In this document: piece by piece, positions 1 to 64,000 of the stretch
How positions within the stretch are numbered: the stretch's first letter is position 1
Layout: each line of letters starts with the position of its first letter
The notes under the pieces: model-generated
Databases searched by the model: none
Seen by the model: the letters and a program-made list of their open reading frames with translations, nothing else
Told to the model about the DNA's origin: nothing
Source: an uncultured Thermoleophilia bacterium
GTDB lineage: Bacteria > Actinomycetota > Thermoleophilia > UBA2241
NCBI GenBank assembly: GCA_963831295.1
Contig: CAWHPR010000002.1
Location: forward strand, 162,011-226,010
DNA length: 64,000 nt
Reading direction: 5' to 3'
Translations under genes and position numbers: made by a program

Positions 1-842
1 TCGGCGGCCATGACGGCGAGGGCGGCGTTGTCGACCTGGTAGAGGGCCGGAGTCGGGAGGCTGAGGCTTGCGTAAGCCGCCTCAGCCGTCTCCACGGTGA
101 ATTCGTGAGGTACGCCCGCGACCGAGAAATCGCGACCGAGGAACCAGGGCCTCGCCTGCGCACGGGCGCACATCTTCTCGGCCGCCGGCTCGAGCCCCTC
201 GAGGCGGCCGAACACGGCATCGCCGCCCTTGATGACGGCCGCCTTCTCGGCGAAGATCGCGGCTCGCGTCGCGCCGAGCACCTCCGTGTGCTCGAGCCCG
301 ATGGTGGTGAGCACCACGACCGCCGAGTCGACGACGTTGGTGGCGTCGAGGCGGCCGCCCAGACCGGCCTCGAGCGCGACCGCCTCGACGCCCTCCTCGG
401 CGAGCGCCAGCAGCGCGGCCACGGTGAGCACCTCGAACTGCGTCGTGTCTCCGAGCGCGACAGGCAGCCCGGCGACGGCATGCCGAACGGTCTCGACGGC
501 GGCGCCGAAGCGCTTCTCGCTCACCGGCCGGCCCTCGATCAGGACCCGCTCGCAGAACCCGACCAGGTGTGGCGAGAGGTAGGCGCCGGCGCGCAGGTCG
601 TGGGCGCTCAGCAGCGCCGCGACATAGCGCGTCGTCGACGACTTGCCGTTGGTGCCGACGACGTGGACGACCCTGTAGGCGTCCTGCGGCCGGCCGAGGC
701 CGTCGAGCAGGGCGCCGACGCGCTCGAGCCCGGGGCGCATACCGAAGGCGGCGAGCGACTCGAGGTACTTCTCCCAGCTCGCCGACACCCTCTGCTCCCC
801 GAGGGCCTCCCGTGGGCCCGGTGTCGGGATCGTCTGACTCAC
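1..842 (-). CDS. folC: Folylpolyglutamate synthase/dihydrofolate synthase (3' end runs off the window)
   Basis: Manual minus-strand translation gives FGMRPGLERV...HVVGTNGKSSTT...YLSPHL. GTG at 842 overlaps the valS stop (GTGA); an alternative GTG lies at 788. valS-folC synteny is typical. Confidence 0.93.
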   Translation of the reverse strand, partial: MSQTIPTPGPREALGEQRVSASWEKYLESLAAFGMRPGLERVGALLDGLGRPQDAYRVVHVVGTNGKSSTTRYVAALLSAHDLRAGAYLSPHLVGFCERVLIEGRPVSEKRFGAAVETVRHAVAGLPVALGDTTQFEVLTVAALLALAEEGVEAVALEAGLGGRLDATNVVDSAVVVLTTIGLEHTEVLGATRAAIFAEKAAVIKGGDAVFGRLEGLEPAAEKMCARAQARPWFLGRDFSVAGVPHEFTVETAEAAYASLSLPTPALYQVDNAALAVMAA

Positions 843-3502
843 GCCCCGCGCAGTCCGGCGAGGCGGCCGGCCACGTCGTCGCGCTCGCGCCGGTGGTCGG
901 CCAGCTTCGCGCGCTCCTTGTCGACGACCGCCGCCGGCGCCCTCTCGACGAACGCCGCGTTGTCCAGCTTGGCCTCGGAGCGGGTCACCTCGGCGTCGAG
1001 CTTGGCCAAGAGGCCGGCGAGACGCGCCGCCTCCTCCGCAGGATCGACCGTCGCGGCCACCGCCAGGCGCCCTCCGGGCACCGGCACGACGTTCTCGCCG
1101 TGGTCGTGCCCGCCCGCTCCGTCGACGCCGCCAGCCCCGCCGGCGCCGCGTGCGCCGCCGAGCTCGACCTTGGCCAGCGCCCTGAAGGCCGTCGCGAAGC
1201 GCGTGTACCAGCCGTCGGCTCCGGGCTCGTCGGCCTCAAAGCGCGCGCTCAGCACCTGCCCCGCCGCGACGCCGCTCTCCGCGCGGAAGACGCGGACGGC
1301 GTTGACGGCCGCCTGCACACGCGCGACGGCGGCCTCGTCGGAGGGAGCCAGCAGCGCGTCGTCGCGTCTCGGATGCTCACCCGCCAGCAGCGGCGCGGCG
1401 CCGTACTGGGCCGCGATCTCCTCGGTGACGTACGGCATGAAGGGATGGAGCAGGTGCACGATGCGGTCCAGCACCCAGCGCGCGTGGCCGGCGGCGGCGC
1501 GGCGCTCGCCCTCGTCGTCGCCGTAGAGCCGCGGCTTGACCATCTCGAGGTACCAGTCGCAGAACTCGTCCCAGACGAAGTGGTAGAGCAGGTCGACCGC
1601 TCTCGCGAAGTCGTACTCGGAGACCGCCTCTTCGACGGCGGCAAGGCAGCGTTGCAGGCGGCTCACGATCCAGCGGTCGACCTCATGCGCGTCGGAGCGC
1701 TCGGCCGCCTCCCCTTCGCTGGCCAGGAGGACCAGACGCGCGGCGTTCCAGAGCTTGTTGGCGAAGCTGCGGCCCATCGCGATCTTCTCCTCGGAGAAGC
1801 GCACGTCCTGCGTGCTCGACATGACGAGCAGGCCGAAGCGGCTGGCGTCGGCGCCGTACTTGTCGATCATCTCGAGCGGGTCGATGCCGGTGCCGAGCGA
1901 CTTACTCATCCGGCGCCCGTCGGGCGCCTGGATCACCGAGTGGATATAGACATCATGGAAGGGGATGTCGCCCACGAACTCGAGGCCCATCATCACCATG
2001 CGCGCGACCCACAGGAAGATGATCTCACGCGCCGTGCTGAGGACGCCGGTCGGGTAGAAGCAGTCAAGATCGGACGTCTCGTCGGGCCAGCCCCAGGTCG
2101 CGAACGGCCAGAGCGCCGAGCTGAACCAGGTGTCGAGCACGTCGGTGTCGCGCCGCAGGGTCCGCCCGCCGCAGGCGGGGCACGCCTGCGGCGCCTCCTC
2201 CTCGACGATCACCTCGCCGCAACCGTCGGCCTCGCAGTACCACACGGGCAGCTGGTGACCCCACCAGAGCTGGCGGCTGATGCACCACGGCCGCAGGTTC
2301 TCCATCCAGTCGATGTAGACCCGGCCCCAGCGCTCGGGCACGAAACGGACTCTGCCGTCGCGCACGACGTCGGTGGCCGGACGCCGCAGCTCGTCCATGT
2401 CCATGAACCACTGCTCGCTGATGAGGGGCTCGATGAACGTGCCGCAGCGGTCGCAGCTCGCCACGCTGTGCGGGAAGTCCTCGACCTTCTCGAGAACGCC
2501 GAGCGCCTCGAGGTCGGCGACCACGCGCTTGCGCGCCTCGAGGATCTCGAGCCCGGCGTACGGTCCGCCGGCCTCGGTGATGACGCCCGCGGTGCCGATC
2601 GCCTGGACGACGTCGAGCTTGTGGTCGCGGCCGATCTCGAAGTCGGTGATGTCGTGTGCCGGCGTGATCTTGAGGGCGCCGGTGCCGAACTCCCTCTCGA
2701 CGCGGGCGTCGGCGATCACGGGCAGGCGCCGCCCGAGGAGCGGCAGGACGGCCGTGCGACCGATGATGTCCGCGTAGCGGGCGTCGTCGGGGTTCACGGC
2801 CACCGCCGTGTCGCCGAGCATCGTCTCGGGACGGGTCGTCGCGATGGTGACGCTGCCTCCGCCCTCGAGCTCGTAGCGCACGTGGTAGAGGCGCCCCGGG
2901 TCCTCCACGTGCGCGACCTCGAGGTCGCTGATCGCCGTGCCGCAGCGCGGACACCAGTTCACGAGGTAGGAGTCCTTGTAGATGTAGCCCTTCTTGTGGA
3001 GGGCGACGAAGACCTTGACGACGGCGCGCACGTAGCCCTCGTCGAAGGTGAAGCGCTCACGCTCGTAGTCGCAGCCGCAGCCGAGCCGCTTGAGCTGGTT
3101 GATGATGTTGCCGCCGTACTCCCGGCGCCACGCCCAGACGCGCTCGGCGAACTCCTCGCGCCCCAGGTCCTCCTTGGTGAGACCCTCGGCGCGGAGCCGC
3201 TTCTCGACCACGTTCTGCGTGGCGATGCCGGCGTGGTCGGTGCCCGGGAGCCAGCAGGCGTTCTCGCCCAGCATGCGGTGATAGCGGATGAGCACGTCCT
3301 GGATGGTGCCGTTGAGGGCGTGCCCCATATGGAGGTTGCCGGTGACGTTCGGCGGAGGGATGACGATGGAGTACGACGGGCGAGAAGGGTCAGCCTCGGC
3401 GTGGAAGAGGTGCGCGTCGAGCCACTCCGCCGTCCAGCGCGCCTCGACCGCGGCCGGCTCGAAGCGGGTGGTCTCCTTCAGGTACGTCTGTGCGTCGCTC
3501 AT
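839..3502 (-). CDS. valS: Valyl-tRNA synthetase
   Basis: PPPNVTGNLHMGH (HIGH), RMSKS (KMSKS-like), WCISRQLWWGH and C-terminal coiled coil. Start taken at MSDAQTYL. Confidence 0.98.
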   Translation of the reverse strand: MSDAQTYLKETTRFEPAAVEARWTAEWLDAHLFHAEADPSRPSYSIVIPPPNVTGNLHMGHALNGTIQDVLIRYHRMLGENACWLPGTDHAGIATQNVVEKRLRAEGLTKEDLGREEFAERVWAWRREYGGNIINQLKRLGCGCDYERERFTFDEGYVRAVVKVFVALHKKGYIYKDSYLVNWCPRCGTAISDLEVAHVEDPGRLYHVRYELEGGGSVTIATTRPETMLGDTAVAVNPDDARYADIIGRTAVLPLLGRRLPVIADARVEREFGTGALKITPAHDITDFEIGRDHKLDVVQAIGTAGVITEAGGPYAGLEILEARKRVVADLEALGVLEKVEDFPHSVASCDRCGTFIEPLISEQWFMDMDELRRPATDVVRDGRVRFVPERWGRVYIDWMENLRPWCISRQLWWGHQLPVWYCEADGCGEVIVEEEAPQACPACGGRTLRRDTDVLDTWFSSALWPFATWGWPDETSDLDCFYPTGVLSTAREIIFLWVARMVMMGLEFVGDIPFHDVYIHSVIQAPDGRRMSKSLGTGIDPLEMIDKYGADASRFGLLVMSSTQDVRFSEEKIAMGRSFANKLWNAARLVLLASEGEAAERSDAHEVDRWIVSRLQRCLAAVEEAVSEYDFARAVDLLYHFVWDEFCDWYLEMVKPRLYGDDEGERRAAAGHARWVLDRIVHLLHPFMPYVTEEIAAQYGAAPLLAGEHPRRDDALLAPSDEAAVARVQAAVNAVRVFRAESGVAAGQVLSARFEADEPGADGWYTRFATAFRALAKVELGGARGAGGAGGVDGAGGHDHGENVVPVPGGRLAVAATVDPAEEAARLAGLLAKLDAEVTRSEAKLDNAAFVERAPAAVVDKERAKLADHRRERDDVAGRLAGLRGA

Positions 3503-3655
3503 CGGACCTCGACAGTGGCACGTGATCGCCAATTCGCGCCGGCGCCGGCCGGCGCGCGAGGCGGCGCGGCACGAACGACCGCAGGCGCGCCGCCGCCCGC
3601 TGCGGCCTCGCGACAGTATAGCGGGAAGTCGCGGCCGGCTCTCAGCCGGCCGGTG

Positions 3656-4927
<1,272 letters not shown>

Positions 4928-4968
4928 GTCGTCTCCTCTCGACTTGTGCACGGCGAGCGACGCCCCCT

Positions 4969-5559
<591 letters not shown>

Positions 5560-5609
5560 CCTCTCTCCACGGCGCCCTTCGCGCCGTCCGTGGTCACTGT
5601 CGGGCCGGC

Positions 5610-6980
5610 TCATTCGCCCTCGGGCTCGCCGGCCGGCTCCTCCGCCTCGGCCGCCTCGGCGCCTTCGGTCTCGCCGGCCTCGTCCTCCAACGGGACCGGC
5701 ACGGCGCTCTCGGCCACGAGGTCTATCGCTTTCGCCATTAGGAGTTCTTCGCGCAGTTGCTCATGCCTGCCCGACTTCTGGACCTCGAGAACCAGCTGGC
5801 TCGCGTCACGACCGAGGATCTCGGCGTCGGCCTTGATGCGCTCGCGCACCTCATCGTCGGTGGCCTCGAGACCCTCGGCCTCGATGATGGCCTCGATGAC
5901 GAGACGCCGCTTGATCACGTGCTCCGCCCGCGGGCGTAGCTCCTCCTCGACCTCTTCCTTCGTCTTCTCCAGCACGGTGAGGTAGGACTCCATCGTGAGA
6001 CCGCGCTCGCCGATCTCCTCCTCGAGGTCGTGGAAGAGACGGTGCGCCTGCTCGTCGATCATGGCCGGCGGCACGGAGACGGTCGTGCGCTCGACGGCGG
6101 CGTCGAGGGCGCGCGCGCGGAACTCCTGCTCGGCCGCCGACGCGGCGGCCGTCTCGAGGCGCGTGCGCACGTCGGCCCGCAGCTCCGCGATGGTCGCGAA
6201 CTCGCTGGCCGCGGTCGCGAACTGGTCGTCCAGCTCGGGGACGACCTTCTCCTTGATCTCCTTGACGGTGATGTCGAAGGTCGCCGGCACGCCCTGCAGT
6301 TCCTCGGCGTGGTAGTCGTCGGGGAAGGTGACGTCGAAGCTCTTCTCCTCGCCGAGGGCAACGCCCTCGAGCGCCTCCTCGAACCCCGGGATCATGTTGC
6401 CGCGCCCGATCTGCGCCATGTAGTCGGTGGCCTGAGCGCCCTCGATCGGTTCTCCGCCAGACGATCCGGCGAGGTCCATCAGCACGAAGTCGCCCTGCCG
6501 CACCGGCCGGTCCTCGACCGGCTGCAGGTTGGCGAGACGCTCCTGCAGCATGGCGAGCTGCGCGTCGACCTGGCCGTCGGTGACCTCGATGGTCCGCTGC
6601 GGGACCTCGAGGCCTCTGTACTCGCCGAGCACCGGCGTCGGCCTGACCTGCACGGTGGCCTTGAACAAGAACGGCGCCTCCTGCGCAAAGTCGCCGAGGT
6701 CGAGGTCGGGCATCGAGACCGCGTCGACGGCGGCCTCCTTCAAGGCGGCCTCATACCACTCGGGCAGCGCGTCGTTGAGCGTCTCGCTGCGGACGTAGTC
6801 CTCGCCCAGCCGGCTGACCGCCATGTCACGCGGCACCTTGCCCTTGCGGAACCCCGGGATCTGGATCTCACGGGCGAGGCGCGTCAGGGTGCGCTCGTAC
6901 ATGCGCGCGACGGCCTCCTTCGGCACCTCGACGCTGAGGAGGACCTCGTTCTCGGCGGCCGTGCTGACCTCTGTCTTCAC
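5610..6980 (-). CDS. tig: Trigger factor
   Basis: [10 protein letters not shown] ribosome-binding motif, FKBP domain (MIPGFEE...FPDDYH); tig-clpP-clpX order. Confidence 0.97.
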
Positions 6981-7085
6981 TCGCGCCTCTCCATTGTTCG
7001 ATGTGTCGTGTCGTGTCCCGGCATCTCAACAGGCCACGGCACGACCCCTTCTGGACGGGCCGCCGAAGGCGGCCCCGGATGGCAG

Positions 7086-7171
7086 TGGTGCGGGTGAGAG
7101 GACTTGAACCTCCACGGGCAACGCCCACCAGATCCTAAGTCTAGCGCGTCTACCAGTTCCGCCACACCCGC
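7086..7171 (-). tRNA. tRNA-Leu (anticodon TAG)
   Basis: GCGGGTG acceptor stem, CTAGA-CTTAGGA-TCTGG anticodon arm, long variable arm, GGTTCAAGTCC, encoded CCA. Confidence 0.96.
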
Positions 7172-7201
7172 AGACGTTGTGCCTGCATCAAGGGGGGTTC
7201 T

Positions 7202-7278
7202 TGGGGTGAAGGACGGGATTCGAACCCGCGACCACCAGGGCCACAACCTGGAGCTCTACCGACTGAGCTACCTCCACC
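7202..7278 (-). tRNA. tRNA-His (anticodon GTG)
   Basis: 8-bp acceptor stem with G-1, CCAGG-TTGTGGC-CCTGG anticodon arm, GGTTCGAATCC, CCA. Confidence 0.96.
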
Positions 7279-7403
7279 ACCGGCCGCCGTGCGTCAGGCG
7301 GCAAGAAAGGATACCACCTCGCCCGGCGACCGTCACACACGCGCACGGGGCGTCGGAGCGCGTCCCGCGGCACAGTCGGCCAGCCGCAGTGTGGAGGATG
7401 AGC

Positions 7404-7480
7404 TGGCGCGCCCGGCTGGATTCGAACCAGCGACCGTCGGATTAGAAGTCCGATGCTCTGTCCAGCTGAGCTACGGGCGC
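7404..7480 (-). tRNA. tRNA-Arg (anticodon TCT)
   Basis: GCGCCCG acceptor stem, TCGGA-CTTCTAA-TCCGA anticodon arm, GGTTCGAATCC, CCA. Confidence 0.96.
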
Positions 7481-7522
7481 CCTGAGCGCTACGTCACGCC
7501 GAAGTGACCTGCCGGGAAGAAG

Positions 7523-7599
7523 TGGAGCGGGAGACGGGTTTCGAACCCGCGACCCTCAGCTTGGAAGGCTGATGCTCTAGCCAACTGAGCTACTCCCGC
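7523..7599 (-). tRNA. tRNA-Gly (anticodon TCC)
   Basis: GCGGGAG acceptor stem, TCAGC-CTTCCAA-GCTGA anticodon arm, GGTTCGAAACC, CCA. Confidence 0.96.
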
Positions 7600-7613
7600 T
7601 CGCTGGGTGGTGC

Positions 7614-7690
7614 TGGTCGGGACGGGCGGATTCGAACCGCCGACCCCCTGCTCCCAAAGCAGGTGCGCTACCAGGCTGCGCCACGTCCCG
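7614..7690 (-). tRNA. tRNA-Pro (anticodon TGG)
   Basis: CGGGACG acceptor stem, CCTGC-TTTGGGA-GCAGG anticodon arm, GGTTCGAATCC, CCA. A -10 TATACT lies at 7701-7706 upstream. Confidence 0.96.
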
Positions 7691-7735
7691 GCGCCGGCTG
7701 AGTATACCCCAGCCGTCGCAGGAGGCCGGCACGTC

Positions 7736-8725
7736 GTGCAGAACCCCAAGACCGTGACCATCACGATGACAGCCTTCGTCGACGGCCAGGCCCAGGCGCC
7801 CGAAGTCGCCGAGGCCGGCTTCGCGCGCACGCCGCGCGCCGCCGGCGAGGTCCTGTGGCTCGACGTGGAGCAGCCCACCGAAGACGAGCTGCTCCTGCTC
7901 CAAGCGGAGCTGACGCTCCCGGCGCTCGCCGTCGACGAAGTGCGCGCAGCGCATCAGCGGCCGAAGGTCAACCAGTACGAGGACTGCGTGCTCATCGTGC
8001 ACTACGCCGCCAGGTACGCTCCCTGCGACGAATCGCTCTCGTTCTCTGAGATCGACCTGTTCGTCGGGCGCGACTACATGCTGACGGTGCGGCCGCGCCC
8101 CGCGTTTGACGGCGCGGCCCTCCGCACAGACCTCACGGCGACCGGAGGCCGGCCCCTGCGCAACAGCAGCGCCCTCGCCTACGCCGTGCTCGACCACGTC
8201 GTCGGCGCCTACTTCGACGTGAGCGAGGAGATCGAGGCGCGCATCGAGACGATCGACGAGCGGGTCTGGGACGGTCTGACGAGCGACGACCTCGCCCGCG
8301 CCTTCGCCCTGCGACGCGACCTCGTGCGCTTCAGGCGGGTCATCGCGCCGCTGCGCGAGCTCTTGACGATCGTCGTCCGCCGCGAGCGCGGCGTCTTCGA
8401 CGACACCATGGACCAGCACCTCCGCGACCTCTACGACCACGTGGTCACCGTGCACGAAGAGATCGAGATGAGCCGCGACCTGTTGGCGAGCGCCCTGGAC
8501 GGTCATCTCTCGGTCGTGTCCAACAAGATGAACGAGACCGTGCTCAAGGTGAGCGCCTGGGCCGCCATCATCGCGGTGCCCACCGTGATCGCGAGCATCT
8601 ACGGCATGAACTTCGTGGACATGCCCGAGCTCCAGTGGAGCGCCGGCTACCCCGGCGCTCTCACCCTCATGGCTGCCGCTGCAGTCGCCTTGTATGCCGT
8701 GTTCAAGCGGCGCGGCTGGCTGTAA
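7736..8725 (+). CDS. corA: CorA-family Mg2+/Co2+ transporter
   Basis: HQRPKV, LRDLYDH and the YGMNF signature followed by MPEL. GGAGG at 7721-7725 precedes the GTG; an alternative ATG lies at 7766. Confidence 0.92.
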   Translation: MQNPKTVTITMTAFVDGQAQAPEVAEAGFARTPRAAGEVLWLDVEQPTEDELLLLQAELTLPALAVDEVRAAHQRPKVNQYEDCVLIVHYAARYAPCDESLSFSEIDLFVGRDYMLTVRPRPAFDGAALRTDLTATGGRPLRNSSALAYAVLDHVVGAYFDVSEEIEARIETIDERVWDGLTSDDLARAFALRRDLVRFRRVIAPLRELLTIVVRRERGVFDDTMDQHLRDLYDHVVTVHEEIEMSRDLLASALDGHLSVVSNKMNETVLKVSAWAAIIAVPTVIASIYGMNFVDMPELQWSAGYPGALTLMAAAAVALYAVFKRRGWL

Positions 8726-8728
8726 CGG

Positions 8729-9085
8729 TCAGAGACTGCTCTCGACGGGCAGCATCAGCTCGTCGCCCGGCTGCAAGTCGCCGGCGCAGACGCCGTTGAG
8801 ACGCTCGATCTCGTAGACCGCCCGGCGCAGATCGGTGTCGGCGCCGTACGTGCGCTCGGCGATGCCCCAGACCGTGTCGCCGGCTCGCGCCTCGTAGGCG
8901 ACGGGCTGCGCCGAGCCGGAGGCCTTGGTCACCCAGACCCCGAGGCAGATGATCAAGGCGACCACGAGGATGAGGACCGTGAGGCGCACGAGGCCGCGCC
9001 GCCGCGCGCGTCGCGCAGCGCGGCCCGGACGGCGCCGCGCCTCGGGGTGCAGGACGCGGACCTGCGACCGGGCGGAGCCCATCAC
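8729..9085 (-). CDS. Single-TM LysM-domain protein (YneA/ChiZ-like SOS cell-division inhibitor candidate)
   Basis: Basic N-terminus, hydrophobic helix, LysM motif YEARAGDTVWGIA...IERLN...LQPGDELMLP. Confidence 0.85.
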   Translation of the reverse strand: MMGSARSQVRVLHPEARRRPGRAARRARRRGLVRLTVLILVVALIICLGVWVTKASGSAQPVAYEARAGDTVWGIAERTYGADTDLRRAVYEIERLNGVCAGDLQPGDELMLPVESSL

Positions 9086-9309
9086 CGGACCTCAGCCGGG
9101 CGGCGAGCGCGTACGCCCTCGAGCTCGCTGCCGCAGTCGGCACAGCGCACGACGACGCGACCGGTGAAGCGGTCGGCGAGCACGCGGCTCGCCGGCCCGC
9201 CACACCAGAGGCACGTCGTGGTCTCGTCGTCGAAGACGGCGGCGAGCGCCTCGTCGACGACGTCGGCGAGCGTCGGTTCCTGCGCGATCGCGGCGGACGA
9301 CAGGCTCAT
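9082..9309 (-). CDS. Small 75-aa zinc-ribbon protein of unknown function
   Basis: CLWCGG...CADCGSEL. ATG overlaps the lexA stop (ATGA) and its stop overlaps the LysM start (GTGA). Confidence 0.75.
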   Translation of the reverse strand: MSLSSAAIAQEPTLADVVDEALAAVFDDETTTCLWCGGPASRVLADRFTGRVVVRCADCGSELEGVRARRPAEVR

Positions 9310-9905
9310 AGCTTGCGCAACACCCCCACGACCCGACCGAGGAGCTGGACTTCGTCGGCCGCGAGCACGATCGGGTCGTAGAGATCGTTCTCCGGCTGCA
9401 GGCGCACCTTGGGCCCCTCGTGGAAGAAACGCTTGGTCGTGGCCTCGTCGCCGACGAGCGCCACCACGACCTCGCCGTTGTCGGCATGGCGCTGCGGGTG
9501 GACCACGATGTAGTCGCCGCTGAAGATGCCGGCGCCGGTCATGGAATCGCCACTCACCGCGAGCACGAAGTCGCCGTCGTCGCGCCGCAAGAAGGCTGGG
9601 ACGTCGATGTGGTCCTCGATGTTCTCCTCGGCGAGCAGCGGCACGCCGGCGGCGACGCGACCGACCAGCGGCAGCGGGCGCGACGGGCGGAGCGCACGCG
9701 CTACCTCGAGCGCACGAGGCTTGCTCGGATCGCGCTTGATGAACCCGAGGCGCTCGAGGTTGGCGAGATGTGCATGCACCGTCGATGGCGATGACAACTG
9801 GAGGGCACCGCAGATCTCGCGCACCGTCGGCGGGTAGCCGTTTTCGCGCAAGCACTCGCGGATGTACTCGAGGACCTGCTCCTGACGCGCTGTGAGACCC
9901 TTCAC
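9306..9905 (-). CDS. lexA: SOS repressor LexA
   Basis: GYPPTVREI HTH, VAAG cleavage site, GDSM serine and ATTK lysine. AAGGAGG RBS precedes the GTG at 9905. Confidence 0.98.
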   Translation of the reverse strand: MKGLTARQEQVLEYIRECLRENGYPPTVREICGALQLSSPSTVHAHLANLERLGFIKRDPSKPRALEVARALRPSRPLPLVGRVAAGVPLLAEENIEDHIDVPAFLRRDDGDFVLAVSGDSMTGAGIFSGDYIVVHPQRHADNGEVVVALVGDEATTKRFFHEGPKVRLQPENDLYDPIVLAADEVQLLGRVVGVLRKL

Positions 9906-9920
9906 CCTGCCTCCTTGAGT

Positions 9921-9968
9921 CGAACACGTGTTCGTGTACAGCCTAGAGTGAACGTGTGTTCGTGTCAA
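9921..9968 (-). promoter_or_regulatory. lexA promoter with two SOS boxes
   Basis: CGAAC-ACGT-GTTCG at 9921-9934 and GAAC-GTGT-GTTCG at 9950-9962. Minus-strand promoter is TTGACA (9968-9963), 17 nt, TAGGCT (9945-9940). Confidence 0.92.
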
Positions 9969-10058
9969 TGAGCATGATAGGGGCGGGCGGTGACGGAAAA
10001 GCGGACCACGACCGGCGCCGCCCTCACTGGTGCCAGCGCTCGCGGGGCTCAGCGGCGG

Positions 10059-10748
10059 TCAGGCGGGGTAGTCCGCGGGGTCCTCGGCCGCCGTCTCGTC
10101 GGCGGCGATCTCGTGACAGAAGCGCAGCGTCTCTCCCCCGTCCTCCGTCGTGAGCACGGCGTAGAGCCGGCGCAGTTCGGCGACGGGTTCCGGATGGTCG
10201 TCCACGCGCAGGTCGACGAAGGGGACGACGGTGCGGTGCGCCACGACCACAGCGGCCGACTGCCGCCCGCGCCGGTCGCCGCCGGCCGCCTGACCGGCCT
10301 CGAGGGCAGCGATCAGGCGGTCGGCGAGATCGTGCTCCCCGCCGGAGGCGAGGAACGCCGCCTCCATCGCGGCGACCGTCTCCTCGGAGACGAGGAGGTT
10401 GCCGGCGACCGCGTAGTCCTCCCCGCACCGGTCGCCGCACCAGGGGTCGGCCTTCGCCCCGGTGTACGTCGCCGTGCGGCCGTCGGCGTCGACCACGGCC
10501 AGCTGGCGGTAGGCGGCGCAGGCGTCGGCGGCGAGAGCCTCCTCCAGGGCCGCGGGGGCAGCGAGGCCTTCCTCGAGCAGCGTCAGTGCGACAGGGCCGA
10601 GAAAGGGGTTCACCCAGGCCTGGGTGGCCACAGCGCCGACGCCGGCCCGCACCCAGGGGCAGATCGCGCCCACTGCGAGCACCTTCGAGGAGACGGCCAT
10701 CCCCAGCATGCCGGTCGAACGGTCGCGGGCGACGATGGAGAACGTCAT
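10059..10748 (-). CDS. DUF1028 family (Ntn-hydrolase-like) protein
   Basis: MTFSIVARD...AVGAICPWVRAGVGAVATQA...AGGDRRGRQSAA...DLRVDDHPEP. Start overlaps the ftcD stop. Confidence 0.9.
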   Translation of the reverse strand: MTFSIVARDRSTGMLGMAVSSKVLAVGAICPWVRAGVGAVATQAWVNPFLGPVALTLLEEGLAAPAALEEALAADACAAYRQLAVVDADGRTATYTGAKADPWCGDRCGEDYAVAGNLLVSEETVAAMEAAFLASGGEHDLADRLIAALEAGQAAGGDRRGRQSAAVVVAHRTVVPFVDLRVDDHPEPVAELRRLYAVLTTEDGGETLRFCHEIAADETAAEDPADYPA

Positions 10749-11722
10749 CGGAGACCTCCCGCACGGTGTCCCGTGGGGCCGTGCGCGGCGTCTGCGGCGT
10801 CGGCGGCGTCGGCGGCGTCGGCGGCAAGAACGAGGTCGAGGATGCGCGACTCGAGCACCTGCGCCTGAGAGAGGCCGGTCGCGCGCAGCGCCTCGCGGGC
10901 GATCCCCACCAGCGCCGCCTCGGGGAGCAGGCCGACGACCTCGCTGCGGCGCACGGCGACGCCGGCGGCGCGCGCCCGCGACTCGACCGCCGCGTACGCG
11001 GCCGACATCGAGGTCACACCGTGGTCGGTGAGGTTCATCGACACCTGCACGCAGTCGTCGAGGGCGAGGCCGATGGCCTTGACGCACGGCAGGCCGCCGT
11101 CGCGCTCGCGGACGGCCGTCGCGATGGCCTTGGCCAGCGCGAGGTCCTCGCTCTCGAGGTCCACGTTGTAGGCGACGAGCGCGGCGCGGGCGCCGACGGC
11201 GACCGCGCCGGCCGTCGGATGGACCCGGCGCGGGCCTTCGTCGGGGGCCCGCGCCGGCTCCCGCCCGATCGCCTCGCGCAGACCCTCGAAGCCGCCCTCG
11301 CGGACGACGGCCAAATCGCGGCGCTCCTCACTGCGCGCGGCTTCTTCGTAGAAGTACACGGGGATGTCGAGCTCGGCGGCGACACGCATCCCGAGGGCGT
11401 GCGCCAGAGCCACGCAGCACTCCATGTCGCCCTCTTTGAGGGGGACGAACGGCACCACGTCGGCGGCGCCGAAACGGGGATGGGCGCCCTCGTGGGCATT
11501 GAGGTCGATGAGACGGGCGGCCGCCGCGACGGCGCCGAAGGCGGCCTCGACGGCCGCCTCCGCGGGCCCCGCGAAGGTGATCACCGAACGGTTGTGCGTG
11601 GCGTCGCTCTGGCGGTCGAGCACACCGACCCCTTCGACCGCCGCGATCGCGGCGACGATCTCGTCGACGACCTCGGGGCGGCGCCCCTCGGAGAAGTTGG
11701 GCACGCACTCGACGACGGTCAC
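10745..11722 (-). CDS. ftcD: Glutamate formimidoyltransferase (no cyclodeaminase domain)
   Basis: VECVPNFSEGRR, HNRSVIT, HPRFGAADVVPFVP, VQVSMNL. GTGA overlap with the hutI stop. Confidence 0.95.
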   Translation of the reverse strand: MTVVECVPNFSEGRRPEVVDEIVAAIAAVEGVGVLDRQSDATHNRSVITFAGPAEAAVEAAFGAVAAAARLIDLNAHEGAHPRFGAADVVPFVPLKEGDMECCVALAHALGMRVAAELDIPVYFYEEAARSEERRDLAVVREGGFEGLREAIGREPARAPDEGPRRVHPTAGAVAVGARAALVAYNVDLESEDLALAKAIATAVRERDGGLPCVKAIGLALDDCVQVSMNLTDHGVTSMSAAYAAVESRARAAGVAVRRSEVVGLLPEAALVGIAREALRATGLSQAQVLESRILDLVLAADAADAADAADAAHGPTGHRAGGLR

Positions 11723-13013
11723 GACCGCGTCCTCCCCGCCTCGCCGCCGACGACGACGCTGCCGACCAGGTTCACTCCGTAGTGGTACGGCAGCTCCGCC
11801 CGCGTCGTCGCGTCGAGCACGACGAGGTCGCAGGCGGCGCCCTCGGCCAGCACCCCGACCTCCCCCCCGCGCCGCAGGGCCGCCGCCCCGCCGGCGGTCG
11901 CCGCCCACAGGGCCTCGTCCGGCGTGAGCCTCATCTCCTGGCAGGCGAGCGAGATCGCCATCTGCATGTTCTCGCAGTAGCTCGACCCCGGATTGAAGTC
12001 GCTCGCCAGAGCGACGACGACGCCGGCCTCGAGAAGAGCGCGCGCCGGCGCGTAGGCCGCGTGCAGCGTGTAGCTCGTCCCCGGCAGGAGCACGGCGACC
12101 GTCCCCGCCTCGCGCAGCGCGGCGATGTCGTCGGCGGTCGCGAGGATCAGGTGGTCGGCGGAGGCCGCGCCGAGCTCGGCGGCGAGCGCGGCCGCGCCCG
12201 TGTGCGCGAGCTCCTCGGCGTGCAGGCGCAAGCCGAGACCGCGCGAGCGCGCGGCCTCGAGCACGCGCCGCGCCTGCGCGACGCTGAAGGCGCCCTCGTC
12301 GCAGAACACGTCGCACCACTCCGCCAGCGGCGCGCACACGGGCAACTGCTCCTCGCAGACACTGGTCACGTACTCGTCCGCCCGGCCGTCGAACTCGGCG
12401 GGCACGAAGTGCGCCCCGCAGAACGTGAGCGCGCGTCGCACCGGATGAGGCACCGCGGCGGCGCGGAGCTGCTTCGCCTCGTCGTCCGGCGAGAGGCCGT
12501 AGCCGCTCTTGATCTCGACCGTGGTGGTCCCGTGAAGGAGGAAGCTGTCGAGGCGACGCGCGGTCTCGACGGCGAGCTCAGGCTCGCCGGCCGCGCGCGT
12601 CGCCGCGACCGTGCGCCGGATGCCGCCGCCGCGCTCCAGCAGCTCGAGGTAGCTGACGCCGGCGAGCCGCTCCCCGTACTCGGCGGCGCGCTCGCCGGCG
12701 AACACCGCGTGCGTGTGGCAGTCGACGAAGCCGGGGAGCACGCAGGCGCCCTCGGCGTCGAGCTCGACGGCGTCGGCCGCGAGGCCGACCTCGCGCGCGA
12801 GGTCGGCCTCGCGGCCGACCCACACGATCACTCCCTCCCGCGCCGCGAGCGCGCCGTCGGCCAGCACGCCGAGGCCGTCGCGTGCCGGCCGCGTCATGGT
12901 CACGAGCTCGCCCGCGTTGCGCAGGACGAGGTCGGCGAGCAGGCGACCCTGGTCGTCGATCGGCGAGCCGCCGGCCACGGCCGGCCCGTCCTCACCCCGA
13001 TGCGCGCAGCCGC

Positions 13014-13017
<4 letters not shown>
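11719..13017 (-). CDS. hutI: Imidazolonepropionase
   Basis: [41 protein letters not shown]. Confidence 0.96.
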
Positions 13018-14690
<1,673 letters not shown>

Positions 14691-14802
14691 ATCGGGCGCG
14701 CCACATGCGGCGCGGATACCGGCAAGGATACCGCTCGCACGACGCCGAGGTCATCGTGCCGCCGGAGACCCTGCGCCAATGGAGACGCCCGAGAAGCGAA
14801 AG

Positions 14803-14840
14803 AGCGGGCGGGGGCTGCCCTTCGGCAGCCCCCGCCCGCT
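14803..14840 (-). terminator. Intrinsic terminator downstream of the satP-like gene
   Basis: 17-bp stem AGCGGGCGGGGGCTGCC / GGCAGCCCCCGCCCGCT, followed by CTTTCGCTTCT on the minus strand. Confidence 0.7.
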
Positions 14841-14884
14841 TCTCGCCGACGACGCCGGCGGCGCCGTCGCGATGCGTCGGACTC

Positions 14885-15553
14885 CTACTTCTTCGCGATG
14901 CCCAGCGGCAGCACGACGCGGCCGTACAGCTCGTTCCAGACCTGGGCGATCGAGGCGTACACGGCGGAGAGACCTACGAAGATGCCCTCGAAGCCGGCGA
15001 CCTTGGTCCAGGTCACGCCGTCCATGCCGAGGAAGGTGGTGTCGCCGACCCACTTGCCGACGGCGAGCAGCACGAACAGGATCGTCAGGCTCAGGAAGAC
15101 CGTCTGCAGGGCACGGTTGATGCGCAGCGTGCCGATGAACATGAGACCGGTGAAGCAGCCCCACACGAACAGGTACCAGCCGGCCGCCGTCGCATCGGTC
15201 GTGAACTCCTCGGGCCAGATCGTCTCGACCACCCACAGCGCCACGAGGGTCATCCAGAAGAGGCCGTACGAGAGGAAGGCGGTCATCCCGAAGGTGCTGT
15301 TCTTCTTCCACTCCATGATGCCGGCGATCACCTGGGCGATGCCGCCGTAGAAGATGCCCATGCCGATGATCATGCTGTTCAGGCCGAAGGCGCCGGCGTT
15401 GTGGAGGTTGAGCAGGATCGTGGTCATGCCGAACGCCATGAGGCCCAGCGGCCCGGGGTTGGCAGTCGCGTCGCGCAGGGTCGCGATCACGGTGCGGTGC
15501 TCGCCCATCGGCCCCACTGTGTCCGGGGCGTTCTTCTCAGCAGCTTGACTCAT
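14885..15553 (-). CDS. satP: GPR1/FUN34/YaaH (SatP/AceTr) family acetate channel
   Basis: ANPGPLGLMAFGMTT signature, YGGIAQVIAG, SYGLFW; six hydrophobic segments. Confidence 0.9.
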   Translation of the reverse strand: MSQAAEKNAPDTVGPMGEHRTVIATLRDATANPGPLGLMAFGMTTILLNLHNAGAFGLNSMIIGMGIFYGGIAQVIAGIMEWKKNSTFGMTAFLSYGLFWMTLVALWVVETIWPEEFTTDATAAGWYLFVWGCFTGLMFIGTLRINRALQTVFLSLTILFVLLAVGKWVGDTTFLGMDGVTWTKVAGFEGIFVGLSAVYASIAQVWNELYGRVVLPLGIAKK

Positions 15554-15731
15554 CTCCAGATGCCTCCTCGGCGACATGACATGCGTCTCCGCACGAGGAG
15601 GGGCGGAGCCGTGCCGGCCGACGACGGCGAAGGTCGCGGCCGAGACGGCGCGCCCCTCCTTCGAATGCGCGCACAAACCTGCGAAATGTAATCACATGAG
15701 TGGGTCGCGACGCTACCGGCGGCGCCAACGT

Positions 15732-17318
15732 CTACCGCGAGCCCATCTCCGTCACGCGGGACTCGCCGGCGCGGCGCGCGCGGCGGCGCCCGTCAGCGCC
15801 CTCGAGCTCGCGCGCCACCGCGGCGAATTCGCCGGCCGCGACCGCCCGGGTCGCGGCCTCGATCTCCGGCGCCAGGTAGCGGTCGCGCTCGAGCGTCGGC
15901 GCCAGACGGCGCACGATGGCGTGGCCGCGCGCCGTGCCGATACCGGGCTCGAGCGGCGCCAGCAGGTCGATCGCCTGCGCCGCGCAGAGCGCCTCGATGC
16001 CGAGGACCGTCTGCGCGTTGCGCAGGACCTGCTCGAGCTTGAGCGCGGCGGTCATGCCCATGCTGACGTGGTCCTCCTGGTCGCCCGACGTCGGGATCGA
16101 GTCGACGCTCGCCGGGTGACACAGGATCTTGTTCTCGGCGACCAGCGCCGCCGCCGTGTACTGGACGATCATGTAGCCGTTGTTGAGGCCGCTGTCGCTG
16201 GTGAGGAAGGGCGGCAGCTCGCTGAGCGAACTGGTCAGCAGGCGGAAGGTACGGCGCTCGCTGATGCTGGCGATCTCGCTCGCGCTCATCGCCGCCAGGT
16301 CGAGGGCCAGGGCGAGCGGCTCGCCGTGGAAGTTGCCGGCGGAGATGATGTCGCCGGAGTCGACGAAGACGATCGGGTTGTCGGTCACCGCCTCGATCTC
16401 GATCGCGACGACCTCGCGCAACCAGCGGAAGGCGTCGCGGCAGGCGCCGTGCACCTGAGGGATGCAGCGCACCGAGTAGGCGTCCTGCACCTTGTCGCAG
16501 TTCAGGTGGCTGAGCATGATGCCGCTGCCCTCGGTGGCGCGCCGCACGTGGGCCGCCGTGAGGAGCTGCCCCGGGATGGGACGCAGCAGCTGGATACGTT
16601 CCTGGAACGGGCCGACCGAGGCGCGCAGCCCCTCGATGGTCATCGCGCCGATCACGTCGGCCGAGTCGAGGAGCGCCTCGCCGTCGGCGACCGCGAGACA
16701 GCCCACGGCGGCCATGAACTGCGTGCCGTTGAGGAGGGAGACGCCCTCCTTGGCGGCCAGCGTGAGCGGTTCGAGGCCGGCCGCGCGCAGCGCCGGCAGG
16801 GCCGGCGCGCGGCCGCCCTGCTCGTCGAGCAGCTCCCCCTCCCCCATCATCGCGCGCACCACGTGTGCCGAAGGCGCAAGGTCGCCCGAGGCGCCCAGCG
16901 AGCCCTTCGACGGCACGTACGGCACGAGGTCGGCGTCGATCATGCCGGCCAGCAGGTCGCCGACCTCGCGACGCACGCCCGAGTACCCCTTGGCGAGCGT
17001 GTTCAGGCGGATCGTCATCGCCGCGCGCACGACGTCGCGCGGCAGCGGGTCACCCACACCGACGGCGTGGCTGCGCACCAGGTTCTCCTGCAGCTCCTGC
17101 GCCTTGTCGGCGGGGATGTGCGTCGTCGCCAGCTGCCCGAAGCCGGTCGTCACGCCGTAGACGACGCGCTCCTCGGCCACGAGCCGGTCGATCAGGGCGC
17201 GCGCCGCCTCGATGCGTCGGCGCGCGCCCTCACCCAGCCGCACCGGCGCGCCGCCACGCGCGACCGCCGCGACCTGCTCGATGGTCAGGGGTCCGTCGCC
17301 GATCGTGATCGCGTCCAC
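15732..17318 (-). CDS. hutH: Histidine ammonia-lyase
   Basis: VYGVTTGFG, GSLGASGDLAP (ASG/MIO), QDAYSVRCIPQVHG, QEDHVSMG. Confidence 0.97.
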   Translation of the reverse strand: MDAITIGDGPLTIEQVAAVARGGAPVRLGEGARRRIEAARALIDRLVAEERVVYGVTTGFGQLATTHIPADKAQELQENLVRSHAVGVGDPLPRDVVRAAMTIRLNTLAKGYSGVRREVGDLLAGMIDADLVPYVPSKGSLGASGDLAPSAHVVRAMMGEGELLDEQGGRAPALPALRAAGLEPLTLAAKEGVSLLNGTQFMAAVGCLAVADGEALLDSADVIGAMTIEGLRASVGPFQERIQLLRPIPGQLLTAAHVRRATEGSGIMLSHLNCDKVQDAYSVRCIPQVHGACRDAFRWLREVVAIEIEAVTDNPIVFVDSGDIISAGNFHGEPLALALDLAAMSASEIASISERRTFRLLTSSLSELPPFLTSDSGLNNGYMIVQYTAAALVAENKILCHPASVDSIPTSGDQEDHVSMGMTAALKLEQVLRNAQTVLGIEALCAAQAIDLLAPLEPGIGTARGHAIVRRLAPTLERDRYLAPEIEAATRAVAAGEFAAVARELEGADGRRRARRAGESRVTEMGSR

Positions 17319-17374
17319 GCTCGCTCCTTGCTCGCCGCAGGCAGTCTAGGCCCGCGACGGCCGCAGGCGCAACG

Positions 17375-17406
17375 CGGGCGGGCGCCGCTGTCGCGGCGCC
17401 CGCCCG
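17375..17406 (-). terminator. GC hairpin after secreted paralog 1
   Basis: CGGGCGGGCGCCGC-TGTC-GCGGCGCCCGCCCG; same core as the hairpin at 18898-18927. Confidence 0.6.
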
Positions 17407-17447
17407 TCCCACCCCGCGAGGCCTGGGCCTCGCTCACGCCTTCGCGC

Positions 17448-18698
17448 TCAGAGCGCCTTCAGGACCTTCGTGATCGAGTACTCGGTCGAGAGACCGGTGG
17501 CATCGTCGCCGACGGCCTTCGCACGGAGCCACCATTTGACGCCTGGGCTCACCGTGACCGACCAGCCGCCGAGGTCGTTGGTGTACACGGTCTTCACGGT
17601 CGCCCAGTCCCTGGTGGCCGTCTTGCGCTGGATCCTGATGGGGATGCCGCCGGCGACCCGCTCCCCGTTGAGCGAGAACGTGCCGTAGACCTTGTAGGAG
17701 GTGCTGTACTTCACGACCCTCCGGAGCCACAGGTTCTCCGGGTACGTGAGGATCGCCTGGTAGCCCATCGTCGTTCGGCCGGTCTTCGGCAGGCCGTCGG
17801 GGCCGACGCTCGGGTCGACATAGGCCATGTAGAGGTTCGGCACGTAGTACACGGTCTTCAGCGGCCACGTGACTGTGTCCAACCACAAGGAGGTGTCGAA
17901 CGTGTCGTAGAGGCCGTACCAGTCGTCGTCCGGATCGAGGGCATCCTCTTCGTGGAGATCCGGCGCCCACGTGCCGTCGTCGACGACATACTGCGTGCCC
18001 GTCGCGCGGCTGTAGACGTACTGCCGGAACCAGGCCGGCATCAGTCCCTGAGCGAGATCGGGCTCGACGACGAGGTCCGCGAGGTCGGCGGGCCACTCGA
18101 GCCGCGCGCTGAACGTGCCCTTCGACGTGGGCGTGACCGAGTACGGTGTCCCGATCCGGGGCCCGGTGATGCTCGCCCAGCTGCCGTCCGCGGGGTAGTT
18201 GTAGACCTCGAGGTAGTAGTTGCGCGCGGCCGCCGGATCGTCGCTCCAGTCGGCGTCGAGGAGTTGCGGGTAGTAGCCCCAGAGAAAGTAGTCGGAGGCA
18301 CCGTTGAAGGCCACGACGACGACGTAGTAGGTGTCGCCCGTCGAGGTCGGCTCGGTCGCGATGTCGCTGACCTGATAGTCGACGCTCTCCCAGCCGAGCC
18401 AGTACCCCGAGTCGCCCGTCTCGGTGATCACATCGCCGTCCTGGTCGAGGAGATACACGTCGAGGTCGGCGGCGTAGTTCTTGAAGTACAGCTCCATGTG
18501 GATGGTGCCGTGGTGGTTCACGCCCGTGGGGAGCTTACGGATCGTCACCTGGGTCTGATCCCAGATCGTGCGCGTCGTCATGCCCGGCGTCGCCTGCTTG
18601 CTGGTGACCGTCGCCGCCGGCGCGGGCGCCGCGACGGCGAGCGCCGCCAGCGCGGCGAGCGACACCGCTGCGATCACGGCTCTTGCTGTCCTCTTCAT
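17448..18698 (-). CDS. Secreted protein of unknown function, paralog 1
   Basis: Signal peptide MKRTARAV...APAPA, a PPC-like DLDVYLLD motif, Tyr/Trp/Asp-rich core and basic beta-rich C-terminal domain. Confidence 0.85.
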   Translation of the reverse strand: MKRTARAVIAAVSLAALAALAVAAPAPAATVTSKQATPGMTTRTIWDQTQVTIRKLPTGVNHHGTIHMELYFKNYAADLDVYLLDQDGDVITETGDSGYWLGWESVDYQVSDIATEPTSTGDTYYVVVVAFNGASDYFLWGYYPQLLDADWSDDPAAARNYYLEVYNYPADGSWASITGPRIGTPYSVTPTSKGTFSARLEWPADLADLVVEPDLAQGLMPAWFRQYVYSRATGTQYVVDDGTWAPDLHEEDALDPDDDWYGLYDTFDTSLWLDTVTWPLKTVYYVPNLYMAYVDPSVGPDGLPKTGRTTMGYQAILTYPENLWLRRVVKYSTSYKVYGTFSLNGERVAGGIPIRIQRKTATRDWATVKTVYTNDLGGWSVTVSPGVKWWLRAKAVGDDATGLSTEYSITKVLKAL

Positions 18699-18895
18699 GC
18701 GCGTGGCCCCTTGTCGGATTGGCACAGAGCTCGACGTTCCGTGAAGGTGATCGTTGCGCCCCTCCTTCCCCCTCGTGACGTCGTACGGCGCGGCGGCGAG
18801 CGCCGCTGGCGGCAATTTCGCCGCCGCGACGACGCGACCTGCCCGCCGCCGCGGGCGCAGCGCCGACGGGCCGCCGCCCGCGAAAGAGCATGAGA

Positions 18896-18929
18896 AAGGG
18901 CGGGCGCCGCTGTCGCGGCGCCCGCCCTT
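18896..18929 (-). terminator. GC hairpin after secreted paralog 2
   Basis: AAGGGCGGGCGCCGC-TGTC-GCGGCGCCCGCCCTT, followed by TCTC on the minus strand. Confidence 0.65.
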
Positions 18930-18970
18930 CGTGCTTGGTCGAGGCCTACGCCTCTCTCACGAGGTCCGGC

Positions 18971-20282
18971 TCAGAGTGCCCTCAGCTTCTTCGTGATCGA
19001 GTACTCGTACTCGAGACCCGTGGTGTCGTCGCCCAAGGCCTTGGCGCGGACCCACCACGTGACGCCGGGGCTCAGCTTGACGCTCCAGGACCCCAGGTCG
19101 TTGGTCGTCTTCACGGTCTTCACGGTCGCCCAGCCGCGGGTCGCCGTCCTGCGCTGGATATGGATCGGCGTCCCGATCGCGACTGCGGCGCCGTCGAGCG
19201 AGTAGCGGCCGTACAGCTTGTAGTAGGTGCTGTACTTCACGGCCCTCTTGAACCACAGGTTCTCCGGGTACGTGAGGATGGCCTTGTAGCCCATCGTCGT
19301 GCGGCCTGTGTCAAGCGCTCCGTCGGGGCCGAGCGTCGCGTCGTGCATAGGCGAGGAAGAGGCTCGGCACGTAGTGCGCGAGACGCTGCGCCCAGAGGTC
19401 GTCGTCCCACGCGAACTCGGCCACGTCGAACGCGTCGTCGAAGCCGTACCACGTGTCGTCGTAGTAGGGCCCGACGACGCCCTCGTGCTCCTCCGGGTAA
19501 TAGTTCTCCTCGGAGCCCCAGTTCGCCAAGACCAGGTCCCAGTAGGTGCCGGCGTAGAGGTACTGCTCGACGTTGAAGGGCATCGGCGCGTCGTCGCGGT
19601 CGTACGTCACGACCTTGTTGACGATGTCGGCCGGCCACTCGAGACGGCAGGTGCCCTCGCCGACCGAGGTCGGCCTGAAGTCGTAGGCGCCGCCGTAGCG
19701 CGGGCCCGTGATGGTGGCCCAGCTCGTCACCCGGCGCGGGAAGCGATACGTCTGCAGGTAGTAGTTCCACGACTCATCGACGTCTTCGCTCGCCTCGAGC
19801 CAGATCTGCGGGTAGTAGCCCCAGATCTGGTAGTTGGCCGCCCCGTTGAAGGCCACGACCACGAGGTAGTAGGTGTCGCCGACCATGTACTCGTCGGAGA
19901 GCAGGTCGTACGGATCGATGGGCTCGATATCCTGGTTGACCACGTCGGTCACCTGGTAGTCGACATACTCCTTGCCGGCGAAGAGGCCCATGCAGCCCAT
20001 CTCTTCGCTGAGGACGTTGCCGTCGGCGTCGAGCAGGTAGATGTCGAGGTCCGACGTTGTCGGCTTGAAGGTGAGCTCCATGTGGATGTAGCCCGTGTGG
20101 TTCACGCCGTACGTCAGCTTGCGGATCGACACCTGGGTCTGATCCCAGATGGTGCGCGCGGTCATGCCGGGCGAGCTCTGCGTCGTGCTCGACGTCAGCG
20201 CCGACGCCGACGACACGGCGGTGAGCACCACGAGCGTGACAAGCGCCACCGCCACGATCGCGAGCCTCATTGCTTTCTGCAT
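18971..20282 (-). CDS. Secreted protein, paralog 2 (one extra base near 19345 splits it into two ORFs)
   Basis: ORF 19311-20282 matches the paralogs up to YVPSLFLAY. ORF 18971-19348 continues DATLGPDG...YPENLW...YSITKKL. Confidence 0.85.
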
Positions 20283-20383
20283 GTCAGACGACCCCCTTCT
20301 TCAACGATGGACATGCAGGATGCGCGTACGCGAGTGAACCCCCACCACCCTCGCGCTCTCACCCAGCCGGGCTGATGCGCCAC

Positions 20384-20412
20384 ACTATACTGACCTGCAA
20401 ACCCAATGTAAA
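20384..20412 (-). promoter_or_regulatory. Sigma70-type promoter of paralog 2
   Basis: TTTACA-17 nt-TATAGT on the minus strand, in an AT-rich patch. Confidence 0.7.
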
Positions 20413-20510
20413 CGAGTCCGCGGCGCGGGGGCCGAAACACTGTGCGCCGCGCGCGGCGCGAGGAGCCGGGCGAAGGGGTCGGGGGGCCGGGCGAAGGGGT
20501 CGTGCGCCGG

Positions 20511-21779
20511 TCAGTCGATGCGCTTCAACACCGTCGTGACCGAGTACTCCTCAGCGAGGCCGGTCGCGGCGTCGCCGGCCGCTGTCGCGCGGACCCGCCA
20601 TGTGCCGTTCGGGGACAGCCTCACGAACCACCAGCCGCGCTCGTCGGTCACGACCGTGGCCACCGTCTCCCAGTCGCGCCTGCGGGTCTTGCGCTCGATC
20701 GCGATCGCGGCGCCGGGCACCCTCTGCCCTTCGAGGGACAGCGTGCCGGCGAGGGCGTACGACGATGGCTTCCGCACCACCCGGTCGAGACGCAGGTTCT
20801 CGGGGTAGACAAGGGTCGCCCTGAAGCCCAGCGTCGTCAGCCCGACCCTAGGCGCTCCGGCGGGCCCCAGCAGGGGGTCATCGTAGGCAAGGTAGAGGCT
20901 CGGCACGTAGTGCAGCAGCCTCATTGGTCGCGCGGCGCCGCCCTCGGACACGGTGAACGTGTCGCTGAGCCCGTAGCGGCCGTCCGCCTGCGAAGCCGGC
21001 CGGTAGTTCGCGGCCTCTCCGTAGTCGCGCACCAGCTCGTCCCACTTGGGGCCGGCGTAGAGGTACTGCTCGACGTTCGCGGGCATCGGCGCGGCATCCG
21101 GGTCGTAAACGACCTGCCAGGCCTCGTCGATCACCTCGGCGGACCACTCGAGCCGGCACTCGCCGGCGCCGACGGAGGTCGGCCTGAAGTCGTAGGGATA
21201 GCCGTAGACAGGACCCTTGATCGTGTCCCATTCGGTCGCGGACTCGGGGAAGCGGAACTCCTTCAGCGTGTAGTTCCAGTCGTATGCGGGCGAGGAGCCG
21301 ACCGCGACGTCGATCTGCGGGCAGTAGCCCCAGACCTGGTACTCGGCCACCTCGTTGAACGCCACGACCACGAGGTAGTACCTGTCGCCGACCATGTACT
21401 CCTCGCCCTGGTCGTCGAGCGCGAGACTCGTGTCGCGGACCTCGGTCACCGGACAGTCGATGACCTCCTTGCCGGGGGCGGGCGCCATGACGCCCATCTC
21501 CTGCCTGAGGGCATTGCCCTGGGCGTCGAGGAGATAGAGGTCGAGGTCGGCCCACGCCGGGCTGAAGGTGAGCTCGACGTGGATCGAGCCCAGATGGTTG
21601 ACGCCGTACGGAAGCTCGATGACGCGCACCTGGGTCGTGTCCCAGATCACGCGCGTCGTGATGCCGTGCGAGGCCTGCCGGGTGCTCACGGTCGCCGCCG
21701 GAGCGGGCGCCGACACGACGAGAGTCGTCAGCGTGAGGATCACGCTCGTGACGAGCCACCGTCTCGCTGCCTTGCGCAT
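20511..21779 (-). CDS. Secreted protein, paralog 3
   Basis: Signal peptide MRKAARRW...APAPA; shares TTRVIWD, GVNH, DLDLYLLD, YPENL and EYS with paralogs 1 and 2. Confidence 0.85.
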   Translation of the reverse strand: MRKAARRWLVTSVILTLTTLVVSAPAPAATVSTRQASHGITTRVIWDTTQVRVIELPYGVNHLGSIHVELTFSPAWADLDLYLLDAQGNALRQEMGVMAPAPGKEVIDCPVTEVRDTSLALDDQGEEYMVGDRYYLVVVAFNEVAEYQVWGYCPQIDVAVGSSPAYDWNYTLKEFRFPESATEWDTIKGPVYGYPYDFRPTSVGAGECRLEWSAEVIDEAWQVVYDPDAAPMPANVEQYLYAGPKWDELVRDYGEAANYRPASQADGRYGLSDTFTVSEGGAARPMRLLHYVPSLYLAYDDPLLGPAGAPRVGLTTLGFRATLVYPENLRLDRVVRKPSSYALAGTLSLEGQRVPGAAIAIERKTRRRDWETVATVVTDERGWWFVRLSPNGTWRVRATAAGDAATGLAEEYSVTTVLKRID

Positions 21780-21945
21780 CGCGATACCCCTCACGACCCC
21801 GGAACGAGTAGACTCGCTCGGGGTCGCCCCCCCTTTGTTCGACCGCGCACGCGGAGTGCGCCGGCGCCGGCGCATCAGTGCCGGAGCGACTACTATACAC
21901 CGCAGACGCCACGGCGTTAAGAGGAGGAGCGAGACGCGACCGACG

Positions 21946-23610
21946 GTGTCCCCATCGATCGTCTGACGGAGCCGGAAGGCCGCGCCGGGCGGCCCGGACC
22001 GCCGGAGGCCGGCGGGCCGGCGGGCCGCCGCCGACGCCTGCTGTGGGCCGGCCTCGTCGTCGTCCTCCTCCTCTCCGCCGCGCTGCGCCTCTACAACCTC
22101 GACTCGCCCCCCGAGCACATGTTCGACGAGGTCTACTACGCCAAGGACGCCCGGGCGCTCATCGACGGCCGCATGGAGGGCAAGCCGGGGTACGCATGGG
22201 AGCCCGGCGACGTGGTCTCGTGGCCGCACCCCGACGCCGGCAAGATGGCGATCGCGCTGGGGATCCTCGTGGCCGGCGACGACCCGGTCGGCTGGCGCCT
22301 CCCGTCGGTCGTCGCCGGCCTCGTCCTGCTCGGCAGCGTCTACCCTCTCGCGCGCCGCCTCGGACTGAGCGCGGGCTGGGCGTTCGTGGCCCTCATGCTC
22401 GCCGGCGCCGACCTGCTCGGCATCGCCCAGTCGCGGATCGCCACGCTCGACGTCTTCGTGGCCGCGTGGACCGCGCTCGGCGTGCTCTTCGCGTTGCGCT
22501 ACGTGCAGGAGGGCCGCCACACTCGCTGGCTCGCGCTCAGCGGCCTCGCCGGCGGCCTCGCCGTGGCGACCAAGTGGTCGGGCGCGCTCGCCCTCGTCGC
22601 CGCCGTCGCGATCGTCGTGCTCGCGCCGCAGCTGCGTGAGCTCCGCCCCGGAGGCCGGACGCGCGGCCGGGAGGCCGGCGAAGAGGGCGAGGCGCGCGAG
22701 GGCGCCGGCCGGCCGGCCGGCGCCCTCGCCGCGCCTCGCCGCCACGCTCGGCCTGCTCGCGCTGTGTCTCGCCGTGCTGCCGGGCGCGGTCTACCTTGCG
22801 AGCTACGTGCCGTACTTCGCCAACGGCCACTCGGTCGCCGAGTTCCGCGAGCTGCACAGCCAGATGCTGCACTTCAACTTCACGCTGTCGGCGCCGCACT
22901 CGTACGCCTCGACGGCGCCCACCTGGATCCTCGACTACCGCCCGGTGTGGTACTCCTTCCGCGAGATCCAGGGCCAGTTCCACGGGGTGGTCGCCATCGG
23001 CAACCCGCTGCTGTGGTGGGGGAGCATCCTCGCGCTGGTCGCGGCGCCGGTGCTGGCGCTGCGGCAGCGCAGCTCGACGCCGGCGCTGACCGCGCTGCTG
23101 ATCGTGATCCTCTACCTGCCGTGGTTCGCGACCACGCGCACGTCGTTCCTCTACTACATGGCGCCGGTGGCGCCGTTCCTCGCGATCCTGGTGGCCGCCG
23201 TGGCCGCCGACCTCGTCGACGGCGGCCGGAGGCGCGCCGGCGCCGAACTCGGCGCCGAGCCGCCCGCGGCGCGGCGCACGCTGCCGTGGAGGATCGCCGC
23301 GGTCGCGACGGCCGCGGTGGCGACGGCTCTCTTCTGGTACCCGTTCGCCCGGGCCGCGGAAGTCCTCTTCTGGGAGCTGCCCGGTCGCGTCTCGGGCGGC
23401 CTTGCCTGGACGGTCGCGATCGCGGGGGTCGCGGCGGTGTCCGTGGTCGCGCTCCTCGCGCTCGCCTCACGACGGCTGCGGCCGTGGGTCGTCCTCGTGC
23501 TGCTGGGCGCGATGCTGGGGATCGCCGTGCCCTTCCTCCCCATCGTGCTCGACGTGGGCATCCCGCGGGAGGAGTTCTACCGGCTCATGTGGTTCCGCAG
23601 CTGGATCTGA
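21946..23610 (+). CDS. Dolichyl/polyprenyl-phosphate-mannose--protein O-mannosyltransferase (GT39-like), with apparent frameshifts near 21950 and 22645
   Basis: FDEVYYAKDA, HPDAGK, GWRLPS, SRIATLD and ATKWSG in one frame. HSYAS..W...RPVWY, GNPLLWW and FLYYMAP in another frame. GAGGAGG lies at 21921-21927. Confidence 0.85.
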
Positions 23611-23620
23611 GGCCGGCGGC

Positions 23621-24583
23621 TCAGCGGATCACGGCCGCCATGATCGCCTTCTGCGCGTGCAGGCGGTTCTCGGCCTGGTCGAACACGACCGAGTGCGGCG
23701 AGTACAGCACCTCTTCGGTGATCTCCTCACCCCAGTGGGCCGGCAGGCAGTGCATGACCTTGACCTGCGGACCGGCGCGCCGCACGAGGTCCATGTTCAC
23801 CTGGTAGGCCTCGAGGGCGGCCAGCCGCGCGTCGTGCTCGGCCTCCTGCCCCATGCTCGTGAAGGTGTCGGTGTAGATCACGTCGGCGCCCTCGACGGCG
23901 GCCTGCAGGTCGCTGGTCAGCTCGATGGTGGCGCCGGTCGCCTGCGCATCGGCGCGTGCGCGCTCGACGATCGCCGCGTCTGGCCGGAAGCCGTCGGGCG
24001 TGCAGATGACGACGTGCATGCCGGTCTTGGCGCCGACCTCGGCGAGCGAGTGCGCGACGTTGTTGCCGTCGCCCGAGAAGACCAGCTTCTTGCCGGCGAG
24101 GTCGCCGCAGTGCTCGCGCACGGTCATCGCGTCCGCCATCCCCTGACACGGGTGGTGAGCGTCGGTCAGGCCGTTGATCACCGGGATCTGGCCGTAGGCG
24201 GCGAGGTCCTCGACGTCTTCGTGGGCGAAGGTGCGGATCATGATGCAGTCGACGTAGCGGCTCATCACGTTGGCGGTGTCCCTGATGGTCTCGCCTACGC
24301 GCAGCTGGATGTCGTTGGCGTTGAGGAACATCGGCTGCGCGCCGAGCTGCTCGATGCCGACCTCGAAGCTCATGCGTGTGCGGGTCGAGGTCTTCATGAA
24401 GATCATCGCCACGGCGCGCCCCTCGAGCACGCGATGCGGCGCGCGGCGCTTCTGGGCGTCCTTGAGCGCGCCGGCGAGGTCGAGGAGCGAGAGCACCTCG
24501 GCCGGGCTGTAGTCGTGGATGGTCAGAAAGCTGCGACCCGTGAGGTCGAGCTCGGAGAGGCGGCGCTTGACGATCTCGGGCAT
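23621..24583 (-). CDS. argF: Ornithine carbamoyltransferase
   Basis: STRTR, HPCQ, SMG, MHCLP, QAENRLH. Confidence 0.96.
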   Translation of the reverse strand: MPEIVKRRLSELDLTGRSFLTIHDYSPAEVLSLLDLAGALKDAQKRRAPHRVLEGRAVAMIFMKTSTRTRMSFEVGIEQLGAQPMFLNANDIQLRVGETIRDTANVMSRYVDCIMIRTFAHEDVEDLAAYGQIPVINGLTDAHHPCQGMADAMTVREHCGDLAGKKLVFSGDGNNVAHSLAEVGAKTGMHVVICTPDGFRPDAAIVERARADAQATGATIELTSDLQAAVEGADVIYTDTFTSMGQEAEHDARLAALEAYQVNMDLVRRAGPQVKVMHCLPAHWGEEITEEVLYSPHSVVFDQAENRLHAQKAIMAAVIR

Positions 24584-24628
24584 GTGATCCCTCTTTCGGA
24601 CGGTCGACGGGTGCAGTCTATCGAAAAC

Positions 24629-24663
24629 GCGGGCGGGCCGGGCGTCACGCCCGGCCCGCCCGC
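24629..24663 (-). terminator. Intrinsic terminator after the arginine-synthetase-like gene
   Basis: GCGGGCGGGCCGGGCG-TCA-CGCCCGGCCCGCCCGC, followed by GTTTTCG on the minus strand. Confidence 0.7.
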
Positions 24664-24682
24664 ACGCGTCCTTCGGCCCGAC

Positions 24683-26005
24683 TCAGATGAAGCCGCGCTC
24701 GCCGAGCACGTCGGCGAGCGTCGGGTGACCGATCTCCTGCAGGTCGTACTTGACCTGCACGGCCGGCAGCTTGATGTCGATGATCCGCCGCAGGTCCATC
24801 GGCGTGCCGATGACGACCAGGTCGGCGCCGGAGGTGTTGATGGTCGTCTCGAGGTCCTTGAGCTGCTGCTCCGAGTAGCCCATGGCCGGCAGCAGCACGC
24901 CGACGTTCGGGTACTTCTCGAAGGTCGCCTTGATCTCGCCGACGGCGAACGGCCGCGGGTCGACGAACTCGGCGGCGCCGAGCTGCCGCGCGGCCACCGT
25001 GCCGGCGCCGTACTTCATCTCGCCGTGGGTCAGCGTGGGGCCATCCTCGACGACGAGGACCTTCTTGCCCTGCACGAGCTCGGGCTTGTCGACCGTGACC
25101 GGCGAGGCGCCCATGACGATGCGCGCCGTCGGGTTGACCGAGCGCACCGCCTCGAGCTCGGCCTCGATGCCGGCACGATCGGCCGAGTCGACCTTGTTGA
25201 GCACGACCACGTCGGCCAGGCGCAGGTTGACCTCGCCCGGGTAGTAGACGAGGCCGTCGCCCGGCCGGTGCGGGTCGGCGACGGTGATGTAGAGGTCGGC
25301 CTTGTAGAAGCTGAAGTCGTTGTTGCCGCCGTCCCAGAGGATGACGTCGGCCTCCTTCTCGGCCTCGCGCACGATGGCCTCGTAGTCGACGCCGGCGTAG
25401 ATCACGTTGCCGGCCACGACGTGCGGCTCGTACTCCTCCATCTCCTCGATCGTGCACTCGTGCTTGGCCAAGTCCTCGACGGTGGCGTAGCGCTGCACGC
25501 GCTGCTTCACGAGGTCGCCGTACGGCATGGGATGACGGATGCTCACGACCTTCTTGCCGGCCGCGCGCAACATGGTCTGGATCTTGCGCGTCGTCTGGCT
25601 CTTGCCGGCGCCCGTGCGCACGGCGCAGACGGCGATCACCGGCTTCGTGCTCTTCACCATGACGTGGTCGGGGCCGAGCAGGCGGAAGTCGGCGCCGAGA
25701 GCGTTCACGATCGCCGAGCGGTGCATGACGTACTCGTAGGGCACGTCGGAGTAGGCGAACACGACCTGCTCGACGCCGTGCTGCTTGACCAGGGCGGGCA
25801 TCTCGGACTCGTCGTGGATCGGGATGCCGTCCGGGTACAGGCTGCCGGCGAGCTCCGCCGGGTACTTGCGGTCGTCGATGTAGGGGATCTGGGTGGCGGT
25901 GAAGGCCACGACCTCGTACGTGTCGTTGTCGCGGAAGTACGTGTTGAAGTTGTGGAAGTCGCGCCCGGCGGCTCCCATGATCAGGACTTTCGTTCGCTCG
26001 GCCAT
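24683..26005 (-). CDS. Arginine synthetase (ArcE)-like / cyclic 2,3-diphosphoglycerate synthetase family P-loop enzyme
   Basis: MGAAGRDFHNFN, AVRTGAGKSQT P-loop, RHPMPYGDL, WDGGNND, VEDGPTLTHG; adjacent to OTCase. Confidence 0.85.
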   Translation of the reverse strand: MAERTKVLIMGAAGRDFHNFNTYFRDNDTYEVVAFTATQIPYIDDRKYPAELAGSLYPDGIPIHDESEMPALVKQHGVEQVVFAYSDVPYEYVMHRSAIVNALGADFRLLGPDHVMVKSTKPVIAVCAVRTGAGKSQTTRKIQTMLRAAGKKVVSIRHPMPYGDLVKQRVQRYATVEDLAKHECTIEEMEEYEPHVVAGNVIYAGVDYEAIVREAEKEADVILWDGGNNDFSFYKADLYITVADPHRPGDGLVYYPGEVNLRLADVVVLNKVDSADRAGIEAELEAVRSVNPTARIVMGASPVTVDKPELVQGKKVLVVEDGPTLTHGEMKYGAGTVAARQLGAAEFVDPRPFAVGEIKATFEKYPNVGVLLPAMGYSEQQLKDLETTINTSGADLVVIGTPMDLRRIIDIKLPAVQVKYDLQEIGHPTLADVLGERGFI

Positions 26006-26049
26006 GCTCACTCCTGTGATCAGAGGTCCCTCCGCGCCACGATCCGATG

Positions 26050-27120
26050 TCAGGCCTGCGGAGTGAACACCTTGTGGACGTACGGTGACGTGGACAGCTG
26101 CACGGTGGCAGCGTAGTTGGGACGGAAGCGCAGGGCCTGCCCGAGCCGCGGCGGCGCGGGCATGGCCTCGACGTCGACGATGAGGTGGTCGCTCGAGGCG
26201 CCGAGGATCTCGACCCCCGGGTCGAGCGGCGTGATCCACTCGGCCATGACGTCTTGACGGCCCAGGGCGAGGATCGCGCGCCGACGCTCGCCGCGGTCCT
26301 CGAAGGCCGGCCGGTTGCCGTAGGCGTCCTGGGCGACCTCACCACGCGGCAGGCTCGGCTTGACCCTGCACTCGATCACCGGGGCGGCGAGCTCGAAGAC
26401 GTCGGCGTGCAGGCCAGCGACGGGCTCGCGCGTGAGCGTGTCGACGCCGTGCAGGATCGTCTCGCCGACGCGCAGCGTGGTGACGCCGGCCGGCATGCAG
26501 CCGGAGGCGATCATGCCGATCGAGCCCGAGTTGCCGCCGCCGACCAGCAGGCGGCGGCCGACGCGGCGCTCGGTCTCGCGGGCGAGAGCGACGAGCTCGC
26601 CCATATTGCGTTCGTCGGGCATCACCGCACCGTAGCAGGTGAGGTTGACCCCTATGCCGGCGAGCTCGACGTGCTCGAGCGCCTCGACGGCGTCGACGAA
26701 GGCCGGCAGATCGGCCGGCATGAGGCCCTCGCGCAGGTCGCCGAGGTCGACCATGACGAGCACCTGGTGACGGCGCCCGAGGGCAGCGGCCGCGGCGTCG
26801 AGCGCCGCGCAGGTCTCGAGCTCGCTGGCGAGCGAGAGGTCGAAGAGGCGCACGGTCTCGGCCGCCCGCTCGGGCGCCGGGGTGCGCAGCAGCCAGAGCG
26901 GCGCCTCGATCCCCGCCGCGCGCAGCCGCTCGGCGTTCTCGTGCCGCGACTCGCCGAGCGCGACCGCGCCGCCGGCGAGCAGCGCCCGGCCGACCTCGGG
27001 GGCGCCGCACGTGCACTTGGTGACGGCGACGACCTCGACGCCCGCAAGCATGCCCGCCACGGCGCGCGCGTTGGCGGTGATCTTCTCGAGGTCAACGTTC
27101 AGCGTGGCGTAGGCGGTCAT
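26050..27120 (-). CDS. orr: Alanine/ornithine racemase family PLP enzyme (probable ornithine racemase)
   Basis: VAVTK, LMVDLGDLREG, NLTCYG, GGNS, LGRQD, GASSDH; clustered with ora/ort/ord. Confidence 0.85.
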   Translation of the reverse strand: MTAYATLNVDLEKITANARAVAGMLAGVEVVAVTKCTCGAPEVGRALLAGGAVALGESRHENAERLRAAGIEAPLWLLRTPAPERAAETVRLFDLSLASELETCAALDAAAAALGRRHQVLVMVDLGDLREGLMPADLPAFVDAVEALEHVELAGIGVNLTCYGAVMPDERNMGELVALARETERRVGRRLLVGGGNSGSIGMIASGCMPAGVTTLRVGETILHGVDTLTREPVAGLHADVFELAAPVIECRVKPSLPRGEVAQDAYGNRPAFEDRGERRRAILALGRQDVMAEWITPLDPGVEILGASSDHLIVDVEAMPAPPRLGQALRFRPNYAATVQLSTSPYVHKVFTPQA

Positions 27121-27158
27121 GGGCCTCCCGGCGGCAGCGGCGCGGCAAGCCGCGCCGC

Positions 27159-27175
27159 TGCATAAGACGTATGCA
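27159..27175. promoter_or_regulatory. Candidate operator palindrome TGCATA-N5-TATGCA upstream of orr
   Basis: AT-rich inverted repeat 39 nt upstream of the orr start; 13/17 identical to 37813-37829. Confidence 0.55.
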
Positions 27176-27180
27176 GGACT

Positions 27181-28251
27181 CTATCGGGCTCGCGCCCGGG
27201 CGCGCAAGTCACTCCCTCGTTCACCGCCGGCCGGCAGTCGCCCGACGTTCCACAGATAGACTCCGCTCGCGAGGGCGAGCTTCTGCGCGTATCCCCCAAG
27301 GGTCAGCATGCCGTCGGCTTCGCCGCGGAAGCAGTACCAGCAGCCCTGGCAGGCCTCGACCTCCTCCCTGACGGCGGGCGAGCGCAGCGCCGCGAGCCCG
27401 GCCTCGAGGACGTGCCCGACGCGAGGCAGGTCCACGCAGGGGTGGATACCGCCGTACGGATCCACGCTGAAGTACTTGCGACCGGCATGGCAATCCCTCG
27501 GCCGCTCCTGCTCGTCGAAAGCGCCCATTCTCTCGAGATACCGCCTCGTGTTCAGCAGGACGCCACGCCGCCGCGGATGGTCGAGCAGATCCTCCACAGC
27601 CCGGCGGATACACTCGGGCGCCAGGTCGTCGTCCACACGACGGTGGTGCGGCTGCACGACAAGACGGACGCCGGCGCCGGCGGCGAGGTCGACGAGCTGC
27701 GGAAGGCCACGCTCGTTCCGCCGCGTCACCACCGTCATGATCCCCGCAGTGCGGCAGCCGCCGACGAAGCCGTCCCCCAACAGACGCACGGCGACGAGCG
27801 TCCGCTCGTAGGCGCCCTCGACGCCACGCTGGCCGTCGTGCACGACCGGGTCGGCGGCGTCCAGTGAGACGAAGAGGTTGTGCAGACCCGCTTCCCTCAG
27901 ACCGCGCACCCGCGAACGGTCGAGCGACAGCCCGTTGGTGACGAGCGACACCCACATGCCCCGTCTCGCGGCATGCGCGACGATGGCCTCGAGATCGTCC
28001 CGCAATGTCGGCTCGCCACCGGTGAAGTTGACGGCTCGGCACCCGGCCTCGGCCACGCGCTCGAGACCGCGGCACACCTCCTCGGTCGTCTGCTCATCGG
28101 CGACGGGCGCGTCCCGCCTCCAGTAGCCACACATCGCACACCGGGCGTCACAGCGGTAGGTGAGCTCCCAGAGGCAATTCAGGAAGCTGCGCTCCCTGGC
28201 CGCGGCCCGCGTCAGCCGCATGGCCAGAGCCAGGCCCCTCGTCAGGTCCAT
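27181..28251 (-). CDS. Radical SAM protein with a C-terminal SPASM/twitch-like cysteine domain
   Basis: CDARCAMC, FTGGEP, VTNG, VSLD; C-terminal CHAGR...IHPC...CQGCWYC. Start may instead be at 28272. Confidence 0.88.
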   Translation of the reverse strand: MDLTRGLALAMRLTRAAARERSFLNCLWELTYRCDARCAMCGYWRRDAPVADEQTTEEVCRGLERVAEAGCRAVNFTGGEPTLRDDLEAIVAHAARRGMWVSLVTNGLSLDRSRVRGLREAGLHNLFVSLDAADPVVHDGQRGVEGAYERTLVAVRLLGDGFVGGCRTAGIMTVVTRRNERGLPQLVDLAAGAGVRLVVQPHHRRVDDDLAPECIRRAVEDLLDHPRRRGVLLNTRRYLERMGAFDEQERPRDCHAGRKYFSVDPYGGIHPCVDLPRVGHVLEAGLAALRSPAVREEVEACQGCWYCFRGEADGMLTLGGYAQKLALASGVYLWNVGRLPAGGERGSDLRARARAR

Positions 28252-28336
28252 GCAGACGCCACTGGTCTCCATGCCGCCAGTGCATCACACCCGGCGGCGC
28301 GGGCGCCAGCGGGTCATCGCGCCGTTGCCTCGGCGC

Positions 28337-29539
28337 TCAGTTGACGTTGTAGCTCAGCAGGAAGTCGTACCAGCCGACGCCGATCGGGACCGGCTGGGCG
28401 AACGCCACGTCGGCGAACGGGTCGCCGTAGTACTTCCAGTCGCCCACGTTGCCCCACCAGATGGTGAGACCGGTGGCGCCCTCCGTCCAGCGCGTGGTGT
28501 GCGTGTCGACGACGGCCGCCGAGACCGCCTCGGCGACGGCGGCGCTCGAGGCGCCCACGTCGCTGCCCGCGAGCGCGGGGTCGGCCGCCAGCCGCTCGCA
28601 CAGGCCGACCAGGTCGTACTGCCTGGTCGACGTCGCCCTCCAGGTCTTGATGAGCGCCTTCTTGTAGATCAGCTCGTTGGCGGGCATGCCCGCCGCCAGT
28701 CCGGCGGCCCAGCTCTGCAGCGCCGCTTTCGCGGCGCCGATCTCACGCACGTCGACCGCCGAGAGACAGACCGCCTTGGCCCACGTCAGCGGGTCGTAGT
28801 ACTGACCCCAGCCGTCGACCATGTCGACGAGCAACTGCTCGGGCGAGCGTGACGGGTCGCCGATCAACGGCGTAAGCATCAGGTCGTAGGCGTAGCCGTC
28901 GAGCGGCACCATCTCCTCGGAGGCGACCATGTAGTCGACCATCCCGGTGAGAGCCAGCTCGTAGGCCACCGCGATGTCCCCCATGGCGCAGGCGTCGAAG
29001 GCGAGGACGTCGATCGGCGTCGCGGCACCAACGAGTGCCGCGTTGAGCTCGGCCATCGTGATGCGGTCGCCACCGGACGAGTCGTCACTGCACACGTAGC
29101 GCCAGGCGTAGCCGTGATCCCACATGGTGACCGCGAGATGCGTCGCCGGATAGCGCGTCGCCACCTCCTCGACGAACCACTCGAAGGTCGTGCCCTCGCC
29201 CGTGTTCAGCTCCGGGAACTCTGCCACGACCGCCTGCTCGCCGCCCTCGAACTCGATGAGCTCGGTGCCCACGGTGCTGAGGCGGTCGACCATCGCGACG
29301 ATGTGCACGTTCGCGCTCGCCGGGATGCGCAGCAGCGCCGGGAGGTTGATGTCGTCCCAGGACGACTCGAGGTTGTTGTCGGCGGCGACGTAGATGGCGA
29401 ACGTCCAGTCGGCCGTCACGTCGCCGGTCGTGTCGGCGCTCGCCGTCGCCGGCGCGACGAGCAGCGCGAGCAGCAGAACTGCGAACAGCGCCGCCGTGCC
29501 CGCCCGCGCGGATGCCGGCCGTCGGGCCTGTGACCTCAT
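28337..29539 (-). CDS. Secreted clostripain-family (C11) cysteine peptidase, copy 1
   Basis: Signal peptide; WTFAIYVAADNNLE, WDHGYAW (His), FDACAMG (Cys), ASEE. Confidence 0.9.
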   Translation of the reverse strand: MRSQARRPASARAGTAALFAVLLLALLVAPATASADTTGDVTADWTFAIYVAADNNLESSWDDINLPALLRIPASANVHIVAMVDRLSTVGTELIEFEGGEQAVVAEFPELNTGEGTTFEWFVEEVATRYPATHLAVTMWDHGYAWRYVCSDDSSGGDRITMAELNAALVGAATPIDVLAFDACAMGDIAVAYELALTGMVDYMVASEEMVPLDGYAYDLMLTPLIGDPSRSPEQLLVDMVDGWGQYYDPLTWAKAVCLSAVDVREIGAAKAALQSWAAGLAAGMPANELIYKKALIKTWRATSTRQYDLVGLCERLAADPALAGSDVGASSAAVAEAVSAAVVDTHTTRWTEGATGLTIWWGNVGDWKYYGDPFADVAFAQPVPIGVGWYDFLLSYNVN

Positions 29540-29611
29540 GACGATACCCCCCTGGGTCGTGTGTGCGGCGGGCGCGGCGGCCGTACGGCCGCCGCGCCCG
29601 CCGCCCTTCAC

Positions 29612-30808
29612 TCAGTTCGCGTAGTAGGTCTGCAGCAGGTCGTACCAGCCCACGCCGACCGGCGCCGGCTGGGCGAAGGCCGTGTTGGCGCCGAACAGCG
29701 CCTCGTAGGACGCCCAGTCACCGGCGTTGGCCCACCACACGGCGATACCCGTGGCGCCGGCCGTCCAGCGCGTCGTGTGATTGGCGATCACGGCGCCCCT
29801 CATCGCCTCGGCGACGGCGACGGTCGCCGTCTTCAGCTTCATCCCGTCGGCCTTCTTGAGGTCGGGGTCGAGCGCCAGCCGGTCGCAGAAGCTGATGAAG
29901 TCGTACTGCCAGCTGTTCAGCGCCGTCCACGTCTTGACCAGCGCCATCTTGTAGTCCTGCTTGAAGAGCGGCACGCCCGCGGTCATGCGCTGCACCCACG
30001 TCTGCAGGGCCGGGATCGCCGCGCGCACCTCGCGCACGTCGATCGCCGACAGGCACACCATCGTGTAGCCGCCCACGCCGTCGTAGTACGCGCCCCAGCC
30101 GTCGACCATGTCGGCGGCGACCTGCTCGGGCGTGCGGCCGGGCTCGAGCGCCACCGGCGCCAGCATCAGGTCGTAGGCGAAACCCGCGAAGGGGATCATC
30201 TCCTCGGAGGCGACCATGATGTCGACCACTCCGCTGAGGGCGACCTCGTACGCGACCGCCATGTCGGCCATGTTGCAGGCGTCGAAGGCGAGGATGTCGA
30301 TCGGCACCCCGGCAGCGGCGATGGAAGCCCGCAGCTCGGGCATCGTGATGCGGTCCTTGGCTGAGGAGTCGTCGTAGCAGATGCCGCGCCAGGCGCCGCC
30401 GTGGTCCCACAGGTCGACGGCGAGGTGCTCGGAGGGGTACTCCGCGGCCAGGTACTCGACGAACCACTGCAGGTTCGCCCCGTCGCCGAAGTCCATCTCC
30501 TCATACGTGTCGACGACCGTGGCCACGCCGCCCTCGAACTCGATCAGCTCCGTGGTCGTCGTGCTGAGCCGGTCGACCAGGGCGATGATGTGCACGTCCT
30601 CGCTCTCCGGGATGCCCAGCAGCGCGGGGACGTTGATGTCGTCCCAGGCAGACTCGAGGTTGTTGTCGGCGGCGATGTAGAGGCCGAACGTCCACTCGGC
30701 CTCGTCGACTGCGAACGCCGGCGCCGCGAAGACGGCGAGCAGCGCCACCACCGTCAACGCCGTGAGGCAGAGCCGGGCGCAGTGCGACCCGCGTGCGTGG
30801 GATGTCAT
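29612..30808 (-). CDS. Secreted clostripain-family (C11) cysteine peptidase, copy 2
   Basis: Signal peptide ending in AFA; WTFGLYIAADNNLE, WDHGGAW, FDACNMA, ASEE. Confidence 0.9.
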   Translation of the reverse strand: MTSHARGSHCARLCLTALTVVALLAVFAAPAFAVDEAEWTFGLYIAADNNLESAWDDINVPALLGIPESEDVHIIALVDRLSTTTTELIEFEGGVATVVDTYEEMDFGDGANLQWFVEYLAAEYPSEHLAVDLWDHGGAWRGICYDDSSAKDRITMPELRASIAAAGVPIDILAFDACNMADMAVAYEVALSGVVDIMVASEEMIPFAGFAYDLMLAPVALEPGRTPEQVAADMVDGWGAYYDGVGGYTMVCLSAIDVREVRAAIPALQTWVQRMTAGVPLFKQDYKMALVKTWTALNSWQYDFISFCDRLALDPDLKKADGMKLKTATVAVAEAMRGAVIANHTTRWTAGATGIAVWWANAGDWASYEALFGANTAFAQPAPVGVGWYDLLQTYYAN

Positions 30809-31012
30809 GACGGTCCCCCCCATATCTCGTGGTCGCGCCGGACCAGTCGAGACGCGCACGGCGACCCCCCCAGGCCGCCGGCAGGGCCCCTTCGCCGACG
30901 CTCGTCACGGGCTATCGTACGCCCTTCACCGCAGGGGTCAACGACCAGCTGCTCCGCCGCTTCAGGGCCGCCCTCGGCTCGAGGGTCGAGGGACGACGAG
31001 CGGGTCGGCGCG

Positions 31013-32365
31013 TCAGATGCCGGCGCTGCCGCGCATGAGCGCGACGACGGCGCCGGCGTCGAAGTGCGCGAACAGCGCGCCGCAACAGGCGAAGATGTAG
31101 TCGCCGTCGAGCACGATGCGCGCGTCGGACGGCGGCAGCAGGCGATCGCCGCCGTTCTTGGCCCGCGTGTCGGCAAGGACGGCCTCGCCGCCGGGCAGGC
31201 GCGTGAGCGCCCCGCCGGTCCCGATCACGAGACGGCAGGCGGTGAGGTCGCGGCCGCGGGCCACCGTCTGGCGACCGGTCGGCGTGTAGAGGTGCGCGAG
31301 CTCGCCGGCGTGGCGCTGCATCGCGGTGACGGCGGCGAAGTGGGTCAGCGTGAGCGCCGCCTCGACCTCCTCGGAGGTGGTCGGCAACGGCGGCGGAAGC
31401 TGCTGGGGCCGCTGCTGCCGGGCGAGCATCTCGACGACGTGCACCGCGCTCACGTAGGTGCCGAGGTCGCCCTCGACCGTGCGCTTGCTGTGCGGCTGCG
31501 GGTCGACCTGGATCGCGCTCAGCTCGGGGCTGCCGTCGGTGATCGAATGGACGTCCGTGGTGGCGCCGCCGACGTCGACGACGACGAGGTCCCCGACGTC
31601 GGCGGCCAGCCGCTCAGCGGCGATCAACACCGCGCCCGGCGTCGGCAGGATGCGACCGGTCACGACCTCGCCGATGCGCTCCATGCCGGGGGCGTGCGTG
31701 ATGTGCTCCTCGAAGGCGTCGTGGATCACCGCGCGGGCCGGCACGATGTCGAGCTCGTCGATCCCCGGGTAGACGTTGTTGGTCAGCTTGACCGTGAAGC
31801 CCGCGGCCTCGAGCAATCCCCGAGCATCGGCGGAGACGACCGAGTTGCCCGCGTACACGACGATCGGGCGCGCCTCGAGCTCGGTGAGACGCGCGGCGTT
31901 GAACAGCACCGTGTCGCAGTCCCCGCCCTCGACGCCGCCGGCGAGCAGGACCAGGTTGGGGCGCTCCTCGGCGACGCGGCGCAGGTCGTGGTCGCGCAGA
32001 CGACCGGCCGTCTGGTACTTCACGACCGCGCCGGCACCCAGCGCGGCCTCGCGCGCCGCCATCGCCGTCATCCGCTGCGTGAGGCCGTGCACGGTCATGC
32101 GGAGGCCGCCGGCCGCCGAGCTGGTCGCCAGCGTCAGGCGTGGCGCGAGCGGCCCGGAGGCCGCCTCCAGCCGCGCCCGGGCGGAGTTCACGCCGATGGT
32201 CACGTCCCCGTCGGCGACAGACGTGGCGGCGACGCCCTGCCCGACGAGGCAGGGCGTCGCCGTGGGGTACTCGCTCAGCCCGTCGAAGGCCGAGACGACG
32301 GTCGTCGTCGAGCCGATCTCGGCGACGAGCGCGTCGACGGGGCGTGGCTCATCGTGCGCCGGCAC
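31013..32365 (-). CDS. GlmL/MutL-family aminomutase reactivating factor
   Basis: AEIGSTTT, ATSSAAGGL, LAGGVEGG, DVGGATTDVHS, KRTVEGDLG; directly downstream of oraE. Confidence 0.9.
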   Translation of the reverse strand: MPAHDEPRPVDALVAEIGSTTTVVSAFDGLSEYPTATPCLVGQGVAATSVADGDVTIGVNSARARLEAASGPLAPRLTLATSSAAGGLRMTVHGLTQRMTAMAAREAALGAGAVVKYQTAGRLRDHDLRRVAEERPNLVLLAGGVEGGDCDTVLFNAARLTELEARPIVVYAGNSVVSADARGLLEAAGFTVKLTNNVYPGIDELDIVPARAVIHDAFEEHITHAPGMERIGEVVTGRILPTPGAVLIAAERLAADVGDLVVVDVGGATTDVHSITDGSPELSAIQVDPQPHSKRTVEGDLGTYVSAVHVVEMLARQQRPQQLPPPLPTTSEEVEAALTLTHFAAVTAMQRHAGELAHLYTPTGRQTVARGRDLTACRLVIGTGGALTRLPGGEAVLADTRAKNGGDRLLPPSDARIVLDGDYIFACCGALFAHFDAGAVVALMRGSAGI

Positions 32366-32372
32366 CCGCGCC

Positions 32373-34631
32373 TCACATCCCCCGCTCGCGCATCGTCTCG
32401 ACGATGAACGAGGCCACCTGGAGGCCCTTGGCGCCGCGGCCGAAGCCGGCGTCCATGCCCCAGCTCCGCGCCAGCTCGCCGGTGACCTGCGTGCCGCCGG
32501 AGATGAGCAGGAGCCTGTCGCGGACACCCTTCTCGACCGCCAGGTCGGCGAGCTTCTCCATGTTGCTGCGGTGCATGTCGCCGTGAGTGATGATGGTCGA
32601 GATGAGGACGATCTGGGCGGCGTGCTCGATGGCCGCGTCGAGGACCTTCTCGACCGGCACCGAGGTGCCCAGGTGCTCGCAGGCGAAGCCCCACTTCTCG
32701 AGGCCGCCGTGCTTGATGTCGATGATCTCGCGCATGCCCACCGAGTGCTCGTCCTGGCCGACCGTGGCGGCCACGCACTTGAGCCCCTTCTCGACGACGA
32801 AGGCTTTGATCTCCTCGTCGCTGATGACGACGGGCTCAGGCGGGATCACGAGCCGGGCCGGGTCGACGACGGCGTCCAGCCGGCCCTTCATCTCGATGAG
32901 GGTGCCCTCCGCCGGGTGCATGACCTGGCGATTGATGACCTCGCAGTCCTGCAGGTTCATCGCCTTGCCGAACTCGAGAGCGGCGGCCTCGGCGACGCGT
33001 CGCTCGGCCGGAAGGAAGAGCGTGACCACGACCCAGCCGTCGGCGGCCCACTCGACCTCCGGCTTGATGAGACCCTTCTCGCGGAGCTCAGCGGTCTGGG
33101 CCAGGCGTGCGTTGACGTTGTCCTCGGGGTCGAGCTCGTCGATGAACGGCACCTTGCCGGGGTCGCACAGCGTGCAGCCGCCGATCAGGTCGCAGGGCTT
33201 CTGCGATGCGGGGCCGGCTTCGCCGCCCGCCCCGCCGGACGGGACCGCCCCGCCCGCCGGCTCGCCGTACCCATCCGGCAGGTGGTTGTCACCGAAGTGG
33301 TGGCAGACCGGCGCGAGGTAGTCGGCGGCGCGCTCGACGATGGTCCCGGCGGCCACGCCCCCGTCGCTCTGGCGGGCGATGCCGTCGTCGTGGGTCTCCG
33401 GGTACTCGCCGGAATCGACGAAGTACGCCTGCTCGACGGCGGCGAAGTAGCCGCCGTCCGCGAGCATCGCCTCGAGGAAGAGGACGGCGCGCTCCTTGAG
33501 CTCGCGGATCTTGCCCTTGAGCTCGGGGGCGTCGCGGTCGACCTTGACCATCTCGCGCAGGCCGTCCATGCCCACGAGTGACTGCTTGGCCGTGTTCACG
33601 GCCGCGACGTTGTTGTAGTGCCACGGCACGTTGCGGCCCTCGTCGGGGGTGATGGTGCTCTGGATGTCGGCGCTCGTGAGCCGGCTGATCATGAGGTTCA
33701 TGACGTGACTCACGGTCGCGTCGCGCCCGTCGGACTCCATGTAGCGCGTGTTCTGCTGGGCGCGCATCTTGTACTCGCCGAAGAGATCGCGGAGGGCGAC
33801 CGCATAGGGCAGGTCCATGCGCATGCAGGGCGCCGGCGCCGCGTCGGGCGGCACCGTCGAGAGGCAGATGTCCTCCTTGGGCATGCCGGCGGCGACCGAG
33901 TAGGCGCAGTTGACGGCGTGCTGGACGAGGAGTTCGGGCATCACGTTCCACGCTTCGACGGCGGTGGCGTTGGCGTTGTGCGCGCCGTCGATCTGCGCCA
34001 TGCGCACGCTGGCCATCACGTGCTTCGCCACCGCCGCGTCGACGAAGCTGCGATACATGTTGATGTTCCGGTAGAGGACGTTGTACTGCGGGTCCTGGTG
34101 GGCCCCGTTCACGCCCTCCTCGGCGAACATCACGGCCATCTCGGGGCCGGCGACGCCGCTCACGTAGCTGTGGAAGTTGATCGGCCGGCCCACCTCGTCC
34201 TCGATGAGGTCCAGCGCCTTACGCGTGGCGCGCACCTGCTTGCGGGTCACGGCGATACCGCCGACGCCCTCGGGGGTGCCCTCGAGCAGACCGTCCATGT
34301 GGCTCTGCCCGGCCGTGCGGATCACCATCATGTGATCGGCGCCGTGCCAGGCCGCCATGCGCATGCGGCGGATGTCGTCCTCGAAGCGCCCGCTGGCGAT
34401 CTCGGTCGTGACCACGCAGTCGGGCTGCGGGTCGATGAAGTCGAAGTAGTGGGCCGCCGGCAGCGGGATGCTGTTCGTGACGCCCTTCGAGGTCTCCTTG
34501 AAGACGAACTTGTGGAGCTTCTGGTCGGGCACCTGCTCGCGCCAGTGCCAGCCGCGGCGTCGCGGACGGTACTCCGCGATGCCGTCGAGGAGGGCGGCGA
34601 CATCGAGCTTCTCGTTGGGATCGAGCTTCAT
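32373..34631 (-). CDS. oraE: D-ornithine 4,5-aminomutase, large subunit (B12/PLP)
   Basis: EIASGRFEDDIRRMRMAAWHGADH, B12 motif DEHSVG, PLP lysine in IIDIKHGG. Confidence 0.95.
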   Translation of the reverse strand: MKLDPNEKLDVAALLDGIAEYRPRRRGWHWREQVPDQKLHKFVFKETSKGVTNSIPLPAAHYFDFIDPQPDCVVTTEIASGRFEDDIRRMRMAAWHGADHMMVIRTAGQSHMDGLLEGTPEGVGGIAVTRKQVRATRKALDLIEDEVGRPINFHSYVSGVAGPEMAVMFAEEGVNGAHQDPQYNVLYRNINMYRSFVDAAVAKHVMASVRMAQIDGAHNANATAVEAWNVMPELLVQHAVNCAYSVAAGMPKEDICLSTVPPDAAPAPCMRMDLPYAVALRDLFGEYKMRAQQNTRYMESDGRDATVSHVMNLMISRLTSADIQSTITPDEGRNVPWHYNNVAAVNTAKQSLVGMDGLREMVKVDRDAPELKGKIRELKERAVLFLEAMLADGGYFAAVEQAYFVDSGEYPETHDDGIARQSDGGVAAGTIVERAADYLAPVCHHFGDNHLPDGYGEPAGGAVPSGGAGGEAGPASQKPCDLIGGCTLCDPGKVPFIDELDPEDNVNARLAQTAELREKGLIKPEVEWAADGWVVVTLFLPAERRVAEAAALEFGKAMNLQDCEVINRQVMHPAEGTLIEMKGRLDAVVDPARLVIPPEPVVISDEEIKAFVVEKGLKCVAATVGQDEHSVGMREIIDIKHGGLEKWGFACEHLGTSVPVEKVLDAAIEHAAQIVLISTIITHGDMHRSNMEKLADLAVEKGVRDRLLLISGGTQVTGELARSWGMDAGFGRGAKGLQVASFIVETMRERGM

Positions 34632-34990
34632 ACCGCCCCTCCCCACTTCTGCTCGACGAGATCCCAGCCCTCGCCGGCGACGAGCCGGCGCGCGGCCTCG
34701 GGCGCGGTCAGGCCCTCCTGGTTCGCGTAGTACCAGACGACATGCCCACAGCCGTGCCCCAGCAGGCCGCGCTTCTCGCACTCGGCGACCACGGCGACGC
34801 AGGTCGGTGAGTCGATGGCCATGCGCATCAGTACCGAACGCTCGATCGAGGGCGAGGTGTGGGTGCGCGCGAGCTCGACCAGCGGGTCCACGACCTGCCG
34901 GGACAGCTCCCAGAAGCGCGCCTCGAGCTCCTCGTCCGAGAGGCCGGCGAGATGCCCGCGGATCTCGAGGTAGGTGTCCTCGCGGGCCAT
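34628..34990 (-). CDS. oraS: D-ornithine 4,5-aminomutase, small subunit
   Basis: LSDEELEARFWEL, HTSPSIERSVLMRM, LLGHG; overlaps the oraE start. Confidence 0.93.
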   Translation of the reverse strand: MAREDTYLEIRGHLAGLSDEELEARFWELSRQVVDPLVELARTHTSPSIERSVLMRMAIDSPTCVAVVAECEKRGLLGHGCGHVVWYYANQEGLTAPEAARRLVAGEGWDLVEQKWGGAV

Positions 34991-34991
34991 C

Positions 34992-36404
34992 TCAGACCTC
35001 CCCCAGCTCTCCGACGATCGCCTCGACGGCGGCCGCGTCACTGTTCGTGTCGGCCGCCAGGAAGGCGATGTCGTCGGCGGTCGGCTGGTAGCCCGCGGGC
35101 GCGTTCTTGAGCGCGTTGCGGACGTAGCTCTTGCGCATGCGCGCGAGATCGAAGTCCTGGGCGCTGATCTGCTCGAGCGCCTCAGGGATCACGATGACCT
35201 TGCCGGGGACGTTGTCCTTCGGGTCGCCGGCACGGACCTCGACGCCCATCTCCTTGGCGAAGTTGAGCTGTGACCAGTGGTGTTTGCCGGCGCCCGTGTA
35301 CTCGGTCTCCTGCACGACGACAGTGGCGTCGCGCGGCAGTTCGCGGGCCAGGCTGACGGCGGCCGTCATCGCCGTGTTGCCGGCCGGGCCGCGCTCGAGG
35401 CCCTCGAGCTTGGCCATGGCCTCGGTGACGTAGAAGACCTCGCCCTGGGTGACGGTCAGATAGCGGTCGATGTAGCGTAGCGGCCGAGCGGCGTTGCGCG
35501 GCACGTCGGCGCGGTCGGGCCATGTCGCGAACGGCACGCCGAAGCCCGTGTGACCGGTCGTGAAGCTCTTGCGGTTGAAGTCGTCGTCGCTCGCCATGTG
35601 CAGGCCGCTGAGGTCGACCGAGGCGCTGACGATCTCCGTGCCGGACGCGCCGGCGCGCTGCAGGCCGCGGGCGGTGCCGGTCGTGTTGCCGCCGCCGGCG
35701 TGGGTGACCACGCAGTGCGTCGGCGGCGCCCCGGTGAGCGCCGTCATCTCGTGGGCGATCTCGAGGCCGAGGGTCTCGATGCCGCTGACGCCGAACGAGC
35801 TGTAGAGCGAGGCGGCGAAGTAACCGGTCTCGTCGAGCAGCTCGACCATGTGGAAGAAGAGCTCGGGACCGACGGTCATCTGCACGACCTCCGCCCCGTA
35901 CGACTCGCAGACCCGGCCCTTCTCGACGATCTCGGGCTGGCCGACGTGGCGACTGTCGAAGGTCTCCTGGCAGATGATGCACTTGAGGCCGTTGCGCGCC
36001 GCCTGGCTGGCGACGGCGGCTCCGTAGTTGCCCGACGTCGCCGCGATCACGCCCTCGTAGCCCTTCTCCTTGGCAACGTGGATGCTCACGCTGGCGCGGC
36101 GGTCCTTGAAGGCTCCCGCGAGGTTCGCGGCCTCGTCCTTGACGAAGATGCGCGCGCCCTTGCCGGGTTCGCTGATGCTGCGCACCAGGTCGGTCAGGTT
36201 CCTGAGCTCGAGCAGCGGCGTGCTCCCGACGCCGGCGCGCGCCTGGATACCGGCGATATCATCGAGGTTGTAGCCGTGCGCCGTCATCATGCCCTCGTAG
36301 TCGAAGGCGACGGGGCTCTGTTCGAAGACGCTGTAGTCCATGCCCAGCGCCTGGCGCATGATCTCGCCGCGGCGCGCCATGATGGCGTCGAACTTGGTGG
36401 CCAT
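34992..36404 (-). CDS. ortB: 2-amino-4-ketopentanoate thiolase, beta subunit (PLP)
   Basis: KDEAANLAGAFKDRRAS, ATSGNYGAAVASQAA, HAGGGN, QETEYTGAGKH. Confidence 0.93.
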   Translation of the reverse strand: MATKFDAIMARRGEIMRQALGMDYSVFEQSPVAFDYEGMMTAHGYNLDDIAGIQARAGVGSTPLLELRNLTDLVRSISEPGKGARIFVKDEAANLAGAFKDRRASVSIHVAKEKGYEGVIAATSGNYGAAVASQAARNGLKCIICQETFDSRHVGQPEIVEKGRVCESYGAEVVQMTVGPELFFHMVELLDETGYFAASLYSSFGVSGIETLGLEIAHEMTALTGAPPTHCVVTHAGGGNTTGTARGLQRAGASGTEIVSASVDLSGLHMASDDDFNRKSFTTGHTGFGVPFATWPDRADVPRNAARPLRYIDRYLTVTQGEVFYVTEAMAKLEGLERGPAGNTAMTAAVSLARELPRDATVVVQETEYTGAGKHHWSQLNFAKEMGVEVRAGDPKDNVPGKVIVIPEALEQISAQDFDLARMRKSYVRNALKNAPAGYQPTADDIAFLAADTNSDAAAVEAIVGELGEV

Positions 36405-36745
36405 CAGCGCTCACCGCCTTCGGCGGCCCGGTAGGCCGCGAGTCGGGCGCGCAGGTCGCGGCCCACGTGGGTGAGCTCCGGGATCGGCGCCCCATACGTG
36501 ATGTAGTAGCCGGGGTTCACCGCCGAGAGCGCTCCGGTCACGCGACGGCCGGTGATCGTCTCGACGGTCAACTCCTCGCCCATGCCCGCTTCGTCCTGGG
36601 CGAACCCCTTCACCCACATCATCAACGGCTTCTCCGCCGTCTCCGGCGGCAGGTTCTTGCTGCGGTCGGCCGGGTCGAGCAGCCTGCACTCGACCTCGAC
36701 CCAGTCGCCCTCTCGGGCGCGGATGGCGTCGGTCAACGCGGTCAC
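36404..36745 (-). CDS. ortA: 2-amino-4-ketopentanoate thiolase, alpha subunit
   Basis: GDWVE...LPPETAEKPLMMWVKGF...TITGR...NPGY...G.PIPEL. Confidence 0.92.
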   Translation of the reverse strand: MTALTDAIRAREGDWVEVECRLLDPADRSKNLPPETAEKPLMMWVKGFAQDEAGMGEELTVETITGRRVTGALSAVNPGYYITYGAPIPELTHVGRDLRARLAAYRAAEGGER

Positions 36746-36776
36746 CCCTCTCAGGTGGTCGGCGTCCGGTCGGGGG

Positions 36777-37787
36777 TCAGACGCTCGGCGTCCAGAAGCG
36801 CGGCAGCGGCATGTCCACCACGGTGAGCATGCCGGCCGGAGCGTCCTTCATCAGCGGGATGTAGTTGCCGGTGCTGGCGTAGGTGCCCTTGCCGCCCGGG
36901 ATCTCGGGCTTGTTGGACATGTTGACGTCAGGGTCGCCGTGGATCTCGATGTAGTCGCCGGTCTCCTGACCCTCGAGCTCGGGGTGGATCTGCTGGGGGT
37001 GGATGAGCTCGATCTTGAGCTCGTCGCCCGAGTAGCCGCGACCGATGTGGCGGCAGCCGGCGACGTCCCCGGGAGCCACGTGCACGTGCGCCGTGGCACG
37101 CTCGACCCTGGTGACGATGGGCTCACGCGTCTCCTCGATGCGGTCGATCGTCCAGCCCAGCGCGCGGGCGATGAGGTTGATGCTCTCAGGGAAGCCGATG
37201 TGCCCGACGATGCTGCCGTCGGCGACGCCCTTCTCGAACTGCTCGACGGTGGTGCCGACGCCCTGGCCGGTCATCACCGTAGGGCCGAACGGCGAGAGGT
37301 CGTTGACGCGCGTCGCGACGATCCTGTCGACGCGCAGGCAGATGGAGCTCCACATGACGATGAGGGCGTCCAACATGAAGCCGGGATTGATGCCGGTGCC
37401 GAGGACGGAGACGCCGTGCTCCTTGGCGAGCGCGTCGATGCGCTCGCCCCAGGCGGCGTCGCTCGCCCACGGATAGCTGATCTTCTCGGCGATGCAGATC
37501 ACGTTGCAGCCGGCCTCGATCGCCGGCACGACCTGGTCGGTGATCTCGTGCAGGTTGCTCTGCGTGTTGATGCAGACGACGTCCGGCTTCTCGGCCAGCA
37601 CGCTCGCGAAGTCGGTGGTCATCCTGACGTCGCACGGTCGGTCGAGCAGCTCGCCGACCGTCTTCCCCTCCTTGGCGGGATTGGTCACGATCACGCCGAC
37701 GAGGTCGATGTCCCTGGGCCGGTCGAGGATGAAGCGCAGGAGACCCTGCCCCATCATGCCGGTGCCCCACTCAGCGACTCGAATCAT
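36777..37787 (-). CDS. ord: 2,4-diaminopentanoate dehydrogenase
   Basis: WGTGMMG Rossmann motif, LGTGINPGF, VNDLSPFGPTVM..QGVG, GHIGFPES. GAGGAGGAG RBS. Confidence 0.93.
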   Translation of the reverse strand: MIRVAEWGTGMMGQGLLRFILDRPRDIDLVGVIVTNPAKEGKTVGELLDRPCDVRMTTDFASVLAEKPDVVCINTQSNLHEITDQVVPAIEAGCNVICIAEKISYPWASDAAWGERIDALAKEHGVSVLGTGINPGFMLDALIVMWSSICLRVDRIVATRVNDLSPFGPTVMTGQGVGTTVEQFEKGVADGSIVGHIGFPESINLIARALGWTIDRIEETREPIVTRVERATAHVHVAPGDVAGCRHIGRGYSGDELKIELIHPQQIHPELEGQETGDYIEIHGDPDVNMSNKPEIPGGKGTYASTGNYIPLMKDAPAGMLTVVDMPLPRFWTPSV

Positions 37788-37812
37788 CGTGCTCCTCCTC
37801 ATGATGCATGTC

Positions 37813-37829
37813 TGTATCAGTCGTATTCA
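37813..37829. promoter_or_regulatory. Candidate operator TGTATCAGTCGTATTCA upstream of ord
   Basis: Imperfect palindrome 26 nt upstream of the ord start; similar to 27159-27175. Confidence 0.5.
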
Positions 37830-38066
37830 GCGGTCGGCGCACCTCGGCCGTCGGATGGAGCGAGGTGCGTGAGTCTCGCGAGACAGAAGGTCTCGGTGCG
37901 ACAAGAAGTCGACGGGAGCGCCGCGGGCCGCGGCCGCAGGCCGTGTCAGCGGCGCGTCGTCGAGAGAGCGGAGTCTGGAGGAGGCTGGTCGACCACGACC
38001 GGCTCGAGAATGGAGAGTTCTTTGCCCGTGGTGGCCTCCGCCGATGGGGGATCTGGAGTGCCCCCG

Positions 38067-38095
38067 ATGCTACGTGCTGGACCCGGGGTGGTCAA
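38067..38095 (-). promoter_or_regulatory. Putative sigma70 promoter of the ord operon
   Basis: TTGACC-17 nt-TAGCAT on the minus strand. Confidence 0.55.
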
Positions 38096-38132
38096 CCGTC
38101 GGCGCGTGATCGGCCCAAGCGTCCGGCGGCCG

Positions 38133-39722
38133 CTACCGTACGACCGCTCTGGCCTCCATGATCCGGTCGCGCCCGGCCTCTTTGGCACGGTACAGCGCCT
38201 GATCGGCGCGCTCCACGAGGTCGGCCACGAACTCGGTGCCCGGTTCACGGGTCGCGACGCCTACGCTCACCGTCACCGTCGCCGTCTCGGGCAGCATGGC
38301 CGCCCGCGCGATCGACGGCGTCCCGCCGCGGATGCGCTCCGCGACCGCCAGCGCCGCACGCGCGCCCGTCCCGGTGAGGACGATGCCGAACTCGTCGCCG
38401 GCGTAGCGAGCGAGCACGTCCTGCTCGCGCACGCAGCGCTCGAGCATCCTCGCCACCTCGCGCAGGACGGCGTCACCACGCAGGTGGCCGAAGGCGTCGT
38501 TGATCCCCTTGAACTCGTCGAGGTCGACCATCAGCACGGAGAGAGGCCGCAGCTCGCGGTCGGCGCGGGCGACCTCTTCATCGAGCCGGCGATACAGCTC
38601 GCGATGGTTGAGCAGCCCCGTGAGGCTGTCGCGCACGGCCGCGCGATGCAGCACCTCCTGCGCCTCGGCGACGCGCTCGGCCATGGCGTTGAAGGCGTGG
38701 CCCAGATCGGTGAGCTCGTCGCGGCCGCGCGGCGTGACTCGCTTGGAGAGGTCACCGAGGGCCATCGCCTCGACCGCCGTGTCGAGGGCTCGCAACGGCC
38801 GACCCAGCTGGATGCTCAGGGCGACGGCGACGACCACGGCGAGGGCGAGCGCCGGCAGGACCGACAGCAGCATCGAGCGCCGCAGTGCGGAGGCGGCGGT
38901 CGCGATCGGTGCACGGGCGCTGCTCGCCACGAGGTACGTCTCCGCGCCGGTCGTTTCGAGCATGCGGGCCTTGCTGTCGGTCGTCTCGCTCTTCATGAAC
39001 CCGTCCCTGCGCGCGAGGATCGCGAGATTCGACGGCGCCGCGAGACCCGCGGCGAGATCGAAGTCGGTCGCGCCGACGACGGCGCCGTCGACGATGAAGG
39101 TGAGGTCGATGCCCAGGGTGCTCTTGAGGGCCTCGGCGAAGGCGTCGTCGACCAGGCGGGCGATGACCAACACCCCGATAGGCTCGTCGTTGTTGCTGCG
39201 CGGGAAGACCGGCGCAGCCGCCACCACCCACAGTCGCCCATCCCGGAAGACGAACTCGGAACCGACCAGCTTCCCGGCCGTCTCCCGCACCGCTTGCACG
39301 CGAGCCCAGATCGCGCAGACACGGCCCGACGGACGCCAGCACATCGCCGTCCGCGGCGATGACGGCCGCGTACTGGACCCTTTCGTTGTCGACGACGTGT
39401 CGAGGACGCGCTCGCGGATCCAGCCGGCCTCGCCCGTTCTGACCGCCTCGGCCAGCTCCAGGTCGACCGAGGGCCCGCCGGCGGCGCGCTCCAGGCGCGT
39501 CTTCATCTGCTCGAGAGCGTTGACCGCCACCGTGAGGTCCTCGGTGACACGCTCGTGCCCGAGTGTCGTGAGCTCGGCGGTGACGCGATCGCCGGCGATC
39601 GCGAACTGCACCGCGAGCGCGGCGCAGACCGCCGCCAGCACGCTCATGAGCAGCTTGGCCCGCAAGCGGGGATGCAGGAGTCGCCGCAAGGTGAATCGCT
39701 TGTTGAGCACGCCGAAGTCCAT
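38133..39722 (-). CDS. Membrane sensor-HAMP-GGDEF diguanylate cyclase-like protein
   Basis: Two TM segments, HAMP (DELTDLGHAFNAM), DSLTGLLN, FKGINDAFGH, RYAGDEF. Probable compensating indels at about 39300-39400. Confidence 0.88.
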   Translation of the reverse strand: MDFGVLNKRFTLRRLLHPRLRAKLLMSVLAAVCAALAVQFAIAGDRVTAELTTLGHERVTEDLTVAVNALEQMKTRLERAAGGPSVDLELAEAVRTGEAGWIRERVLDTSSTTKGSSTRPSSPRTAMCWRPSGRVCAIWARVQAVRETAGKLVGSEFVFRDGRLWVVAAAPVFPRSNNDEPIGVLVIARLVDDAFAEALKSTLGIDLTFIVDGAVVGATDFDLAAGLAAPSNLAILARRDGFMKSETTDSKARMLETTGAETYLVASSARAPIATAASALRRSMLLSVLPALALAVVVAVALSIQLGRPLRALDTAVEAMALGDLSKRVTPRGRDELTDLGHAFNAMAERVAEAQEVLHRAAVRDSLTGLLNHRELYRRLDEEVARADRELRPLSVLMVDLDEFKGINDAFGHLRGDAVLREVARMLERCVREQDVLARYAGDEFGIVLTGTGARAALAVAERIRGGTPSIARAAMLPETATVTVSVGVATREPGTEFVADLVERADQALYRAKEAGRDRIMEARAVVR

Positions 39723-39851
39723 GATGCGACTATCGGCAACTTGAGACGGATGTGAAGTACTACGGCCTTGAAACAGCCGGGCCGTAAACGGATATCCCAA
39801 TCGATGAGGCAGGTTTGCCTAACTTCGCGAGCGTTCGCGACGATGTCTGGC

Positions 39852-42800
39852 TCACAGCGTCCGCTGGGCCGGCTCGTCGTCGTCGGCCGCGCCGAGCTCG
39901 TCGGCGCGGAGCGGGCGTCCCTCCCCCGCCGCCGCGGCGATCTCGAGACCGACGAGCTCGCGGAGTCGCTCGTCGACAGGAACGGTGACGACGAGTCCGC
40001 CGGCCGCGGCGGCCACGAAGGCCACTTCGCGGACGACGCCACCGCTCGCGGCCTCGACCGCGACCGCGTAGGCGGCGCCCTGCGGCGTGTAGCGCTCGAG
40101 AAGGGTGTCCGCGTCGACGGCGCGGTCGGTCTTGTAGTCCACGACCACCCAGTCGTCACCGTCGCGGTAGAGCAGGTCGACGGCGCCGCTCAGCACGACG
40201 TCGCCGACCACGACGCCCACCGGCAGTTCACGGTAGACCTCGGGGCTGGCGGCGGCGGCCCGCACCGGAGCCGAGCGCCAGCAGGCGACGGCCAACGCGG
40301 CCGCCTCCTCGGCGAGATCCGGATGGCCCAGATCGCGCGTGACGGCGGCCGCGAGCCCGGGCAGCGAGGTGTCGTCGTCGAGGTCGCACAGCTGCAGCAC
40401 GTTGTGGACCGCAGCGCCCACGACGAGCGCGCGGGTGCGGCCGGGCGGCGCCCCGGGGCCGCCCGCCCGCACCTCCGCGTCGACGTGCTCGAGCCCGCTC
40501 GGGCTGACGGCGGCGACCGGGCGCGCGGCGCGCGCGAGCAGAGCCGCGCGCTCGGTGAGCCATGTGTCGCGCGCGGCGATCAGGGCGGCGGGGTCGGCTG
40601 CCGCCGCGCGGCGCGCCCGGGGAGGCGCCGCACGCGGAGCCAGCACCAGCAGCCCGTCGCACTCGTGGTCGTCGGCGGGCGGCTCTGGGCCCGCCGCCGG
40701 CAGGTCGCCGGCGAGCGGCGCCAGCAGCACCCCGGCGGCGGGCTCGTCGTCCTTCGTCGTCAGCTGGCCGAAGCAGCTCACCACGAGACGATCGCGGGCC
40801 CGCGTCGCGGCGACGTAGAGTAGACGTCGCAGCTCGCTCGCACCCATCTCCTTCTCGCGCTCGTTCAGACCGGTGTACGCCCGCGGCTCGAGGCTGCGCG
40901 CGGCCCCGCCGGGAAGATCCGCCTTGAGCTTCACGGCGAGACGGCGCCGGGCGCGGTCGACGATGGGCCGCACCGACTCCCTGCCGCCTCCGCCGCCGCC
41001 CAGCGCCCCGCCGACGAGCACGACGATCGGCAACTCGAGACCCTTGGCCTTGTGGATGGTCAGGAGGTGCACGACGTCACCTTCGTCGTCGACCTGCGAC
41101 TCTTGCTCCCCGGCCGCCTCGCCGACCTCAGCGGCCCAGCGCAGGAAGGCGCCCAGCCCGCCCCCGCCCGCCTTCGAGAACGTCTGCGCCTGCTGCGTCA
41201 GCTTCTCGAGATTGGCGATCGCCTGCGGGGCGTCGGGCCCCGTGGCGGCGAGGAACTCGGCGGCGTGCGCCAGCCGCACGAGCGCGGCGACCGTCTCGTG
41301 CGGCTCGTCCTCGCGACTGCGCTCGTGAAGGGCGCGCAGCGTCGCCATGGCCCCAGCGATCGCCTCGCCGCCTTCGGGTTGCATGGCCGCGAAGAGGTCG
41401 AACGAGCCGCCCGCCGCCCGGAAGAGGAAGAGATCGTCGTCGCTGAACCCGAACAACGACGAGTGCAGGGCGCCGTACAGAGCGGGCCCGTCGCTCGGGT
41501 CGTCGGCCGCTCGCAGGCAGAGCAGCGCATCGGCGACCTCGCGCCGCGAGAAGTACGTCTTGCCACCCTCGACGCGATATGGCACGCCGGCCTCGCGCAG
41601 GGCCTGTTCGTAGGTCTCCAAGCCCGTGGTCGCCCTGAAGAGGAGGGCGATGTCGCCCCAGCGCGGCGGGCGCGCAGGCTCGGGGCCGACCGCCGCCGCG
41701 GGCGCGCGGCGGTCCTGCACGCTCCAGCGCCGGGAGTCGGCGTCGTGCATCGTCACCAGCAGGGATGCGAGCGCCGCGGCCTCGTCGCGGCGCGCGGCGT
41801 CGGCGCCCCCGGACGCGCCCCGCGCGCCGTACTCGCGGCCGAGCAGCACCGCGACGCGCGCGCCCTCGGCGTCGGGGCGGTAGGCGTCGACGCGGTGGTA
41901 GCCGGGCTGCCGGCCGGGCTCGGCGTCGCCGTCGAAGACGCCGCCGAAGACCGTGTTGACCCAGGTGACGAGCGACGGTGTGGTGCGGAAGTTCTGGGTG
42001 ATCACCTCGACGGCGCCGCCGGGCTGCCCCCGCACGAGCTCCTTGACCTCGTCGTAGAGCGCGATGTCGGCACGGCGAAAGCGGTAGATGGACTGTTTGG
42101 GATCGCCGACCACGAAGAGCTTGCCCGGCTCGAGCACGGCGGAGCGCCAGTCGGCCGCGACGGGCTCGCGCTCGCAGAGAAGGAAGACGATCTCGGCCTG
42201 CAGCGGGTCGGTGTCCTGGAACTCGTCGACGAGCACGTAGCGGAAGCGCCGCTGCAGCTCGCCGCGTGTCGCCGGGTCGCGCACGAGAAGGTCGCGCAAG
42301 CAGCCGAGCAGATCGGTGAAGTCGAGCCGGCCGCGCGCGAGCTGGGACGCCCCGGCCCAGCGCGCGAAGGCGTCGGCGACGGCCACGGCGAGGCTGGTGA
42401 CGAACCCGGCGTAGGCGTCGCACAGCGCGGCCCGCCCAGCAGCGAGCCGGGAGTACCGCGCCCACAGCTCCTCCTTACCCCCGCGCGCAGCGTCCCAGTT
42501 GCCCTGCCGCCCACCCAGGGCGCCAGGCGTGCGCTTCACGGGAAGGTCGAGGAGCGTCGCGGCGAGCTCGTCCACGTTGGCCGGCGGCGCCGTCATGAGC
42601 CGTTCACAGGACTCGACCAGCTCGAGTGCGGCCCGGCAGGCGCCGTCGCCCGGGTCGGAGCACGCGCCCGCGCAGAACTCGCGCAGGCTCTCGAGCGGCT
42701 CGGCCAGCTCGCCCAGCTCGGCCGCCAGATCGGGCTCGGGTGCGGGCTCGGGTGCGGGCTCGAGGTCGTAGCGCTCGCCGAAGAGGCCCTTCGGGCCCGC

Positions 42801-43364
42801 GGCGAGCTCGCGCACGTGGTCGAGCCGCACGCCGGCCCGCAGCAGCCGCGTCAGGCGCGCGCGCAGACGGTCGTCGCCAAGCCCACCGGCGGCGAGCGCG
42901 GCGAGCCAGGCGTCCCAGAGCCGGCCGCGCTCGATCTCGCCGGCCATGCCGTCGAGCTGCTCGAAGGCAGGGTCGATGCCGGCCTCGACCGGGTACTCCC
43001 GCAAGAGGCGCCCGGCGAAGCCGTGGATCGTGTTGATGGGGGCGTCATCGAGCGTCTCGAGGGCCTCCTGTACCGCGGCGGCCTCAGGAGAGCCGAGGGG
43101 AGCGCGGCCGGCTTGCGCCTCGAACGCCTCGCGCACGCGCTGGCGCAGCTCACCCGCCGCCTTCTCGGTGAAGGTGATGGCGACCACCTTGCGCACGTCG
43201 CCGGCGCCCCGCTCGGGGTCGAGCACGCAGCGCACGTAGCGGTCGACGAGCACGCGCGTCTTGCCCGTGCCGGCGCTCGCCTCGAGGAGGAACGTGGCGC
43301 CGAGATCGCCGGTGACCCGGTCGCGCACGCCCTGGTCGAGCACGCCACGCTCAGCGGACGTCAT
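39852..43364 (-). CDS. addA: AddA-like UvrD helicase with PD-(D/E)XK nuclease
   Basis: ASAGTGKT, ITFTEKAA, VDEFQDT, GDPKQSIYRFR, TIHKAKGLE, YVAATRA, C-terminal DLL...DYKT. Confidence 0.9.
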   Translation of the reverse strand: MTSAERGVLDQGVRDRVTGDLGATFLLEASAGTGKTRVLVDRYVRCVLDPERGAGDVRKVVAITFTEKAAGELRQRVREAFEAQAGRAPLGSPEAAAVQEALETLDDAPINTIHGFAGRLLREYPVEAGIDPAFEQLDGMAGEIERGRLWDAWLAALAAGGLGDDRLRARLTRLLRAGVRLDHVRELAAGPKGLFGERYDLEPAPEPAPEPDLAAELGELAEPLESLREFCAGACSDPGDGACRAALELVESCERLMTAPPANVDELAATLLDLPVKRTPGALGGRQGNWDAARGGKEELWARYSRLAAGRAALCDAYAGFVTSLAVAVADAFARWAGASQLARGRLDFTDLLGCLRDLLVRDPATRGELQRRFRYVLVDEFQDTDPLQAEIVFLLCEREPVAADWRSAVLEPGKLFVVGDPKQSIYRFRRADIALYDEVKELVRGQPGGAVEVITQNFRTTPSLVTWVNTVFGGVFDGDAEPGRQPGYHRVDAYRPDAEGARVAVLLGREYGARGASGGADAARRDEAAALASLLVTMHDADSRRWSVQDRRAPAAAVGPEPARPPRWGDIALLFRATTGLETYEQALREAGVPYRVEGGKTYFSRREVADALLCLRAADDPSDGPALYGALHSSLFGFSDDDLFLFRAAGGSFDLFAAMQPEGGEAIAGAMATLRALHERSREDEPHETVAALVRLAHAAEFLAATGPDAPQAIANLEKLTQQAQTFSKAGGGGLGAFLRWAAEVGEAAGEQESQVDDEGDVVHLLTIHKAKGLELPIVVLVGGALGGGGGGRESVRPIVDRARRRLAVKLKADLPGGAARSLEPRAYTGLNEREKEMGASELRRLLYVAATRARDRLVVSCFGQLTTKDDEPAAGVLLAPLAGDLPAAGPEPPADDHECDGLLVLAPRAAPPRARRAAAADPAALIAARDTWLTERAALLARAARPVAAVSPSGLEHVDAEVRAGGPGAPPGRTRALVVGAAVHNVLQLCDLDDDTSLPGLAAAVTRDLGHPDLAEEAAALAVACWRSAPVRAAAASPEVYRELPVGVVVGDVVLSGAVDLLYRDGDDWVVVDYKTDRAVDADTLLERYTPQGAAYAVAVEAASGGVVREVAFVAAAAGGLVVTVPVDERLRELVGLEIAAAAGEGRPLRADELGAADDDEPAQRTL

Positions 43365-46300
43365 CGGAGGGCACCTCCTGAGGGCCCTGCGTCTGCAGCC
43401 GCACGACGTCCGCGAGCCGCTCGTGCTCGCGCTTGCGGGCCCGCGCCCACACCGAGACGCCGCAGGCGTACCTGATGTCGCAGTAGTCGCAGCCGCTCCT
43501 GCTCGTGCGCGGGAACAGACCCGCGTCGACGAGCGCCATCGCCTCGCCGACCAGAGCCTGGAGGCGCTCCCGCGCTCGCCCCTCTTCGTCGCGCAGCGGC
43601 AGGTCCTTGAACCCTCCCCGCCGGGTGACGAGGCGGTAGAGGCAGGCGATCGCGTCGCCGTCGGCTTCGTGAGCCTGTCTCACGGCGAGCTGGTAGACCG
43701 GGAGCTGCACGCTCAGACCGTTCTTGATGCGCCACTCCTCGCTCGTGCCGGAGCCGGTCTTGTAATCGATCACCCTGGCTCCGGACGGCGTCGCGTCGAC
43801 GCGGTCGAGGCGGCCCGCGAAGCGCACTCGCCGGCCGTCGCCGAGCTCGAGCGCGACCGGATGGTCGTGCCGCTCGCCGAAGCGCCACTCGAGCAGGACC
43901 GGGCGCTCGCCCGGGCGTGAGAACACCGGATCGCGCCGCACCGACTCGAGCAGGTCGTCGAGCAGCGCGGCGCGGCGGACCTCCCACGCGAGGGGCGCGC
44001 CCGTCACGCCGCTGTGCTCGGCCTCAGTGCAGACCGCCTGCCATGCCGAGACGACCGCGGCGAGCGCGCCGTCGAGCTCGAGACCCTCGGCGATGACCCG
44101 CTCGTAGGCGCGCTGCAGGATCTCGTGGGCGAGGATCCCGAACTCGAGAGCGTCGATCTCGAGGCTCTCCCCCGGCTCCTCGGGCACATCGAGCCCGAGA
44201 ACGTCGCGCACGAAGAAGACGAAGGGACAGCCGAGGTAGCGCTCGAGGCGCGTGGGGTGAAGCTCGGCGGAGAACGGGTGCCGCGCCGCCAGCGCGGCAC
44301 GGGCGCGGCCGCCGAGCAGACCGTCCCACGCGCCCACGTCGGGCGAACGCCCCGCGCGCCACTGGGCGGCGCGGCGTTCGGCCGCCAAAGCGTCGCCGAG
44401 GACGGCGGCGAGATACGCCCGCGCCGCGCCGCGGCCGTCGTCGCACAAAGCGAGCAGAGCCGCGACATCGCGCTCGCGCGCGTCGATCCAGGTGGTGGTC
44501 GCGGCCTCGTACGCGGGCACATCGGCGGCCTGCCGCCAGACCGCACCGAACGGCGCGCCGCCGAGGAACTCGTCGAGGGTCACGGCGTGGCCGGCGGCCA
44601 GCGACGCCGTCCTCAGAAGCAGGCGAGAGGGCAAGCGCGGACGGCCCGTCGCCGCCTCGGTGCGCGGCACGACCAGCGTGAGGCGCTCTCGCGCCGCCTC
44701 GCAGGCGAGGGCGAAGAGGAAGACCGACTCGGCCGCGCGCCGCTCGGCCAGCGGCAGGCGCACGCCCAAGGCGTCGGTGAGGCGACGACGCTCGGCATCA
44801 CCGAGGATGGGGTCCGGGCGCGAACGGGCCGGGAACCCTCCCTCGGCGAGCCCCGTGAACACGACCGTGTGGAAGCGGAGACCGCGGAGCTCGTGCGGTG
44901 TGAGGATCGCGACTCCGTCGCGCCCCGCCCTGCCGACAGGCACGAGGGTACCAGCCAGCAGGTCACGCAGCACCGCCGCCGCCTCGGCGGCCTCGACCGT
45001 CTCGCCCAGCACGTCGAGCGCGCCCAACCGCCCCGCCGCATCGCGCACGACGGTCGCCGCCGCCGGAGCGAAGAGGGTGTCCGCGAGGCCGCCGAGAGCG
45101 CCGGCCCACGCAGCCCACGTAGCGCTCGTCGGCAGGTCGGCGCAGGCACGAGCCAGGGCGGCGACCGCGGCCTCGAGCGTGCCGGCGGCGGCGAGCCGCA
45201 GGCGCTGCGTCTCGAGACGCTCGAGATCGTCGCCGCGCTCGAGGAGGTCGCCGCCCGCCTCGGCCTTCCCGACCCGGCGCGCCAGCGTGCGATGGCGACG
45301 ACCTAGGCGCTCGGCCCACTCGTCGAGGCCGGCGACGACGCCCGCTCGCCGCGCCTCGTCGAGCCAGAGGGCCGCCTCACGCGGCGTCGGGCTCGAGACA
45401 CGTAGCGGCGCCGCGACGAGCAGGTCGACGACGGCGCGGCGGGCGAACGGCGCACCCGCGTCGGGCGCCAGACACTCGACCAGACGGCGCAGCACGCGCA
45501 CCCCGTCACCCCGCTCGGGACGGCCGCACGCGACGGGCAACCCCGCCGCCTCGAGCCCCGACGCGAGCCGCTCGACGTCATCGGCGTGAGGAGCGACGAC
45601 GGCGCAATCCCAGAGAGCGGCGCCGCGGGCGGCCGCGTCGAGCACGGCGCGCACCGCCTCGCGCGTCTCACCGCGCTCGTCGGCGACCGAGACGACGCGC
45701 AACGAGCCGTCGTCTTCGAGCTCGAGCCCGGCGGACGAAGGCGACGCCGCGTCGGCCCACAACGCCGCCAGACGGTCGAGGGCGCGGCCCGGCGGAGCAG
45801 GCATCACGCGGCGCTCGCGAAGCCCGGCCGTCAGCCCGGCGGCGAGCGCGGTGGCCACGGCGGTGCCGGCGTCGCGAGGGATCGGGACGAACAGATCGGC
45901 GCCGCGTGACAGCAGCGCAGCGAGGAGAGTCTCCTGGGCCTCGTTGAGGTCGTAGAGACCGTACACGATGGTGTGGGCCGCAAGCGGCCCCGAGCGCGCC
46001 GCCCCGGCGGCCTCGAGGTGCAACTGCGCCGGATCGAGGGCGCCGCGCCGGCGCAGCTCGTCGTCGTACTCGCGGTACAGAGATCCGAGGTCGGCGGCCT
46101 TGGCGCCGTGACTCGCGACCGCCGCCCAGCCTGAGCCCGCCTCGACGCGCGCCTCGCGCAGATCGGCGAAGGCCGCCGCCAGGGCCTGAGGGAAGTGGGG
46201 CCGCGAGGACACGGGCCCGTAGTACGCCAGCCCTCGACTCGACTGCCGGGCGATCAGGCCGCACAGCAGCCGCTCGCGGGCGAGGCCGTCGAGGACCGTC

Positions 46301-46563
46301 GGCGGCGCCCCCCGTGCCCCCGTCACGAGATCGCGCGCCAGCCACCCCAGCGCGACGACCGACACGTTGGCGATCGCGCCGAGACGCCGCACGAGGAGGT
46401 CGCCGACGCGGGTGCGCACAGCGGCGGAGCCGACGAGGATGCGGAGAGGCTCGAGGGGGCGGCCGTGCCGGAGCTCGAGGACGCGCTCTGCGAGCGCGTC
46501 CTCGAGCTCCGCGAAGCGGCCGCTCACCAGCAGGCCGCGTGGTCGGTCGTCCCCTCCGGTCAT
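43351..46563 (-). CDS. addB: AddB-like inactive helicase/nuclease with Fe-S cysteines
   Basis: CPF...GRLDRVD...IDYKTG...QLPVY...CDYCDIRYAC; overlaps addA. Confidence 0.85.
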   Translation of the reverse strand: MTGGDDRPRGLLVSGRFAELEDALAERVLELRHGRPLEPLRILVGSAAVRTRVGDLLVRRLGAIANVSVVALGWLARDLVTGARGAPPTVLDGLARERLLCGLIARQSSRGLAYYGPVSSRPHFPQALAAAFADLREARVEAGSGWAAVASHGAKAADLGSLYREYDDELRRRGALDPAQLHLEAAGAARSGPLAAHTIVYGLYDLNEAQETLLAALLSRGADLFVPIPRDAGTAVATALAAGLTAGLRERRVMPAPPGRALDRLAALWADAASPSSAGLELEDDGSLRVVSVADERGETREAVRAVLDAAARGAALWDCAVVAPHADDVERLASGLEAAGLPVACGRPERGDGVRVLRRLVECLAPDAGAPFARRAVVDLLVAAPLRVSSPTPREAALWLDEARRAGVVAGLDEWAERLGRRHRTLARRVGKAEAGGDLLERGDDLERLETQRLRLAAAGTLEAAVAALARACADLPTSATWAAWAGALGGLADTLFAPAAATVVRDAAGRLGALDVLGETVEAAEAAAVLRDLLAGTLVPVGRAGRDGVAILTPHELRGLRFHTVVFTGLAEGGFPARSRPDPILGDAERRRLTDALGVRLPLAERRAAESVFLFALACEAARERLTLVVPRTEAATGRPRLPSRLLLRTASLAAGHAVTLDEFLGGAPFGAVWRQAADVPAYEAATTTWIDARERDVAALLALCDDGRGAARAYLAAVLGDALAAERRAAQWRAGRSPDVGAWDGLLGGRARAALAARHPFSAELHPTRLERYLGCPFVFFVRDVLGLDVPEEPGESLEIDALEFGILAHEILQRAYERVIAEGLELDGALAAVVSAWQAVCTEAEHSGVTGAPLAWEVRRAALLDDLLESVRRDPVFSRPGERPVLLEWRFGERHDHPVALELGDGRRVRFAGRLDRVDATPSGARVIDYKTGSGTSEEWRIKNGLSVQLPVYQLAVRQAHEADGDAIACLYRLVTRRGGFKDLPLRDEEGRARERLQALVGEAMALVDAGLFPRTSRSGCDYCDIRYACGVSVWARARKREHERLADVVRLQTQGPQEVPSDDVR

Positions 46564-46754
46564 CCCGAGCCGGAGCCTACCACGGCGCTCGGACGCCATG
46601 CCGGGGGCCCGAGGACGACCGGCGGCGGCCACCCTCGGCAGGCCCGACAGGTGCATCGTGATACCATCGCCGCGGCCGGGGCAGACAGTCCGCGGCCGCG
46701 CAAGGAAGTCGGTAGACCCTGAGCCTGTCATCCAGCACCGTTCGTCGGGGCCTC

Positions 46755-47735
46755 GTGCTCGTCGCGCTCGCACTCGCGGGCGTCGTCGCCGTCGGCCTCG
46801 CGATGACGTGGCGCCAGAGCGGCGCCGGCAGCGCCGCCACCCCTGAGCCGGCTTCCAGCGAGCCGGCCGGCGAGGTGATCGTCCCCAACGACCGCACAGT
46901 CAAAGCCGACCTGCTCGAGCAGCTCGAGCGACCACCGCAGGTGCTGATCTTCGGAGGCTCGAGAGCCACTCGTTTCGAGCCCGCCTACCTCGAGCGGCTC
47001 ACCGGGCTGCGCGGCTTCAACCTCGCGCTCCAGAACGGCCGCCCCGAAGACGCCTGGGCCTTCGTCAATCGGGCGCACATCGACCACCCCAAGACGCGCC
47101 TTCACGTCGTCTGGTTCATCCATGTCGAGGCGTTCCGCGCCCAGGGGCTTTCGTTCGGCCTCATCCAGGACGAACGCCTGTCGCAGTTCTTCCCCGACGC
47201 ACTGATCGCCCGTGAGAGCGAGAAGATACCGACCACCGAGGCGGAGATCCCCGACCGCAAAGACCTGAACCTGACCACGTACGGGGCCGACGGCGTCGTC
47301 CTGCGCAACCGCTACGACATCCGTCTCGAGAACGGGTACACGCTCGAACGCGGGCTCGAGTGGTCGGTGAACAAGGCGGTCGAGCGCTACGCCACGACGA
47401 CACCCGCCCTCGACCCGCGCTCGACGAAGTACCTCGAGAAGACGCTCCGCCTGCTGAACCGCCTGGGGGCGAAGCCCGCGCTCGTGCTGATGCCGATCCA
47501 CCCGACCCTCCTCGAGGCTGTGCGCCCGGCGGGCTGGGGGACGCGGCATCGCGAGGTCCTCGACTACCTCGACGGACTGCAGAAGAAGTACGACTTCGTC
47601 GCCCTCGACCTCAGCCGCCTCGACAGCGTGAACGGCGACCCGGACGCCTTCTACGACGGCTTCCACATCACGCGCAGCAACGCGCGCCGGGTACTCGATA
47701 CGGTCGCGCGTCGGGCGCCCGCCTGCTTCGAGTAG
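46755..47735 (+). CDS. Membrane-anchored SGNH/DltD-like protein (start uncertain)
   Basis: N-terminal hydrophobic helix, IFGGSR block and C-terminal FYDGFH (DxxH) motif. Confidence 0.65.
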   Translation: MLVALALAGVVAVGLAMTWRQSGAGSAATPEPASSEPAGEVIVPNDRTVKADLLEQLERPPQVLIFGGSRATRFEPAYLERLTGLRGFNLALQNGRPEDAWAFVNRAHIDHPKTRLHVVWFIHVEAFRAQGLSFGLIQDERLSQFFPDALIARESEKIPTTEAEIPDRKDLNLTTYGADGVVLRNRYDIRLENGYTLERGLEWSVNKAVERYATTTPALDPRSTKYLEKTLRLLNRLGAKPALVLMPIHPTLLEAVRPAGWGTRHREVLDYLDGLQKKYDFVALDLSRLDSVNGDPDAFYDGFHITRSNARRVLDTVARRAPACFE

Positions 47736-47793
47736 TCGAGGCGTTCCCGATCCCGGGCGAGAGCCAAGCCGGACAGGTCCCCGCGGCGACGCC

Positions 47794-48300
47794 TCAGGTC
47801 AGCGCCTCCACGAGCGTCCGCCGCTCCGGGAAGAGGCGCAGCAGCTCCTCGCGCCCACCCAGCTCGAAGTCGTCGTAGTCGAAGCCGGGCGTCACGATGC
47901 AGGCGACGAGCGACCAGGCGCGCTCGGCCGGCGAACGCCGGGCGCCGGCGATGCGCGCGGCTTGCCACACGCCGGCGTGCACGAGCGCCTGTGGCTGCCG
48001 CGCCGCGCCGCCCGCCGTGGCGGGGCCGCCGAGCACCACGCTCGACTCTCCGAAGACCGACAGGCGCACGAGCTCGAGCGGCACGCCTCCCTGGAAGATC
48101 CAGAGCTCGTCGCTCGCCAGCCGATGCAGGCGACTGGGCGACGCAGCCGTCACGAGGAAGAGGATCGCCGTCGTTGCGGCGCGTTCGCCGCGTGGCGTCT
48201 CGATGCACGTCGCGGCGCGATACGTCTCCCTGAAGAAGCCCCCCTCGGGGTGCGCCTCGAGACCGAGGGTCGCCGCCATCTCAGCCGCCGTGGGTCGCAT
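47794..48300 (-). CDS. Cupin domain protein (DUF985/Cupin_5)
   Basis: LEAHPEGGFFRETY, SRLHRL.SDELW, WQAA, VTPGFDYDDFEL. Confidence 0.9.
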   Translation of the reverse strand: MRPTAAEMAATLGLEAHPEGGFFRETYRAATCIETPRGERAATTAILFLVTAASPSRLHRLASDELWIFQGGVPLELVRLSVFGESSVVLGGPATAGGAARQPQALVHAGVWQAARIAGARRSPAERAWSLVACIVTPGFDYDDFELGGREELLRLFPERRTLVEALT

Positions 48301-48386
48301 GCGCCCAGCATAGCGACGAGACGATGACGTGTCAGTGGGATCCGGCGGCGCCGGGCCTCGCCGGCGGGCGCGTCCCGCAACGTAGC

Positions 48387-48419
48387 GAGGCCCCTCCACC
48401 AGCTGGCCGGAGGGGCCTC
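48387..48419 (-). terminator. Hairpin just downstream of rnpB
   Basis: GAGGCCCCTCC...GGAGGGGCCTC inverted repeat. Confidence 0.6.
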
Positions 48420-48424
48420 ACCTT

Positions 48425-48802
48425 AGCAAGCCGTAAGCCGGATCCTGTCGTGGGTGGCCATCCATCTCGACCGTCCGTCGCCGGACGGCTCTAGCGGCTG
48501 GAACCCGGGAGCTTCGGGCGAGCAACCCTCAGACGCTCCCCTATTTGGCCTTGCACCGGGCGGGGCTTGCCGAGCCGGCCTGTCACCAGACCGCTGGTGG
48601 GCTCTTGCCCCACCGTTTCACCCTTGCCCGCACCCCCGAAGGGGCCGTTGGCGGTCTGCTCTCTGTTGCGCTTTCCCTCGGCTTTCGCCGGCTGGACGTT
48701 ATCCAGCGCCCTGCTCTGCGGTGTCCGGACTTTCCTCGACGGGTGCCTCGCCCGCTCCGAGGAGACGGGAGACGCGGGGCCGCCGCGGCCACCTGGCTTG
48801 CC
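48425..48802 (-). ncRNA. rnpB: RNase P RNA (type A)
   Basis: GAGGAAAGTCCGGAC, GCAACAGAGAGCAGACCGCC, GGTGAAACGGTGGGGCAAGAGCCCAC, ACAGGATCCGGCTTA; P1 pairing; -10 TACACT at 48808-48813. Confidence 0.97.
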
Positions 48803-48848
48803 CTCCAAGTGTACCCGACATGGCCCGCGGTCACCGGAAGATGTCCGT

Positions 48849-48910
48849 CTGCGGGGACGCTCCTGCGGGGACGCTCCTGCGGGGATGTTCCTGCGGGGAT
48901 GTTCCCGCGG
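48849..48910. repeat. 14-bp tandem repeat CTGCGGGGA(C/T)G(C/T)TC, four copies plus a partial
   Basis: Read directly: two CTGCGGGGACGCTC units, two CTGCGGGGATGTTC units, no spacers. Confidence 0.9.
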
Positions 48911-48912
48911 CG

Positions 48913-49665
48913 TCAGCCCCGCGCCGCGGGGCTCAGCTCGGCCGCCGCCGCCGCGTCGACGAACCAGGTGAGCGAGCCCTTGAGGGGCGCGACGGCCTGC
49001 GCGGGCACCGCCTTCGGCACGCGCAGGCCCTCGAGCACCTCCGCGACCATGCCCGCCTTGCGCGCGCCGCTCACGAGGAACCAGACGCGCCGCGCGGCGT
49101 CGATCACGGGATAGGTGACGGTGACGCGCGAGGAGCCGTCGGGCGCCTCCGTCGCGACGGCCAGCCGCTCCTCCTCATCCAGAGCGGGACTGTGCGGGAA
49201 GAGCGAGGCCGTGTGGCCGTCCGCGCCGAGGCCGAGGAGCACGAGGTCGAAGACCGGCAGCTCGCTCGTCGGCCGCTCGAGCGCGGCGAGGGCGCGGAGC
49301 TCCTTCTCGCAGGCGAGCGCCGCCGCCTCCGGCCCCTCTTCCCCGCGCACCCGGTGCACGTTGGCCTCCGGCACCGGCACGTGGCGGATGAAGAGCCGCT
49401 CGGCGGCGCCGTAGTTGCTCCGCGGGTCGTCCGCCGGCACGCAGCGCTCGTCGCCCCAATAGAGGTGGACGCGGCGCCACGGGATCTTCTGGGTGAACTG
49501 CTGACGCGCCAGCAGCCGGTACAGCGGCTGTGGCGCGGCGCCGCCGCTCAGCGCGACCGCGAAGCGGCCGCGGGCGGCGGCGGCCTCCTGAGCCGCTTGG
49601 GCGAAGAGTTCGGCGGCCCGCGCCGCGAGGGCGTCCTCATCGGGCAGGATCTCGACACTCACCAT
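48913..49665 (-). CDS. pgl: 6-phosphogluconolactonase
   Basis: [28 protein letters not shown]. Confidence 0.95.
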
Positions 49666-51365
49666 CCACCTCCGTCCGGTCGGCCGTCGAGACCCCACAG
49701 GGGCCGTCTCCAGCTGTTGCCGTCGCGCGCCACCAGGGCGTCGGCCGCTTCGGGTCCCCATGTCCCCGCCTCGTAGATCGGGACGCCGCGACGCGACGCC
49801 GTCGACCACGCCTCGAGCACCGGCTCCATGATGCGCCACGCCTCTTCGATCTGGTCGCCGCGCTTGAAGAGGGTCATGTCGCCCTGCATCACATCGACGA
49901 GGACGGTCTCGTAGGCGCTGAACGGCAGCTCGCGCAGCGCACTGCCGTACGAGTAGTCCATGTGGACCGGCTTCAGCGCCACGTCGTGCCCCGGCACCTT
50001 GGACTCGATCCGCAGGGAGAAGCCCTCGTCCGGCTGCACGCGCAGGACGAGCTGGTCGGGGGCGAGTCCGCCGCGCCCCTGCAGCGCGTCGCGAAAGAGC
50101 AGGACCGGAGGCCGCTGGAACTGGATGGCGATCTCGGTCACCCGGCCGGCGAGGCGCTTGCCGGTCCGCAGGTAGAAGGGGACACCTTGCCAGCGCCAAT
50201 TGTCGACGAGCAGCTTGACGGCGGCGTAGGTCTCGGTGGTGGAGCCGGAGGCGACCTTCTTCTCCTCGCGATACGCGGGCACCGCGCCCCCGTCGATCAG
50301 GCCCTGCACGTACTGCCCGCGCGCCGCGAAGAGATCCACCTTGTCGCGCGGGATCGGGCGCACCGCTCGCAGCAGCTTGATCTTCTCGTCGCGGATCGCC
50401 TCGGCGTCGAAGGCGACCGGCGGCTCCATCGCGACCAGGGCGAAGAGCTGGACCAGATGAGGCTTGATCATGTCGCGCAGGGCGCCCGCTTCTTCGTAGT
50501 ACGAGCCCCGGTGCTCGACCCCCAGGGTCTCAGCGGCCGTGATCTGCACGTGGTCGACGAAGCGCCGGTTCCAGATCGGCTCGAAGAGCGTGTTGGCGAA
50601 GCGCAGCACCAGCACGTTCTGCACCGTCTCCTTGGCGAGGTAGTGGTCGATGCGGTAGACCTGCCGTTCGTCGAAGACGTCGCGGACGATCGCGTTCAGC
50701 GCGCGGGCGCTCTCGAGGTCCCTGCCGAAGGGCTTCTCGATGACGACCCGCGTCCACCCCGGCGTCGGCGCCCCGGCGAGGTCCGCCCCGCCCCAGGCGC
50801 CGGTGCGGGCGAGGCCGCTCTCCTGGAGACCCCGCACGATCACGGGGAACTGACTGGGCGGGGTCGCCAGATAGAAGATGCGGTTGCCCGCGGTGCCGCC
50901 GTCCCGATCGAGGTCGTCGAGCACGGCGCCCAGCCGGCGGTACGCCTCAGGGTCGTCGAACTGCCCCTGCACGTAGCGCGGCGCACGCAGGATGCGCTCG
51001 CACGCCTCGCCGTCGGTCTGCTCCTCGCCGTAGTAGTCGTCGATGGCCCGCAGCATGAGCTCGCGGGCGGCGTCGTCGTCGAGCTCCTGCCGGCCGAAGC
51101 CGACGATCGTGAACTCGCTCGGCACGACCCCATGGCAGGCGAGGTCGTAGAGGGCCGGGAGCAGCTTGCGGTGGGCGAGATCGCCGGTGATGCCGAAGAT
51201 GACGAGCGTGCACGGGTCGGGGCCCGGGCCCGAGGGGAAGGGCGACGGGGCGGCCGCGGCGCTGCGCGCCGCGGCCGCCCCGTCGCCGTCCACATCGTAG
51301 CCGGCGTCGTCGACCTCGTCGTAGCCGATCCCGCCGAGCAGACCGCGCTCCCGGTCGTCGCCCAC
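49659..51365 (-). CDS. zwf: Glucose-6-phosphate 1-dehydrogenase
   Basis: [38 protein letters not shown]. Confidence 0.97.
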
Positions 51366-52265
51366 TCAGCGCTCCTTCACCGCGTGGCCGCCGAACTCCT
51401 GACGCAGCGCCGACAGCACCCGGGCGCTGAACGAGTCGTCCTGGCGCGAGCGGAACCTCAGGTAGAGCGAGAGCGCGATGACCGGCAGCGGCACGCCCAG
51501 CTCGATCGACTGCTCGACGGTCCAGCGGCCCTCCCCGGTGTCCTCGACGTAGCCGCGGATATCCTCGAGCTGCGGGTCCTTCGCGAAGGCGGACGCGGCC
51601 AGCTCGAGCAGCCATGAGCGCACCACGCTGCCGTTGTTCCAGAGGTCGGCGATCTGCCCGAGGTCGAGATCCCAGGGCGCGGCCGCCAGCAGCTCGAAGC
51701 CCTCGCCGTAGGCCTGCATCATGCCGTACTCGACGCCGTTGTGGACCATCTTCACGAAGTGGCCGGCGCCGTGCCCTCCCATGTAGCCGTACCCGGTCCC
51801 GCCGGGTGCCAGCGTGCGCAACAGCGGCTCGATGTGGTCGAAGGCCGAACGCTCTCCGCCCACCATCATGCAGTAGCCCACCTCGAGTCCCCAGACGCCC
51901 CCGGAGGTGCCCACGTCCAGGTACCGCACGCCGTGCTCACCGAGAGCCTCGCCACGCAGGACGTCCTCCTTGAAGAACGAGTTGCCGCCGTCGACGAGCA
52001 CGTCGTTCTCGTCGAGCAGCGGCGCGAGCTCGTCGACGGCCGCCTGGGTCGTCGCGCCGTGCGGCAGCATGAGCCAGACGACGCGCGGCGGCGCCAGCGC
52101 CGCGACGACGTCGGCGAGATGGCGAACGGGCTCGGCGCCCTCCGCCGCCAGCTCTTCAGCGCGCGCGAACGTGCGGTTGTGGACCACGACGCGATGACCG
52201 TCGCGCAGAAGCCGGCGCGCCATGTTGGCGCCCATCCGGCCGAGCCCGACCATGGCGACGTCCAT
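51366..52265 (-). CDS. gnd: Short-chain decarboxylating 6-phosphogluconate dehydrogenase
   Basis: GLGRMG, DGGNS, GTSGGVWG, KMVHNGVEYG, LRQEFGGH; own GGAGG RBS. Confidence 0.95.
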   Translation of the reverse strand: MDVAMVGLGRMGANMARRLLRDGHRVVVHNRTFARAEELAAEGAEPVRHLADVVAALAPPRVVWLMLPHGATTQAAVDELAPLLDENDVLVDGGNSFFKEDVLRGEALGEHGVRYLDVGTSGGVWGLEVGYCMMVGGERSAFDHIEPLLRTLAPGGTGYGYMGGHGAGHFVKMVHNGVEYGMMQAYGEGFELLAAAPWDLDLGQIADLWNNGSVVRSWLLELAASAFAKDPQLEDIRGYVEDTGEGRWTVEQSIELGVPLPVIALSLYLRFRSRQDDSFSARVLSALRQEFGGHAVKER

Positions 52266-52354
52266 TGCCTCCTCCTCACCGCCCGGCGCAGACCTGGGCG
52301 CTCGTGTCTCGCAGGGCGCCCGCGCCACCTCGACCGGCCGGCGCGGGGCGGACC

Positions 52355-54041
52355 TCAGCCCGCGAGTACCCGTCCGAGAAGATCCCGGAACCCGCGCAGC
52401 CCCCCGACCGCGTCCTCGCCGAGGTCGACGCGCAGCACGCGGCCGCCGTGCGCCGACAGTGCCTGCAGGTCGCCGAGCGCCTGCGCCGCCTTGAGACCTC
52501 GGAAGCTGTAGGGACGCCCCGGCACGGGTAGCTCGCAGACCGCCTTCGGAGACGAGTTGGATGAAGATGCCGCGCGACGGCCCGCCCTTGTGGTACTGGC
52601 CGGTCGAGTGCAGGAACCGGGGGCCGAAACCCGCGCTCGTCGCCGTGCGCCGTTCGTCGCGCAGAAGCCGGCGCATCGCCTCGAGCTCGCCGCGGGCGGC
52701 GGCGCCCGGTGTGAGCCAGGCGTGCAGCGCGACGTACGCGGGCGGCGCCATGGCGCCCGTGAGCGCCCGGAGGGCGGGCTCGAGGCCGTCGTCGCCGAGG
52801 GTGAAGGCGACGGCCTCACCGGCGGGACCCTCCGGCAGCGACACCTCGCCACCCTCCTCGATCTCCGCGAGCACGCGCCTCGTGTTGTCCTTGCTCTCCT
52901 GCACGTTGGGCTGGTCGAACGGGTCGATGTCCAGAGCGTGTCCGGCGACCGCGACCGCCAGCTCCCACAGCAGGAACTGCCCGGCGATGTCCGCGCCGTC
53001 GTGCAGCTCCTGCCGCAGGACGGGCACCCCCGCCGCTTCGATCGCGGCGACCGCGGCGTCCTGCGCGGGGTCGGCATCGTGGGCGTGCCGCAGGTACACG
53101 ACGACGCGGTCGTCGCCGTACGCATCCGGAGGACCGAGCGGCTCCGCGTCGACCGGGAAGAGCCCGGTACCCTCCTTGCCCGTGCTCTCGGCGACGAGTT
53201 GCTCGGCCCACGCGCCGAAGGCGCCGACGGCGGACGACGCGACCAGCGTCAGCTTGTCGCGGCCGGCCGCCACGGCCTCGGCGAACCACGCGCCCATCAC
53301 CAGCGCCGGGTTCTCCTCGGCGGCCACGTCCCCGCCGCACGCCTCCGCCATCGCATCGGCCCGGTCGAGCAGGTCCACGAGGTCGGCGCCGAAGAGAGCG
53401 GCCGGGACGAGACCGAAGAACGAGAGCGCCGAGTACCGGCCGCCGATGTCGTCCGGGTTCACGAAGACGGCGCGAAAACCCTGGTCGAGCGCCTGCCGGT
53501 GCAGGGACGTCTCTTCGTCGGTGATCGCGACGAAGCGGCGGCCGGCCTCGCCGTCGCCGACACGCTCCCGGACACGCTCGTAGAAGTAGGCGTGCAGGCA
53601 GGCCGTCTCGGTCGTGCCGCCGGACTTGCTGGCGACGATGAAGAGCGTCGCGTCCAGATCGACGCCGCTCTCGACCGCGGCGATCGCCCGCGCGTCGGTG
53701 GTGTCGAGGACGACGAGATCGAGCGCGCCCTCCCGAGCGCCCAGCGCGAACGCCAACACCTCGGGCGCCAGGCTGGAGCCGCCCATCCCCAGAAGGACCG
53801 CGTGACGGAAACCTTCAGCGGCGAGCTCCGCCACGAACGCGCTGACCTCCGCGAGCTCGGCGCGCACGTCCTCGACCACGGGCAGCCACCCGAGGGAACG
53901 GGCGATCACGCGCTGGTGGGCCTCGTCGCCGGCCTTCCACAGGGTCGCGTCCGCCGCCCAGAGGCGTGCCATGACGCGGTCTTCCTCGAACCGCGCGAGG
54001 CGCCGCGCGACGGCGTCGGCGAAGGCGGCGCGCGCGCTCAC
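52355..54041 (-). CDS. pgi: Glucose-6-phosphate isomerase (frameshift near 52538)
   Basis: GMGGSSL, SKSGGT, GGRYSALS, ESTGK, DQPNVQESK, HSTGQYHKGG. The C-terminus (ELPVPG..YSF..L..AQALGD) is in another frame ending at 52355. Confidence 0.88.
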
Positions 54042-54042
54042 T

Positions 54043-55203
54043 TCACTCCCCTTCCCGTGCCCGCAGGTCCTCCATCTTGCGCGCCACGATGTCGACGACG
54101 CCCTGGTGCGCCTTGACGAAGAGGTCGATGCCCTCGAGCTGCAGACGGCGCCCGACCTCCTCCATCTCGATCCCAAGGGCGCCCAGCTCGCGGAGCGTCC
54201 TGTGCGCGTCTTCGATGTGGCGGTCCACCGTGCGGGCCGGTCTGCCGTGGTCCCTGAAGGCCGCGAGCGTGGGCTCGGGCAGTGTGTTGACGGTGTGCGG
54301 TCCGATCAACTCGTCGACATAGAGCGTGTCGGAGTAGCCGGGGTCTTTCGTGCCGGTACTCGCCCACAGGACGCGCTGGATCTTGGCGCCGGCCGGCGCC
54401 AGCATCTGCCAGCGCGTCGCCGCGAGAAAAGCGGCGAAGCGCTCGTAGACGGCCTTCGAGTTGGCGACGCCGGCTCGACCCTTCAGGCCGTCCAGCCGGC
54501 GGCGCTCCGCCGGGTCCTGCGTCTCGGAGATCAGCCTGTCGAGCTCACCGTCGACCAGCGTGTCGACGCGCGAGACGAAGAAGCTGGCCACCGAGGAGCT
54601 GCCGCGGATCGTCTTGTCGCTGGTCAGGCGCTCTTCGAGGGCGTCGAGGTAGGCCTCGGCGACACGCTCGTACTGGGACATCGAGAAGAGCAGCGTGACG
54701 TTGATGTTGAGCCCGCCGACCAGGCAGTGCCGGATCGCGGGCACGCCCTCGCGGGTCCCGGGGATCTTCACCATGACGTTCGGCCGGTCGACGGCGGCGA
54801 ACAGCCGCTCGGCCTCGGCGATCGTCACCTCCGTGTCGAACGCCGCCGCGGGGTCGACCTCGATCGAGACGAAACCGTCCTCGCCGCCGCTGCTCAGGTA
54901 CACGGGCGCCAGCACGTCGCAGGCGGCGCGCACGTCGTCGACCGCGAGCCGGTCGAAGACCTCGGCGGGCGAAAGCCCCTGCCGGGCCAGTGCGGAGATC
55001 GCCTCGTCGTAGTCGTCGCCTAGTCCGATGGCCTTCTCGAAGATGGCCGGGTTCGAGGTCACCCCGCCGACGCCCTCCCGGTCGATGAGCCGCTGCAGGC
55101 GACCGCTGCGGACCAGCTCGCGGCTGATGTGGTCGAGCCACGGACTCTGGCCCAGCCGCGTGAGCTGGAGCAGGCGGTTCTGGGCTGTGCCGGGCATCGC
55201 CAT
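54043..55203 (-). CDS. tal: Transaldolase
   Basis: GQSPWLD, GVTSNPAIF, VMVKIPGT, NVTLLFS, LWASTGTK. Confidence 0.96.
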   Translation of the reverse strand: MAMPGTAQNRLLQLTRLGQSPWLDHISRELVRSGRLQRLIDREGVGGVTSNPAIFEKAIGLGDDYDEAISALARQGLSPAEVFDRLAVDDVRAACDVLAPVYLSSGGEDGFVSIEVDPAAAFDTEVTIAEAERLFAAVDRPNVMVKIPGTREGVPAIRHCLVGGLNINVTLLFSMSQYERVAEAYLDALEERLTSDKTIRGSSSVASFFVSRVDTLVDGELDRLISETQDPAERRRLDGLKGRAGVANSKAVYERFAAFLAATRWQMLAPAGAKIQRVLWASTGTKDPGYSDTLYVDELIGPHTVNTLPEPTLAAFRDHGRPARTVDRHIEDAHRTLRELGALGIEMEEVGRRLQLEGIDLFVKAHQGVVDIVARKMEDLRAREGE

Positions 55204-55361
55204 CAGTCTCCTCTCGAGAGCAGGGACTCAGCCCTGTCGTCGATGTCGTCCGGGGTGTACCCGGATCGGGATGTGAACTCGCCTCCGAGAGCGGAGACGC
55301 CAAGGCGATCGATGCCGCGCTCCTCGTGACCTGTCTCGCCAGGCGTCACGCGGGCAGTCAT
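55203..55361 (-). pseudogene. 52-aa ORF resembling the extreme C-terminus of transketolase (tkt remnant)
   Basis: GIDRLGVSALGGEFTSRSGYTPDDIDDRAESLL resembles the tkt tail GIDxFGxSAP...FGFTxExVxxxAxxLL. AAGGA RBS; TGATG overlap with tal. Confidence 0.65.
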
Positions 55362-55463
55362 GTCGCCGTCCTTCGCTCGTGGTGGCCGCGCCGGACGGCG
55401 CGGCCACAGGCTACTCAACGCGATTCGGGCGCGCTTTTCAAGGACGAATAAGGGGGTACGCCG

Positions 55464-55823
55464 TCAGCCCGCGCCGCGCTCGGGCACGATGCAGAGCAGC
55501 GCGAGGGGCTCGGCGCCGGTGTTCGTGTACTGATGGACGACGCCGGCCGGCACGAACGCCGACGAACCCTTCTCGATACCGTAGTCTTCGCCGTCCATGT
55601 GGAGCTCGCCCGCGCCTTCGGCGACGAAGTTGACGTGCGGCCAGTCGTGGGAGTGCCGCGGCGTGTGCCCGCCGGGGCCGATCTCGAAGAGCCGCAGCAC
55701 CCAACCCTCCCAGCCCTCGTCGGGCGAGATGAGGACACGCCTCATGACGTCCTTCACACCCTCGCCGGCCATCGGCTCGACCGCCACCGAGCCGGGGCCG
55801 CGCACCACCTTGGTCTCGCTCAT
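55464..55823 (-). CDS. Cupin_2 domain protein
   Basis: GGHTPRHSHDWPH...EG.G...VPAGVVHQYTN. Confidence 0.88.
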   Translation of the reverse strand: MSETKVVRGPGSVAVEPMAGEGVKDVMRRVLISPDEGWEGWVLRLFEIGPGGHTPRHSHDWPHVNFVAEGAGELHMDGEDYGIEKGSSAFVPAGVVHQYTNTGAEPLALLCIVPERGAG

Positions 55824-55867
55824 GCCGCCTCCGTTCTCATGGGCGCCGGCGCGGTCGCGCCGGCGCC

Positions 55868-57253
55868 TCACATCTTCTTGACGCCCTGGACGAGCCGGTT
55901 GGCCACATCCTGGGCGTCGCCGAAGACCATCCGCGTCGCGTCGCCGTAGAAGAGCCTGTTCTCGATGCCCGCGAAGCCCGTGCCCCGGCCTCTCTTGATG
56001 ATCAAAGCCGTGCCGGCCCTGTCCACATCGAGGATCGGCATCCCGAAGATGGGGCTGCCCTTGTCGTCACGGGCGGCGGGGTTCACGACGTCGTTGGCGC
56101 CGATGACCAGAGCGACGTCCGTCTGAGGGAACTCCGCGTTGATCTCGTCGAGGTCGTGGATCAGATCGTACGGCACACCCGCCTCGGCGAGCAAGACGTT
56201 CATGTGCCCCGGCATGCGACCGGCGACCGGGTGGATCGCGAACTTCACCGCGATGCCCTTGTCCTGCAGGACCCTGGCGAGCTCCCAGATCTTGTGCTGC
56301 GCCTGTGCCACCGCCATGCCGTAGCCCGGCACGATGATGACCTTCTGGGCGTAGGCCAGCGTGGCTGCGGCGTCACTCGGGGAAAGCTCCCTCATCGAGC
56401 CCTCGATGGCTGCCAGCTCGTCGCCCCCGTGTGCCCCGAACCCGGCGAAGAGCACGTTGGCCAGCGATCGGTTCATGGCTTTCGCCATCAGCTGCGTGAG
56501 CAAGGTGCCGGCGGCGCCGACGACCGTGCCGGCGATGATCAGGGCCGGGTTGCCCAGCACGTAGCCCTCGAGAGCCACGGCCAGGCCCGTCAGCGCGTTG
56601 AAGAGGCTGATGACCACCGGCATGTCGGCGCCGCCGATCGGCAGCGTCATCAGGATGCCGTACGCCAGCGCCAGCACGAAGAAGACGGTGAGCATCAGAT
56701 GCTCGGGCCCGGCGAGCAGATCGAGGTGCTGCAGCACCGTGACGGCGCCGAAGGCGACGGTGGCGACCAGGACGGCCCCGTTGAACAGGTGCTGCCCCGG
56801 GAAGAGGAAGGACTTCCTGACGAACCCCTGCAGCTTGGAGAAGGCGATCATGCTGCCGCTGAAGGCGACGGCGCCGACGAGCGCGCCCACGATCCCGAGC
56901 ACGGCAAAGCTGGCCGGCATCTGATGGAGACGCAGGAACTCGGCGGCGGCGATGCCTGCGGCGGCGCCGCCGCCCATGCCGTTGTAGACGGCGACCATCT
57001 GCGGCATGTCGGTCATCTTCACGCGCCGCCCGGCGAGCAGGGCGATCGTGCCGCCGACGGCGATGGCGATCACCATCAGGAGGTGGTTACCCATGTCGGG
57101 CGTGAGGAAGGTCGCGGCAGTGGCGAGCAGCATGCCGACGCCCGCCCACAGGATGCCCCGGCGGGCGCTGCGCGGCGAGCTCATGCCGCGCAGGCCGAGG
57201 ACGAAGAGCGCCGTCGCCGCGATGTAGCTCAGCTGAACGACGTCATTCCGCAT
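55868..57253 (-). CDS. pntB: NAD(P) transhydrogenase subunit beta
   Basis: MTDMPQMVA, VPGYGMAVAQAQH, HPVAGRMPGHMNV, GANDVVNPAA. Confidence 0.97.
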   Translation of the reverse strand: MRNDVVQLSYIAATALFVLGLRGMSSPRSARRGILWAGVGMLLATAATFLTPDMGNHLLMVIAIAVGGTIALLAGRRVKMTDMPQMVAVYNGMGGGAAAGIAAAEFLRLHQMPASFAVLGIVGALVGAVAFSGSMIAFSKLQGFVRKSFLFPGQHLFNGAVLVATVAFGAVTVLQHLDLLAGPEHLMLTVFFVLALAYGILMTLPIGGADMPVVISLFNALTGLAVALEGYVLGNPALIIAGTVVGAAGTLLTQLMAKAMNRSLANVLFAGFGAHGGDELAAIEGSMRELSPSDAAATLAYAQKVIIVPGYGMAVAQAQHKIWELARVLQDKGIAVKFAIHPVAGRMPGHMNVLLAEAGVPYDLIHDLDEINAEFPQTDVALVIGANDVVNPAARDDKGSPIFGMPILDVDRAGTALIIKRGRGTGFAGIENRLFYGDATRMVFGDAQDVANRLVQGVKKM

Positions 57254-57554
57254 CCGGGCCCGCCTTCTGCCGGTCCTGGCTGCTCCTGAACATCTCGAGC
57301 ATGCGTTCGGTCACCACGTAGCCACCGACCGCGTTCGCTGTGCCGAGGAGGACCGCGACGAAGCCGATGATGCGCTCGGGCGTCGAGTTTGCCGCCCCGA
57401 GCGCCACCATGGCCCCGACCACGACGATGCCGTGGACGAAGTTCGAGCCCGACATCAACGGCGTGTGCAGGATCACCGGCACGCGGCCGATGACCTCGTA
57501 GCCGGTGAACGCGGCGAGCAGGAAGATGAAGACCGCGACGTAGCCGTCGATCAT
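57243..57554 (-). CDS. pntAB: NAD(P) transhydrogenase subunit alpha, part 2
   Basis: LHTPLMSGSN, GGYVVTERMLEMF. Confidence 0.95.
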   Translation of the reverse strand: MIDGYVAVFIFLLAAFTGYEVIGRVPVILHTPLMSGSNFVHGIVVVGAMVALGAANSTPERIIGFVAVLLGTANAVGGYVVTERMLEMFRSSQDRQKAGPDAE

Positions 57555-57570
57555 GAGGCGCACTCCTCGA

Positions 57571-58701
57571 TCACGACGCGCCTCGCTCGATCCGCTCGCG
57601 GACGGCCTCGTTGGCGATGCGCCCGTCGCGGGTCAGCACGCTGCCGGCGACGACCTCGTCGTCCCAGTCGAGCGCGACCTCCCCGTCGGCGATCAGCGGG
57701 CCGACGAAGTTGAGCAGGTTGCGCGCGTACTGCTCGCTGGCGTGGACGGGGAGCAGCGCCGACACGTTGAACGGGCACTCGATGACGACGCCGCCGTGCT
57801 CGACGCGCTCGCCCGGGCGGCTCAGCTCGCAGTTGCCGCCACCCTCGGCGGCGAGGTCGACGATGACCGCCCCGGGTCTCATCCGCGCGACGGTGGCGGC
57901 GTCGATGAGGCGCGGTGCCGGCCGACCGGGGATCGCCGCCGTGGTGATCACGGCGTCGGCGGCGGCGACATGGTCGGCCACGACCGCCGCGGTCTGGGCC
58001 TTCTCCTCGTCGGTCAGCTCGCGCGCGTAGCCGCCCTCGACCTCGGCGTCGATGCCGGTGTCGATGAAGCGGCCGCCGAGCGACTGCACCTGCTCGCGCG
58101 TCGCCTGGCGCACGTCGTAGGCCTCGACCACGGCGCCGAGGCGCCTCGCCGTGGCGATCGCCTGCAGGCCGGCAACGCCGACGCCGAGCACGAGCACCTT
58201 GGCCGGTCGGATCGTGCCGGCCGGCGTCGTCAGCATCGGGAAGTAGCGCGGCGCCAGATCGGCCGCCAGGAGCGCAGCCTTGTAGCCGGCGATGGACGCC
58301 TGCGAGGTGAGCGCGTCCATCGCCTGAGCGCGCGTGATGCGCGGCAGCAGCTCGAGCGCGAAGCTCGTCGTGCCGCGTTCCGCCAGGGCGCGGACGGCGT
58401 CGGCCCCCCCGTAGGGGTCGAGGAGGCCGACGAGCACCGCGCCCGGCCGCAGCAGCGCGACGCGCTCGGGCGACGGCGGGCGCACGACGAGGACGACGTC
58501 GGCGTCGAGGACCGCGGCAGCGTCGTCGATGATGGTCGCGGCCCCGTACTCCTCGTCGAGGTAGTGGCTCGCGAGCCCGGCGCCGCGCTCGAGAAGCACC
58601 TCGAGCCCCAGCGCGGCGTAGCGCTCGGCCACGGCCGGCACCAGCGCGACACGGGTCTCCCCCGACGCCACTTCCTTCGCGACCCCGAGCCGAGCGGCCA
58701 T
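57571..58701 (-). CDS. pntAA: NAD(P) transhydrogenase subunit alpha, part 1
   Basis: ETRVALVP, PRITRAQAMD, GVGVAGLQAIATA, GGNCE. Confidence 0.96.
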   Translation of the reverse strand: MAARLGVAKEVASGETRVALVPAVAERYAALGLEVLLERGAGLASHYLDEEYGAATIIDDAAAVLDADVVLVVRPPSPERVALLRPGAVLVGLLDPYGGADAVRALAERGTTSFALELLPRITRAQAMDALTSQASIAGYKAALLAADLAPRYFPMLTTPAGTIRPAKVLVLGVGVAGLQAIATARRLGAVVEAYDVRQATREQVQSLGGRFIDTGIDAEVEGGYARELTDEEKAQTAAVVADHVAAADAVITTAAIPGRPAPRLIDAATVARMRPGAVIVDLAAEGGGNCELSRPGERVEHGGVVIECPFNVSALLPVHASEQYARNLLNFVGPLIADGEVALDWDDEVVAGSVLTRDGRIANEAVRERIERGAS

Positions 58702-58827
58702 CCATCCTCCTCATCTTGTCGTCGCCCGGGTCACTTCCCACTGCCGCCGCAGGGAAAACCAGCGAGCGCCGACGCAGGCCGGACGGCCGACCCGACGACG
58801 CACGACACTGCGGCGCGGAACGATGCC

Positions 58828-60615
58828 CTACGCGGGGAGCCGGCGAACGGCGACCGTGATCGAGTCAAGCCCCACATGGGTCGTGAGCACGGCGCCGGCC
58901 CGGACGACCGGCACGTCGTCGATCCCCAGTCGCCGACCGAGGCGGTCGGCGCAGAGAGCGGCGCCCGCCTCGTCGCCGCTGTGGACGACCATGGCGTGCG
59001 CCGGCCGACCGTCCGCCCAGCGAACGGCCCGACGCATAGCGGCCCGAAGGGCACGCTCCTGGCCGAGAGCGACGCCTCCCTTGCCGGCCTTCCCCTTCTC
59101 GTCGAAGACGATGATGGGCGACAGGCCGAGGCGGTCGATGACCGTCGCCAGCCGCGGCCCGACGCGCCCGCCGCGCACCGCAAACTCGAGAGAAGAGACG
59201 CTGCCGAACACCTTGACGTCGCGCTTGACCCGCTCGGCCACTGCTTGAGCCTCATCGAGGTCGGCGCCGGCCGCGATGGCGTCGCCGACGGCCTCCACGA
59301 CCAGACCGGCGCCGACCGAGACGGTGCAGCTGTCGATCACGCGCACGCGCCGCGGGTCGACCTCGCGGGCGGCCGCCGCGGCGGCCTGGACGGTCCCCGA
59401 CATCGCGCCGGCGATGTGGATCGAGAGCACGCCCTCGCGGTACTCGAGCAAGCGCCGGTAGGTCTCCACGAAGTCGTTCACCGCGGGCTGCGACGAGCGC
59501 GGCGCCGCGCTCGTCGCCTCGAGCCGGCGCACGTACGCATCGAGCGTGATGTCGACGCCGTCGAGGTACTCCTCCTCACCGATCGAGAGCGTCAGCGGGA
59601 CGGCCACGACGCCCATCCGAAAGACCTCGGCCTCGGGCAGGTCCGTGGTCGAGTCGGTGACGATGGCGAGGCTCGCCTCACGCCCGGCGAGCTGCTGCAG
59701 CACCATGTCGTCGACCTTGCTCTGCTCGACCTCCCCGAGCTCGGCCAGCGCCGTCAGGAAACGGTGCGGCTCGTTCGTGTGGATGTGGACGCGCAGGCGC
59801 CGGTCTCCGCCGGCGACGACGAGCGACTCGCCAAGACGACCGACCGCGCCGTTCACCGCTGCGCGCGAGAGCGGCGCCTCTCCCGGCGCCACCAGCATCG
59901 CTTCGGTGCAGTACCGGAAGCGCTCATCGATCTGCTCGTGGGTCTCCGAGAAGGGCGGCACGCCGCGCGCGGGCGCCACGCTCGGACTCCACACGTGCTC
60001 GCGCCCGAGCAACGCGTCGACGATGCCCTCGAGGAAGTAGACGAAGCCCTGGCCGCCCGCATCGACGACGTGGCTGCGCGCCAGCACCTCGAGCTGCCGG
60101 GGGGTATCGGCGAGCGCCTCACGGGCCGCGGCGAGGCCGGCCCGCATCATCTCGACGAAGTCATCGTCGAGGCGGCCACGGCGGCCCAGCTCGCGAGCCC
60201 ACGCGCGCAGCACCGAGAGGATCGTCCCCTCGCGGGGATCGGCGAGGGCGCCGTAGGCGGAGTCGGCCCCCGAGCGGGCGGCGTCGGCGAACTCATCGGA
60301 GCTGACCTCGTCGCGCCGGCCGATGCCGCCGGCCAGACCGTGCAGGAACTGCGCGAAGATGGCGCCCGAGTTGCCGCGGGCCCCGTCGAGGGCGCCCTCG
60401 GCGGCCGCCCTGGCGGCGTCGCCGACGCCGAGCGGCGCGCTCACAGCGCCGAGTCGCGCCGCGGCCGCCTTGAGCGTGGCCGCGAGGTTCGCGCCCGTGT
60501 CGGCGTCGCGGACGGGGAACACGTTGATGCGGTTCAGCTCTTCTTGCTCGCGCACCACCGCGAGCGTGCCGGCGCGCAACGCCCGCATGAAGAGCTGTCC
60601 GTCGATCCTGCGCAT
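58828..60615 (-). CDS. DAK2 (FakA-like)-DegV (FakB-like) fusion protein
   Basis: NVFPVRDADTGAN, ARGNSG, VVDAGGQG and YCTE, then DegV motifs VTDST.DL, SQP, SGT, RGGR, THVG. Confidence 0.9.
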   Translation of the reverse strand: MRRIDGQLFMRALRAGTLAVVREQEELNRINVFPVRDADTGANLAATLKAAAARLGAVSAPLGVGDAARAAAEGALDGARGNSGAIFAQFLHGLAGGIGRRDEVSSDEFADAARSGADSAYGALADPREGTILSVLRAWARELGRRGRLDDDFVEMMRAGLAAAREALADTPRQLEVLARSHVVDAGGQGFVYFLEGIVDALLGREHVWSPSVAPARGVPPFSETHEQIDERFRYCTEAMLVAPGEAPLSRAAVNGAVGRLGESLVVAGGDRRLRVHIHTNEPHRFLTALAELGEVEQSKVDDMVLQQLAGREASLAIVTDSTTDLPEAEVFRMGVVAVPLTLSIGEEEYLDGVDITLDAYVRRLEATSAAPRSSQPAVNDFVETYRRLLEYREGVLSIHIAGAMSGTVQAAAAAAREVDPRRVRVIDSCTVSVGAGLVVEAVGDAIAAGADLDEAQAVAERVKRDVKVFGSVSSLEFAVRGGRVGPRLATVIDRLGLSPIIVFDEKGKAGKGGVALGQERALRAAMRRAVRWADGRPAHAMVVHSGDEAGAALCADRLGRRLGIDDVPVVRAGAVLTTHVGLDSITVAVRRLPA

Positions 60616-60682
60616 CAGGACCCCGCTCCGTTGTCGTCCAGACCGCCGCGGCGATCAGGCCTCCGAGAGTGTATCCCCCGCC

Positions 60683-61189
60683 TCAGTCCCCGGAGGAACG
60701 CAGCTTGGCGAGCGCCTTGCGCCCGGCTTTCGTCGTCGACGAGTTCGGCTCGAGCGCCACCATGCGCCTCAGAGCTTTCTCGGCACGGGGGTCGCCGATG
60801 CGGCCCAGGGCCTGTGCGGCGATACGGCGGAGCAGCGCGTCCGGGTACTTCAGCGCCGCGCAGAGCGGCTCCACGGCAGCCGGGTCACGCATCTTGCCGA
60901 GAACGAAGGCGGCGTCCTGGCGACGGTGCGTGTGGCCCTTGCCGAGGATGAAGATGAGCCGGTCGCGGGCCGGCGCCCCGATGGCGACGAGCGCCGCTCT
61001 CGCGCCCTCCATCACTCGGATGTTCTTGCTGTCGAGTTGCTGGATCAGGTGATCGAGCCGCTCCTCGAGCGCCGCTCGCGCCTGCTCGGCGACCTCCGGG
61101 TCACGATACTGGGTGGCGCGCACCAGATGTATGGTGTCGCTACTGCCCTTGAGTTTCTCTACGTTCGGCCGCCTCAGAAAGATGGGCAC
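60683..61189 (-). CDS. HEAT-repeat protein
   Basis: Repeated RxxAAxxLGxxxDPxAxxxL units; GGAG RBS before the GTG. Confidence 0.8.
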   Translation of the reverse strand: MPIFLRRPNVEKLKGSSDTIHLVRATQYRDPEVAEQARAALEERLDHLIQQLDSKNIRVMEGARAALVAIGAPARDRLIFILGKGHTHRRQDAAFVLGKMRDPAAVEPLCAALKYPDALLRRIAAQALGRIGDPRAEKALRRMVALEPNSSTTKAGRKALAKLRSSGD

Positions 61190-61220
61190 GGCGCTCCTCT
61201 CGTCGCTGCGGACCGTCAGT

Positions 61221-62135
61221 CTAGCGCAGCACGCGGTTCGCGACATCGAGCAGGCGTCGCGGCAGCTCGCGATACGTCCTGACCGGGAAGACGTCGCCGT
61301 GCCCCGCGTCGGCCAGGCGACGGCAAAGCGCGGGGTCCATCTTGTAGTCCTCGGTGAGCAGCACGAAGAGACGGGGGAAGCGGTGGGCGGCCGGGACGGG
61401 GTCGCCCCCCACGGTCGCGACCCCGTCCGTGATGAGCAGACCCGCGCGGCGCGGATCGCGGCCGCGCTCGAGCTCGGCGGCGCCGAGCTCGAGCGCGGCC
61501 CTGATGTTCGTGTAGCCGCGCACCGGCTGGTCGAGCATGCGGCGCACCACCTCGACCGGCTGGTCTGCCGCGCCCAGCCGCGTCACCGCGCGGGCCTTGT
61601 CCTCGAAGACCACGACCGAGAGGTCCTCGGGGTGGATCTTCAGCGCGAGGACCGCGGCCGCCACCGCGGCGATCGCCATGTTCTCGCCCGACATCGAGAG
61701 AGAGGTGTCCACCATCAGCACGACCTGCTGGCGCCGCTCCTCACGGTGCACGCCCACCCAGTCGTCGGCCTCGGGGAAGGGCTTGCCGGCGATGTTCGCC
61801 AGCGTGCTCTCGACGTCGAGATCGCCGGCGTACGGCTCGCGCATCGGCTCGCGGACCTGCACGGTCGTGGAGCGCACGGGGCCGATGAGGCTGGCGGCGC
61901 GCGCCAGCACGGCGCGCGCCGCCAGCCGCTCGGCGTACGCGCGCAGGCCGAGGTCGCTGATCCGGCAGCCGCTGCGCGTGAGATTGACGGCGATCGACCA
62001 GCCGTCGAGATCCGCGACCGGTATCGCGTAACGCTCGGCGAGGGCCTCGAGCGGAGCGCCTCCGGCCGCCGCCTCAGGCAGGCAGACCGGGCTGTCGATC
62101 ACGAGACCGAAGCCGCGCGCCGGTGGGCGGCGCAC
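61221..62135 (-). CDS. von Willebrand factor A domain protein
   Basis: MIDAS DTSLSM, YTNI..AL, LITDG. Start uncertain. Confidence 0.85.
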   Translation of the reverse strand: MRRPPARGFGLVIDSPVCLPEAAAGGAPLEALAERYAIPVADLDGWSIAVNLTRSGCRISDLGLRAYAERLAARAVLARAASLIGPVRSTTVQVREPMREPYAGDLDVESTLANIAGKPFPEADDWVGVHREERRQQVVLMVDTSLSMSGENMAIAAVAAAVLALKIHPEDLSVVVFEDKARAVTRLGAADQPVEVVRRMLDQPVRGYTNIRAALELGAAELERGRDPRRAGLLITDGVATVGGDPVPAAHRFPRLFVLLTEDYKMDPALCRRLADAGHGDVFPVRTYRELPRRLLDVANRVLR

Positions 62136-62146
62136 GGCGGCCTCGC

Positions 62147-63043
62147 TCAGGCTTTTTTTGCCGCGTCCCGGGCCGCCGCCGCACGCTCGGCAGCCGCGGC
62201 GTCGGGATCCTCGCCGCGCTCGACGACCGCCTCGAAGAGCGCATCGAGAGCGGTCTCGAAGTCGGCGTCGATGTCGTCGCGCAGGTCCACGCGGGTGGCG
62301 AGCGCCGCCGACGCGGCGCGCCGAAGCGCATCATCGCCCTCCAGCCTGCCGGCGATGATGACGCTGGCGACCGCGGCGCGGACCGAGGCGCCCTTGCGGA
62401 ACGCCGGGTGGCTGCGCGTGGCGCGCGTGAGCCGCACGGCCGTGCGCACGAGATCGAGGTCGTCGCTGCCGGTCTCACGGCGCACGATGTCCGCCTCTTC
62501 GGCGGCGTCCTGGTAGGCGAGCGTGAGGTGTTCGAAGCGGTCGCGCAGGGCCTCAGACAGGTGACCGGTGGCCACGTACTCGACCGGGTTCTGTGTGGCC
62601 ACGACCTGGAACCCGGGCGCGGCGTGCACCACGCCGATGTGCGGCACGTGCAGGAGGCGTTCGTCGAGCGCGGGCAAGAGGACGTTCTGCACCGACTCCG
62701 GCATGCGGTTGAGCTCGTTGATGAAGAGCACCGAGCCGTCGCGCATCGCCTGGACGAGCGGCCCCGGGAAGAACGACGCCTCGCCGAACCCCGACTGCAG
62801 CACCAGCGGCGGGTCGAACCAGCCCGTCAGCTTGCCCTCGGAGTAGCGGTCGTCGCCGTCGACCCGGATCGTCGGGCGCTCGAGGTGTGCGCAGACCGCG
62901 AGGGCGACGGTCGTCTTGCCGACACCGACAGGGCCCTCGAGAAGCAGGTGCCGTCCCGCGCCGAGCACGGCGAGGGCCATGGCCAGTTCGCCGCCGCGAC
63001 CGACGATGCCGTGTTCGGCCTGGATCTGTTCGATGGGTGTCAC
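62147..63043 (-). CDS. MoxR-family AAA+ ATPase
   Basis: EGPVGVGKT, FINELNR, ATQNPVEY, EALRDRF; paired with the VWA gene. Confidence 0.9.
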   Translation of the reverse strand: MTPIEQIQAEHGIVGRGGELAMALAVLGAGRHLLLEGPVGVGKTTVALAVCAHLERPTIRVDGDDRYSEGKLTGWFDPPLVLQSGFGEASFFPGPLVQAMRDGSVLFINELNRMPESVQNVLLPALDERLLHVPHIGVVHAAPGFQVVATQNPVEYVATGHLSEALRDRFEHLTLAYQDAAEEADIVRRETGSDDLDLVRTAVRLTRATRSHPAFRKGASVRAAVASVIIAGRLEGDDALRRAASAALATRVDLRDDIDADFETALDALFEAVVERGEDPDAAAAERAAAARDAAKKA

Positions 63044-63214
63044 GTCGGAAGTCCCCTTCGCCGCGGGCCGCCTTTCGGCGAGCATCCTACTGCACCACGG
63101 GTCGCGGCTCCTCCCGGGCTTGCAGTGTGCCGGTCGGGGCCTGGACGAGGCGCAGACCGGCCGCCGGGCCGGTCATGACGCGGTGCCGTGCCGCGCTGGA
63201 GTACACTGGGTGGC

Positions 63215-63988
63215 GTGCTCCTCCCTCCCGACATCGGCCTGCCGAGCGACGTCTGGGAGCACCTACCGCTGGGCGCCGCCCTCGAGCGCGTCGCCGCGTT
63301 CACCGAGCTGTCCGAGATCTACTCCGGCGACGGTCACTCCCTTCTCACGCCCGAGAATCGCCGCGCCGCCCGCGAGAGCGGGTTGCGGCTCACCGTGCAC
63401 GGCCCCTGGGAGGACCTCGAGCCGGCGAGCACGGCCGAACGGCAGCGGCGGCGGACCGTCGCCACACACCGCCGGCACCTCGAGGCGGCGGCCGAGATAG
63501 GCGCCGTGTGCTACATCGTCCACCCCGACTACCAAGACCGTCCCCGGCGACGCGATCCGCGCCGGCTTGCCGCCCTGCAGCGTACGCTCGAGGACCTCAC
63601 CGGACTCCAGAAGGAGCTCGGCGTGCCGATCACCGTCGAGAACATGCCGGGGGCGGGGCGCTCGCTCTTCACGACCCCGGGCGACCTCGACCTGGGTGAG
63701 CTGGGGTTCGTCCTCGACACCGGTCACGCGGCGATCACCGGCGTCCTGCACGACTTCCTCTTCGCACCGCAGGCGCGTCTTCAGCACATACACCTGCACG
63801 ACAACCGCGGGCCCGCCGACTCGGACGACCCGCACATGCCGCTGGGCACGGGCGTGGTCGACGCCCGTTTGGTGCTGGCCGCGGCGCGTGCCGCGGGCGC
63901 CACCGTCATCCTCGAGCTGCTCGACGAGGACGCGGTGCACACCTCGATCGCCCACCTGCGGGCGAAAGGGCTGGTGCCGGGCGGCTGA
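63215..63988 (+). CDS. Sugar phosphate isomerase/epimerase (xylose isomerase-like TIM barrel)
   Basis: TVHGP, VHP, VENM, LDTGHA, HIHLHDN, H.PLG.G motifs. Confidence 0.88.
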   Translation: MLLPPDIGLPSDVWEHLPLGAALERVAAFTELSEIYSGDGHSLLTPENRRAARESGLRLTVHGPWEDLEPASTAERQRRRTVATHRRHLEAAAEIGAVCYIVHPDYQDRPRRRDPRRLAALQRTLEDLTGLQKELGVPITVENMPGAGRSLFTTPGDLDLGELGFVLDTGHAAITGVLHDFLFAPQARLQHIHLHDNRGPADSDDPHMPLGTGVVDARLVLAAARAAGATVILELLDEDAVHTSIAHLRAKGLVPGG

Positions 63989-64000
63989 CGCCGCCGGTCA

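Follow-up and report, generated by a model that had tools for sequence, protein, structure and literature searches.

A probable arginine-to-acetyl-CoA fermentation locus built of two conserved modules in an uncultured Thermoleophilia bacterium

Does a gene block that joins an arginine synthetase-like enzyme to the B12-dependent oxidation of ornithine serve the fermentation of arginine to acetyl-CoA, and which of its genes belong to that route? The question was raised by a window of 64,000 nucleotides (C2:162011-226010 of genome G000, a 4-contig assembly that is 57% complete). Using Pfam and NCBIfam profile searches and, for arcE, homology and gene context, 12 genes were assigned within positions 23621-37787, all on the minus strand; all the genes named earlier in a sequence-only reading of this DNA were found there, in the orientation and within the bounds it had given. 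The genes and two promoter-like sites are as follows:

23621-24583, minus strand: OTC (ornithine carbamoyltransferase, arcB/argF type), 320 aa; TIGR00658, 427.7 bits against a cut-off of 280.85; PF00185, PF02729
24683-26005, minus strand: ArcE-like P-loop enzyme, assigned to the arginine synthetase family from homology and gene context, 440 aa
26050-27120, minus strand: Orr-like PLP racemase, probable ornithine racemase, 356 aa; NF040742, 350 bits, below the cut-off of 480, the match spanning 350 of 351 model positions; PF01168
27181-28272, minus strand: radical SAM/SPASM protein, 363 aa; PF04055, 83 bits
28337-29539, minus strand: C11 (clostripain-family) peptidase a; PF03415, 131.7 bits; likely ATG at 29539, maximal ORF to 29611
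29612-30808, minus strand: C11 peptidase b; PF03415, 135.2 bits; maximal ORF to 30859
30914-30941, minus strand: promoter-like site at the or4/C11 junction (TTGACC, 16 nt, TACGAT; 9/12 positions; pattern match only)
31013-32365, minus strand: Or-4, GlmL-related, presumed mutase accessory protein or reactivase; NF040744, 518 bits, below the cut-off of 600; PF13941, 443 bits; likely GTG start at 32365, maximal ORF to 32527
32373-34631, minus strand: OraE, D-ornithine 4,5-aminomutase large subunit (B12 and PLP); NF040743, 1281.7 bits against 800; PF09043, PF16554, PF02310; likely ATG at 34631, overlapping the oraS stop, maximal ORF to 34781
34628-34990, minus strand: OraS, D-ornithine 4,5-aminomutase small subunit; PF16552, 136.5 bits; likely ATG at 34990, maximal ORF to 35041
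34992-36404, minus strand: OrtB, 2-amino-4-oxopentanoate thiolase beta subunit; NF040741, 783 bits against 550
36404-36745, minus strand: OrtA, 2-amino-4-oxopentanoate thiolase alpha subunit; NF040739, 103 bits against 70
36777-37787, minus strand: Ord, 2,4-diaminopentanoate dehydrogenase; NF040740, 445 bits against 400; maximal ORF to 37802
38067-38095, minus strand: promoter-like site upstream of ord (TTGACC, 17 nt, TAGCAT; 9/12 positions; pattern match only)

Third-position GC ranged from 0.85 to 0.95 across the ORFs of the block, as real genes in DNA of 70% GC should show. Several maximal ORFs were shortened by likely start codons with a purine-rich stretch upstream; for ord, GAGGAGGAG precedes the likely ATG at 37787. 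Overlaps of a few bases were observed for ortA/ortB and oraS/oraE, the other gaps in the block measuring 44-200 bases, and two promoter-like sites were counted in the region against 0.6 expected. No riboswitch was found by an Rfam search of the 345-base leader of ord, and neither an arginine transporter, an NhaC-type transporter nor a sigma-54 type regulator was seen in the block.

The block contains two conserved modules, ord-ortA-ortB-oraS-oraE-or4, for the oxidative degradation of D-ornithine, and orr-arcE-OTC. In Clostridium sticklandii and Clostridioides difficile, oxidative L-ornithine degradation is encoded by an ord-ortAB-oraSE-orr cluster, with which the block has seven functions in common (Ord, OrtA, OrtB, OraS, OraE, a GlmL-like helper and Orr); four of the seven block proteins exceed NCBIfam equivalog cut-offs, whereas Orr and Or-4 fall below them. 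Unlike the clostridial cluster, the block belongs to another phylum, its orr gene lies apart from those of the mutase and goes with arcE-OTC, and arginine would enter through ArcE instead of arginine deiminase. It is probable that the block is a locus for arginine-to-acetyl-CoA fermentation. According to this proposal, ArcE would turn arginine into citrulline and ammonia while making ATP from ADP and phosphate, and phosphorolysis of the citrulline by OTC would give L-ornithine and carbamoyl phosphate. L-ornithine would be racemised to D-ornithine by Orr, and OraSE, helped by Or-4, would shift an amino group to give 2,4-diaminopentanoate, which Ord would oxidise to 2-amino-4-oxopentanoate. Finally, OrtAB would cleave this compound with CoA into acetyl-CoA and alanine, while a second ATP could be obtained from carbamoyl phosphate by a carbamate kinase whose gene lies about 210 kb from the block.

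Across genomes, ArcE and OraE were encoded on one contig, 2.6-10 kb apart, in 16 of the 60 relatives searched, all of the same family as G000, with the order ord...or4-insert-orr-arcE-OTC. Among the relatives' loci, orr adjoined arcE in 17/17 and OTC did so in 15/17, one further locus ending at a contig edge. In G034, the orr-arcE-OTC trio is intact, yet lies 52 kb from ord-oraE; since unrelated genes also part the two modules in 11 of the 16 linked loci, the modules need not be one operon. In another family, G087 carries ord-ortAB-oraSE-or4-arcE, with arcE directly after or4 and without OTC or Orr, and its ArcE forms a separate branch from the other ArcE sequences (FastTree). Besides, three metagenome loci (L157, L174 and L180), out of 25 distant OraE loci having at least 3 kb downstream, show the order ...or4-orr-arcC-OTC-arcE on one strand. 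ArcE is also present in 7 of the 8 other OraE-bearing genomes of the phylum sample, against a base rate of 94/350. OraE is lacking from 87 of the 94 other ArcE-bearing genomes, and two relatives that are 98% complete (G021 and G028) have ArcE and lack OraE. Co-localisation of arcE and oraSE is thus seen in 16 related genomes, a second family and three distant metagenome loci, and the route from arginine through citrulline, ornithine and D-ornithine to acetyl-CoA, as first proposed, is the simplest reading of this recurring order. The same neighbourhood suggests co-expression of the block and a catabolic direction. No description of a link between arcE and ornithine degradation was found in the literature; the novelty claimed earlier for Actinomycetota is nevertheless weaker than stated, since arcE homologues of this phylum are already listed in the 2024 ArcE paper (PMC11032458).

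The ArcE-like protein matched no Pfam or NCBIfam model. Over its full length, it is 49% identical to a homologue from Hyperthermus butylicus and 46% to one from Pyrodictium occultum, and its tie to the assayed TK2200 is therefore indirect, the scoring having been made against these homologues. Both genera carry arcE according to the 2024 paper (PMC11032458). The AlphaFold model (pLDDT 94) found its best Foldseek match in the cDPG synthetase of Methanothermus fervidus (8ORK, 8ORU; also 9SXB; E 1.5e-16), at 15-16% identity and a TM-score of 0.41-0.46. This synthetase is the sole solved relative by sequence and has the P-loop core in common with the ArcE-like protein. The sequence match, however, covers about 110-150 residues only (112 residues at E 8e-8 in direct comparison; E 2e-19 and 2e-14 with the family profile, each partial), and the synthetase differs from the block protein in the latter's arginine/ornithine gene context and identity to crenarchaeal ArcE-type homologues. 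In other phyla, ArcE homologues are adjoined by arcC in 26 of 80 loci and by an OTC-like gene in 18, while ornithine-degradation genes or mutases were beside none of the 80; in the same phylum, arcC adjoins ArcE in 5 of 9 further loci (L118-L126), and one representative relative (P0129) is a carbamate kinase-ArcE fusion. The archaeal identities, the arcC context, the fusion and the weak cDPG synthetase match bear out the earlier ArcE assignment at the family level, and arginine synthetase activity is predicted for the protein; no assay of any bacterial ArcE was found in the literature.

The protein could instead be a P-loop NTPase serving the B12 mutase in the manner of MeaB, or an enzyme of another guanidino or ureido substrate. 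This would fit the label "predicted GTPase" given by sources, the adenosylcobalamin enzyme in the same cluster, weak fold matches to the G-domains of HypB, MeaB and IcmF (E 2e-4 to 4e-3) and the position of arcE right after or4 in G087. Such a role is nonetheless very improbable, given the carbamate kinase and OTC neighbours across phyla, the existence of the fusion, the many ArcE genomes without OraE, and a mutase that already has a GlmL-like helper. Indeed, the 63-70% identity among ArcE homologues across phyla suggests a single conserved function. The 2024 paper (PMC11032458) describes ArcE homologues as mislabelled as GTPase or cDPG synthase.

As had been noted, the window itself holds neither carbamate kinase nor arcA. 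The sole strong arcC match of the genome (412 bits, cut-off 358) lies outside it at C2:399924-400847, in an agmatine-deiminase-type cluster that also contains aguA, a permease gene and a further OTC paralogue. An arg cluster with argB, argG and argH was found at C2:429-434 kb, with no OTC within it; argH is intact (470 bits) and argG is split over two frames, which may be an assembly error since aguA and an OTC paralogue are likewise split in this assembly. For arcA, nothing above a weak level was detected in the genome (best match 35 bits), and two relatives have arcA-like genes at 467 and 430 bits, under the cut-off of 489; at 57% completeness, absences such as those of arcA and ackA are weak evidence. 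The sequence-only reading had held that a genome lacking carbamate kinase and argGH would imply biosynthetic ArcE and OTC, and arcC, argG and argH are all present.

A mainly biosynthetic role, in which ornithine would be turned via citrulline into arginine with ATP and free ammonia, replacing or backing ArgG/ArgH, and the location would reflect shared ornithine handling, was weighed on the same data. According to the 2024 paper (PMC11032458), ArcE is reversible and, in living T. kodakarensis, supported the synthesis of arginine out of citrulline. Because the OTC of the block is the top-scoring OTC in G000 and in 5/5 relatives checked, and because the arg cluster lacks one, the ArcE-OTC pair could also serve synthesis; the split argG would favour this as well. 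A mainly biosynthetic role is still quite unlikely: the constant partner of arcE is the racemase, which would feed D-ornithine to the aminomutase, carbamate kinase joins the same string in the distant loci, and argH is intact. Besides, ArcE occurrence complements arginine deiminase according to both ArcE papers (PMC11032458, PMC13260591) and is unrelated to argG/argH according to the 2026 paper (PMC13260591).

The sequence-only reading had further called the fermentation protease-fed. The whole 14 kb would then be one unit: the C11 peptidases would be secreted, with the radical SAM enzyme maturing or assisting them, and would feed the pathway by cutting proteins after arginine. C11 enzymes have an Arg/Lys preference. 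The two peptidases are 55% identical to each other, both N-termini are signal-peptide-like (that of peptidase a is hydrophobic and ends ...ATASA), and both proteins have WDHG and FDAC motifs, at what we take to be the catalytic His and Cys sites; peptidase a scores 32.7 bits with the clostripain model TIGR02806, far under 550. Their genes are co-oriented with gaps of 60-200 bases, and the pair is kept at the junction in 6 of the 13 genomes of the genus, copies of peptidase b with 86-93% identity lying beside OraE or ArcE in G004, G006, G008, G010 and G011 only. In contrast, the pair is absent there from the 7 remaining genomes of the genus and from every other genus. The same junction in relatives holds an Lhr helicase with a Nei/Fpg glycosylase (five genomes, of other genera), a glycosyltransferase (one) or nothing (five), and thus accepts unrelated DNA. 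The C11 genes also follow closely on a promoter-like site, and an endopeptidase alone yields no free arginine. Of the 61 genomes searched, G000 alone has the radical SAM gene, which is probably a recent insertion; its product has CxxxCxxC in the translation, its top NCBIfam matches are all far under cut-offs, and it falls in generic radical SAM clusters only in the Atlas. Hence a single protease-fed unit seems unlikely; most likely, the genes of the C11 peptidases, predicted to be secreted, and of the radical SAM protein are insertions specific to the lineage and lie outside the pathway. Lhr and Nei/Fpg are unrelated proteins of DNA repair.

Overall, the first interpretation is supported in its ArcE family assignment and its route, and the arcC, argG and argH of the genome do not refute it; its protease supply is not supported, its novelty is weaker than claimed, and the direction of flux is inferred. 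The closest known pathway is that of T. kodakarensis, with ArcE TK2200, ArcB TK0871 and ArcC TK2158; in the two ArcE papers, TK2200 is the one enzyme assayed (PMC11032458, PMC13260591). As in that archaeon, the place of arginine deiminase would be taken by a P-loop enzyme of this family, here beside OTC, with carbamate kinase in the genome and arcA not found. Unlike it, the host is a bacterium, arcC belongs to a remote agmatine-deiminase-type cluster, and the activity of the ArcE-like protein is predicted, whereas its T. kodakarensis counterpart has been assayed. Ornithine goes to proline in T. kodakarensis, whereas the neighbouring genes suggest that here it is racemised and oxidised to acetyl-CoA by the B12-dependent route. 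Like the arcABC pathway, the proposed route would yield ornithine, ammonia and carbamoyl phosphate from arginine overall, via OTC and carbamate kinase. It differs in that no arcA was found and in that energy would be conserved at the ArcE step, so that each arginine converted to ornithine would yield two ATP instead of one. If the proposal is true, an uncultured actinobacterium would combine an ATP-saving step from arginine to ornithine with B12-dependent ornithine breakdown, and the neighbourhood suggests a bacterial job for ArcE, an enzyme studied so far in one archaeon.

The source genome is represented by an assembly of 1.73 Mb in 4 contigs, 57% complete. Profile scores, together with a third-position GC of 0.85-0.95 in every gene of the block (window DNA is about 70% GC), confirmed the twelve co-oriented genes that the sequence-only reading had described at 23621-37787 on the minus strand.

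Genes of the block at 23621-37787, in transcription order
1st, minus strand: Ord, NF040740 445 bits (cut-off 400)
2nd, minus strand: OrtA, NF040739 103 bits (cut-off 70)
3rd, minus strand: OrtB, NF040741 783 bits (cut-off 550)
4th, minus strand: OraS, PF16552 136.5 bits (Pfam cut-off 29.7)
5th, minus strand: OraE, NF040743 1282 bits (cut-off 800)
6th, minus strand: Or-4, GlmL-related, NF040744 518 bits (cut-off 600)
7th and 8th, minus strand: two C11 peptidases, PF03415 131.7 and 135.2 bits (against 25.8)
9th, minus strand: radical SAM/SPASM protein, PF04055
10th, minus strand: Orr-like racemase, NF040742 350 bits (cut-off 480)
11th, minus strand, 24683-26005: ArcE-like protein, 440 aa, without a Pfam or NCBIfam family
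12th, minus strand: OTC, TIGR00658 427.7 bits (cut-off 280.85)

The Orr-like and Or-4 proteins aligned end to end with their NCBIfam models, with scores under the cut-offs. Overlaps of a few bases join ortA to ortB and oraS to oraE, the remaining gaps being 44-200 bases, and the OTC gene lies 99 bases downstream of arcE. The OTC was assigned to its equivalog, and its sequence may be compatible with catabolic or anabolic use. No riboswitch or leader RNA was detected in the block with Rfam at the gathering threshold, and the search for terminators returned two weak pattern matches where 3.2 were expected, with none between the ornithine-degradation module (ord to or4) and the orr-arcE-OTC module.

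Other features of the window
17448-18815, 18971-20282 and 20511-22745, minus strand: three paralogous proteins just past the block, with signal-peptide-like N-termini and without a Pfam family; the sole domain hint is that one C-terminus weakly matches CarboxypepD_reg, and the middle paralogue is apparently split by a frameshift (19311-20282 and 18971-19348)
38133-39800: GGDEF protein, immediately upstream of the block
39852-46773: AddAB-like helicase-nuclease pair (1170 and 1140 aa)
48423-48800 and 7089-7690 (minus strand): RNase P RNA (250 bits) and five tRNA genes

The ArcE-like protein carries a P-loop, TGAGKS, at residues 131-136, in which G134 and K135 are nearly invariant across 28 diverse homologues. 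It shares 49% identity over its whole length with a Hyperthermus butylicus homologue (E 9e-149) and 46%, also at full length, with one from Pyrodictium occultum; NCBI proteins with 83-90% identity to it carry the label "Thermoleophilia bacterium". Its possible membership of the cyclic 2,3-diphosphoglycerate synthetases (cDPGS) was examined at three levels. With phmmer, the cDPGS structure 9sxb matched over 112 residues (E 8e-8), and the family profile gave partial matches to 9sxb (E 2e-19) and to 8oru and 8ork (E 2e-14), the sequence match being confined to about 110-150 residues of the ArcE-like protein. The best solved match to the predicted structure (pLDDT 94, pTM 0.91) is the cDPGS of Methanothermus fervidus, at 16% identity and a TM of 0.46 in Foldseek. 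Judged by these pairwise, profile and structure comparisons, the protein is distinct from true cDPGS, to which its similarity is low. Cluster look-ups of 20 representatives, the Atlas and a search from a Thermoproteota homologue gave named proteins of Hyperthermus, Pyrodictium and Ignisphaera, with none from Thermococcus among them. According to the available text of PMC11032458, in which arginine synthetase was first described, arcE homologues are known in Desulfurococcales, e.g., Hyperthermus and Pyrodictium, and are widespread in bacteria including Actinomycetota; part of them carry a GTPase annotation, part lie near arcB or arcC, and they weakly resemble cDPG synthase homologues. The taxonomy, annotation, neighbours and weak cDPGS likeness of the present protein are in line with that description.

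The co-localisation of arcE with orr and oraSE was then surveyed in 60 genomes besides the source genome (61 in total). ArcE was matched in 33 of the 36 genomes of the same family (two of these matches being weak or fragmentary), throughout a second family (5 of 5 genomes) and in one of five genomes of a third. OraE exceeded the cut-off in 28 of the 61 genomes, each belonging to the same family as the source genome. In 16 relatives, the two genes share a contig at a distance of 2.6-10 kb, and the gene order in relatives' loci is ord-ortA-ortB-oraS-oraE-or4, a variable stretch, then orr-arcE-OTC. The association that the sequence-only reading proposed to survey is conserved, and orr adjoins arcE in 17 of 17 relatives' loci. 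OTC adjoins arcE in 15 of these 17; of the other two, one is truncated at the end of its contig and one has no OTC. In one relative (G034) the orr-arcE-OTC trio is intact 52 kb away from ord-oraE, which identifies this trio as the stable unit. The racemase that supplies the substrate of the mutase thus co-travels with the two arginine enzymes. Two relatives with a completeness of 98% (G021 and G028) have ArcE and lack OraE.

The stretch between or4 and orr, which in the source genome holds the peptidase pair and the radical SAM gene, bears on the proposal that the block is protease-fed. Each of the two peptidases has an N-terminus resembling a signal peptide and carries motifs that would be expected in an active C11 enzyme. 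Against the clostripain equivalog TIGR02806 they scored 33 and 39 bits, versus 550; by these profile scores, both are C11 members and not clostripain orthologues. Copies 86-93% identical occur at the junction solely in G004, G006, G008, G010 and G011, so that, with the source genome counted, the pair is found there in 6 of the 13 genomes of the genus. Outside this set, C11 genes sit in other locations and show 37-50% identity. Of 61 genomes, the source genome alone yielded the radical SAM gene, G004 and G008 having none between the C11 genes and orr, and the relatives of its product in NCBIfam and the Atlas are generic radical SAM/SPASM proteins only. At the same spot, five genomes from three genera (G012, G016, G029, G032 and G033; loci L023, L026, L028, L030 and L031) carry an Lhr helicase of 1417-1580 aa, split in G012, together with a Nei/Fpg glycosylase. 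The junction of G015 holds a glycosyltransferase, and five genomes have the two modules directly side by side. The or4-orr junction looks like a recurrent insertion point for unrelated DNA. Since it accepts such inserts, the adjacency of the peptidases says little about a common function, and we regard the protease-fed reading of the block as unlikely.

Beyond this family, the phylum sample contained eight other OraE-bearing genomes, seven of them with ArcE, a co-occurrence among kin that does not amount to a statistical test. In one genome of a different family with a GC of 31% (G087), arcE directly follows or4. Among 80 metagenome loci collected from the OraE side, ArcE was present in six, three close (L128, L130 and L151) and three distant (L157, L174 and L180). 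The latter three have an OraE 63-66% identical, a GC of 50-55% and, on one strand, the order ord-ortA-ortB-oraS-oraE-or4-orr-arcC-OTC-arcE. In another locus (L198), OTC-arcC stands ahead of ord, with ArcE absent within the locus. When at least 3 kb was available past the last ornithine gene, ArcE turned up in two of the eight close loci and in three of the 25 distant ones, indicating that it is missing from most ornithine clusters. In a midpoint-rooted FastTree (a quick method) of 113 ArcE sequences, from which fragments with fewer than 400 residues covered were left out, the family of the source genome formed a single clade (support 100) placed among sequences of other phyla, a placement that could reflect gene transfer. 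The other ArcE of the same phylum and class formed a separate clade (support 98), not grouped with it, and the G087 sequence branches apart from both. Counting well-supported branches of this midpoint-rooted tree, linkage to ornithine genes needs to have arisen at least twice.

A wider locus scan of species-representative genomes, with a 10-sequence ArcE alignment as query, gave 595 relatives, of which the best 80 loci were analysed. These come from many phyla and include two archaea, with 63-70% identity. The arcE homologue has carbamate kinase as a neighbour in 26 of these best 80 loci and has an OTC-like gene beside it in 18; ornithine-degradation genes were found in none of the 80. Two family representatives depart from the usual architecture: P0129 (766 aa) combines a carbamate kinase (NF009007 314 bits, cut-off 266) with an ArcE-like domain in one chain, and in P0235 (806 aa) an intein bearing a LAGLIDADG domain interrupts the ArcE-like sequence. 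Within the phylum of the source genome, 94 of 350 other sampled genomes carry ArcE (84 of 340 when ten genomes flagged as unpublished are left out), and arcC adjoins arcE in five of nine same-phylum loci (L118, L120, L122, L124 and L125 among L118-L126). These neighbour counts and the fusion tie the ArcE family to arginine catabolism yielding carbamoyl phosphate, and not to B12 mutases generally.

Carbamate kinase, argG and argH were sought across the source genome, the sequence-only reading having linked their absence to a biosynthetic use of ArcE and OTC; all three are present, argG reading in two frames. Carbamate kinase (TIGR00746 412 bits against 358) lies away from arcE, at 399897-400889 of C2, the contig that carries the window. 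Its neighbours are an OTC-family paralogue (335 bits with the OTC model, 319 bits with the putrescine carbamoyltransferase model), an ORF that by eye resembles a permease, and an agmatine deiminase (aguA) in two ORFs of 253 and 209 bits. From its gene content, C2:397350-402023 (loci L001 and L012) is an agmatine-deiminase-type cluster, and it houses the sole carbamate kinase found in the genome. Two or three frames are needed to read argG (C2:430635-431808), a third OTC paralogue (C3:122165-123071) and an Orr-like gene (C3:312984-314032); for these and aguA, assembly indel errors seem more likely than pseudogenes. The best arcA match in a profile search of this 57% complete genome reached 35 bits, and ackA was not found in it; an ADP-forming acyl-CoA synthetase-like gene scored 311 bits (cut-off 567). 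Five good relatives have 2-8 OTC paralogues apiece, the top-scoring one lying beside arcE every time, and arcC, present in four of the five, always lies beside a paralogue other than that one. Two of these five also have arcA-like genes alongside ArcE (G033:C1:757786-760922 and G025:C1:722555-723793; 467 and 430 bits, cut-off 489), that of G033 being part of an arcA-OTC-arcC string. Genomes carrying both arcA and ArcE are described as rare in the available text of PMC11032458. The window also holds a locus at 13014-17318 on the minus strand with hutU (13014-14690) and hutH (15732-17318), with a GPR1/FUN34/YaaH-type channel between them. These histidine-utilisation genes and the channel fit an amino-acid-degrading lifestyle.

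The gene families, their conserved order and the finding of arcC, argG and argH in the genome outline a route whose reactions would be those of the respective families. ArcE would convert arginine, ADP and Pi to citrulline, NH3 and ATP, a reaction with an equilibrium constant of 10.1 at 80°C in the arginine-to-citrulline direction for the characterised enzyme (PMC11032458, available text). OTC would then form L-ornithine and carbamoyl phosphate from citrulline and Pi, and carbamate kinase would use carbamoyl phosphate and ADP to give ATP, CO2 and NH3. L-Ornithine would be racemised to D-ornithine by Orr, converted to 2,4-diaminopentanoate by OraSE, then to 2-amino-4-oxopentanoate by Ord, and cleaved by OrtAB to acetyl-CoA and alanine. 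The drain of ornithine through the B12 branch would pull forward both the near-equilibrium ArcE reaction and the unfavourable phosphorolysis by OTC. Two findings speak against a purely catabolic reading: the arginine-biosynthesis cluster of the source genome lacks an OTC of its own, and the arcE-adjacent OTC is the best-scoring one in every genome examined; this enzyme may therefore work in synthesis as well as in catabolism. A broader scheme, to which we give little credence, would make the 14 kb a single protein-to-ATP unit in a sub-lineage of the genus. Secreted, arginine-directed C11 peptidases would release arginine-ended peptides; ArcE, OTC and the distant carbamate kinase would provide two ATP per arginine; and the B12 pathway would take ornithine to acetyl-CoA with a possible third ATP. 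On the wider view of this scheme, arcE would have been joined to ornithine genes independently in at least three lineages (this family, G087 and the L157 type), and ArcE would be a usual way into arginine fermentation among uncultured anaerobes.

The conversion of arginine through ornithine to acetyl-CoA is classical in clostridia, where it proceeds via arginine deiminase, and the present cluster does not represent a novel type of system. Compared with that route, ATP would be gained at deimination, i.e., two ATP to ornithine instead of one. The ornithine cluster is already in print, as are ArcE, its bacterial spread including Actinomycetota and its arcB/arcC neighbours (PMC11032458, available text). 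Literature searches and the available text of PMC11032458 and PMC13260591 gave no account in which arcE stands together with ornithine aminomutase genes, the former paper having figures of neighbourhoods and trees (Figs S2B, S10 and S11) that may show such neighbours. Both modules are thus known, and their combination was not found described. Within those sources, novelty in Actinomycetota may apply to the joint link and does not apply to arcE itself, which was published from this phylum (PMC11032458, available text). According to the available text of PMC11032458 and PMC13260591, ArcE has been characterised in Thermococcus kodakarensis alone, where ornithine goes to proline and carbamoyl phosphate to pyrimidines; for homologues from bacteria, literature searches returned neither an assay nor a study of physiology.

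The link to ornithine oxidation, which is conserved and has evolved repeatedly, would give bacterial ArcE a concrete physiological role. It would also correct the annotation of thousands of proteins now named "cyclic 2,3-diphosphoglycerate synthase" or "predicted GTPase". Complete arginine fermentation by this route would yield two ATP to ornithine plus the yield of acetyl-CoA, and amino-acid fermentation would be added to the picture of the uncultured Thermoleophilia.
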